Shown here: piece after piece, positions 1 through 64,000 of the stretch
Layout: each line of letters starts with the position of its first letter
Numbering within the stretch: position 1 is the first letter of the stretch
Assembly (NCBI GenBank): GCA_964016885.1
Contig: OZ024757.1
Span: forward strand, 2,914,001 to 2,978,000
Length of the DNA: 64,000 nucleotides
Reading direction: 5' to 3'
Source: Eledone cirrhosa
Taxonomy: Eukaryota
The notes under the pieces: generated by a model
What the model was told of the DNA's origin: nothing
Databases searched by the model: none
What the model saw: the letters and a program-made list of their open reading frames with translations, nothing else
Position numbers and translations under genes: made by a program

Positions 1-3000
1 CTCTCAATTCAGAGTTTCCTTCCTGAGACATTCTAAGCACATGTCTATAGCATCAGAGCTGTGATCTCTAAATTCAGAAATTCTATCCTGAGATATTCTA
101 ACCACATATCGGTAGTATCAGAGCTGTGATCTCTCAATTCAGAGATTCTTTCCTGAGACATTCAAACCACATGTCTGTAGTATCAGAGGTGTGATCTCTC
201 AATTCAAAGATTATTTCCTGAGACATTCTAACTACATGTCTGTAGTATCAGAGCTGTGATCTGTCAATTCAGAGATTCTTTCCAGAGACATTCTAACCAC
301 ATGACCATAGTATCAGAGCTGTGATCTCTCAATTCAGAGATTCTTTCCAGAGACATTCTAACCACATGTCTACAGTATCAGAGATGTGATCTCTCCATTC
401 AGAGATTCTTTCCTGAGACATTCTAACCACATGTCTGTAGTATCAGAGCTGTGATATCTCAATTCAGAGATTCTTTCCTGAGACATTCTAATCACATGGC
501 TGTAGTATCAGAGCTGTGATCTCTCAATTCAGAGACTCTTTCCTGAGGCATTCTAACCACATGTCTAAAGTGTCAGAGCTGTGATCTCTCAATTCAGAGA
601 TTCTTTCCTGAGACATTCAAACCACATGTCTGTAGTATCAGAGGTGTGATCTCTCAATTCAAAGATTCTTTCCTGAGACATTCTAACTACATGTCTGTAG
701 TATCAGAGCTGTAATCTCTCAATTCATAGATTCTTTGCAGAGACATTCTAACCCCATGACCATAGTATCAGAGCTGTGATCTCTCAATTCAGAGGTTCTT
801 TCCAGAGACGTTCTAACCACATGTCTATCGTATCAGAGCTGTGATCTCTCCATTGAGAGATTATTTCCTGAGACATTCTAACCACATGGCTGTAGTATCA
901 GGGCTGTGATCTCTCAATTCAAAGATTCTTTCCTGAGATAATTCTAACCACATATCTATAGTATCAGAGCTGTGATCTCTCAATTCAAAGACTCTTTCCA
1001 GAGATATTCTTACCACATGTCTGTAGTATCAGAGCTGTGATCTCTCAATTCAGAGATTCTTTCCTGAGACATTCTAACCACATGTCTGTAGTATCAGAGC
1101 TGTGATCTCTCAATTCAGAGATTCTTTCCTGAGACATTCTAGCCACATGTCTATAGTATCAGAACTGTGATCTCTCAATTCAGAGATTCTTTCCTGAGTG
1201 ATTCTAACCACATGTCAGTAGTATCAGAGCTGTGATCTCTCAATTCAGAGATTCTTTCCTGAAACATTCTAACTACATGTCTGTAGTATCAGAGCTGTGA
1301 TCTGTCAATTCAGAGATTCTTTCCAGAGACATTCTAACCACATGTCTAAAGTATCAGAGCTGTGATCTCTCAATTCAGAGATTCTTTCCTGAGACATTCA
1401 AACCACATGTCTGTAGTATCAGAGGTGTGATCTCTCAATTCAAAGATTCTTTCCTGAGACATTCTAACTACATGTCTGTAGTATCAGAGCTGTGATCTGT
1501 CAATTCAGAGATTCTTTCCAGAGACATTCTAACCACATGACCATAGTATCAGAGCTGTGATCTCTCAATTCAGAGATTCTTTCCAGAGACATTCTAACCA
1601 CATGTCTACAGTATCAGAGATGTGATCTCTCCATTCAGAGATTCTTTCCTGAGACATTCTAACCACATGTCTGTAGTATCAGAGCTGTGATATCTCAATT
1701 CAGAGATTCTTTCCTGACACATTCTAACCACACGTCTATACTATCAGAGCTGTGATCTCTCAATTCAAAGATTCTTTCCTGATATAATTCTAACCACATA
1801 TCTATAGTATCAGAGCTGTGATCTCTCAATTCAAAGATTCTTTCGAGAGATATTCTTACCACATGTTTGTAGTATCAGAGCTGTGATCTCTCAATTCAGA
1901 GATTCTTTCCTGAGACATTCTAACCACATGTCTGTAGTATCAGAGCTGTGATCTCTCAATTCAGAGATTCTTTCCAGAGACATTCTAGCCACATGTCTAT
2001 AGTATCAGAGCTGTGATTTCTCAATTCAGAGATTCTTTCCTGAGTGATTCTAACCACATGTCTGTAGTATCAGAGGTGTGATTTCTCAATTCAGAGATTC
2101 TTTCCTGAGACATTCTAAACAGATGTCTATAGTTTCAGAGCTTTGATCTCTCAATTCAGAGAGTCTTTCCTGAGACATTCTAACCACATGTCTATAGTAT
2201 CAGAGCTGTGATCTCTCAATTCAGAGATTCTTTCCTGAGACATTCTAGCCACATGGCTGTAGTATCAGGGCTGTGATCTCTCAATTCAAAGATTCTTTCC
2301 TGAAATAATTCTAACCACATATCTATAGTATTAGAGCTGTGATCTCTCAATTCAAAGATTCTTTCCAGAGATATTCTTACCACATGTCTGTAGTATCAGA
2401 GCTGTGATCTCACAATTCAGAGATTCTTTCCTGAGACATTCTAGTCACATGTCTATAGTATCAGAGCTGTGATCTCTCAATTCAGAGATTATTTCCTGAG
2501 ACATTCTAACTACATGTCTGTAGTATCTGAGCTGTGATCTCTCAATTTAGAGATTCTTTCCTGAGACATTCTAACCACATATCTGTAGTATCGGAGCTGT
2601 GATCTCTCAATTCAGAGTTTCCTTCCTGAGACATTCTAAGCACATGTCTATAGCATCAGAGCTGTGATCTCTAAATTCAGAAATTCTATCCTGAGATATT
2701 CTAACCACATATCGGTAGTATCAGAGCTGTGATCTCTCAATTCAGAGATTCTTTCCTGAGACATTCAAACCACATGTCTGTAGTATCAGAGGTGTGATCT
2801 CTCAATTCAAAGATTATTTCCTGAGACATTCTAACCTAATGACAATAGTATCAGAGCTGTGATCTCTCAATTCAGAGATTCTTTCCAGAGACATTCTAAC
2901 CACATGACCATAGTATCAGAGCTGTGATCTCTCAATTCAGAGATTCTTTCCAGAGACATTCTAACCCAATGTCTATAGTATCAGAGATGTGATCTCCCCA

Positions 3001-3619
3001 TTCAGAGATTCTTTCCTGAGACATTCTAACCACATGTCTGTAGTATCGGAGCTGTGATCTCTCAATTCAGAGATTCTTTCCTGAGACATTCTAACCACAT
3101 GTCTATAGTGTCAGAGCTGTGATCTCTCAATTCAGAGATTCTTTCCTGAGACATTCTAATCACATGGCTGTAGTATCAGAGCTGTGATCTCTCAATTCAG
3201 AGACTCTTTCCTGAGGCATTCTAACCACATGTCTAAAGTGTCAGAGCTGTGATCTCTCAATTCAGAGATTCTTTCCTGAGACATTCAAACCACATGTCTG
3301 TAGTATCAGAGGTGTGATCTCTCAATTCAAAGATTCTTTCCTGAGACATTCTAACTACATGTCTGTAGTATCAGAGCTGTAATCTCTCAATTCATAGATT
3401 CTTTGCAGAGACATTCTAACCCCATGACCATAGTATCAGAGCTGTGATCTCTCAATTCAGAGGTTCTTTCCAGAGACGTTCTAACCACATGTCTATAGTA
3501 TCAGAGCTGTGATCTCTCCATTGAGAGATTCTTTCCTGAGACATTCTAACCACATGGCTGTAGTATCAGAGCTGTGATCTCTCAATTCAAAGATTCTTTC
3601 CTGAGATAATTCTAACCAC

Positions 3620-6600
3620 ATATCTATAGTATCAGAGCTGTGATCTCTCAATTCAAAGACTCTTTCCAGAGATATTCTTACCACATGTCTGTAGTATCAG
3701 AGCTGTGATCTCTCAATTCAGAGATTCTTTCCTGAGACATTCTAACCACATGTCTGTAGTATCAGAGCTGTGATCTCTCAATTCAGAGATTCTTTCCTGA
3801 GACATTCTAGCCACATGTCTATAGTATCAGAACTGTGATCTCTCAATTCAGAGATTCTTTCCTGAGTGATTCTAACCACATGTCAGTAGTATCAGAGCTG
3901 TGATCTCTCAATTCAGAGATTCTTTCCTGAAACATTCTAACTACATGTCTGTAGTATCAGAGCTGTGATCCCTCAATTTAGAGATTCTTTCCTGAGACAT
4001 TCTAACCACATATCTGTAGTATCAGAGCTGTGATCTCTCAATTCAGAGTTTCTTTCCTGAGACATTCTAAGCACATGGCTGTAGTATCAGAGCTGTGATC
4101 TCTCAATTCAGAAATTCTTTCCTGAAATATTCTAACCACATATCGGTAGTATTAGAGCTGTGATCTCTCAATGCAGAGATTCTTTCCTGAGACATTCTAA
4201 CCACATGTCTAAAGTATCAGAGCTGTGATCTCTCAATTCAGAGATTCTTTCCTGAGACATTCAAACCACATGTCTGTAGTATCAGAGGTGTGATCTCTCA
4301 ATTCAAAGATTCTTTCCTGAGACATTCTAACTACATGTCTGTAGTATCAGAGCTGTGATCTGTCAATTCAGAGATTCTTTCCAGAGACATTCTAACCACA
4401 TGACCCTAGTATCAGAGCTGTGATCTCTCAATTCAGAGATTCTTTCCAGAGACATTCTAACCACATGTCTACAGTATCAGAGATGTGATCTCTCCATTCA
4501 GAGATTCTTTCCTGAGACATTCTAACCACATGTCTGTAGTATCAGAGCTGTGATATCTCAATTCAGAGATTCTTTCCTGACACATTCTAACCACACGTCT
4601 ATACTATCAGAGCTGTGATCTCTCAATTCAAAGATTCTTTCCTGATATAATTCTAACCACATATCTATAGTATCAGAGCTGTGATCTCCCAATTCAAAGA
4701 TTCTTTCGAGAGATATTCTTACCACATGTTTGTAGTATCAGAGCTGTGATCTCTCAATTCAGAGATTCTTTCCTGAGACATTCTAACCACATGTCTGTAG
4801 TATCAGAGCTGTGATCTCTCAATTCAGAGATTCTTTCCAGAGACATTCTAGCCACATGTCTATAGTATCAGAGCTGTGATTTCTCAATTCAGAGATTCTT
4901 TCCTGAGTGATTCTAACCACATGTCTGTAGTATCAGAGGTGTGATTTCTCAATTCAGAGATTCTTTCCTGAGACATTCTAACCAGATGTCTATAGTTTCA
5001 GAGCTTTGATCTCTCAATTCAGAGAGTCTTTCCTGAGACATTCTAACCACATGTCTATAGTATCAGAGCTGTGATCTCTCAATTCAGAGATTCTTTCCTG
5101 AGACATTCTAGCCACATGGCTGTAGTATCAGGGCTGTTATCTCTCAATTCAAAGATTCTTTCCTGAGATAATTCTAACCACATATCTATAGTATCAGAGC
5201 TGTGATCTCTCAATTCAAAGATTCTTTCCAGAGATATTCTTACCACATGTCTGTAGTATCAGAGCTGTGATCTCACAATTCAGAGATTCTTTCCTGAGAC
5301 ATTCTAACCACATGTCTGTAGTATCGGAGCTGTGATCTCTCAATTCAGAGATTCTTTCCTGAGACATTCTAGCCACATGTCTAAAGTATCAGAGCTGTGA
5401 TCTCTCAATTCAGAGATTCTTTCCTGAGTGATTCTAACCACATGTCAGTAGTATCAGAGGTGTGATCTCTCAATTCAGAGATTCTTTCCTGAGACATTCT
5501 AACCACATGTCTACAGTATCAGAGATGTGATCTCTCCATTCAGAGATTCTTTCGTGAGACATTCTAACCACATTTCTGTAGTATCAGAGCTGTGATCTCT
5601 CAATTAAGAGATTCTTTCCTGAGACATTCTAACCACATGGCTGTAGTATCAGAGCTGTGATCTCTCAATTCAAAGATTCTTTCCTAATATAATTCTAACC
5701 ACATATCTATAGTATCAGAGCTGTGATCTCTCAATTCAAAGATTCTTTCGAGAGATATTCTTACCACATGTTTGTAGTATCAGAGCTGTGATCTCTTAAT
5801 TCAGAGATTCTTTCCTGAGACATTCTAACCACATGTCTGTAGTATCAGAGCTGTGATCTCTCAATTCAGAGATTCTTTCCAGAGACATTCTAGCCACATG
5901 TCTATAGTATCAGAGCTGTGATCTCTCAATTCAGAGATTCTTTCCTGAGTGATTCTATCCACATGTCTGTAGTATCAGAGGTGTGATTTCTCAATTCAGA
6001 GATTCTTTCCTGAGACATTCTAACCAGATGTCTATAGTTTCAGAGCTTTGATCTCTCAATTCAGAGATTCTTTCCTGAGACATTCTAAACACATGGCTGT
6101 AGTATCAGAGCTGTGATCTCTCAATTCAAAGATTCATTCCTGAGATAATTCTAACCCCATATCTATAGTATCAGAGCTGTGATCTCTCAATTCAGAAATT
6201 CTTTCCTGAGACATTCTAACCACATATCGGTAGTATCAGAGCTGTGATCTCTCAATGCAGAGATTCTTTCCTGACACATTCTAAGCACATGTCTATAGTA
6301 TCAGAGCTGTGATCTCTCAAATCAGAGATTCTTTCCTGAGGCATTCTAACCACATGTCTAAAGTATCAGAGCTGTGATCTCTCAATTCAGAGATTCTTTC
6401 CTGAGACATTCAAACCACATGTCTATAGTATCAGAGCTGTGATCTCTCAATTCAGAGATTCTTTCCTGAGACATTCAAACCACATGTCTATAGTATCAGA
6501 GCTGTGATCTCTCAATTCAAAGATTCTTTCCTGAGACATTCTAACTACACATCTGTAGTATCAGAGCTGTAATCTCTCAATTCATAGATTATTTCCAGAG

Positions 6601-9600
6601 ACATTCTAACCACATGACCATAGTATCAGAGCTGTAATCTCTCAATTCAGAGATTCTTTCCAGAGACATTCTAACCACATGTCTATAGTATCAGCGCTGT
6701 GATCTCTCCATTCAGAGATTCTTTTACTGAGACATTCTAACCACATGTCTGTAGTATCAGAGCTGTGATCTCTCAATTCAGAGATTCTTTCCTGAGACAT
6801 TCTAACCACATGGCTGTAGTATCAGAGCTGTCATCTCTCAATTCAAAGATTCATTCCTGAGATAATTCTAACCCCATATCTATAGTATCAGAGGTGTGAT
6901 CTCTCAATTCAAAGACTCTTTCCAGAGATATTCTTACCACATGTCTGTAGTATCAGAGCTGTGATCTCTCAATTCAGAGATTCTTTCCTGAGACATTCTA
7001 ACCACATGTCTGTAGTATCAGAGCTGTGATCTCTCAATTCAGAGATTCTTTCCTGAGACATTCTAGCCACATGTCTATAGTATCAGAACTGTGATCTCTC
7101 AATTCAGAGATTCTTTCCTGAGTGATTCTAACCACATGTCAGTAGTATCAGAGCTGTGATGTCTCAATTCAGAGATTCTTTCCTGAAACATTCTAACTAC
7201 ATGTCTGTAGTATCAGAGCTGTGATCCCTCAATTTAGAGATTCTTTCCTGAGACATTCTAACCACATATCTGTAGTATCAGAGCTGTGATCTCTCAATTC
7301 AGAGTTTCTTTCCTGAGACATTCTAAGCACATGGCTGTAGTATCAGAGCTGTGATCTCTCAATTCAGAAATTCTTTCCTGAAATATTCTAACCACATATC
7401 GGTAGTATTAGAGCTGTGATCTCTCAATGCAGAGATTCTTTCCTGAGACATTCTAACCACATGTCTAAAGTATCAGAGCTGTGATCTCTCAATTCAGAGA
7501 TTCTTTCCTGAGACATTCAAACCACATGTCTGTAGTATCAGAGGTGTGATCTCTCAATTCAAAGATTCTTTCCTGAGACATTCTAACTACATGTCTGTAG
7601 TATCAGAGCTGTGATCTGTCAATTCAGAGATTCTTTCCAGAGACATTCTAACCACATGACCATAGTATCAGAGCTGTGATCTCTCAATTCAGAGATTCTT
7701 TCCTGAGACATTCTAACCACATGTCTACAGTATCAGAGATGTGATCTCTCCATTCAGAGATTCTTTCCTGAGACATTCTAACTACATGTCTGTAGTATCA
7801 GAGCTGTGATCTGTCAATTCAGAGATTCTTTCCAGAGACATTCTAACCACATGTCAGTAGTATCAGAGGTGTGATCTCTCAATTCAGAGATTCTTTCCTG
7901 AGACATTCTAACCACATGTCTACAGTATCAGAGATGTGATCTCTCCATTCAGAGATTCTTTCGTGAGACATTCTAACCACATTTCTGTAGTATCAGAGCT
8001 GTGATCTCTCAATTAAGAGATTCTTTCCTGAGACATTCTAACCACATGGCTGTAGTATCAGAGCTGTGATCTCTCAATTCAAAGATTCTTTCCTAATATA
8101 ATTCTAACCACATATCTATAGTATCAGAGCTGTGATCTCTCAATTCAAAGATTCTTTCGAGAGATATTCTTACCACATGTTTGTAGTATCAGAGCTGTGA
8201 TCTCTCAATTCAGAGATTCATTCCTGAGACATTCTAACCACATGTCTGTAGTATCAGAGCTGTGATCTCTCAATTCAGAGATTCTTTCCAGAGACATTCT
8301 AGCCACATGTCTATAGTATCAGAGCTGTGATCTCTCAATTCAGAGATTCTTTCCTGAGTGATTCTATCCACATGTCTGTAGTATCAGAGGTGTGATTTCT
8401 CAATTCAGAGATTCTTTCCTGAGACATTCTAACCAGATGTCTATAGTTTCAGAGATTTGATCTCTCAATTCAGAGATTCTTTCCTGAGACATTCTAAACA
8501 CATGGCTGTAGTATCAGAGCTGTGATCTCTCAATTCAAAGATTCATTCCTGAGATAATTCTAACCCCATATCTATAGTATCAGAGCTGTGATCTCTCAAT
8601 TCAGAAATTCTTTCCTGAGACATTCTAACCACATATCGGTAGTATCAGAGCTGTGATCTCTCAATGCAGAGATTCTTTCCTGACACATTCTAAGCACATG
8701 TCTATAGTATCAGAGCTGTGATCTCTCAAATCAGAGATTCTTTCCTGAGGCATTCTAACCACATGTCTAAAGTATCAGAGCTGTGATCTCTCAATTCAGA
8801 GATTCTTTCCTGAGACATTCAAACCACATGTCTATAGTATCAGAGCTGTGATCTCTCAATTCAGAGATTCTTTCCTGAGACATTCAAACCACATGTCTAT
8901 AGTATCAGAGCTGTGATCTCTCAATTCAAAGATTCTTTCCTGAGACATTCTAACTACACATCTGTAGTATCAGAGCTGTAATCTCTCAATTCATAGATTC
9001 TTTCCAGAGACATTCTAACCACATGACCATAGTATCAGAGCTGTAATCTCTCAATTCAGAGATTCTTTCCAGAGACATTCTAACCACATGTCTATAGTAT
9101 CAGCGCTGTGATCTCTCCATTCAGAGATTCTTTTACTGAGACATTCTAACCACATGTCTGTAGTATCAGAGCTGTGATCTCTCAATTCAGAGATTCTTTC
9201 CTGAGACATTCTAACCACATGGCTGTAGTATCAGAGCTGTCATCTCTCAATTCAAAGATTCATTCCTGAGATAATTCTAACCCCATATCTATAGTATCAG
9301 AGCTGTGATCTCTCAATTCAAAGACTCTTTCCAGAGATATTCTTACCACATGTCTGTAGTATCAGAGCTGTGATCTCTCAATTCAGAGATTCTTTCCTGA
9401 GACATTCTAACCACATGTCTGTAGTATCAGAGCTGTGATCTCTCAATTCAGAGATTCTTTCCTGAGACATTCTAGCCACATGTCTATAGTATCAGAACTG
9501 TGATCTCTCAATTCAGAGATTCTTTCCTGAGTGATTCTAACCACATGTCAGTAGTATCAGAGCTGTGATCTCTCAATTCAGAGATTCTTTCCTGAAACAT

Positions 9601-12600
9601 TCTAACTACATGTCTGTAGTATCAGAGCTGTGATCCCTCAATTTAGAGATTCTTTCCTGAGACATTCTAACCACATATCTGTAGTATCAGAGCTGTGATC
9701 TCTCAATTCAGAGTTTCTTTCCTGAGACATTCTAAGCACATGGCTGTAGTATCAGAGCTGTGATCTCTCAATTCAGAAATTCTTTCCTGAAATATTCTAA
9801 CCACATATCGGTAGTATTAGAGCTGTGATCTCTCAATGCAGAGATTCTTTCCTGAGACATTCTAACCACATGTCTAAAGTATCAGAGCTGTGATCTCTCA
9901 ATTCAGAGATTCTTTCCTGAGACATTCAAACCACATGTCTGTAGTATCAGAGGTGTGATCTCTCAATTCAAAGATTCTTTCCTGAGACATTCTAACTACA
10001 TGTCTGTAGTATCAGAGCTGTGATCTGTCAATTCAGAGATTCTTTCCAGAGACATTCTAACCACATGACCATAGTATCAGAGCTGTGATCTCTCAATTCA
10101 GAGATTCTTTCCAGAGACATTCTAACCACATGTCTACAGTATCAGAGATGTGATCTCTCCATTCAGAGATTCTTTCCTGAGACATTCTAACCACATGTCT
10201 GTAGTATCAGAGCTGTGATATCTCAATTCAGAGATTCTTTCCTGACACATTCTAACCACACGTCTATACTATCAGAGCTGTGATCTCTCAATTCAAAGAT
10301 TCTTTCCTGATATAATTCTAACCACATATCTATAGTATCAGAGCTGTGATCTCTCAATTCAAAGATTCTTTCGAGAGATATTCTTACCACATGTTTGTAG
10401 TATCAGAGCTGTGATCTCTCAATTCAGAGATTCTTTCCTGAGACATTCTAACCACATGTCTGTAGTATCAGAGCTGTGATCTCTCAATTCAGAGATTCTT
10501 TCCAGAGACATTCTAGCCACATGTCTATAGTATCAGAGCTGTGATTTCTCAATTCAGAGATTCTTTCCTGAGTGATTCTAACCACATGTCTGTAGTATCA
10601 GAGGTGTGATTTCTCAATTCAGAGATTCTTTCCTGAGACATTCTAACCAGATGTCTATAGTTTCAGAGCTTTGATCTCTCAATTCAGAGAGTCTTTCCTG
10701 AGACATTCTAACCACATGTCTATAGTATCAGAGCTGTGATCTCTCAATTCAGAGATTCTTTCCTGAGACATTCTAGCCACATGGCTGTAGTATCAGGGCT
10801 GTGATCTCTCAATTCAAAGATTCTTTCCTGAGATAATTCTAACCACATATCTATAGTATCAGAGCTGTGATCTCTCAATTCAAAGATTCTTTCCAGAGAT
10901 ATTCTTACCACATGTCTGTAGTATCAGAGCTGTGATCTCACAATTCAGAGATTCTTTCCTGAGACATTCTAACCACATGTCTGTAGTATCGGAGCTGTGA
11001 TCTCTCAATTCAGAGATTCTTTCCTGAGACATTCTAGCCACATGTCTAAAGTATCAGAGCTGTGATCTCTCAATTCAGAGATTCTTTCCTGAGTGATTCT
11101 AACCACATGTCAGTAGTATCAGAGGTGTGATCACTCAATTCAGAGATTCTTTCCTGAGACATTCTAACCACATGTCTACAGTATCAGAGATGTGATCTCT
11201 CCATTCAGAGATTCTTTCGTGAGACATTCTAACCACATTTCTGTAGTATCAGAGCTGTGATCTCTCAATTAAGAGATTCTTTCCTGAGACATTCTAACCA
11301 CATGGCTGTAGTATCAGAGCTGTGATCTCTCAATTCAAAGATTCTTTCCTAATATAATTCTAACCACATATCTATAGTATCAGAGCTGTGATCTCTCAAT
11401 TCAAAGATTCTTTCGAGAGATATTCTTACCACATGTTTGTAGTATCAGAGCTGTGATCTCTTAATTCAGAGATTCTTTCCTGAGACATTCTAACCACATG
11501 TCTGTAGTATCAGAGCTGTGATCTCTCAATTCAGAGATTCTTTCCAGAGACATTCTAGCCACATGTCTATAGTATCAGAGCTGTGATCTCTCAATTCAGA
11601 GATTCTTTCCTGAGTGATTCTATCCACATGTCTGTAGTATCAGAGGTGTGATTTCTCAATTCAGAGATTCTTTCCTGAGACATTCTAACCAGATGTCTAT
11701 AGTTTCAGAGCTTTGATCTCTCAATTCAGAGATTCTTTCCTGAGACATTCTAAACACATGGCTGTAGTATCAGAGCTGTGATCTCTCAATTCAAAGATTC
11801 ATTCCTGAGATAATTCTAACCCCATATCTATAGTATCAGAGCTGTGATCTCTCAATTCAGAAATTCTTTCCTGAGACATTCTAACCACATATCGGTAGTA
11901 TCAGAGCTGTGATCTCTCAATGCAGAGATTCTTTCCTGACACATTCTAAGCACATGTCTATAGTATCAGAGCTGTGATCTCTCAAATCAGAGATTCTTTC
12001 CTGAGGCATTCTAACCACATGTCTAAAGTATCAGAGCTGTGATCTCTCAATTCAGAGATTCTTTCCTGAGACATTCAAACCACATGTCTATAGTATCAGA
12101 GCTGTGATCTCTCAATTCAGAGATTCTTTCCTGAGACATTCAAACCACATGTCTATAGTATCAGAGCTGTGATCTCTCAATTCAAAGATTCTTTCCTGAG
12201 ACATTCTAACTACACATCTGTAGTATCAGAGCTGTAATCTCTCAATTCATAGATTATTTCCAGAGACATTCTAACCACATGACCATAGTATCAGAGCTGT
12301 AATCTCTCAATTCAGAGATTCTTTCCAGAGACATTCTAACCACATGTCTATAGTATCAGCGCTGTGATCTCTCCATTCAGAGATTCTTTTACTGAGACAT
12401 TCTAACCACATGTCTGTAGTATCAGAGCTGTCATCTCTCAATTCAGAGATTCTTTCCTGAGACATTCTAACCACATGGCTGTAGTATCAGAACTGTCATC
12501 TCTCAATTCAAAGATTCATTCCTGAGATAATTCTAACCCCATATCTATAGTATCAGAGGTGTGATCTCTCAATTCAAAGACTCTTTCCAGAGATATTCTT

Positions 12601-15600
12601 ACCACATGTCTGTAGTATCAGAGCTGTGATCTCTCAATTCAGAGATTCTTTCCTGAGACATTCTAACCACATGTCTGTAGTATCAGAGCTGTGATCTCTC
12701 AATTCAGAGATTCTTTCCTGAGACATTCTAGCCACATGTCTATAGTATCAGAACTGTGATCTCTCAATTCAGAGATTCTTTCCTGAGTGATTCTAACCAC
12801 ATGTCAGTAGTATCAGAGCTGTGATGTCTCAATTCAGAGATTCTTTCCTGAAACATTCTAACTACATGTCTGTAGTATCAGAGCTGTGATCCCTCAATTT
12901 AGAGATTCTTTCCTGAGACATTCTAACCACATATCTGTAGTATCAGAGCTGTGATCTCTCAATTCAGAGTTTCTTTCCTGAGACATTCTAAGCACATGGC
13001 TGTAGTATCAGAGCTGTGATCTCTCAATTCAGAAATTCTTTCCTGAAATATTCTAACCACATATCGGTAGTATTAGAGCTGTGATCTCTCAATGCAGAGA
13101 TTCTTTCCTGAGACATTCTAACCACATGTCTAAAGTATCAGAGCTGTGATCTCTCAATTCAGAGATTCTTTCCTGAGACATTCAAACCACATGTCTGTAG
13201 TATCAGAGGTGTGATCTCTCAATTCAAAGATTCTTTCCTGAGACATTCTAACTACATGTCTGTAGTATCAGAGCTGTGATCTGTCAATTCAGAGATTCTT
13301 TCCAGAGACATTCTAACCACATGACCATAGTATCAGAGCTGTGATCTCTCAATTCAGAGATTCTTTCCTGAGACATTCTAACCACATGTCTACAGTATCA
13401 GAGATGTGATCTCTCCATTCAGAGATTCTTTCCTGAGACATTCTAACTACATGTCTGTAGTATCAGAGCTGTGATCTGTCAATTCAGAGATTCTTTCCAG
13501 AGACATTCTAACCACATGTCAGTAGTATCAGAGGTGTGATCTCTCAATTCAGAGATTCTTTCCTGAGACATTCTAACCACATGTCTACAGTATCAGAGAT
13601 GTGATCTCTCCATTCAGAGATTCTTTCGTGAGACATTCTAACCACATTTCTGTAGTATCAGAGCTGTGATCTCTCAATTAAGAGATTCTTTCCTGAGACA
13701 TTCTAACCACATGGCTGTAGTATCAGAGCTGTGATCTCTCAATTCAAAGATTCTTTCCTAATATAATTCTAACCACATATCTATAGTATCAGAGCTGTGA
13801 TCTCTCAATTCAAAGATTCTTTCGAGAGATATTCTTACCACATGTTTGTAGTATCAGAGCTGTGATCTCTCAATTCAGAGATTCTTTCCTGAGACATTCT
13901 AACCACATGTCTGTAGTATCAGAGCTGTGATCTCTCAATTCAGAGATTCTTTCCAGAGACATTCTAGCCACATGTCTATAGTATCAGAGCTGTGATCTCT
14001 CAATTCAGAGATTCTTTCCTGAGTGATTCTATCCACATGTCTGTAGTATCAGAGGTGTGATTTCTCAATTCAGAGATTCTTTCCTGAGACATTCTAACCA
14101 GATGTCTATAGTTTCAGAGCTTTGATCTCTCAATTCAGAGATTCTTTCCTGAGACATTCTAAACACATGGCTGTAGTATCAGAGCTGTGATCTCTCAATT
14201 CAAAGATTCATTCCTGAGATAATTCTAACCCCATATCTATAGTATCAGAGCTGTGATCTCTCAATTCAGAAATTCTTTCCTGAGACATTCTAACCACATA
14301 TCGGTAGTATCAGAGCTGTGATCTCTCAATGCAGAGATTCTTTCCTGACACATTCTAAGCACATGTCTATAGTATCAGAGCTGTGATCTCTCAAATCAGA
14401 GATTCTTTCCTGAGGCATTCTAACCACATGTCTAAAGTATCAGAGCTGTGATCTCTCAATTCAGAGATTCTTTCCTGAGACATTCAAACCACATGTCTAT
14501 AGTATCAGAGCTGTGATCTCTCAATTCAGAGATTCTTTCCTGAGACATTCAAACCACATGTCTATAGTATCAGAGCTGTGATCTCTCAATTCAAAGATTC
14601 TTTCCTGAGACATTCTAACTACACATCTGTAGTATCAGAGCTGTAATCTCTCAATTCATAGATTCTTTCCAGAGACATTCTAACCACATGACCATAGTAT
14701 CAGAGCTGTAATCTCTCAATTCAGAGATTCTTTCCAGAGACATTCTAACCACATGTCTATAGTATCAGCGCTGTGATCTCTCCATTCAGAGATTCTTTTA
14801 CTGAGACATTCTAACCACATGTCTGTAGTATCAGAGCTGTGATCTCTCAATTCAGAGATTCTTTCCTGAGACATTCTAACCACATGGCTGTAGTATCAGA
14901 GCTGTCATCTCTCAATTCAAAGATTCATTCCTGAGATAATTCTAACCCCATATCTATAGTATCAGAGCTGTGATCTCTCAATTCAAAGACTCTTTCCAGA
15001 GATATTCTTACCACATGTCTGTAGTATCAGAGCTGTGATCTCTCAATTCAGAGATTCTTTCCTGAGACATTCTAACCACATGTCTGTAGTATCAGAGCTG
15101 TGATCTCTCAATTCAGAGATTCTTTCCTGAGACATTCTAGCCACATGTCTATAGTATCAGAACTGTGATCTCTCAATTCAGAGATTCTTTCCTGAGTGAT
15201 TCTAACCACATGTCAGTAGTATCAGAGCTGTGATCTCTCAATTCAGAGATTCTTTCCTGAAACATTCTAACTACATGTCTGTAGTATCAGAGCTGTGATC
15301 CCTCAATTTAGAGATTCTTTCCTGAGACATTCTAACCACATATCTGTAGTATCAGAGCTGTGATCTCTCAATTCAGAGTTTCTTTCCTGAGACATTCTAA
15401 GCACATGGCTGTAGTATCAGAGCTGTGATCTCTCAATTCAGAAATTCTTTCCTGAAATATTCTAACCACATATCGGTAGTATTAGAGCTGTGATCTCTCA
15501 ATGCAGAGATTCTTTCCTGAGACATTCTAACCACATGTCTAAAGTATCAGAGCTGTGATCTCTCAATTCAGAGATTCTTTCCTGAGACATTCAAACCACA

Positions 15601-17280
15601 TGTCTGTAGTATCAGAGGTGTGATCTCTCAATTCAAAGATTCTTTCCTGAGACATTCTAACTACATGTCTGTAGTATCAGAGCTGTGATCTGTCAATTCA
15701 GAGATTCTTTCCAGAGACATTCTAACCACATGACCATAGTATCAGAGCTGTGATCTCTCAATTCAGAGATTCTTTCCAGAGACATTCTAACCACATGTCT
15801 ACAGTATCAGAGATGTGATCTCTCCATTCAGAGATTCTTTCCTGAGACATTCTAACCACATGTCTGTAGTATCAGAGCTGTGATATCTCAATTCAGAGAT
15901 TCTTTCCTGACACATTCTAACCACACGTCTATACTATCAGAGCTGTGATCTCTCAATTCAAAGATTCTTTCCTGATATAATTCTAACCACATATCTATAG
16001 TATCAGAGCTGTGATCTCTCAATTCAAAGATTCTTTCGAGAGATATTCTTACCACATGTTTGTAGTATCAGAGCTGTGATCTCTCAATTCAGAGATTCTT
16101 TCCTGAGACATTCTAACCACATGTCTGTAGTATCAGAGCTGTGATCTCTCAATTCAGAGATTCTTTCCAGAGACATTCTAGCCACATGTCTATAGTATCA
16201 GAGCTGTGATTTCTCAATTCAGAGATTCTTTCCTGAGTGATTCTAACCACATGTCTGTAGTTTCAGAGGTGTGATTTCTCAATTCAGAGATTCTTTCCTG
16301 AGACATTCTAACCAGATGTCTATAGTTTCAGAGCTTTGATCTCTCAATTCAGAGAGTCTTTCCTGAGACATTCTAACCACATGTCTATAGTATCAGAGCT
16401 GTGATCTCTCAATTCAGAGATTCTTTCCTGAGACATTCTAGCCACATGGCTGTAGTATCAGGGCTGTGATCTCTCAATTCAAAGATTCTTTCCTGAGATA
16501 ATTCTAACCACATATCTATAGTATCAGAGCTGTGATCTCTCAATTCAAAGATTCTTTCCAGAGATATTCTTACCACATGTCTGTAGTATCAGAGCTGTGA
16601 TCTCACAATTCAGAGATTCTTTCCTGAGACATTCTAACCACATGTCTGTAGTATCGGAGCTGTGATCTCTCAATTCAGAGATTCTTTCCTGAGACATTCT
16701 AGCCACATGTCTAAAGTATCAAAGCTGTGATCTCTCAATTCAGAGATTCTTTCCTGAGTGATTCTAACCACATGTCAGTAGTATCAGAGGTGTGATCTCT
16801 CAATTCAGAGATTCTTTCCTGAGACATTCTAACCACATGTCTACAGTATCAGAGATGTGATCTCTCCATTCAGAGATTCTTTCGTGAGACATTCTAACCA
16901 CATTTCTGTAGTATCAGAGCTGTGATCTCTCAATTAAGAGATTCTTTCCTGAGACATTCTAACCACATGGCTGTAGTATCAGAGCTGTGATCTCTCAATT
17001 CAAAGATTCTTTCCTAATATAATTCTAACCACATATCTATAGTATCAGAGCTGTGATCTCTCAATTCAAAGATTCTTTCGAGAGATATTCTTACCACATG
17101 TTTGTAGTATCAGAGCTGTGATCTCTCAATTCAGAGATTCTTTCCTGAGACATTCTAACCACATGTCTGTAGTATCAGAGCTGTGATCTCTCAATTCAGA
17201 GATTCTTTCCAGAGACATTCTAGCCACATGTCTATAGTATCAGAGCTGTGATCTCTCAATTCAGAGATTCTTTCCTGAGA
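3620..17280. repeat. Higher-order repeat, period 5665 bp (87 monomers), ~2.4 copies
   Basis: aaagac variant ends at 3660, 9325, 14990; cttttactga at 6721/12386 and 9130/14795 (all 5665 apart). Boundaries approximate. Confidence 0.88.
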
Positions 17281-19989
17281 CATTCTAACCACATGGCTGT
17301 AGTATCAGAGCTGTGATCTCTCAATTCAAAGATTCATTCCTGAGATAATTCGAACCCCATATCTATAGTATCAGAGCTGTGATCTCTCAATTCAGAAATT
17401 CTTTCCTGAGACATTCTAACCACATATCGGTAGTATCAGAGCTGTGATCTCTCAATGCAGAGATTCTTTCCTGACACATTCTAAGCACATGTCTATAGTA
17501 TCAGAGCTGTGATCTCTCAAATCAGAGATTCTTTCCTGAGGCATTCTAACCACATGTCTAAAGTATCAGAGCTGTGATCTCTCAATTCAGAGATTCTTTC
17601 CTGAGACATTCAAACCACATGTCTATAGTATCAGAGCTGTGATCTCTCAATTCAGAGATTCTTTCCTGAGACATTCAAACCACATGTCTATAGTATCAGA
17701 GCTGTGATCTCTCAATTCAAAGATTCTTTCCTGAGACATTCTAACTACACATCTGTAGTATCAGAGCTGTAATCTCTCAATTCATAGATTCTTTCCAGAG
17801 ACATTCTAACCACATGACCATAGTATCAGAGCTGTAATCTCTCAATTCAGAGATTCTTTCCAGAGACATTCTAACCACATGTCTATAGTATCAGCGCTGT
17901 GATCTCTCCATTCAGAGATTCTTTTACTGAGACATTCTAACCACATGTCTGTAGTATCAGAGCTGTGATCTCTCAATTCAGAGATTCTTTCCTGAGACAT
18001 TCTAACCACATGGCTGATGTATCAGAGCTGTCATCTCTCAATTCAAAGATTCATTCCTAAGATAATTCTAACCCCATATCTATAGTATCAGAGCTGTGAT
18101 CTCTCAATTCAAAGATTCTTTCCAGAGATATTCTTACCACATGCCTGTAGTATCAGAGCTGTGATCTCTCAATTCAGAGATTCTTTCCTGAGACGTTCTA
18201 ACCACATGTCTGTAGTATCAGAGGTGTGATCTCTCAATTCAAAGATTCTTTCCTGAGACATTCTAACTACATGTCTGTAGTATCAGAGCTGTGATCTGTC
18301 AATTCAGAGATTCTTTCCAGAGACATTCTAACCACATGACCATAGTATCAGAGCTGTGATCTCTCAATTCAGAGATTCTTTCCAGAGACATTCTAACCAC
18401 ATGTCTGTAGTATCAGATATGTGATCTCTCCATTCAGAGATTCTTTCCTGAGACATTCTAACCACATGTCTGTAGTATCAGAGCTGTGATATCTCAATTC
18501 AGAGATTCTTTCCTGACACATTCTAACCACACGTATATACTATCAGAGCTGTGATCACTCAATTCAGAGATTCTTTCCTGAGACATTCTAACCACATGGC
18601 TGTAGTATCAGAGCTGTGATCTCTCAATTCAAAGATTCTTTCCTGATATAATTCTAACCACATATCTATAGTATCAGAGCTGTGATCTCTCAATTCAAAG
18701 ATTCTTTCGAGAGATATTCTTACCACATGTTTGTAGTATCAGAGCTGTGATCTCTCAATTCAGAGATTCTTTCCTGAGACATTCTAACCACATGTCTGTA
18801 GTATCAGAGCTGTGATCTCTCAATTCAGAGATTCTTTCCAGAGACATTCTAGCCACATGTCTATAGTGTCAGAGCTGTGATTTCTCAATTCAGAGATTCT
18901 TTCCTGAGTGATTCTAACCACATGTCTGTAGTATCAGAGGTGTGATTTCTCAATTCAGAGATTCTTTCCTGAGACATTCTAACCAGATGTCTATAGTTTC
19001 AGAGCTTTGATCTCTCAATTCAGAGATTCTTTCCTGAGACATTCTAACCACATGTCTATAGTATCAGAGCTGTGATCTCTCAATTCAGAGATTCTTTCCT
19101 GAGACATTCTAACCACATGGCTGTAGTATCAGAGCTGTGATCTCTCAATTCAAAGATTCTTTCCTGAGATAATTCTAACCACATATCTATAGTATCGGAG
19201 CTGTGATCTCTCAATTCAAAGATTCTTTCCAGAGATATTCTTACAACATGTCTGTAGTATCAGAGCTGTGATCTCTCAATTCAGAGATTCTTTCCTGAGA
19301 CATTCTAACCACATGTCTGTAGTATCGGAGCTGTGATCTCTCAATTCAGAGATTCTTTCCTGAGACATTCTAGCCACATGTCTAAAGTATCAGAGCTGTG
19401 ATCTCTCAATTCAGAGATTCTTTCGAGATATTCTTACCACATGTTTGTAGTATCAGAGCTGTGATCTCTCAATTCAGAGATTCTTTCCTGAGACATTCTA
19501 ACCACATGTCTACAGTATCAGAGATGTGATCTCTCCATTCAGAGATTCTTTCGTGAGACATTCTAACCACATATCTGTAGTATCAGAGCTGTGATATCTC
19601 AATTCAGAGATTCTTTCCTGACACATTCTAACCACATGTCTATAGTTTCAGAGCTGTGATCTCTCAATTCAGAGATTCTTTCCTGAGACATTCTAACCAC
19701 ATGGCTGTAGTATCAGAGCTGTGATCTCTCAATTCAAAGATTCTTTCCTGATATAATTCTAACCACATATCTATAGTATCAGAGCTGTGATCTCTCAATT
19801 CAAAGATTCTTTCGAGAGATATTCTTACCACATGTTTGTAGTATCAGAGCTGTGATCTCTCAATTCAGAGATTCTTTCCTGAGACATTCTAACCACATGT
19901 CTGTAGTATCAGAGCTGTGATCTCTCAATTCAGAGATTCTTTCCAGAGACATTCTAGCCACATGTCTATAGTATCAGAGCTGTGATCTC

Positions 19990-22900
19990 TCAATTCAGAG
20001 ATTCTTTCCTGAGTGATTCTAACCACATGTCTGTAGTATCAGAGGTGTGATTTCTCAATTCAGAGATTCTTTCCTGAGACATTCTAACCAGATGTCTATA
20101 GTTTCAGAGCTTTGATCTCTCAATTCAGAGATTCTTTCCTGAGACATTCTAACCACATGTCTATAGTATCAGAGCTGTGATCTCTCAATTCAGAGATTCT
20201 TTCCTGAGACATTCTAACCACATGGCTGTAGTATCAGAGCTGTGATCTCTCAATTCAAAGATTCATTCCTGAGATAATTCTAACCCCATATCTATACTAT
20301 CAGAGCTGTGATCTCTCAATTCAGAAATTCTTTCCTGAGACATTCTAACCACATATCGGTAGTATCAGAGCTGTGATCTCTCAATGCAGAGATTCTTTTC
20401 TGACACATTCTAACCACATGTCTATAGTATCAGAGCTGTGATCTCTCAAATCAGAGATTCTTTCCTGAGGCATTCTAACCACATGTCTAAAGTATCAGAG
20501 CTGTGATCTCTCAATTCAGAGATTCTTTCCTGAGACATTCAAACCACATGTCTATAGTATCAGAGCTGTGATCTCTCAATTCAGAGATTCTTTCCTGAGG
20601 CATTCTAACCACATGTCTAAAGTATCACAGCTGTGATCTCTCAATTCAGAGATTCTTTCCTGAGACATTCTAACTACACATCTGTAGTATCAGAGCTGTA
20701 ATCTCTCAATTCATAGATTCTTTCCAGAGACATTCTAACCACATGACCATAGTATCAGAGCTGTAATCTCTCAATTCAGAGATTCTTTCCAGAGACATTC
20801 TAACCACATGTCTATAGTATCAGCGCTGTGATCTCTCCATTCAGAGATTCTTTCCTGAGACATTCTAACCACATGTCTGTAGTATCAGAGCTGTGATCTC
20901 TCAATTCAGAGATTCTTTCCTGAGACATTCTAACCACATGGCTGTAGTATCAGAGCTGTCATCTCTCAATTGAAAGATTCATTCCTGAGATAATTCTAAA
21001 CCCATATCTATAGTATCAGAGCTGTGATCTCTCAATTCAAAGATTCTTTCCAGAGATATTCTTACCACATGCCTGTAGTATCAGAGCTGTGATCTCTTAA
21101 TTCAGAGATTATTTCTTGAGACATTCTAACTACATGTCTGTAGTATCAGAGCTGTGATCTCTCAATTTAGAGATTCTTTCCTGAGACATTCTAACCACAT
21201 ATCTGTAGTATTGGAGCTGTGATCTCTCAATTCAGAGTTTCCTTCCTGAGACATTCTAAGCACGTGTCTATAGTATCAGAGCTGTGATCTCTAAATTCAA
21301 AAATTCTATCCTGAGATATTCTTACCACATATCGGTAGTATCAGAGCTGTGATCTCTCAATTCAGAGATTCTTTCCTGAGACATTCTAACCACATGTCTA
21401 TAGTATCAGAACTGTTTTCTCTCAATTCAGAGATTCTTTCCTGAGACATTCTAACCACATGTCTTAAGTATCAGAGCTGTGATCTCTCAATTCAGAGATT
21501 CTTTCCTGAGACATTCAAACCACATGTCTGTAGTATCAGAGGTGTGATCTTTCAATTCAAAGATTATTTCCTGAGACATTCTAACCAAATGACAATAGTA
21601 TCAGAGCTGTGATCTCTCAATTCAGAGATTCTTTCCAGAGACATTCTAACCCAATGTCTATAGTATCAGAGATGTGATCTCCCCATTCAGAGATTCTTTC
21701 CTGAGACATTCTAACCACATGTCTGTAGTATCAGAGCTGTGATCTCTCAATTCAGAGATTCTTTCCTGAGACATTCTAACCACATGTCTATAGTGTCAGA
21801 GCTGTGATATCTCAATTCAGAGATTCTTTCCTGAGACATTCTAATCACTTGGCTGTAGTATCAGAGCTGTGATCTCTCAATTCAGAGACTCTTTCCTGAG
21901 GCATTCTAACCACATGTCTAAAGTGTCAGAGCTGTGATCTCTCAATTCAGAGATTCTTTCCTGAGACATTCAAACCACATGTCTGTAGTATCAGAGGTGT
22001 GATCTCTCAATTCAAAGATTCTTTCCTGAGACATTCTAACTACATGTCTGTAGTATCAGAGCTGTGATCTCTCAATTCATAGATTCTTTGCAGAGACATT
22101 CTAACCACATGACCATAGTATCAGAGCTGTGATCTCTCAATTCAGAGGTTCTTTCCAGAGACGTTCTAACCACATGTCTATAGTATCAGAGCTGTGATCT
22201 CTCCGTTGAGAGATTCTTTCCTGAGACATTCTAACCACATGGCTGTAGTATCAGAGCTGTGATCTCTCAATTCAAAGATTCTTTCCTGAGATAATTCTAA
22301 CCACATATCTATAGTATCAGAGCTGTGATCTCTCAATTCAGAGATTCTTTCCTGAGACATTCTAACGACATGTCTGTAGTATCAGAGCTGTGATCTCTCA
22401 ATTCAGAGATCATTTCCTGAAACATTCTAACTACATGTCTGTAGTATCAGAGCTGTGATCCCTCAATTTAGAGATTCTTTCCTGAGACATTCTAACCACA
22501 TATCTGTAGTATCAGAGCTGTGATCTCTCAATCAGGAGTTTCTGTCCTGAGACATTCTAAGCACATGGCTGTAGTATCAGAGCTGTGATCTCTCAATTCA
22601 GAGATTCTTTCCTGAGACATTCTAACCACATGTCTATAGTGTCAGAGCTGTGATCTCTCAATTCAGAGATTCTTTCCTGAGACATTCTAATCACTTGGCT
22701 GTAGTATCAGAGCTGTGATCTCTCAATTCAGAGATTCTTTCCAGAGACATTCTAGCCACATGTCTATAGTATCAGAGCTGTGATTTCTCAATTCAGAGAT
22801 TCTTTCCTGAGTGATTCTAACCACATGTCTGTAGTATCAGAGGTGTGATTTCTCAATTCAGAGATTCTTTCCTGAGACATTCTATCCAGATGTCTATAGT

Positions 22901-25900
22901 TTCAGAGCTTTGATCTCTCAATTCAGAGATTCTTTCCTGAGACATTCTAACCACATGTCTATAGTATCAGAGCTGTGATCTCTCAATTCAGAGATTCTTT
23001 CCTGAGACATTCTAGCCACATGGCTGTAGTATCAGGGCTGTGATCTCTCAATTCAGAGATTCTTTCCTGAGTGATTCTAACCACATGTCTGTAGTATCAG
23101 AGGTGTGATTTCTCAATTCAGAGATTCTTTCCTGAGACATTCTAACCAGATGTCTATAGTTTCAGAGCTTTGATCTCTCAATTCAGAGATTCTTTCCTGA
23201 GACATTCTAACCACATGTCTATAGTATCAGAGCTGTGATCTCTCAATTCAGAGATTCTTTCCTGCGACATTCTAACCACATGGCTGTAGTATCAGAGCTG
23301 TGATCTCTCAATTCAAAGATTCATTCCTGAGATAATTCTAACCCCATATCTATAGTATCAGAGCTGTGATCTCTCAATTCAGAAATTCTTTCCTGAGACA
23401 TTCTAACCACATATCGGTAGTATCAGAGCTGTGATCTCTCAATGCAGAGATTCTTTTCTGACACATTCTAACCACATGTCTATAGTATCAGAGCTGTGAT
23501 CTCTCAAATCAGAGATTCTTTCCTGAGGCATTCTAACCACATGTCTAAAGTATCAGAGCTGTGATCTCTCAATTCAGAGATTCTTTCCTGAGACATTCAA
23601 ACCACATGTCTATAGTATCAGAGCTGTGATCTCTCAATTCAGAGATTCTTTCCTGAGGCATTCTAACCACATGTCTAAAGTATCACAGCTGTGATCTCTC
23701 AATTCAGAGATTCTTTCCTGAAACATTCAAACAACATGTCTGTAGTATCAGAGGTGTGATCTCTCAATTCAAAGATTCTTTCCTGAGACATTCTAACTAC
23801 ACATCTGTAGTATCAGAGCTGTAATCTCTCAATTCATAGATTCTTTCCAGAGACATTCTAACCACATGACCATAGTATCAGAGCTGTAATCTCTCAATTC
23901 AGAGATTCTTTCCAGAGACATTCTAACCACATGTCTATAGTATCAGCGCTGTGATCTCTCCATTCAGAGATTCTTTCCTGAGACATTCTAACCACATGTC
24001 TGTAGTATCAGAGCTGTGATCTCTCAATTCAGAGATTCTTTCCTGAGACATTCTAACCACATGGCTGTAGTATCAGAGCTGTCATCTCTCAATTGAAAGA
24101 TTCATTCCTGAGATAATTCTAAACCCATATCTATAGTATCAGAGCTGTGATCTCTCAATTCAAAGATTCTTTCCAGAGATATTCTTACCACATGCCTGTA
24201 GTATCAGAGCTGTGATCTCTTAATTCAGAGATTATTTCTTGAGACATTCTAACTACATGTCTGTAGTATCAGAGCTGTGATCTCTCAATTTAGAGATTCT
24301 TTCCTGAGACATTCTAACCACATATCTGTAGTATTGGAGCTGTGATCTCTCAATTCAGAGTTTCCTTCCTGAGACATTCTAAGCACGTGTCTATAGTATC
24401 AGAGCTGTGATCTCTAAATTCAAAAATTCTATCCTGAGATATTCTTACCACATATCAGTAGTATCAGAGCTGTGATCTCTCAATTCAGAGATTCTTTCCT
24501 GAGACATTCTAACCACATGTCTATAGTATCAGAACTGTTTTCTCTCAATTCAGAGATTCTTTCCTGAGACATTCTAACCACATGTCTTAAGTATCAGAGC
24601 TGTGATCTCTCAATTCAGAGATTCTTTCCTGAGACATTCAAACCACATGTCTGTAGTATCAGAGGTGTGATCTTTCAATTCAAAGATTATTTCCTGAGAC
24701 ATTCTAACCAAATGACAATAGTATCAGAGCTGTGATCTCTCAATTCAGAGATTCTTTCCAGAGACATTCTAACCCAATGTCTATAGTATCAGAGATGTGA
24801 TCTCCCCATTCAGAGATTCTTTCCTGAGACATTCTAACCACATGTCTGTAGTATCAGAGCTGTGATCTCTCAATTCAGAGATTCTTTCCTGAGACATTCT
24901 AACCACATGTCTATAGTGTCAGAGCTGTGATATCTCAATTCAGAGATTCTTTCCTGAGACATTCTAATCACTTGGCTGTAGTATCAGAGCTGTGATCTCT
25001 CAATTCAGAGACTCTTTCCTGAGGCATTCTAACCACATGTCTAAAGTGTCAGAGCTGTGATCTCTCAATTCAGAGATTCTTTCCTGAGACATTCAAACCA
25101 CATGTCTGTAGTATCAGAGGTGTGATCTCTCAATTCAAAGATTCTTTCCTGAGACATTCTAACTACATGTCTGTAGTATCAGAGCTGTGATCTCTCAATT
25201 CATAGATTCTTTGCAGAGACATTCTAACCACATGACCATAGTATCAGAGCTGTGATCTCTCAATTCAGAGGTTCTTTCCAGAGACGTTCTAACCACATGT
25301 CTATAGTATCAGAGCTGTGATCTCTCCGTTGAGAGATTCTTTCCTGAGACATTCTAACCACATGGCTGTAGTATCAGAGCTGTGATCTCTCAATTCAAAG
25401 ATTCTTTCCTGAGATAATTCTAACCACATATCTATAGTATCAGAGCTGTGATCTCTCAATTCAGAGATTCTTTCCTGAGACATTCTAACGACATGTCTGT
25501 AGTATCAGAGCTGTGATCTCTCAATTCAGAGATCATTTCCTGAAACATTCTAACTACATGTCTGTAGTATCAGAGCTGTGATCCCTCAATTTAGAGATTC
25601 TTTCCTGAGACATTCTAACCACATATCTGTAGTATCAGAGCTGTGATCTCTCAATCAGGAGTTTCTGTCCTGAGACATTCTAAGCACATGGCTGTAGTAT
25701 CAGAGCTGTGATCTCTCAATTCAGAGATTCTTTCCTGAGACATTCTAACCACATGTCTATAGTGTCAGAGCTGTGATCTCTCAATTCAGAGATTCTTTCC
25801 TGAGACATTCTAATCACTTGGCTGTAGTATCAGAGCTGTGATCTCTCAATTCAGAGATTCTTTCCAGAGACATTCTAGCCACATGTCTATAGTATCAGAG

Positions 25901-26170
25901 CTGTGATTTCTCAATTCAGAGATTCTTTCCTGAGTGATTCTAACCACATGTCTGTAGTATCAGAGGTGTGATTTCTCAATTCAGAGATTCTTTCCTGAGA
26001 CATTCTATCCAGATGTCTATAGTTTCAGAGCTTTGATCTCTCAATTCAGAGATTCTTTCCTGAGACATTCTAACCACATGTCTATAGTATCAGAGCTGTG
26101 ATCTCTCAATTCAGAGATTCTTTCCTGAGACATTCTAGCCACATGGCTGTAGTATCAGGGCTGTGATCTC
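19990..26170. repeat. Tandem block duplication, period 3123 bp (48 monomers), 2 copies
   Basis: atcaggagtttctgtcc at 22531/25654; tgaaagattcatt at 20971/24094; identical spurious ORFs at 22178/25301. Boundaries approximate. Confidence 0.88.
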
Positions 26171-29100
26171 TCAATTCAAAGATTCTTTCCTGAGATAATT
26201 CTAACCACATATATATAGTATCAGAGCTGTGATCTCTCAATTCAAAGATTCTTTCCAGAGATATTCTTACCACATGTCTGTAGTATCAGAGCTGTGATCT
26301 CTCAATTCAGAGATTCTTTCCTGAGACATTCTAACCACATGTCTGTAGTATCGGAGCTGTGATCTCTCAATTCAGAGATTCTTTCCTGAGACATTCTAGC
26401 CACATGTCTAAAGTATCAGAGCTGTGATCTTTCAATTCAGAGATTCTTTCCTGAGACATTCTAACCACATGTCTACAGTATCAGAGATGTGATCTCTCCA
26501 TTCAGAGATTCTTTCGTGAGACATTCTAACCACATTTCTGTAGTATCAGAGCTGTGATCTCTCAATTAAGAGATTCTTTCCTGAGACATTCTAACCACAT
26601 GGCTGTAGTATCAGAGCTGTGATCTCTCAATTCAAAGATTCTTTCCTAATATAATTCTAACCACATATCTATAGTATCAGAGCTGTGATCTCTCAATTCA
26701 AAGATTCTTTCGAGAGATATTCTTACCACATGTTTGTAGTATCAGAGCTGTGATCTCTCAATTCAGAGATTCTTTCCTGAGTGATTCTATCCACATGTCT
26801 GTAGTATCAGAGGTGTGATTTCTCAATTCAGAGATTCTTTCCTGAGACATTCTAACCAGATGTCTATAGTTTCAGAGCTTTGATCTCTTAATTCAGAGAT
26901 TCTTTCCTGAGACATTCTAACCACATGTCTATAGTATCAGAGCTGTGATCTCTCAATTCAGAGATTCTTTCCTGAGACATTCTAACCACATGGCTGTAGT
27001 ATCAGAGCTGTGATCTCTCAATTCAAAGATTCATTCCTGAGATAATTCTAACCCCATATCTATAGTATCAGAGCTGTGATCTCTCAATTCAGAAATTCTT
27101 TCCTGAGACATTCTAACCACATATCGGTAGTATCAGAGCTGTGATCTCTCAATGCAGAGATTCTTTCCTGACACATTCTAAGCACATGTCTATAGTATCA
27201 GAGCTGTTATCTCTCAAATCAGAGATTCTTTCCTGAGGCATTCTAACCACATGTCTAAAGTATCAGAGCTGTGATCTCTCAATTCAGAGATTCTTTCCTG
27301 AGACATTCAAACCACATGTCTATAGTATCAGAGCTGTGATCTCTCAATTCAGAGATTCTTTCCTGAGACATTCAAACCACATGTCTATAGTATCAGAGCT
27401 GTGATCTCTCAATTCAAAGATTCTTTCCTGAGACATTCTAACTACACATCTGTAGTATCAGAGCTGTAATCTCTCAATTCATAGATTCTTTCCAGAGACA
27501 TTCTAACCACATGACCATAGTATCAGAGCTGTAATCTCTCAATTCAGAGATTCTTTCCAGAGACATTCTAACCACATGTCTATAGTATCAGCGCTGTGAT
27601 CTCTCCATTCAGAGATTCTTTCCTGAGACATTCTAACCACATGTCTGTAGTATCAGAGCTGTGATCTCTCAATTCAGAGATTCTTTCCTGAGACATTCTA
27701 ACCACATGGCTGTAGTATCAGAGCTGTCATCTCTCAATTCAAAGATTCATTCCTGAGATAATTCTAACCCCATATCTATAGTATCAGAGCTGTGATCTCT
27801 CAATTCAAAGATTCTTTCCAGAGATATTCTTACCACATGCCTGTAGTATCAGAGCTGTGATATCTCAATTCAGAGATTCTTTCCTGAGACGTTCTAACCA
27901 CATGTCTGTAGTATCAGAGGTGTGATCTCTCAATTCAAAGATTCTTTCCTGAGACATTCTAACTACATGTCTGTAGTATCAGAGCTGTGATCTGTCAATT
28001 CAGAGATTCTTTCCAGAGACATTCTAACCACATGACCATAGTATCAGAGCTGTGATCTCTCAATTCAGAGATTCTTTCCAGAGACATTCTAACCACATGT
28101 CTGTAGTATCAGATATGTGATCTCTCCATTCAGAGATTCTTTCCTGAGACATTCTAACCACATGTCTGTAGTATCAGAGCTGTGATATCTCAATTCAGAG
28201 ATTCTTTCCTGACACATTCTAACCACACGTCTATACTATCAGAGCTGTGATCTCTCAATTCAGAGATTCTTTCCTGAGACATTCTAACCACATGGCTGTA
28301 GTATCAGAGCTGTGATCTCTCAATTCAAAGATTCTTTCCTGATATAATTCTAACCACATATCTATAGTATCAGAGCTGTGATCTCTCAATTCAAAGATTC
28401 TTTCCTGAGACATTCTAACCACATGTCTGTAGTATCAGAACTGTGATCTCTCAATTCAGAGATTCTTTCCAGAGACATTCTAGCCACATGTCTATAGTGT
28501 CAGAGCTGTGATTTCTCAATTCAGAGATTCTTTCCTGAGTGATTCTAACCACATGTCTGTAGTATCAGAGGTGTGATTTCTCAATTCAGAGATTCTTTCC
28601 TGAGACATTCTAACCAGATGTCTATAGTTTCAGAGCTTTGATCTCTCAATTCAGAGATTCTTTCCTGAGACATTCTAACCACATGGCTGTAGTATCAGAG
28701 CTGTCATCTCTCAATTCAAAGATTCATTCCTGAGATAATTCTAACCCCATATCTATAGTATCAGAGCTGTGATCTCTCAATTCAAAGATTCTTTCCAGAG
28801 ATATTCTTACCACATGCCTGTAGTATCAGAGCTGTGATCTCTCAATTCAGAGATTCTTTCCTGAGACGTTCTAACCACATGTCTGTAGTATCAGAGGTGT
28901 GATCTCTCAATTCAAAGATTCTTTCCTGAGACATTCTAACTACATGTCTGTAGTATCAGAGCTGTGATCTGTCAATTCAGAGATTCTTTCCAGAGACATT
29001 CTAACCACATGACCATAGTATCAGAGCTGTGATCTCTCAATTCAGAGATTCTTTCCAGAGACATTCTAACCACATGTCTGTAGTATCAGATATGTGATCT

Positions 29101-30479
29101 CTCCATTCAGAGATTCTTTCCTGAGACATTCTAACCACATGTCTGTAGTATCAGAGCTGTGATATCTCAATTCAGAGATTCTTTCCTGACACATTCTAAC
29201 CACACGTCTATACTATCAGAGCTGTGATCTCTCAATTCAGAGATTCTTTCCTGAGACATTCTAACCACATGGCTGTAGTATCAGAGCTGTGATCTCTCAA
29301 TTCAAAGATTCTTTCCTGATATAATTCTAACCACATATCTATAGTATCAGAGCTGTGATCTCTCAATTCAAAGATTCTTTCGAGAGATATTCTTACCACA
29401 TGTTTGTAGTATCAGAGCTGTGATCTCTCAATTCAGAGATTCTTTCCTGAGACATTCTAACCACATGTCTGTAGTATCAGAGCTGTGATCTCTCAATTCA
29501 GAGATTCTTTCCAGAGACATTCTAGCCACATGTCTATAGTGTCAGAGCTGTGATTTCTCAATTCAGAGATTCTTTCCTGAGTGATTCTAACCACATGTCT
29601 GTAGTATCAGAGGTGTGATTTTTCAATTCAGAGATTCTTTCCTGAGACATTCTAACCAGATGTCTATAGTTTCAGAGCTTTGATCTCTCAATTCAGAGAT
29701 TCTTTCCTGAGACATTCTAACCACATGTCTATAGTATCAGAGCTGTGATCTCTCAATTCAGAGATTCTTTCCTGAGACATTCTAACCACATGGCTGTAGT
29801 ATCAGAGCTGTGATCTCTCAATTCAAAGATTCTTTCCTGAGATAATTCTAACCACATATCTATAGTATCAGAGCTGTGATCTCTCAATTCAAAGATTCTT
29901 TCCAGAGATATTCTTACAGCATGTCTGTAGTATCAGAGCTGTGATCTCTCAATTCAGAGATTCTTTCCTGAGACATTCTAACCACATGTCTGTAGTATCG
30001 GAGCTGTGATCTCTCAATTCAGAGATTCTTTCCTGAGACATTCTAGCCACATGTCTAAAGTATCAGAGCTGTGATCTCTCAATTCAGAGATTCTTTCGAG
30101 AGATATTCTTACCACATGTTTGTAGTATCAGAGCTGTGACCTCTCAATTCAGAGATTCTTTCCTGAGACATTCTAACCACATGTCTACAGTATCAGAGAT
30201 GTGATCTCTCCATTCAGAGATTCTTTCCTGAGACATTCTAACCACATATCTGTAGTATCAGAGCTGTGATATCTCAATTCAGAGATTCTTTCCTGACACA
30301 TTCTAACCACATGTCTATAGTTTCAGAGCTGTGATCTCTCAATTCAGAGATTCTTTCCTGAGACATTCTAACCACATGGCTGTAGTATCAGAGCTGTGAT
30401 CTCTCAATTCAAAGATTCTTTCCTGATATAATTCTAACCACATATCTATAGTATCAGAGCTGTGATCTCTCAATTCAAA

Positions 30480-30483
30480 GATT
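30480..30483 (+). other. Target-site duplication GATT, left copy
   Basis: caattcaaaGATT|tttagg; the uninterrupted monomer reads caattcaaaGATTctttcgagag. A 5-bp AGATT reading is also possible but removes the terminal A of CTACA. Confidence 0.9.
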
Positions 30484-30555
30484 TTTAGGAAATAGATATC
30501 GGTGCACATGCAACATAATATAAAAGACAAAGAGTACTGGTGTGTGTGATAAAGT

Positions 30556-30561
30556 TTTACT
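30556..30561 (-). terminator. Variant poly(A) signal AGTAAA in 3' LTR
   Basis: Positionally equivalent to ATTAAA at 31885-31890 in the 5' LTR; ~70 nt from the LTR end. Confidence 0.35.
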
Positions 30562-30751
30562 TCATAGTAGTCAAAGGTGTATAAGGTAAAGTGTTGTTAC
30601 CCGATGGCTATAATACCATTGTGAAGTTGGTAGAAAATGTCTTGGCGCTCTCATCTCAGGCTGGTGAGCTGGATTGTGCTGGTAACGAAAGGGTCGTCCA
30701 GAGAGAATCACCAGCTATGGTCGAAGATGTTACCACTTTAGGAATCAGGAG

Positions 30752-30865
30752 GCGAGAGAGAGATTTCGCGGTTAATCGCTCCTTTTATCTCTCTTGACCG
30801 GAAGTGACCACTAGGGAGTTTGGTCAATCCCAAAGGGAAGCAACTCCACCTACTTCCTGTCTAGA
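30752..30865 (-). promoter_or_regulatory. U3 promoter-like module of 3' LTR
   Basis: ACCGGAAGT 30797-30805, acttcctgt 30852-30860, GATAAAA 30783-30789 (minus) in the TATA position, CT-rich run at 30754-30763; same order as in the other LTR. Confidence 0.5.
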
Positions 30866-30911
30866 GAACAGCGATTCAATTGTCGTGGCAGGGGAGGCAA
30901 CTCTTACTACA

Positions 30912-30926
30912 GTATCCCCCGCCAGA
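30912..30926 (-). other. Polypurine tract (plus-strand primer site)
   Basis: Minus strand reads ttttaaaaaTCTGGCGGGGGATAC|TGTAGTAAG: a G-rich tract immediately 5' of a TG-starting LTR. Confidence 0.72.
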
Positions 30927-31142
30927 TTTTTAAAACATAAAAAATCGAAAGAAGCATGCATGGAGTAAGATGGCGAGCATGTAAGAGGCATGAAAAATAT
31001 GGTACAGAGTAATGGAAGTAAGAAAAGTCAAAAGTTCAAATGTACAAAATATAGTTCACAGGTGTGCAGTCACATGACAGCAGGAAAGAAAGTGTGTTCC
31101 AGAGAATGAATGCAGGTGGTCTCTGTTCTGTGGTATATCGTG

Positions 31143-31184
31143 AATTTCCAACCTCCGAATGGATTTTCTCACAGGAAGAGTGCT
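31143..31184 (-). pseudogene. Possible decayed remnant of a retrotransposon pol C-terminal basic motif
   Basis: Translates STLPVRKSIRRLEI, reminiscent of the RSxRxxRxPxRL-type tail seen at the end of many Ty3/Gypsy pol ORFs, ~220 nt upstream of the PPT. Pattern recognition only. Confidence 0.22.
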
Positions 31185-31208
31185 GCAAAAATATATTCTC
31201 TGGCTTTG

Positions 31209-31341
31209 GTTGCTGTTGCTGTTGCTGCTGTATTGCTGTTGCTGTTGCTGCTGTTGTATTGCTGTTGTTGCTGCTGTATTGCTGTTGCTGCTGCTGCTGT
31301 ATTGCTGTTGCTGCTGTATTGCTGTTGCTGCTGCTGTTGTT
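31209..31341. repeat. Compound (CTG/TTG)n microsatellite punctuated by TATTGCTGTT units
   Basis: TATT anchors at 31231, 31257, 31277, 31300 and 31317 separated by CTG/TTG triplets. Confidence 0.95.
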
Positions 31342-31807
31342 TCGCTGAGTGAGCGTATTCGGTGTTTAAATTCAAAGTAAAAAATTTTTTTTTTTAGAAA
31401 AAAATGAGTTGCGCAAAGTGCTAGAAATAGCAGCCGAAGTTGATGGTCGATGTTGAGAATGCGTTGACCTGGAAGGGTCAAGAGGCCAGCGACCAGAGAA
31501 ATAAGCATTCCCAATAAATGCGCGGTTATCAACGGTAAATTTACATTGTAAATTTATAAACCGGCAAATAGAAGAATATAGCTTAAGGCTGAAGAATCCC
31601 TGGTGATAAATGGCGTGCGGCTGTCTGTGAGAAGAGACATCTCAGTGAATCGAGAATTTATGCTGCCTACACGTGCCAATACAAGGTTGAAAAAAAAATA
31701 TTTCTAACGCGCGAGAAAAAGATAGTGCAATTTTGAAAGTGACAATGATGAAAAAGAAAGGCTTCAATCAGCATAATTATATTTTGAACTTTGAGCTCTT
31801 CTATTAC

Positions 31808-31822
31808 TTTTACTTTTCACCA
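31808..31822 (-). other. Degenerate or truncated primer-binding site
   Basis: Minus strand ...cgctata|ag|TGGTGAAAAGTAAAA. TGG (complement of tRNA CCA) is at the canonical 2-nt spacing from the LTR end; I cannot assign a tRNA. Confidence 0.45.
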
Positions 31823-31824
31823 CT

Positions 31825-32189
31825 TATAGCGATGAACGGGGTGTATGAATGTAACAAAACGAGACAATGTTTGTGTATATAATATTTAATTAACGGTAGA
31901 TAGAATACTTGACATGTCAAAGATAGATGTTAGAATGAAACAAAGTTAGTAGTTACCGTTTTGATTGCCAGGCAAACGCGGCTGGCAGAGGGCGCCTGGC
32001 TAAGGCCAGGCGCCTGTTGGCCAAATTAATGGCAGAGCCAAATGAGAAGACTCTTGACCTGGTGCCGAAAAGGCAAAGAGAGAGAGGAAGCTTAAAGTTG
32101 TTAGTTTTATAGGGCTCTGACCGGAAGTTTGAGAAAGGGTTCCACTTCCCGTCTAGATCCCAATCAAAACAAGGGAGACAACCGCTACA
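31825..32189 (-). repeat. Putative 5' LTR (365 bp)
   Basis: Terminal inverted repeat tatagcg...cgctaca (6/7 match); TATAAAA (32105-32111, minus), ATTAAA (31885-31890, minus); followed on the minus strand by AG-TGGTG. Confidence 0.72.
32075..32157 (-). promoter_or_regulatory. U3 promoter of 5' LTR: inverted GGAAGT (ETS-like) pair, TATA box, pyrimidine-rich initiator region
   Basis: ACCGGAAGT 32120-32128, acttcccgt 32144-32152, TATAAAA 32105-32111 (minus), CT-rich run ~20-30 nt downstream on the minus strand. Confidence 0.55.
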
Positions 32190-32193
32190 GATT
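32190..32193 (+). other. Target-site duplication GATT, right copy
   Basis: accgctaca|GATTctttcgagagatattctt. Confidence 0.9.
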
Positions 32194-35100
32194 CTTTCGA
32201 GAGATATTCTTACCACATGTTTGTAGTATCAGAGCTGTGATCTCTCAATTCAGAGATTCTTTCCTGAGACATTCTAACCACATGTCTGTAGTATCAGAGC
32301 TGTGATCTCTCAATTCAGAGATTCTTTCCAGAGACATTCTAGCCACATGTCTATAGTATCAGAGCTGTGATCTCTCAATTCAGAGATTCTTTCCTGAGTG
32401 ATTCTAACCACATGTCTGTAGTATCAGAGGTGTGATTTCTCAATTCAGAGATTCTTTCCTGAGACATTCTAACCAGATGTCTATAGTTTCAGAGCTTTGA
32501 TCTCTCAATTCAGAGATTCTTTCCTGAGACATTCTAACCACATGTCTATAGTATCAGAGCTGTGATCTCTCAATTCAGAGATTCTTTCCTGAGACATTCT
32601 AACCACATGGCTGTAGTATCAGAGCTGTGATCTCTCAATTCAAAGATTCATTCCTGAGATAATTCTAACCCCATATCTATAGTATCAGAGCTGTGATCTC
32701 TCAATTCAGAAATTCTTTCCTGAGACATTCTAACCACATATCGGTAGTATCAAAGCTGTGATCTCTCAATGCAGAGATTCTTTCCTGACACATTCTAACC
32801 ACATGTCTATAGTATCAGAGCTGTGATCTCTCAATTCAGAGATTCTTTCCTGAGACATTCAAACCACATGTCTATAGTATCAGAGCTGTGATCTCTCAAT
32901 TCAGAGATTCTTTCCTGAGGCATTCTAACCACATGTCTAAAGTATCACAGCTGTGATCTCTCAATTCAGAGATTCTTTCCTGAAACATTCAAACCACATG
33001 TCTGTAGTATCAGAGGTGTGATCTCTCAATTCAAAGATTCTTTCCTGAGACATTCTAACTACACATCTGTAGTATCAGAGCTGTAATCTCTCAATTCATA
33101 GATTCTTTCCAGAGACATTCTAACCACATGACCATAGTATCAGAGCTGTAATCTCTCAATTCAGAGATTCTTTCCAGAGACATTCTAACCACATGTCTAT
33201 AGTATCAGCGCTGTGATCTCTCCATTCAGAGATTCTTTCCTGAGACATTCTAACCACATGTCTGTAGTATCAGAGCTGTGATCTCTCAATTCAGAGATTC
33301 TTTCCTGAGACATTCTAACCACATGGCTGTAGTATCAGAGCTGTCATCTCTCAATTGAAAGATTCATTCCTGAGATAATTCTAAACCCATATCTATAGTA
33401 TCAGAGCTGTGATCTCTCAATTCAAAGATTCTTTCCTGAGACATTCTAGCCACATGTCTATAGTATCAGAGCTGTGATCTCTTAATTCAGAGATTATTTC
33501 TTGAGACATTCTAACTACATGTCTGTAGTATCAGAGCTGTGATCTCTCAATTTAGAGATTCTTTCCTGAGACATTCTAACCACATATCTGTAGTATTGGA
33601 GCTGTGATCTCTCAATTCAGAGTTTCCTTCCTGAGACATTCTAAGCACATGTCTATAGTATCAGAGCTGTGATCTCTAAATTCAAAAATTCTATCCTGAG
33701 ATATTCTTACCACATATCGGTAGTATCAGAGCTGTGATCTCTCAATGCAGAGATTCTTTCCTGAGACATTCTAACCACATGTCTATAGTATCAGAACTGT
33801 TTTCTCTCAATTCAGAGATTCTTTCCTGAGACATTCTAACCACATGTCTTAAGTATCAGAGCTGTGATCTCTCAATTCAGAGATTCTTTCCTGAGACATT
33901 CAAACCACATGTCTGTAGTATCAGAGGTGTGATCTCTCAATTCAAAGATTATTTCCTGAGACATTCTAACCAAATGACAATAGTATCAGAGCTGTGATCT
34001 CTCAATTCAGAGATTCTTTCCAGAGACATTCTAACCACATGACCATAGTATCAGAGCTGTGATCTCTCAATTCAGAGATTCTTTCCAGAGACATTCTAAC
34101 CCAATGTCTATAGTATCAGAGATGTGATCTCCCCATTCAGAGATTCTTTCCTGAGACATTCTAACCACATGTCTGTAGTATCAGAGCTGTGATCTCTCAA
34201 TTCAGAGATTCTTTCCTGAGACATTCTAACCACATGTCTATAGTGTCAGAGCTGTGATCTCTCAATTCAGAGATTCTTTCCTGAGACATTCTAATCACTT
34301 GGCTGTAGTATCAGAGCTGTGATCTCTCAATTCAGAGACTCTTTCCTGAGGCATTCTAACCACATGTCTAAAGTGTCAGAGCTGTGATCTCTCAATTCAG
34401 AGATTCTTTCCTGAGACATTCAAACCACATGTCTGTAGTATCAGAGGTGTGATCTCTCAATTCAAAGATTCTTTCCTGAGACATTCTAACTACATGTCTG
34501 TAGTATCAGAGCTGTGATCTCTCAATTCATAGATTCTTTGCAGAGACATTCTAACCACATGACCATAGTATCAGAGCTGTGATCTCTCAATTCAGAGGTT
34601 CTTTCCAGAGACGTTCTAACCACATGTCTATAGTATCAGAGCTGTGATCTCTCCATTGAGAGATTCTTTCCTGAGACATTATAACCACATGGCTGTAGTA
34701 TCAGAGCTGTGATCTCTCAATTCAAAGATTCTTTCCTGAGATAATTCTAAACACATATCTATAGTATCAGAGCTGTGATCTCTCAATTCAGAGATTCTTT
34801 CCTGAGACATTCTAACCACATGTCTGTAGTATCAGAGCTGTGATCTCTCAATTCAGAGATCATTTCCTGAAACATTCTAACTACATGTCTGTAGTATCAG
34901 AGCTGTGATCCCTCAATTTAGAGATTCTTTCCTGAGACATTCTAACCACATATCTGTAGTATCAGAGCTGTGATCTCTCAATCAGGAGTTTCTGTCCTGA
35001 GACATTCTAAGCACATGGCTGTAGTATCAGAGCTGTGATCTCTCAATTCAGAAATTCTTTCCTGAGATATTCTAACCACATATCGGTAGTATCAGAGCTG

Positions 35101-38100
35101 TGATCTCTCAATGCAGAGATTCTTTCCTGAGACATTCTAACCACATGTCTAAAGTATCAGAGCTGTGATCTCTCAATTCAGAGATTCTTTCCTGAGACAT
35201 TCAAACCACATGTCTGTAGTATCAGAGGTGTGATCTCTCAATTCAAAGATTCTTTCCTGAGACATTCTAACTACATGTCTGTAGTATCAGAGCTGTGATC
35301 TCTCAATTCAGAGATTCTTTCCAGAGGCATTCTAACCACATGACCATAGTATCAGAGCTGTGATCTCTCAATTCAGAGATTCTTTCCAGAGACATTCTAA
35401 CCACATGTCTACAGTATCAGATATGTGATCTCTCCATTCAGAGATTCTTTCCTGAGACATTCTAACCACATGTCTGTAGTATCAGAGCTGTGATATCTCA
35501 ATTCAGAGATTCTTTCCTGACACATTCTAACCACACGTCTATACTATCAGAGCTGTGATCTCTCAATTCAGAGATTCGTTCCTGAGACATTCTAAACACA
35601 TGGCTGTAGTATCAGAGCTGTGATCTCTCAATTCAAAGATTCTTTCCTGATATAATTCTAACCACATATCTATAGTATCAGAGCTGTGATCTCTCAATTC
35701 AAAGATTCTTTCGAGAGATATTCTTACCACATGTTTGTAGTATCAGAGCTGTGATCTCTCAATTCAGAGATTCTTTCCTGACACATTCTAACCACATGTC
35801 TGTAGTATCAGAGCTGTGATCTCTCAATTCAGAGATTCTTTCCTGAGACATTCTAGCCACATGTCTATAGTATCAGAGCTGTGATTTCTCAATTCAGAGA
35901 TTCGTTGCTGAGTGATTCTAACCACATGTCTGTAGTATCAGAGGTGTGATTTCTCAATTCAGAGATTCTTTCCTGAGATATTCTAACCATATGTCTATAG
36001 TTTCAGAGCTTTGATCTCTCAATTCAGAGATTCTTTCCTGAGACATTCTAACCACATGTCTATAGTATCAGAGCTGTGATCTCTCAATTCAGAGATTCTT
36101 TCCTGAGACATTGTAACCACATGGCTGTAGTATCAGAGCTGTGATCTCTCAATTCAAAGATTCTTTCCTGAGATAATTCTAACCACATATCTATAGTATC
36201 AGAGCTGTGATCTCTCAATTCAAAGATTCTTTCCAGAGATATTCTTACCACATGTCTGTAGTATCAGAGCTGTGATCTCTCAATTCAAAGATTCTTTCCA
36301 GAGATATTCTTACCACATGTCTGTAGTATCAGAGCTGTGATCTCTCAATTCAGAGATTCTTTCCTGAGACATTCTAGCCACATGTCTAAAGTATCAGAGC
36401 TGTGATCTCTCAATTCAGAGATTCTTTCCTGAGTGATTCTAACCACATGTCAGTAGTATCAGAGGTGTGATCTCTCAATTCAGAGATTCCTTCCAGAGAC
36501 ACACTAACCACATGTCTGTAGTATCAGAGCTGTGATCTCTCAATTCAGAGTTTCTTTCCTGAGACATTCTAAGCACATATTTATAGTATCAGAGCTGTGA
36601 TCTCTCAATTCAGAGATTCTTTCCAGAGACATTCTAACCACATGAAGATAGTATCAGAGCTGTGATCTCTCAATTCAGAGATTCTTTCCAGAGACACACT
36701 AACCACATTGTCTGTAGTATCAGAGCTGTGATCTCTCAATTCAGAGTTTCTTTCCTGAGACATTCTAAGCACATGTCTATTGTATCAGAGCTGTGATCCC
36801 TCAATTTAGAGATTCTTTCCTGAGTCATTCTAACCACATATCTGTAGTATCAGAGCTGTGATCTCTCAATTCAGAGATTATTTCCTGAGACATTCTAACT
36901 ACATGTCTGTAGTATCAGAGCTGTGATCTCCCAATCCAGCGATTCTTACCTCAGAGATTCTAACCACATGTCTATAGAATCATAGCTGTGATCTCGCAAT
37001 TCAGAGATCCTTTCCTCAGACATTCTAACCACATGTCTGTAGTGTCAGAGCTGTGATATCTCAAACCAGAGATTTTTTCCAGAGACATTCTAACCACATG
37101 TCTGTAGTATCAGAGCTGTGATCTCTCATTTCAGAGATTCATTCCCAAGACATTCTAACCACATGTCTATAGTATCAGAGATGTGATCTCTCAATTCAGA
37201 GATTCTTTCCTGAGACATTCTAACCAAATGACAATAGTATCAGAGCTGTGATCTCTCAATTCAGAGATTCTTTCCAGTGACACACTAAGCACATGTCTGT
37301 AGTATCAGAGCTGTGATCTCTCAATTCAGAGTTTCTTTCCTGAGACATTCTAAGCACATGTCTATAGTATCAGAGCTGTGATCTCTCAATTCAGAAATTC
37401 TTTCCTGAGACATTCTAACAACATATCGGTAGTATCAGAGCAGTGATCTCTCAATTCAGAGATTATTTCCTGAGACATTCTAATTACATGTCTGTAGTAT
37501 CAGAGCTGTGATCTCTCAATTTAGAGATTCTTTCCTGAGACATTCTAACCACATATCTGTAGTATCAGAGCTGTGATCACTCAATTCAGAGAATCTTTCC
37601 TGAGACATTCTAACTACATGTCTGTAGTATTAGAGCTGTAATCTCTCAATTCATAGATTCTTTGCAGAGACATTCTAACCACATGACAATAGTATCAGAG
37701 CTGTGATCTCTCAATTCAGAGGTTCTTTCCAGAGACGTTCTAACCACATGTCTATAGTATCAGAGATGTGATCTCTCCATTGAGAGATTCTTTCCTGAGA
37801 CATTCTAACCACATGGCTGTAGTATCAGAGCTGTGATCTCTCAATTCAAAGATTCTTTCCTGAGATAATTCTAACCACATATCTATATTATCAGAGCTGT
37901 GATCTCTCAATTCAAAGATTCTTTCCAGAGATATTCTTACCACATGTCTGTAGTATCAGAGCTGTGATCTCTCAATTCAGAGATTCTTTCCTGAGACATT
38001 CTAACCACATGTCTGTAGTATCAGAGCTGTGATCTCTCAATTCAGAGATTCTTTCCTGAGACATTCTAGCCACATGTCTATAGTATCAGAGCTGTGATCT

Positions 38101-41100
38101 CTCAATTCAGAGATTCTTTCCTGAGTGATTCTAACCACATGTCAGTAATATCAGAGGTGTGATCTCTCAATTCAGAGATTCTTTCCTGAGACATTCTAAC
38201 CAGATGTCTGTAGAATCAGAGCTGTGATCTCTCAATTCAGAGATCATGTCCTGAAACATTCTAACTACATGTCTGTAGTATCAGAGCTGTGATCCCTCAA
38301 TTTAGAGATTCTTTCCTGAGACATTCTAACCACATATCTGTAGTATCAGAGCTGTGATCTCTCAATTCAGAGTTTCTTTCCTGAGACATTCTAAGCACAT
38401 CTATAGTATCAGAGCTGTGATCTCTCAATTCAGAAATTCTTTCCTGAGATATTCTAACCACATATCGGTAATATCAGAGCTGTGATCTCTCAATGCAGAG
38501 ATTCTTTCCTGAGACATTCTAACAACATGTCTATAGTATCAGAACTGTTTTCTCTTAATTCAGAGATTCTTTCCTGAGACATTCTAACCACATGTCTAAA
38601 GTATCAGAGCTGTGATCTCTCAATTCAGGGATTCTTTCCTGAGACATTCAAACTAAATGTCTGTAGTATCAGAGCTGTGATCTCTCAACTCAGAGATTCT
38701 TTCCAGAGACATTCTAGCCACATGTCTGTAGTATCAGAGCTGTGATCTCTCAACTCAGAGATTCTTTCCAGAGACATTCTAGCCACATGTCTATAGTATC
38801 AGAGCTGTGATCTCTCAATTCAGAGATTCTTTCCTGAGTAATTCTAACCACTTGTCTGTAGTATCAGAGGTGTGATTTCTCAATTCAGAGATTCTTTCCT
38901 GAGACATTCTAACCAGATATCTATAGTTTCAGAGCTTTGATCTCTCAATTCAGAGATTCTTTCCTGAGTAATTCTAACCACATGTCTATAGTATCAGAGC
39001 TGTGATCTCTCAATTCAGAGATTCTTTCCTGAGACATTCTAACCACATGGCTGTAGTATCAGAGCTGTGATCTCTCAATTCAGAGATTCTTTCCTGAGAC
39101 ATTCTAACCACATGTCTGTAGTATCAGAGCTGTGATCTCTCAACTCAGAGATTCTTTCCAAAGACATTCTAGCCACATGTCTATAGTATCAGAGCTGTGA
39201 TCTCTCAATTCAGAGATTCTTTCCTGAGTAATTCTAACCACTTGTCTGTAGTATCAGAGGTGTGATTTCTCAATTCAGAGATTCTTTCCTGAGACATTCT
39301 AACCAGATATCTATAGTTTCAGATCTTTGATCTCTCAATTCAGAGATTCTTTCCTGAGTAATTCTAACCACATGTCTATAGTATCAGAGCTGTGATCTCT
39401 CAATTCAGAGATTCTTTCCTGAGACATTCTAACCACATGGCTGTAGTATCAGAGCTGTGATCTCTCAATTCAAAGATTCTTTCCTGAGATAATTTTAACC
39501 ACATATCTATAGTATCAGAGCTGTGATCTCTCAATTCAAAGATTCTTTCCAGAGATATTCTTACCACATGTCTGTAGTATCAGAGCTGTGATCTCTCAAT
39601 TCAGAGATTCTTTCCTGAGTGATTCTAACCACATGTCAGTAGAATCAGAGCTGTGATCTCTCAATTCAGAGATTCTTTCCTGAGACATTCTAACCAGATG
39701 TTTGTAGTATCAGAGCTGTGATCTCTCAATTCAGAGATTCTTTCCAGAGACATTCTAACCACATGAAAATAGTATCAGAGCTGTGATCTCTCAATTCAGA
39801 GATTCTTTCCAGAGACACACTAACCACATTGTCTATTGTATCAGAGCTGTGATCTCTCAATTCAGAAATTCTTTCCTGAGACATTCTAACCACATATCGG
39901 TAGTATCAGAGCTGTATTCTCTCAATTCAGATATCATTTCCTGAAACATTCTAACTACATGTCTGTAGTATCAGAGCTGTGATCCCTCAATTCAAAGATT
40001 CTTTCCAGAGATATTCTAACCACATATCTGTAGTATCAGAGCTGTGATCTCTCAATTCAGAGATTATTTCCTGAGACATTCTAACTACATGTCTGTAGTA
40101 TCAGAGCTGTGATCTCCCAATCCAGCGATTCTTACCTCAGAGATTCTAACCACATGTCTATAGAATCATAGCTGTGATCTCGCAATTCAGAGATCCTTTC
40201 CTCAGACATTCTAACCACATGTCTGTAGTATCAGAGCTGTGATATCTCAAACCAGAGATTCTTTCCAGAGACATTCTAACCACATGTCTGTAGTATCAGA
40301 GCTGTGATCTCTCATTTCAGAGATTCATTCCCAAGACATTCTAATCACATGTCTATAGTATCAGAGATGTGATCTCTCAATTCAGAGATTCTTTCCTGAG
40401 ACATTCTAACCAAATGACAATAGTATCAGAGCTGTGATCTCTCAATTCAGAGATTCTTTCCAGTGACACACTAAGCACATGTCTGTAGTATCAGAGCTGT
40501 GATCTCTCAATTCAGAGTTTCTTTCCTGAGACATTCTAAGCACATGTCTATAGTATCAGAGCTGTGATCTCTCAATTCAGAAATTCTTTCCTGAGACATT
40601 CTAACCACATATCGGTAGTATCAGAGCTGTGATCTCTCAATTCAGAGATTATTTCCTGAGACATTCTATCTACATGTCTGTAGTATCAGAGCTGTGATCT
40701 CTCAATTTAGAGATTCTTTCCTGAGACATTCTAACCACATATCTGTAGTATCAGAGCTGTGAACTCTCAATTCAGAGTTTATTTCCTGAGACATTCGAAG
40801 CACATGTCTATAGTATCAGAGCTGTGATCTCTCAATTTAGAGATTCTTTCCTGAGACATTCTAACCACATATCTGTAGTATCAGAGCTGTGATCTCTCAA
40901 TTCAGAGATTCTTTCCTGAGGCATTCTAACCACATGTCTAAAGTGTCAGAGCTGTGATCTCTCAATTCAGAGATTCTTTCCTGAGACATTCAAACCACAT
41001 GACCATAGTATCAGAGCTGTGATCTCTCAATTCAGAGGTTCTTTCCTGAGACATTCTAACCACATATCTATAGTATCAGAGCTGTGATCTCTCAATTCAA

Positions 41101-44100
41101 AGATTCTTTCCAGAGATATTCTTACCACATGTCTGTAGTATCAGAGCTGTGATCTCTCAATTCAGAGGTTCTTTCCTGAGACATTCTAACCACATGTCTG
41201 TAGTATCAGAGCTGTGATCTCTCAATTCAGAGATTCTTTCCTGAGACATTCTAGCCACATGTCAATAGTATCAGAGCAGTGATCTCTCAATTCAGAGATT
41301 CTTCCTGTGTGATTCTAACCAGATGTCTGTAGTATCAGAGCTGTGATCTCTCAATTCAGAGATTCTTTCCTGAGACATTCAAACCACATGTCTGTAGTAT
41401 CAGAGGTGTGATCTCTCAATTCATAGATTCTTTGCAGAGACATTCTAACCACATGACCATAGTATCAGAGCTGTGATCTCTCAATTCAGAGATTCTTTCC
41501 AGAGACATTCTAACCACATGTCTACAGTATCAGAGATGTGATCTCTCCATTCAGAGATTCTTTCCTGAAAACATTCTAACCACATGTCTGTAGTATCAGA
41601 GCTGTGATATCTCAATTCAGAGATTCTTTCCTGACACATTCTAACCACATGTCTATAGTATCAGAGCTGTGATCTCTCAATTCAGAGATTCTTTCCTGAG
41701 ACATTCTAACCACATGGCTGTAGTATCAGAGCTGTGATCTCTCAATTCAAAGATTCTTTCCTGATATAATTCTAACCACATATCTATAGTATCAGAGCTG
41801 TGATCTCTCAATTCAAAGATTCTTTCGAGAGATATTTTTACCACATGTTTGTAGTATCAGAGCTGTGATCTCTCAATTCAGAGATTCTTTCCTGAGACAT
41901 TCTAAGCACATGTCTATAGTATCAGAGCTGTGATCTCTCAATTCAGAGATTCTTTCCAGAGACATTCTAACCACATGAAAATAGTATCCGAGCTGTGATC
42001 TCTCAATTCAGAGATTCTTTCCAGAGACACACTAACCACATTGTCTGTAGTATCAGAGCTGTGATCTCTCAATTCAGAGTTTCTTTCCTGAGACATTCTA
42101 AGCACATGTCTATTGTATCAGAGCTGTAATCTCTCAATTCAGAAATTCTTTCCTGAGACATTCTAACCACATATCGGTAGTATCAGAGCTGTGATCTCTC
42201 AATTCAGCTATCATTTCCTGAAACATTCTAACTACATGTCTGTAGTATCAGAGCTGTGATCCCTCAATTTAGAGATTCTTTCCTGAGACATTCTAACTAC
42301 ATGTCTGTAGTATCAGAGCTGTGATCTCCCAATCCAGCGATTCTTACCTCAGAGATTCTAACCACATGTCTATAGAATCATAGCTGTGATCTCGCAATTC
42401 AGAGATCCTTTCCTCAGACATTCTAACCACATGTCTGTAGTGTCAGATCTGTGATATCTCAAACCAGAGATTCTTTCCAGAGACATTCTAACCACATGTC
42501 TGTAGTATCAGAGCTGTGATCTCTCATTTCAGTGATTCATTCCCAAGACATTCTAACCACATGTCTATAGTATCAGAGATGTGATCTCTCAATTCAGAGA
42601 TTCTTTCCTGAGACATTCTAACCAAATGACAATAGTATCAGAGCTGTGATCTCTCAATTCAGAGATTCTTTCCAGTGACACACTAAGCACATGTCTGTAG
42701 TATCAGAGCTGTGATCTCTCAATTCAGAGTTTCTTTCCAGAGACATTCTAAGCACATGTCTATAGTATCAGAGCTGTGATCTCTCAATTCAGAAATTCTT
42801 TCCTGAGACATTCTAACCACATATCGGTAGTATCAGAGCTGTGATCTCTCAATTCAGAGATTATTTCCTGAGACATTCTAACTACATGTCTGTAGTATCA
42901 GAGCTGTGATCTCTCAATTTAGAGATTCTTTCCTGAGACATTCTAACCACATATCTGTAGTATCAGAGCTGTGAACTCTCAATTCAGAGTTTCTTTCCTG
43001 AGACATTCTAAGCACATGTCTATAGTATCAGAGCTGTGATCACTCAATTCAGAGAATCTTTCCTGAGACATTCAAACCACATGTCTGTAGTATCAGAGCT
43101 GTGATCTCTCAATTCAGAGATTCTTTCCTGAGGCATTCTAACCACATGACCATAGTATCAGAGCTGTGATCTCTCAATTCAGAGATTCTTTCCAGGGACA
43201 TTCTAACCGCATGTCTATAGTATCAGAGCTGTGATCTCTCCATTCAGAGATTCTTTCCTGAGACATTCTAACCACATGTCTGTAGTATCAGAGCTGTGAT
43301 CTCTCAATTCAGAGATTCTTTCCTGAAACATTCAAACCACATGTCTGTAGTATCAGAGGTGTGATCTCTCAATTCAAAGATTCTTTCCTGAGACATTCTA
43401 ACTACATGTCTGTAGTATCAGAGCTGTAATCTCTCAATTCATAGATTCTTTCCAGAGACATTCTAACCACATGACCATAGTATCAGAGCTGTGATCTCTC
43501 AATTCAGAGATTCTTTCCAGGGACATTCTAACCGCATGTCTATAGTATCAGAGCTGTGATCTCTCCATTCAGAGATTCTTTCCTGAGACATTCTAACCAC
43601 ATGGCTGTAGTATCAGACCTGTGATCTCTCAATTCAAAGATTCTTTCGAGAGATATTCTTACCACATGTTTGTAGTATCAGAGCTGTGATCTCTCAATTC
43701 AGAGATTATTTCCTGAGACATTCTAACCACATGTCTGTAGTATCAGAGCTGTGATCTCTCAATTCAGAGATTCTTTCCTGAGTGATTCTAACCAAATGTC
43801 TGTAGTATCAGAGGTGTGATTTCTCAATTCAGAGATTCTTTCCTGAGACATTCTAACCAGATGTCTATAGTTTCAGAGCTTTGATCTCTCAATTCAGAGA
43901 TTCTTTCCTGAGACATTCTAACCACATGTCTATAGTATCAGAGCTGTGATCTCTCAATTCAGAGATTCTTTCCTGAGACATTCTAACCACATGGCTGTAG
44001 TATCAGAGCTGTGATCTCTCAATTCAAAGATTCTTTCCTGAGATAATTCTAACCACATATCTATAGTATCAGAGCTGTGATCTCTCAATTCAAAGATTCT

Positions 44101-47100
44101 TTCCAGAGATATTCTTACCACATGTCTGTAGTATCAGAGCTGTGATCTCTCAATTCAGAGATTCTTTCCTGAGACATTCTAACCACATGTCTGTAGTATC
44201 GGATCTGTGATCTCTCAATTCAGAGATTCTTTCCTGAGACATTCTAGCCACATGTCAGTAGTATCAGAGCTGTGATCTCTCAATTCAGAGATTCTTTCCT
44301 GAGTGATTCTAACCACATGTCAGTAGTATCAGAGGTGTGATCCCTCAATTCAGAGATTCTTTCCTGAGACATTCTAACCAGATGTCTGTAGTATCAGAGC
44401 TGTGATCTCTCAATTCAGAGATTCTTTCCTGAGACATTCTAAACACATGACAACAGTATCAGAGCTGTGATCTCTCAATTCAGAGATTCCTTCCAGAGAC
44501 ACACTAACCACATGTCTGTAGTATCAGAGCTGTGATCTCTCAATTCAGAGTTTCTTTCCTGCGACATTCTAAGCACATGTCTATAGTATCAGAGCTGTGA
44601 TCTCTCAATTCAGAGATTCTTTCCAGAGACATTCTAACCACATGAAAATAGTATCAGAACTGTGATCTCTCAATTCAGAGATTCTTTCCAGAGACACACT
44701 AACCACATTGTCTGTAGTATCAGAGCTGTGATCTCTCAATTCAGAGTTTCTTTCCTGAGACATTCTAAGCTCATGTTTATTGTATCAGAGCTGTGATCTC
44801 TCAATTCAGAAATTCTTTCCTGAGACATTCTAACCACATATCGATAGTATCAAAGCTGTGATCTCTCAATTCAGATATCATTTCCTGAAACATTATAACT
44901 ACATGTCTGTAGCATCAGAGCTGTGATCCCTCAATTTAGAGATTCTTTCCTGAGACATTCTAACCACATATCTGTAGTATCAGAGCTGTGATCTCCCAAT
45001 CCAGCAATTCTTACCTCAGAGATTCTAACCACATGTCTATAGAATCATAGCTGTGATCTCGCAATTCAGAGATCCTTTCCTCAGACATTCTAACCACATG
45101 TCTGTAGTGTCAGATCTGTGATATCTCAAACCAGAGATTCTTTCCAGAGACATTCTAAACACATGTCTGTAGTATCAGAGCTGTGAACTCTCAATTCAGA
45201 GTTTCTTTCCTGAGACATTCTAAGCACATGTCTATAGTATCAGAGCTGTGATCTCTCAATTCACAGAATCTTTCCTGAGACATTCAAACCACATGTCTGT
45301 TGTATCAGAGCTGTGATCTCTCAATTCAGAGATTCTTTCCTGAGGCATTCTAACCACATGTCTAAAGTATCAGAGCTGTGATCTCTCAATTCAGAGATTC
45401 TTTCCTGAAACATTCAAACCACATGTCTGTAGTATCAGAGGTGTGATCTCTCAATTCAAAGATTCTTTCCTGAGACATTCTAACTACATGTCTGTAGTAT
45501 CAGAGCTGTAATCTCTCAATTCATAGATTCTTTCCAGAGACATTCTAACCACATGAACATAGTATCAGAGCTGTGATCTCTCAATTCAGAGATTCTTTCC
45601 AGGGACATTCTAACCTCATGTCTATAGTATCAGAGCTGTGATCTCTCCATTCAGAGATTCTTTCCTGAGACATTCTAGCCACATGTCTATAGTATCAGAG
45701 CTGTGATCTCTCAATTCAGAGATTCTTTCCTGAGTGATTCTAACCACATGTCTGTAGTATCAGAGGTGTGATTTCTCAATTCAGAGATTCTTTCCTGAGA
45801 CATTCTAACCAGATATCTATAGTTTCAGAGCTTTGATCTCTCAATTCAGAGATTCTTTCCTGAGACATTCTAACCACATGTCTATAATATCAGAGCTGTG
45901 ATCTCTCAATTCAGAGATTCTTTCCTGAGACATTCTAACCACATGGCTGTAGTATCAGAGCTGTGATCTCTCAATTCAAAGATTCTTTCCTGAGATAATT
46001 CTAACCACATATCTATAGTATCAGAGCTGTGATCTCTCAATTCAGAGATTCTTTCCTGAGTGATTCTAACCACATGTCAGTAGTATCAGAGGTGTGATCT
46101 CTCAATTCAGAGATTCTTTCCTGAGACATTCTAACCAGATGTCTGTAGTATCAGAGCTGTGATCTCTCAATTCAGAGTTTCTTTTATGAGACATTCTAAG
46201 CACATGTCTATAGTATCAGAGCTGTGATCTCTCAATTCAGAGATTCTTTCCAGAGACATTCTAACCCCATGAAAATAGTATAAGAGGTGTGATCTCTCAT
46301 TTCAGAGATTCTTTCCAGAGACACACTAACCACATTGTCTGTAGTATCAGAACTGTGATCTCTCAATTCAGAGTTTCTTTCCTGAGACATTCTAAGCACA
46401 TGTCTATTGTATCAGAGCTGTGATCTCTCAATTCAGAAATTCTTTCCTGAGACATTCTAACCACATATCGGTAGTATCAGAGCTGTGATCTCTCAATTCA
46501 GATATCATTTCCTGAAATATTCTAACTACATGTCTGTAGTATCAGAGCTGTGATCCCTCAATTTAGAGATTCTTTCCTGAGACATTCTAACCACATATCT
46601 GTAGTATCAGAGCTGTGATCTCTCAATTCAGAGATTATTTCCTGAGACATTCTAAATACATGTCTGTAGTATCAGAGCTGTGATCTCCCAATCCAGCGAT
46701 TCTTACCTCAGAGATTCTAACCACATGTCTATAGAATCATAGCTGTGATCTCTCCATTCAGAGATTCTTTCCTCAGACATTCTAACCACATCTCTGTAGT
46801 GTCAGAGCTGTGATATCTCAAACCAGAGATTCTTTCCAGAGACATTCTAACCACATGTCTGTAGTATCAGAGCTGTAATCTCTCATTTCAGTGATTCATT
46901 CCCAAGACATTCTAACCACATGTCTATAGTATCAGAGCTGTGATCTCTCAATTCAGAGATTCTTTCCAGTGACACACTAAGCACATGTCTGTAGTATCAG
47001 AGCTGTGACCTCTCAATTCAGAGTTTCTTTCCTGAGACATTCTAAGCACATGTCTATAGTATCAGAGCTGTGATCTCTCAATTCAGAAATTCTTTCCTGA

Positions 47101-48499
47101 GACATTCTAACCACATATCGGTAGTACCAGAGCTGTGATCTCTCAATTCAGAGATTATTTCCTGAGACATTCTAACTACATATCTGTAGTATCAGAGCTG
47201 TGATCTCTCAATTTAGAGATTCTTTCCTGAGACATTCTAACTACATATCTGTAGTATCAGAGCTGTGAACTCTCAATTCAGAGTTTCTTTCCTGAGACAT
47301 TCTAAGAACATGTCTATAGTATCAGAGCTGTGATCTCTCAATTCAGAGAATCTTTCCTGAGACATTCAAACCACATGTCTGTAGTATCAGAGCTGTGATC
47401 TCTCAATTCAGAGATTCTTTCCTGAAACATTCAAACCACATGTCTGTAGTATCAGAGGTGTGATCTCTCAATTCATAGATTCTTTCCAGAGACATTCTAA
47501 CCACATGAACATAGTATCAGAGCTGTGATCTCTCAATTCAGAGATTCTTTCCAGGGACATTCTAACCGCATGTCTATAGTATCAGAGCTGTGATCTCTCC
47601 ATTCAGAGATTCTTTCCTGAGACATTCTAACCACATGTCTGTAGTATCAGAGCTGTGATCTCTCAATTCAGAGATTCTTTCCTGAGACATTCTAACCACA
47701 TGGCTGTAGTATCAGAGCTGTGATCTCTCAATTCAAAGATTCATTCCTGAGATAATTCTAACCCCATATCTATAGTATCAATGCTGTGATCTCTCAATTC
47801 AGAAATTCTTTCCTGAGACATTCTAACCACATATCGGTAGTATCAGAGCTGTGATCTCTCAATGCAGAGATTCTTTCCTGAGGCATTCTAACCACATGTC
47901 TAAAGTATCAGAGCTGTGATCTCTCAATTCAGAGTTTCTTTCCTGAGACATTCTAAGCACATGTCTATAGTATCAGAGCTGTGATCTCTCAATTCAGAAA
48001 TTCTTTCCTGAGACATTCTAACCACATATCGGTAGTATCAGAGCTGAGATCTCTCAATTCAGAGATTATTTCCTGAGACATTCTAACTACATGTCTGTAG
48101 TATCAGAGCTGTGATCTCTCAATTCAGAGATTCTTTCCTGAGGCATTCTAACCACATGTCAAAAGTATCAGGGCTGTGATCTCTCAATTCAGAGATTCTT
48201 TCCTGAAACATTCAAACCACATGTCTGTAGTATCAGAGGTGTGATCTCTCAATTCAAAGATTCTTTCCTGAGACATTCTAACTACATGTCTGTAGTATCA
48301 GATCTGTAATCTCTCAATTCATAGATTCTTTCCAGAGACATTCTAACCACATGACCATAGTATCAGAGCTGTGATCTCTCAATTCAGAGATTCTTTCCAG
48401 GGACATTCTAACCGCATGTCTATAGTATCAGAACTGTGATCTCTCCATTCAGAGATTCTTTCCTGAGACATTCTAACCACATGTCTGTAGTATCAGAGC

Positions 48500-51400
48500 T
48501 GTGATCTCTCAATTCAGATATTCTTTCCTGAGACATTCTAACCACATGGCTGTAGTATCAGAGCTGTGATCTCTCAATTCAAAGATTCATTCCTGAGATA
48601 ATTCTAACCCCATATCTATAGTATCAGTGCTGTGATCTCTCAATTCAGAAATTCTTTCCTGAGACATTCTAACCACATATCGGTAGTATCAGAGCTGTGA
48701 TCTCTCAATTCAGAGATTCTTTCCTGAGACATTCTAACCCCATGTCTATAGTATCAGAGCTGTGATCTCTCCATTCAGAGATTCTTTCCTGAGGCATTCT
48801 AACCACATGTCTAAAGTATCAGAGCTGTGATCTCTCAATTCAGAGATTCTTTCCTGAGACATTCAAACCACATGTCTATTGTATCAGAGCTGTGATCTCT
48901 CAATTCAGAGATTCTTTTCTGAGGCATTCTAACCACATGTCTAAAGTATCAAAGCTGTGATCTCTCAATTCAGAGATTCTTTCCTGAAACATTCAAACCA
49001 CATGTCTGTAGTATCAGAGGTGTGATCTCTCAATTCAAAGATTCTTTCCTGAGACATTCTAACTACATGTCTGTAGTATCAGAGCTGTAATCTCTCAATT
49101 CATAGATTCTTTCCAGAGACATTCTAACCACATGACCATAGTATCAGAGCTGTGATCTCTCAATTCAGAGATTCTTTCCAGAGACATTCTAACTCATGTC
49201 TATAGTATCAGAGCTGTGATCTCTCCATTCAGAGATTCTTTCCTGAGACATTCTAACCACATGTCTGTAGTATCAGAGCTGTGATCTCTCAAGTCAGAGA
49301 TTCTTTCCTGAGACATTCTAACCACATGGCTGTAGTATCAAAGCTGTCATCTCTCAATTCAAAGATTCATTCCTGAGATAATTCTAACCATATGTCTATA
49401 GTATCAGAGCTGTGATCTCTCAATTCAGAGATTCTTTCCTGAGGCATTCTAACCACATGTCTAAAGTATCAGAGCTGTGATCTCTCAATTCAGAGATTCT
49501 TTCCTGAGACATTCTAAGCACATGTCTATAGTATCAGAGCTGTGATCTCTCAATTCAGAAATTCTTTCCTGAGACATTCTAACCACATATCGGTAGTATC
49601 AGAGCTGAGATCTCTCAATTCAGAGATTATTTCCTGAGACATTCTAACTACATGTCTGTAGTATCAGAGCTGTGATCTCTCAATTTAGAGATTCTTTCCT
49701 GAGACATTCTAACCACATATCTGTAGTATCAGAGCTGTGAACTCTCAATTCAGAGTTTCTTTTCTGAGACATTCTAAGCACATGTCTATAGTATCAGAAC
49801 TGTGATCTCTCAATTCAGAGAATCTTTCCTGAGACATTCAAACCACATGTCTATAGTGTCAGAGCTGTGATCTCTCAATTCAGAGATTCTTTCCTGAGGC
49901 ATTCTAACCACATGTCAAAAGTATCAGAGCTGTGATCTCTCAATTCAGAGATTCTTTCCTGAAACATTCAAACCACATGTCTGTAGTATCAGAGCTGTGA
50001 TCTCTCAATTCAGATATTCTTTCCTGAGACATTCTAACCACATGGCTGTAGTATCAGAACTGTGATCTCTCAATCCAAAGATTCATTCCTGAGATAATTC
50101 TAACCCCATATCTATAGTATCGGTGCTGTGATCTCTCAATTCAGAAATTCTTTCCTGAGACATTCTAACCACATATCGGTAGTATCAGAGCTGTGATCTC
50201 TCAATTCAGAGATTCTTTCCTGAGACATTCTAACCCCATGTCTATAGTATCAGAGCTGTGATCTCTCAATTCAGAGATTCTTTCCTGAGGCATTCTAACC
50301 ACATGTCTAAAGTATCAGAGCTGTGATCTCTCAATTCAGAGATTCTTTCCTGAGACATTCAAACCACATGTCTATTGTATCAGAGCTGTGATCTCTCAAT
50401 TCATAGATTCTTTCCTGAGGCATTCTAACCACATGTCTAAAGTATCACAGCTGTGACCTCTCAATTCAGAGATTCTTTCCTGAAACATTCAAACCACATG
50501 TCTGTAGTATCAGAGGTGTGATCTCTCAATTCAAAGATTCTTTCCTGAGACATTCTAACTACATGTCTGTAGTATCAGAGCTGTAATCTCTCAATTCATA
50601 GATTCTTTCCAGAGACATTCTAACCACATGACCATAGTATCAGAGCTGTGATCTCTCAATTCAGAGATTCTTTCCAGAGACATTCTAACTCATGTCTATA
50701 GTATCAGAGCTGTGATCTCTCCATTCAGAGATTCTTTCCTGAGACATTCTAACCACATGTCTGTAGTATCAGAGCTGTGATCTCTCAAGTCAGAGATTCT
50801 TTCCTGAGACATTCTAACCACATGGCTGTAGTATCAAAGCTGTCATCTCTCAATTCAAAGATTCATTCCTGAGATAATTCTAACCCCATATCTATAGTAT
50901 CAGAGCTGTGATCTCTCAATTCAAAGATTCTTTTCAGAGATATTCTTACCACATGCCTGTAGTATCAGAGCTGTGATCTCTCAATTCAGAGATTCTTTCC
51001 TGAGACGTTCTAATCACATGTCTGTAGTATCAGAGCTGTGATCTCTCAATTCAGAGATTCTTTCCTGAGACATTCTAGCCACATGTCTATATTATCAGAG
51101 CTGTGATCTCTCAATTCAGAGATTCTTTCCTGAGACATTCTAACCACATGTCTGTAGTATCAGAGCTGTGATCTCTCAAGTCAGAGATTCTTTCCTGAGA
51201 CATTCTAACCACATGGCTGTAGTATCAAAGCTGTCATCTCTCAATTCAAAGATTCATTCCTGAGATAATTCTAACCACATGTCTATAGTATCAGAGCTGT
51301 GATCTCTCAATTCAGAGATTCTTTCCTGAGGCATTCTAACCACATGTCTAAAGTATCAGAGCTGTGATCTCTCAATTCAGAGTTTCTTTCCTGAGACATT

Positions 51401-54400
51401 CTAAGCACATGTCTATAGTATCAGAGCTGTGATCTCTCAATTCAGAAATTCTTTCCTGAGACATTCTAACCACATATCGGTAGTATCAGAGCTGAGATCT
51501 CTCAACTCAGAGATTATTTCCTGAGACATTCTAACTACATGTCTGTAGTATCAGAGCTGTGATCTCTCAATTTAGAGATTCTTTCCTGAGACATTCTAAC
51601 CACATATCTGTAGTATCAGAGCTGTGAACTCTCAATTCAGAGTTTCTTTTCTGAGACATTCTAAGCACATGTCTATAGTATCAGAACTGTGATCTCTCAA
51701 TTCAGAGAATCTTTCCTGAGACATTCAAACCACATGTCTATAGTATCAGAGCTGTGATCTCTCAATTCAGAGATTCTTTCCTGAGGCATTCTAGCCACAT
51801 GTCAAAAGTATCAGAGCTGTGATCTCTCAATTCAGAGATTCTTTCCTGAAACATTCAAACCACATGTCTGTAGTATCAGAGCTGTGATCTCTCAATTCAG
51901 ATATTCTTTCCTGAGACATTCTAACCACATGGCTGTAGTATCAGAGCTGTGATCTCTCAATCCAAAGATTCATTCCTGAGATAATTCTAACCCCATATCT
52001 ATAGTATCAGTGCTGTGATCTCTCAATTCAGAAATTCTTTCCTGAGACATTCTAACCACATATCGGTAGTATCAGAGCTGTGATCTCTCAATTCAGAGAT
52101 TCTTTCCTGAGACATTCTAACCCCATGTCTATAGTATCAGAGCTGTGATCTCTCAATTCAGAGATTCTTTCCTGAGGCATTCTAACCACATGTCTAAAGT
52201 ATCAGAGCTGTGATCTCTCAATTCAGAGATTCTTTCCTGAGACATTCAAACCACATGTCTATTGTATCAGAGCTGTGATCTCTCAATTCATAGATTCTTT
52301 CCTGAGGCATTCTAACCACATGTCTAAAGTATCACAGCTGTGACCTCTCAATTCAGAGATTCTTTCCTGAAACATTCAAACCACATGTCTGTAGTATCAG
52401 AGGTGTGATCTCTCAATTCAAAGATTCTTTCCTGAGACATTCTAACTACATGTCTGTAGTATCAGAGCTGTAATCTCTCAATTCATAGATTCTTTCCAGA
52501 GACATTCTAACCACATGACCATAGTATCAGAGCTGTGATCTCTCAATTCAGAGATTCTTTCCAGAGACATTCTAACTCATGTCTATAGTATCAGAGCTGT
52601 GATCTCTCCATTCAGAGATTCTTTCCTGAGACATTCTAACCACATGTCTGTAGTATCAGAGCTGTGATCTCTCAAGTCAGAGATTCTTTCCTGAGACATT
52701 CTAACCACTTGTCTGTAGTATCAAAGCTGTCATCTCTCAATTCAAAGATTCATTCCTGAGATAATTCTAACCCCATATCTATAGTATCAGAGCTGTGATC
52801 TCTCAATTCAAAGATTCTTTTCAGAGATATTCTTACCACATGCCTGTAGTATCAGAGCTGTGATCTCTCAATTCAGAGATTCTTTCCTGAGACGTTCTAA
52901 TCACATGTCTGTAGTATCAGAGCTGTGATCTCTCAATTCAGAGATTCTTTCCTGAGACATTCTAGCCACATGTCTATATTATCAGAGCTGTGATCTCTCA
53001 ATTCAGAGATTATTTCCTGAGACATTCTAACTACATGTCTGTAGTATCAGAGCTGTGATCTCGCAATTTAGAGATTCTTTCCTGAGACATTCTAACCACA
53101 TATCTGTAGTATCGGAGCTGTGATCTCTCAATTCAGAGTTTCTTTCCTGAGACATTCTAAGCACATGTCTATAGTATCAGAGCTGTGATCTCTCAATGCA
53201 GAGATTCTTTCCTGAGACATTCTAACCACATGTCTATAGTATCAGAACTGTTTTCTCTCAATTCAGGGATTCTTTCCTGAGATATTCTAACCACATGTCT
53301 AAAGTATCAGAGCTGTGATCTCTCAATTCAGAGATTCTTTCCTGAGACATTCTAACCAAATGACAATAGTATCAGAGCTGTGATCTCTCAATTCAGAGAT
53401 TCCTTCCAGTGACACACTAAGCACATGTCTGTAGTATCAGAGCTGTGATCTCTCAATTCAGAGTTTCTTTCCTGAGACATTCTAAGCACATGTCTATAGT
53501 ATCAGAGCTGTGATCTCTCAATTCAGAAATTCTTTCCTGAGACATTCTAACCACATATCGGTAGTACCAGTGCTGTGATCTCTCAATTCAGAGATTATTT
53601 CCTGAGACATTCTAACTACATGTCTGTAGTATCAGAGCTGTGATCTCACAATTTAGAGATTCTTTCCTGAGACATTCTAACCACATATCAGTAGTATCAG
53701 AGCTGTGAACTATCAATTCAGAGTTTCTTTCCTGAGACATTCTAACCACATGTCTATAGTATCAGAGCTGTGATCTCTCAATTCAGAGAATCTTTCCTGA
53801 GACATTCAAACCACATGTCTGTAGTATCAGAGCTGTGATCTCTCAATTCAGAGATTCTTTCCTGAAACATTCAAACCACATGTCTGTAGTATCAGAGGTG
53901 TGATCTCTCAATTCAGAGATTCTTTCCTGAGACATTCTAACCAAATGACAATAGTATCAGAGCTGTGATCTCTCAATTCAGAGATTCTTTCCAGAGACAT
54001 TCTAACCAAATGTCTATAGTATCAGAGATGTGATCTCTCAATTCAGAAATTCTATCCTGGATATTCTAACCACATATCGGTAGTATCAGCGCTGTGATCT
54101 CTCAATGCAGAGATTCTTTCCTGAGACATTCTAACCACATGTCTATAGTATCAGAACTGTTTTCTCTCAATTCAGGGATTCTTTCCTGAGACATTCTAAC
54201 CACATGTCTAAAGTATCAGAGCTGTGATCTCTCAATTCAGAGATTCTTTCCTGAGACATTCAAACCACATGTCTGTAGTATCAGAGCTGTGATCTCTCAA
54301 TTCAGAGATTCTTTCCAGAGACATTCTAACCACATGACCATAGTATCAGAGCTGTGATCTCTCAATTCAGAGATTCTTTCCAGAGACATTCTAACCAAAT

Positions 54401-57400
54401 GTCTATAGTATCAGAGATGTGATCTCCCCATTCAGAGATTCTTTCCTGAGACATTCTAACCACATGTCTGTAGTATCAGAGCTGTGATCTCTCAATTCAG
54501 AGATTCTTTCCTGAGACATTCAAACCACATGTCTATAGTATCAGAGCTGTGATCTCTCAATTCAGAGATTCTTTCCTGAGGCATTCTAACCACATGTCTA
54601 AAGTATCAGAGCTGTGATCTCTCAATTCAGAGATTCTTTCCTGAAACATTCAAACCACATGTCTGAAGTATCAGACGTGTGATCTCTCAATTCAAAGATT
54701 CTTTCCTGAGACATTCTAACTACATGTCTGTAGTATCAGAGCTGTAATCTCTCAATTCATAAATTCTTTCCAGAGACATTCTAACCACATGACCATAGTA
54801 TCAGAGCTGTGATCTCTCAATTCAGAGATTCTTTCCAGAGACATTCAAACCACATGTCTATAGTATCAGAGCTGTGATCTCTCAATTCAGAGATTCTTTC
54901 CTGAGGCATTCTAACCACATGTCTAAAGTATCAGAGCTGTGATCTCTCAATTCAGAGATTCTTTCCTGAAACATTCAAACCACATGTCTGAAGTATCAGA
55001 CGTGTGATCTCTCAATTTAGAGATTCTTTCCTGAGACATTCTAACTACATATCTGTAGTATCAGAGCTGTGAACTCTCAATTCAGAGTTTCTTTCCTGAG
55101 ACATTCTAAGAACATGTCTATAGTATCAGAGCTGTGATCTCTCAATTCAGAGAATCTTTCCTGAGACATTCAAACCACATGTCTGTAGTATCAGAGCTGT
55201 GATCTCTCAATTCAGAGATTCTTTCCTGAGGCATTCTAACCACATGTCTAAAGTATCAGAGCTGTGATCTCTCAATTCAGAGATTCTTTCCTGAAACATT
55301 CAAACCACATGTCTGTAGTATCAGAGGTGTGATCTCTCAATTCATAGATTCTTTCCAGAGACATTCTAACCACATGAACATAGTATCAGAGCTGTGATCT
55401 CTCAATTCAGAGATTCTTTCCAGGGACATTCTAACCGCATGTCTATAGTATCAGAGCTGTGATCTCTCCATTCAGAGATTCTTTCCTGAGACATTCTAAC
55501 CACATGTCTGTAGTATCAGAGCTGTGATCTCTCAATTCAGAGATTCTTTCCTGAGACATTCTAACCACATGGCTGTAGTATCAGAGCTGTGATCTCTCAA
55601 TTCAAAGATTCATTCCTGAGATAATTCTAACCCCATATCTATAGTATCAATGCTGTGATCTCTCAATTCAGAAATTCTTTCCTGAGACATTCTAACCACA
55701 TATCGGTAGTATCAGAGCTGTGATCTCTCAATGCAGAGATTCTTTCCTGAGACATTCTAACCCCATGTCTATAGTATCAGAGCTGTGATCTCTCAATTCA
55801 GAGATTCTTTCCTGAGGCATTCTAACCACATGTCTAAAGTATCAGAGCTGTGATCTCTCAATTCAGAGATTCTTTCCTGAGACATTCAAACCACATGTCT
55901 ATTGTATCAGAGCTGTGATCTCTCAATTCAGAGATTCTTTCCTGAGGCATTCTAACCACATGTCTAAAGTATCACAGCTGTGATCTCTCAATTCAGAGAT
56001 TCTTTCCTGAAACATTCAAACCACATGTCTATAGTATCAGAGCTGTGATCTCTCAATTCAGAGATTCTTTCCTGAGGCATTCTAACCACATGTCTAAAGT
56101 ATCAGAGCTGTGATCTCTCAATTCAGAGTTTCTTTCCTGAGACATTCTAAGCACATGTCTATAGTATCAGAGCTGTGATCTCTCAATTCAGAAATTCTTT
56201 CCTGAGACATTCTAACCACATATCGGTAGTATCAGAGCTGAGATCTCTCAATTCAGAGATTATTTCCTGAGACATTCTAACTACATGTCTGTAGTATCAG
56301 AGCTGTGATCTCTCAATTCAGAGATTCTTTCCTGAGGCATTCTAACCACATGTCTAAAGTATCAGAGCTGTGATCTCTCAATTCAGAGATTCTTTCCTGA
56401 AACATTCAAACCACATGTCTGTAGTATCAGAGGTGTGATCTCTCAATTCAAAGATTCTTTCCTGAGACATTCTAACTACATGTCTGTAGTATCAGAGCTG
56501 TAATCTCTCAATTCATAGATTCTTTCCAGAGACATTCTAACCACATGAACATAGTATCAGAGCTGTGATCTCTCAATTCAGAGATTCTTTCCAGGGACAT
56601 TCTAACCGCATGTCTATAGTATCAGAACTGTGATCTCTCCATTCAGAGATTCTTTCCTGAGACATTCTAACCACATGTCTGTAGTATCAGAGCTGTGATC
56701 TCTCAATTCAGATATTCTTTCCTGAGACATTCTAACCACATGGCTGTAGTATCAGAGCTGTGATCTCTCAATTCAAAGATTCATTCCTGAGATAATTCTA
56801 ACCCCATATCTATAGTATCAGTGCTGTGATCTCTCAATTCAGAAATTCTTTCCTGAGACATTCTAACCACATATCGGTAGTATCAGAGCTGTGATCTCTC
56901 AATTCAGAGATTCTTTCCTGAGACATTCTAACCCCATGTCTATAGTATCAGAGCTGTGATCTCTCCATTCAGAGATTCTTTCCTGAGGCATTCTAACCAC
57001 ATGTCTAAAGTATCAGAGCTGTGATCTCTCAATTCAGAGATTCTTTCCTGAGACATTCAAACCACATGTCTATTGTATCAGAGCTGTGATCTCTCAATTC
57101 AGAGATTCTTTTCTGAGGCATTCTAACCACATGTCTAAAGTATCAAAGCTGTGATCTCTCAATTCAGAGATTCTTTCCTGAAACATTCAAACCACATGTC
57201 TGTAGTATCAGAGGTGTGATCTCTCAATTCAAAGATTCTTTCCTGAGACATTCTAACTACATGTCTGTAGTATCAGAGCTGTAATCTCTCAATTCATAGA
57301 TTCTTTCCAGAGACATTCTAACCACATGACCATAGTATCAGAGCTGTGATCTCTCAATTCAGAGATTCTTTCCAGAGACATTCTAACTCATGTCTATAGT

Positions 57401-60400
57401 ATCAGAGCTGTGATCTCTCCATTCAGAGATTCTTTCCTGAGACATTCTAACCACATGTCTGTAGTATCAGAGCTGTGATCTCTCAAGTCAGAGATTCTTT
57501 CCTGAGACATTCTAACCACATGGCTGTAGTATCAAAGCTGTCATCTCTCAATTCAAAGATTCATTCCTGAGATAATTCTAACCACATGTCTATAGTATCA
57601 GAGCTGTGATCTCTCAATTCAGAGATTCTTTCCTGAGGCATTCTAACCACATGTCTAAAGTATCAGAGCTGTGATCTCTCAATTCAGAGATTCTTTCCTG
57701 AGACATTCTAAGCACATGTCTATAGTATCAGAGCTGTGATCTCTCAATTCAGAAATTCTTTCCTGAGACATTCTAACCACATATCGGTAGTATCAGAGCT
57801 GAGATCTCTCAATTCAGAGATTATTTCCTGAGACATTCTAACTACATGTCTGTAGTATCAGAGCTGTGATCTCTCAATTTAGAGATTCTTTCCTGAGACA
57901 TTCTAACCACATATCTGTAGTATCAGAGCTGTGAACTCTCAATTCAGAGTTTCTTTTCTGAGACATTCTAAGCACATGTCTATAGTATCAGAACTGTGAT
58001 CTCTCAATTCAGAGAATCTTTCCTGAGACATTCAAACCACATGTCTATAGTATCAGAGCTGTGATCTCTCAATTCAGAGATTCTTTCCTGAGGCATTCTA
58101 ACCACATGTCAAAAGTATCAGAGCTGTGATCTCTCAATTCAGAGATTCTTTCCTGAAACATTCAAACCACATGTCTGTAGTATCAGAGCTGTGATCTCTC
58201 AATTCAGATATTCTTTCCTGAGACATTCTAACCACATGGCTGTAGAATCAGAGCTGTGATCTCTCAATCCAAAGATTCATTCCTGAGATAATTCTAACCC
58301 CATATCTATAGTATCAGTGCTGTGATCTCTCAATTCAGAAATTCTTTCCTGAGACATTCTAACCACATATCGGTAGTATCAGAGCTGTGATCTCTCAATT
58401 CAGAGATTCTTTCCTGAGACATTCTAACCCCATGTCTATAGTATCAGAGCTGTGATCTCTCAATTCAGAGATTCTTTCCTGAGGCATTCTAACCACATGT
58501 CTAAAGTATCAGAGCTGTGATCTCTCAATTCAGAGATTCTTTCCTGAGACATTCAAACCACATGTCTATTGTATCAGAGCTGTGATCTCTCAATTCATAG
58601 ATTCTTTCCTGAGGCATTCTAACCACATGTCTAAAGTATCACAGCTGTGACCTCTCAATTCAGAGATTCTTTCCTGAAACATTCAAACCACATGTCTGTA
58701 GTATCAGAGGTGTGATCTCTCAATTCAAAGATTCTTTCCTGAGACATTCTAACTACATGTCTGTAGTATCAGAGCTGTAATCTCTCAATTCATAGATTCT
58801 TTCCAGAGACATTCTAACCACATGACCATAGTATCAGAGCTGTGATCTCTCAATTCAGAGATTCTTTCCAGAGACATTCTAACTCATGTCTATAGTATCA
58901 GAGCTGTGATCTCTCCATTCAGAGATTCTTTCCTGAGACATTCTAACCACATGTCTGTAGTATCAGAGCTGTGATCTCTCAAGTCAGAGATTCTTTCCTG
59001 AGACATTCTAACCACATGGCTGTAGTATCAAAGCTGTCATCTCTCAATTCAAAGATTCATTCCTGAGATAATTCTAACCCCATATCTATAGTATCAGAGC
59101 TGTGATCTCTCAATTCAAAGATTCTTTTCAGAGATATTCTTACCACATGCCTGTAGTATCAGAGCTGTGATCTCTCAATTCAGAGATTCTTTCCTGAGAC
59201 GTTCTAATCACATGTCTGTAGTATCAGAGCTGTGATCTCTCAATTCAGAGATTCTTTCCTGAGACATTCTAGCCACATGTCTATATTATCAGAGCTGTGA
59301 TCTCTCAATTCAGAGATTATTTCCTGAGACATTCTAACTACATGTCTGTAGTATCAGAGCTGTGATCTCGCAATTTAGAGATTCTTTCCTGAGACATTCT
59401 AACCACATATCTGTAGTATCGGAGCTGTGATCTCTCAATTCAGAGTTTCTTTCCTGAGACATTCTAAGCACATGTCTATAGTATCAGAGCTGTGATCTCT
59501 CAATTCAGAAATTCTATCCTGAGATATTCTAACCACATATCGGTAGTATCAGCGCTGTGATCTCTCAATGCAGAGATTCTTTCCTGAGACATTCTAACCA
59601 CATGTCTATAGTATCAGAACTGTTTTCTCTCAATTCAGGGATTCTTTCCTGAGATATTCTAACCACATGTCTAAAGTATCAGAGCTGTGATCTCTCAATT
59701 CAGAGATTCTTTCCTGAGACATTCTAACCAAATGACAATAGTATCAGAGCTGTGATCTCTCAATTCAGAGATTCCTTCCAGTGACACACTAAGCACATGT
59801 CTGTAGTATCAGATCTGTAATCTCTCAATTCATAGATTCTTTCCAGAGACATTCTAACCACATGACCATAGTATCAGAGCTGTGATCTCTCAATTCAGAG
59901 ATTCTTTCCAGGGACATTCTAACCGCATGTCTATAGTATCAGAACTGTGATCTCTCCATTCAGAGATTCTTTCCTGAGACATTCTAACCACATGTCTGTA
60001 GTATCAGAGCTGTGATCTCTCAATTCAGATATTCTTTCCTGAGACATTCTAACCACATGGCTGTAGTATCAGAGCTGTGATCTCTCAATTCAAAGATTCA
60101 TTCCTGAGATAATTCTAACCCCATATCTATAGTATCAGTGCTGTGATCTCTCAATTCAGAAATTCTTTCCTGAGACATTCTAACCACATATCGGTAGTAT
60201 CAGAGCTGTGATCTCTCAATTCAGAGATTCTTTCCTGAGACATTCTAACCCCATGTCTATAGTATCAGAGCTGTGATCTCTCCATTCAGAGATTCTTTCC
60301 TGAGGCATTCTAACCACATGTCTAAAGTATCAGAGCTGTGATCTCTCAATTCAGAGATTCTTTCCTGAGACATTCAAACCACATGTCTATTGTATCAGAG

Positions 60401-63400
60401 CTGTGATCTCTCAATTCAGAGATTCTTTCCTGAGGCATTCTAACCACATGTCTAAAGTATCAAAGCTGTGATCTCTCAATTCAGAGATTCTTTCCTGAAA
60501 CATTCAAACCACATGTCTGTAGTATCAGAGGTGTGATCTCTCAATTCAAAGATTCTTTCCTGAGACATTCTAACTACATGTCTGTAGTATCAGAGCTGTA
60601 ATCTCTCAATTCATAGATTCTTTCCAGAGACATTCTAACCACATGACCATAGTATCAGAGCTGTGATCTCTCAATTCAGAGATTCTTTCCAGAGACATTC
60701 TAACTCATGTCTATAGTATCAGAGCTGTGATCTCTCCATTCAGAGATTCTTTCCTGAGACATTCTAACCACATGTCTGTAGTATCAGAGCTGTGATCTCT
60801 CAAGTCAGAGATTCTTTCCTGAGACATTCTAACCACATGGCTGTAGTATCAAAGCTGTCATCTCTCAATTCAAAGATTCATTCCTGAGATAATTCTAACC
60901 ACATGTCTATAGTATCAGAGCTGTGATCTCTCAATTCAGGGATTCTTTCCTGAGGCATTCTAACCACATGTCTAAAGTATCAGAGCTGTGATCTCTCAAT
61001 TCAGAGTTTCTTTCCTGAGACATTCTAAGCACATGTCTATAGTATCAGAGCTGTGATCTCTCAATTCAGAAATTCTTTCCTGAGACATTCTAACCACATA
61101 TCGGTAGTATCAGAGCTGAGATCTCTCAATTCAGAGATTATTTCCTGAGACATTCTAACTACATGTCTGTAGTATCAGAGCTGTGATCTCTCAATTTAGA
61201 GATTCTTTCCTGAGACATTCTAACCACATATCTGTAGTATCAGAGCTGTGAACTCTCAATTCAGAGTTTCTTTTCTGAGACATTCTAAGCACATGTCTAT
61301 AGTATCAGAACTGTGATCTCTCAATTCAGAGAATCTTTCCTGAGACATTCAAACCACATGTCTATAGTATCAGAGCTGTGATCTCTCAATTCAGAGATTC
61401 TTTCCTGAGGCATTCTAGCCACATGTCAAAAGTATCAGAGCTGTGATCTCTCAATTCAGAGATTCTTTCCTGAAACATTCAAACCACATGTCTGTAGTAT
61501 CAGAGCTGTGATCTCTCAATTCAGATATTCTTTCCTGAGACATTCTAACCACATGGCTGTAGTATCAGAGCTGTGATCTCTCAATCCAAAGATTCATTCC
61601 TGAGATAATTCTAACCCCATATCTATAGTATCAGTGCTGTGATCTCTCAATTCAGAAATTCTTTCCTGAGACATTCTAACCACATATCGGTAGTATCAGA
61701 GCTGTGATCTCTCAATTCAGAGATTCTTTCCTGAGACATTCTAACCCCATGTCTATAGTATCAGAGCTGTGATCTCTCAATTCAGAGATTCTTTCCTGAG
61801 GCATTCTAACCACATGTCTAAAGTATCAGAGCTGTGATCTCTCAATTCAGAGATTCTTTCCTGAGACATTCAAACCACATGTCTATTGTATCAGAGCTGT
61901 GATCTCTCAATTCATAGATTCTTTCCTGAGGCATTCTAACCACATGTCTAAAGTATCACAGCTGTGACCTCTCAATTCAGAGATTCTTTCCTGAAACATT
62001 CAAACCACATGTCTGTAGTATCAGAGGTGTGATCTCTCAATTCAAAGATTCTTTCCTGAGACATTCTAACTACATGTCTGTAGTATCAGAGCTGTAATCT
62101 CTCAATTCATAGATTCTTTCCAGAGACATTCTAACCACATGACCATAGTATCAGAGCTGTGATCTCTCAATTCAGAGATTCTTTCCAGAGACATTCTAAC
62201 TCATGTCTATAGTATCAGAGCTGTGATCTCTCCATTCAGAGATTCTTTCCTGAGACATTCTAACCACATGTCTGTAGTATCAGAGCTGTGATCTCTCAAG
62301 TCAGAGATTCTTTCCTGAGACATTCTAACCACATGGCTGTAGTATCAAAGCTGTCATCTCTCAATTCAAAGATTCATTCCTGAGATAATTCTAACCCCAT
62401 ATCTATAGTATCAGAGCTGTGATCTCTCAATTCAAAGATTCTTTTCAGAGATATTCTTACCACATGCCTGTAGTATCAGAGCTGTGATCTCTCAATTCAG
62501 AGATTCTTTCCTGAGACGTTCTAATCACATGTCTGTAGTATCAGAGCTGTGATCTCTCAATTCAGAGATTCTTTCCTGAGACATTCTAGCCACATGTCTA
62601 TATTATCAGAGCTGTGATCTCTCAATTCAGAGATTATTTCCTGAGACATTCTAACTACATGTCTGTAGTATCAGAGCTGTGATCTCGCAATTTAGAGATT
62701 CTTTCCTGAGACATTCTAACCACATATCTGTAGTATCGGAGCTGTGATCTCTCAATTCAGAGTTTCTTTCCTGAGACATTCTAAGCACATGTCTATAGTA
62801 TCAGAGCTGTGATCTCTCAATGCAGAGATTCTTTCCTGAGACATTCTAACCACATGTCTATAGTATCAGAACTGTTTTCTCTCAATTCAGGGATTCTTTC
62901 CTGAGATATTCTAACCACATGTCTAAAGTATCAGAGCTGTGATCTCTCAATTCAGAGATTCTTTCCTGAGACATTCTAACCAAATGACAATAGTATCAGA
63001 GCTGTGATCTCTCAATTCAGATATTCCTTCCAGTGACACACTAAGCACATGTCTGTAGTATCAGAGCTGTGATCTCTCAATTCAGAGTTTCTTTCCTGAG
63101 ACATTCTAAGCACATGTCTATAGTATCAGAGCTGTGATCTCTCAATTCAGAAATTCTTTCCTGAGACATTCTAACCACATATCGGTAGTACCAGAGCTGT
63201 GATCTCTCAATTCAGAGATTATTTCCTGAGACATTCTAACTACATGTCTGTAGTATCAGAGCTGTGATCTCACAATTTAGAGATTCTTTCCTGAGACATT
63301 CTAACCACATATCAGTAGTATCAGAGCTGTGAACTATCAATTCAGAGTTTCTTTCCTGAGACATTCTAACCACATGTCTATAGTATCAGAGCTGTGATCT

Positions 63401-64000
63401 CTCAATTCAGAGAATCTTTCCTGAGACATTCAAACCACATGTCTGTAGTATCAGAGCTGTGATCTCTCAATTCAGAGATTCTTTCCTGAAACATTCAAAC
63501 CACATGTCTGTAGTATCAGAGGTGTGATCTCTCAATTCATAGATTCTTTCCAGAGACATTCTAACCACATGACCATAGTATCAGAGCTGAGATTTCTCAA
63601 TTCAGAGATTCTTTCCAGGGACATTCTAACTCATGTCTATAGTATCAGAGCTGTGATCTCTCCATTCAGAGATTCTTTCCTGAGACATTCTAACCACATG
63701 TCTGTAGTATCAGAGCTGAGATCTCTCAATTCAGAGATTCTTTCCTGAGACATTCTAACCACATGGCTGTAGTATCAGAGCTGTGATCTCTCAATTCAAA
63801 GATTCATTCCTGAGATAATTCTAACCCCATATCTATAGTATCAGTGCTGTGATCTCTCAATTCAGAAATTCTTTCCTGAGACATTCTAACCACATATCGG
63901 TAGTATCAGAGCTGTGATCTCTCAATTCAGAGATTCTTTCCTGAGACATTCTAACCTCATGTCTATAGTATCAGAGCTGTGATCTCTCAATTCAGAGATT
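48500..64000. repeat. Higher-order zone built on a 1496-bp (23-monomer) unit with larger nested periods
   Basis: 64-bp aactcatgt variant at 49191, 50687, 52574, 57385, 58881, 60702, 62198: spacing 1496 three times, plus 8194 and 3317 offsets. Confidence 0.8.

Follow-up and report, generated by a model that had tools for sequence, protein, structure and literature searches.

Long terminal repeats of two retrotransposon families at the ends of a single insertion in a satellite array of Eledone cirrhosa

The window, that is, the whole stretch of 64,000 nucleotides analysed here from the Eledone cirrhosa genome (contig OZ024757.1, positions 2,914,001 to 2,978,000), consists of a host array of a 65-bp satellite and carries an insertion of 1,706 bp at 30484-32189, coordinates that coincide with those of a first-pass annotation made from the letters alone. 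This is the sole large insertion in the satellite array within the 64-kb window and 10 kb on each side; the array itself extends at least 10 kb beyond both ends of the window. Exact matches to the flanks at 18703, 19808 and 29376 point to a likely higher-order satellite unit near 1.1 kb (~1,105 bp). The insertion is bordered by a perfect 4-bp target-site duplication (TSD), GATT, in exact satellite register. When 195 + 195 flanking bases are joined through one GATT, they reproduce the intact site at window position 19808 with 0 mismatches, and 130 + 130 joined bases are found at three window sites; this exact empty-site match indicates that the target was one intact satellite site. Four public sequencing runs gave fragmented contigs, none of which spans 30484-32189, so the locus rests on the assembly. 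The features of the locus, in which A and B denote two LTR families described below, are the following:

1..64000, no strand: host array of the 65-bp satellite, about 983 units
30480..30483, no strand: target-site duplication, left copy, 4-bp GATT
30484..30911, minus strand: A 3′ LTR, 98.8% identical to its nearest copy
30912..30923, minus strand: family-A polypurine tract (PPT), same junction in 28 genomic places
30924..31044, minus strand: A-specific 3′ untranslated region, with A alleles at diagnostic columns
31045..31586, minus strand: sequence common to both families (about 96% alike), from sequence comparison with A and B copies
31209..31339, minus strand: CAG/CAA-rich simple repeat, inside the crossover interval
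31587..31793, minus strand: B-specific internal region (31587-31774 is 100% identical to five B loci)
31775..31816, plus strand: inverted (antisense) 42-base piece of the B-specific 3′ region, 97.6% identical to B copies on the opposite strand
31817..31824, minus strand: 8-base pseudo-PBS remnant of the B leader, from sequence comparison
31825..31839, minus strand: U5 end (last 15 LTR bases) swapped for an LTR-end look-alike of the B leader
31825..32189, minus strand: B 5′ LTR, 348/348 bases identical to solo LTR L014 outside the U5 end
32190..32193, no strand: target-site duplication, right copy, 4-bp GATT

The LTR lengths reported in the first pass, 428 bp on the left (30484-30911) and 365 bp on the right (31825-32189), hold, as does its perfect GATT duplication. 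The two LTRs share 231 identities over 457 columns (~50% alike), and the global alignment that the annotation had called for gives a score of 188, well above its shuffled controls (128.5 ± 10.9 for 500 dinucleotide shuffles; z 5.5, 0/500 reach the score). The similarity is clear on the U3 side (30746-30911 vs 32069-32189; z 6.9, 0/500 shuffles), but on the R/U5 side the colinear islands listed in the first pass (ggtgcacatg, gtcaaag, gttacc), taken together, do not clearly exceed chance (z 1.9 for the global alignment, 24/500 shuffles; z 1.6 for the local one, 32/500). The CpG observed/expected ratios are 0.64 for the left LTR, 0.70 for the interior and 0.79 for the right LTR. On the minus strand both LTRs show the same order of motifs, namely CTTCCGGTCA, a TATA-like box, a CT run and an AATAAA-like hexamer, which may represent promoter, start site and poly(A) signal; such a reading would imply a short U3 and a long R, the latter not conserved between the two LTRs. 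The LTR ends on this strand are TGTAG...TAAA for A and TGTAG...TATA for B. The element lacks the usual pair of near-identical LTRs, though each of its LTRs lies within 1.2% of relatives. Judging from their sequences, the two LTRs are not decayed copies of one another and belong to two families, in agreement with the earlier suggestion of two LTR families rather than neutral decay, as each is near-identical to relatives of its own family. The idea that the whole 1706 bp could be a long solo LTR or the end of a longer element was rejected, both LTRs being complete units of their own families.

Genome searches with each LTR assigned the left one to family A (42 matches among the best 40 scored candidates, with many copies at 93-99%) and the right one to family B (many copies at 98-99% among the best 40 candidates scored). 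Each family occurs mostly as like LTR pairs, the pattern predicted in the first pass for two of its candidate explanations, intermolecular plus-strand transfer between co-packaged elements and recombination between two families inserted at the same site. The PPT seen at 30912-30923 in the first pass is the ordinary one of family A, and exact-match patterns of PPT junctions, which miss diverged copies, count 28 places for A and 420 for B (~15 B per A). Full-length A elements are of ~6.1 kb, and the two that were looked at contain a 277-aa first frame and a 1,051-aa pol frame with PF00078 (reverse transcriptase), PF17919/PF17917 (RNase H), PF17921 and PF00665 (integrase), which is the Ty3/Gypsy order; a tblastn search with Pol against phages gave no match. 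A CX2HX9CX3C Gag motif gives one match in the 277-aa first frame of the A element at L057, and a 4-bp TSD flanks 14 of 15 A-A elements. The PBSs of A and B match the 3′ end of tRNA-Trp(CCA) genes, five of which were called in four of the 14 loci scanned (L207-L210); the first four loci and six of the ten next ones are not tRNA genes and resemble LTR elements with long tRNA-Trp complements. The tRNA-Trp(CCA) genes at L207-L210 form a cluster of at least five (G000:C4:277.41-277.44 Mb). The same Gag motif, a tRNA-Trp PBS and a 4-bp TSD are given in the accessible part of PMC2582038 for the CsRn1 clade (CsRn1, PwRn1, AgCR), together with the reverse transcriptase-RNase H-integrase order, likewise found in family A, and both forms of LTR ends, TGT...AAA as in A and TGT...ATA as in B. 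By its Gag motif, tRNA-Trp PBS, 4-bp TSD and LTR ends, family A is classified as a CsRn1-type autonomous Gypsy.

B elements are of ~2.1 kb with TGT...ATA ends, share ~480 bp of the 3′ internal region of A at ~96%, and the reference copy has no match to the A coding region; B is here read as the non-autonomous partner of A. The B leader (L066 and most B copies) shows a 32-base complement to tRNA-Trp with one mismatch, followed by an LTR-end look-alike and a second pseudo-PBS. The 32-base match was considered as a record of read-through and then dropped, since long tRNA-Trp complements occur in other LTR elements. B-type LTRs form subfamilies of 72% to 98% identity with a common internal region (L136-L193), which indicates that the LTR evolves, or gets swapped, faster than the interior. 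One B element, at L138, is nested within A-like pol sequence, and at L071 (501-5933) two occurrences of a B 5′ LTR, each with the PBS junction and an identical flank, are spaced 5,065 bp apart, which probably reflects tandem duplication at the locus or a repeat in the assembly.

Read on the minus strand, and as far as the assembly is correct, the window element is a chimera with B on its 5′ side and A on its 3′ side. In an alignment of 11 A and 25 B copies, the B-to-A crossover maps between 31382, the last site diagnostic of B, and the sites diagnostic of A, of which 31193 and 31069 are weak and those from 31044 firm; 30912-31069 is 100% identical to A copies. Frames of 158 and 94 aa in the CAG repeat are likely by-products of the repeat. 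The B-specific internal region is absent from full-length A elements, and the inverted 42-base piece, which overlaps it by a 19-base imperfect inverted repeat, had no match in 10/10 full-length A elements tested. What the first pass took for a PBS-like site in canonical position is not the PBS of either family: it is an 8-base remnant, AGTGGTGA on the minus strand, in which 7/8 bases match the pseudo-PBS of the B leader. The true tRNA-Trp PBS and most of the ~460-bp B leader are missing, so that the element has no intact PBS. The last 17 LTR bases of the element occur in no other fetched locus, where the look-alike of the leader gives 108 matches, some of them overlapping. The junction between LTR and leader has one exact match in the 3.0 Gb genome, the window element itself, and no second locus spanning the element was present among the best 40 scored of 1720 candidates. 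The element is young and single-copy.

Elements with unlike ends recur in the genome. All 28 loci with an A PPT junction were looked at, and the 23 with intact LTRs at both ends were checked for TSDs. The set comprises 14 A-A elements with TSD and one without; five elements with unlike outer LTRs and a perfect TSD (the window element, L093, L105, L122 and L078); two unlike-ended ones without TSD or truncated (L094, L091); two B-A-B elements, one with TSD (L076) and one without (L077); and four without partner LTR or truncated. Unlike outer LTRs are therefore present in 5/20 TSD-flanked elements with an A 3′ LTR, with the TSD of L105 being weaker evidence as it lies inside a TA repeat, and with the B LTR of L093 and L105 coming from a related subfamily (82-84%). 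A TSD was not found at L082, L094 and L077, and wider flanks gave no partner LTR for L079, L090, L092, L103 and L132. Outside the A-PPT set, further unlike-ended cases are L075, L129, L088 and the reciprocal L155 (A 5′/B 3′), in addition to L083, L085 and L086, which were read by eye; in L083 the unlike LTRs are inverted, with both U3 ends outward and a perfect 4-bp TSD. On a single contig, C1, the first 68 listed B junctions correspond to 67 loci, five of which contain an A LTR, and two are unlike-ended with TSD. The internal junction is different in every unlike-ended element.

Some of these loci are informative about their joints. In L088 (TSD GGTT) a B-type 5′ LTR is joined, at the PBS region, to an A interior of full length; L055, L108 and L129 carry an inverted A LTR plus a PBS whose end is the 18th base complementary to the tRNA, as in a strong-stop DNA; and the joints of the window element, L088, L055, L108, L129 and L131 all lie at the tRNA-complement/look-alike spot of the B leader. 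L078 (1540-3387, CTCT) and L075 (540-2725, ACAA) have inverted unlike LTRs with both U5 ends outward and a perfect TSD, and in L122 (TSD GAAG) a short A end is attached to a complete B element. Elements with three LTRs and tandem ones (B-A-B, B-B-B, B-B-A) were seen at L076, L102, L119, L190 and L122. Finally, at L196 (5335-9705) and L197 (120-3447), B-type LTRs flank 3 kb of A coding sequence (96-98%) with the 5′ part deleted, and they are swaps of the LTR onto a coding backbone. LTR swapping between autonomous and non-autonomous partners has reportedly been seen in soybean, judging by the title of a 2010 study by Du et al., and the exchange at L196 and L197 can be likened to it.

Template switching and intermolecular plus-strand transfer between co-packaged A and B RNAs probably gave rise to the window element, which makes the second of the first-pass candidates the one favoured by the evidence. 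The family origin of the segments, the crossover interval, the PBS loss, the single copy, the target site and the recurrence are established observations, and the order of the steps is deduced from one finished sequence. The pathway would start with an A RNA and a B RNA packaged together, both primed by tRNA-Trp; as B is ~15 times commoner than A by PPT junctions, mixed particles would be common. The first jump of the A minus strand would go to its own 3′ end, since A and B differ too much in R for a crossing, and the strand would copy the A LTR, the PPT and the 3′ region before switching to the B RNA within the shared 480 bp. Near the B leader, 42 bases would be copied from B minus-strand DNA, giving the inverted piece, and synthesis would land on the leader pseudo-PBS. 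B plus-strand strong-stop DNA would then pair with the look-alike LTR end in the leader and supply the 5′ LTR. Finally, an A-type integrase would take both ends (each TGTAG; TAAA vs TATA) and insert the molecule with a 4-bp duplication. The resulting chimera likely integrated once and is predicted to be a dead end, since it lacks a PBS and its R regions are unlike; the insertion is probably an inert accident.

Several observations support such a pathway. Each segment of the window element is assigned to A or B at 98-100%, and both the 5/20 unlike-ended elements and the alleles shared between B-B mates and other copies (below) also count in favour. The antisense orientation and B-specific sequence of the inverted piece, next to a 3′ end of A type in the element itself, exclude a fold-back of its own strand and show that a second DNA, of B type, was present. 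For an A-ended cDNA to carry an entire B LTR, with its U3, at the 5′ end, B plus-strand DNA is needed, and the attachment of this LTR at a U5 look-alike fits the joint of a mis-aimed plus-strand transfer. The inverted piece, this attachment and the sister joints at the PBS or at an 18-base tRNA copy point to reverse transcription. According to the portion of PMC5651808 available, an intermolecular second transfer is favoured if the minus strand finishes on the other RNA, and divergence of R disfavours an intermolecular first transfer; both conditions hold in the window element. In the same source, the second transfer was generally intramolecular in cell-culture studies of HIV, which counts against the proposal. 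For Ty3, strong-stop DNAs are displaced when priming at the PPT is repeated, and the element passes on its own PBS (from the accessible text of PMC5371799); the PBSs of B, most of which share a variant that differs from the tRNA-Trp genes examined, accord with this. On the other hand, L078 and L075, with both U5 ends outward, speak against plus-strand transfer as the explanation of every case: alone it does not account for them, and integration from two donors or DNA-templated switching fits better.

The main rival explanation is precisely an integration from two donors, in which one integrase complex would have inserted, at one site, a B cDNA by its U3 end together with an A cDNA by its U5 end, followed by host repair through the shared 480 bp. 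It accounts for the perfect TSD and for a crossover in shared sequence, covers L078 (CTCT), L075 (ACAA) and L122 (GAAG) with no extra steps, and concerted integration of two donors is mentioned for retroviral integrases in a passage of PMC2857682. The PBS loss and the inverted piece, however, lie at least 390 bp from the A/B crossover, which would require a B donor already defective, and the joints of L088, L055, L108 and L129 fall at primer-site boundaries, as expected of reverse transcription and not of repair; this rival is considered unlikely. A lower probability still is given to a growing A strand that switched to a complete or almost complete B DNA and took the 5′ LTR from it with no strong-stop transfer. 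It is close to the preferred explanation, the donor molecule being the sole difference, and DNA strands did serve as templates, as the inverted piece and the inverted chimeras show, but the switch by itself leaves the attachment of the LTR at the leader's U5 look-alike unexplained.

A change after insertion, either by recombination between insertions at the same base or by conversion of the 3′ half of a B element by an A donor, is quite improbable. Satellite arrays do recombine, and some loci lack a TSD (L082, L094, L077). LTR conversion between separate elements has been reported in plants (in the part of PMC7251063 at hand). Against these points, the 195 + 195 flanking bases match an intact site without mismatch, the 64-kb window and the 10 kb on either side contain no further large insertion, and the junction between B U3 and satellite is unique in the genome, with no second one at the same satellite base elsewhere; moreover, conversion would have had to stop exactly at the last LTR base, where there is little homology, and to do so repeatedly outside the satellite. 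Same-site recombination, the third candidate of the first pass, is hence very unlikely, given the exact pre-insertion site, the lack of any other B U3 end at that base and the unlike-ended elements with perfect TSDs that also exist outside the window's satellite. An assembly artefact joining an A copy to a B copy inside the satellite would be favoured by the repeat-rich setting and by the lack of a spanning read, yet it is hard to reconcile with a junction of unique sequence, flanks in exact higher-order register with a TSD and the recurrence of like structures at other loci, and is given very little weight. The first candidate of the annotation, a non-autonomous family that keeps unlike ends and is moved as DNA by a Gypsy/Ginger-like integrase, seems the least credible of all. 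Several unlike-ended elements with different 4-bp TSDs would be in its favour, but these are not copies of one another and their junctions all differ, the window junction occurs once in 3.0 Gb with no second spanning match among the best 40 scored of 1720 candidates, the terminal inverted repeats are of only a few bases, and each of the LTRs is propagated in like pairs.

That co-packaged LTR elements recombine is known. A search by title and abstract, with the subscription literature largely outside it, found no account of elements with a TSD that carried LTRs from two families at birth, and insertions of this kind, ~1 in 4 of the A-ended copies here, are a variant for which we did not find a description. 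The standard model produces two identical LTRs, even if mosaic, and ONSEN and Ty1, whose co-packaged autonomous and defective members likewise give mosaic progeny, end in two such LTRs (portions of PMC6894440 and PMC5668417). In the CsRn1 clade, LTR pairs are reported to be >97% identical, in contrast to the ~50% of the window LTRs, and the text available of PMC2582038 describes neither a non-autonomous partner nor unlike-ended insertions. The same step, a minus strand that ends on the other RNA and takes its plus-strand strong-stop DNA, is proposed for HIV-1 recombinants in the consulted sections of PMC5651808, where the transfer is deduced from breakpoints one cycle later, whereas here first-generation products with unlike LTRs are fixed in the genome. 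The partners here are also two retrotransposon families ~50% alike in the LTR. Three-LTR complexes formed by template switching (PMC1950507, and Cassandra in PMC4079214, each in part) are likewise chimeras of co-packaged RNAs in a single insertion with TSD. The B-A-B loci L076 and L102 fit this class as outlined in the available part of PMC1950507, L076 showing the TSD, near-identical outer LTRs and an internal LTR; near-identical outer LTRs are diagnostic there, and those of the window element are unlike, which sets it apart from the class. A Ginger-like DNA transposon would show multiple copies of the same two-ended unit, which the window element does not.

The dating of LTR retrotransposons assumes that both LTRs are identical at insertion. 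The window insertion combines parts 0-1.2% from their relatives with LTRs ~50% alike and a perfect TSD, and the recurrence of such mismatched insertions means that differences between end repeats would overstate their age. Programs that look for LTR elements by similar ends would miss unlike-ended elements, and less extreme cases would be given an old date. Since the two families have LTRs that can be told apart, use the same primer and number hundreds of copies, the frequency of these events can be counted from one assembly. It is conceivable, although the balance tilts somewhat against it, that building LTRs from two RNAs is routine in the A/B pair, with about a quarter of the TSD-flanked A-ended elements and a sizeable share of the B-B ones born unlike. 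If so, the genome would be a countable fossil record of intermolecular plus-strand transfer, and LTR-pair dating would fail for the A/B family; the abundant B would turn many autonomous cDNAs into dead-end hybrids, and would also seed LTR swaps onto the coding backbone.

A last question is whether the LTRs of ordinary B-B elements carry a similar signal. From 60 new B loci on contig C1, 46 were parsed as LTR pairs (14 unparsed), 41 of them with TSD. Thirteen of these 41 pairs differ by at most one change and the others by up to 14. Among the 173 substitutions between mates, 95 are alleles that two or more other elements also carry, where new mutations would give an expected 13.8%; when the last 25 columns and the CpG sites are excluded, shared alleles make up 46 of 98 differences, against 12.5% expected, in counts that include adjacent, non-independent columns (e.g. 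columns 166-171). This says that ageing alone did not produce many of the differences between B-B mates, and the test is compatible with two templates and with later gene conversion alike. In 10/41 B elements one LTR is closer to a non-mate; this nearest-neighbour test was discarded as proof, since a star-like burst gives the same result. The U5 end of B holds 53 of the 173 mate differences within the last 25 of 447 columns and is hypervariable between copies too. One PBS variant, unlike the tRNA-Trp genes examined, is common to 30 of the 46 B PBSs.
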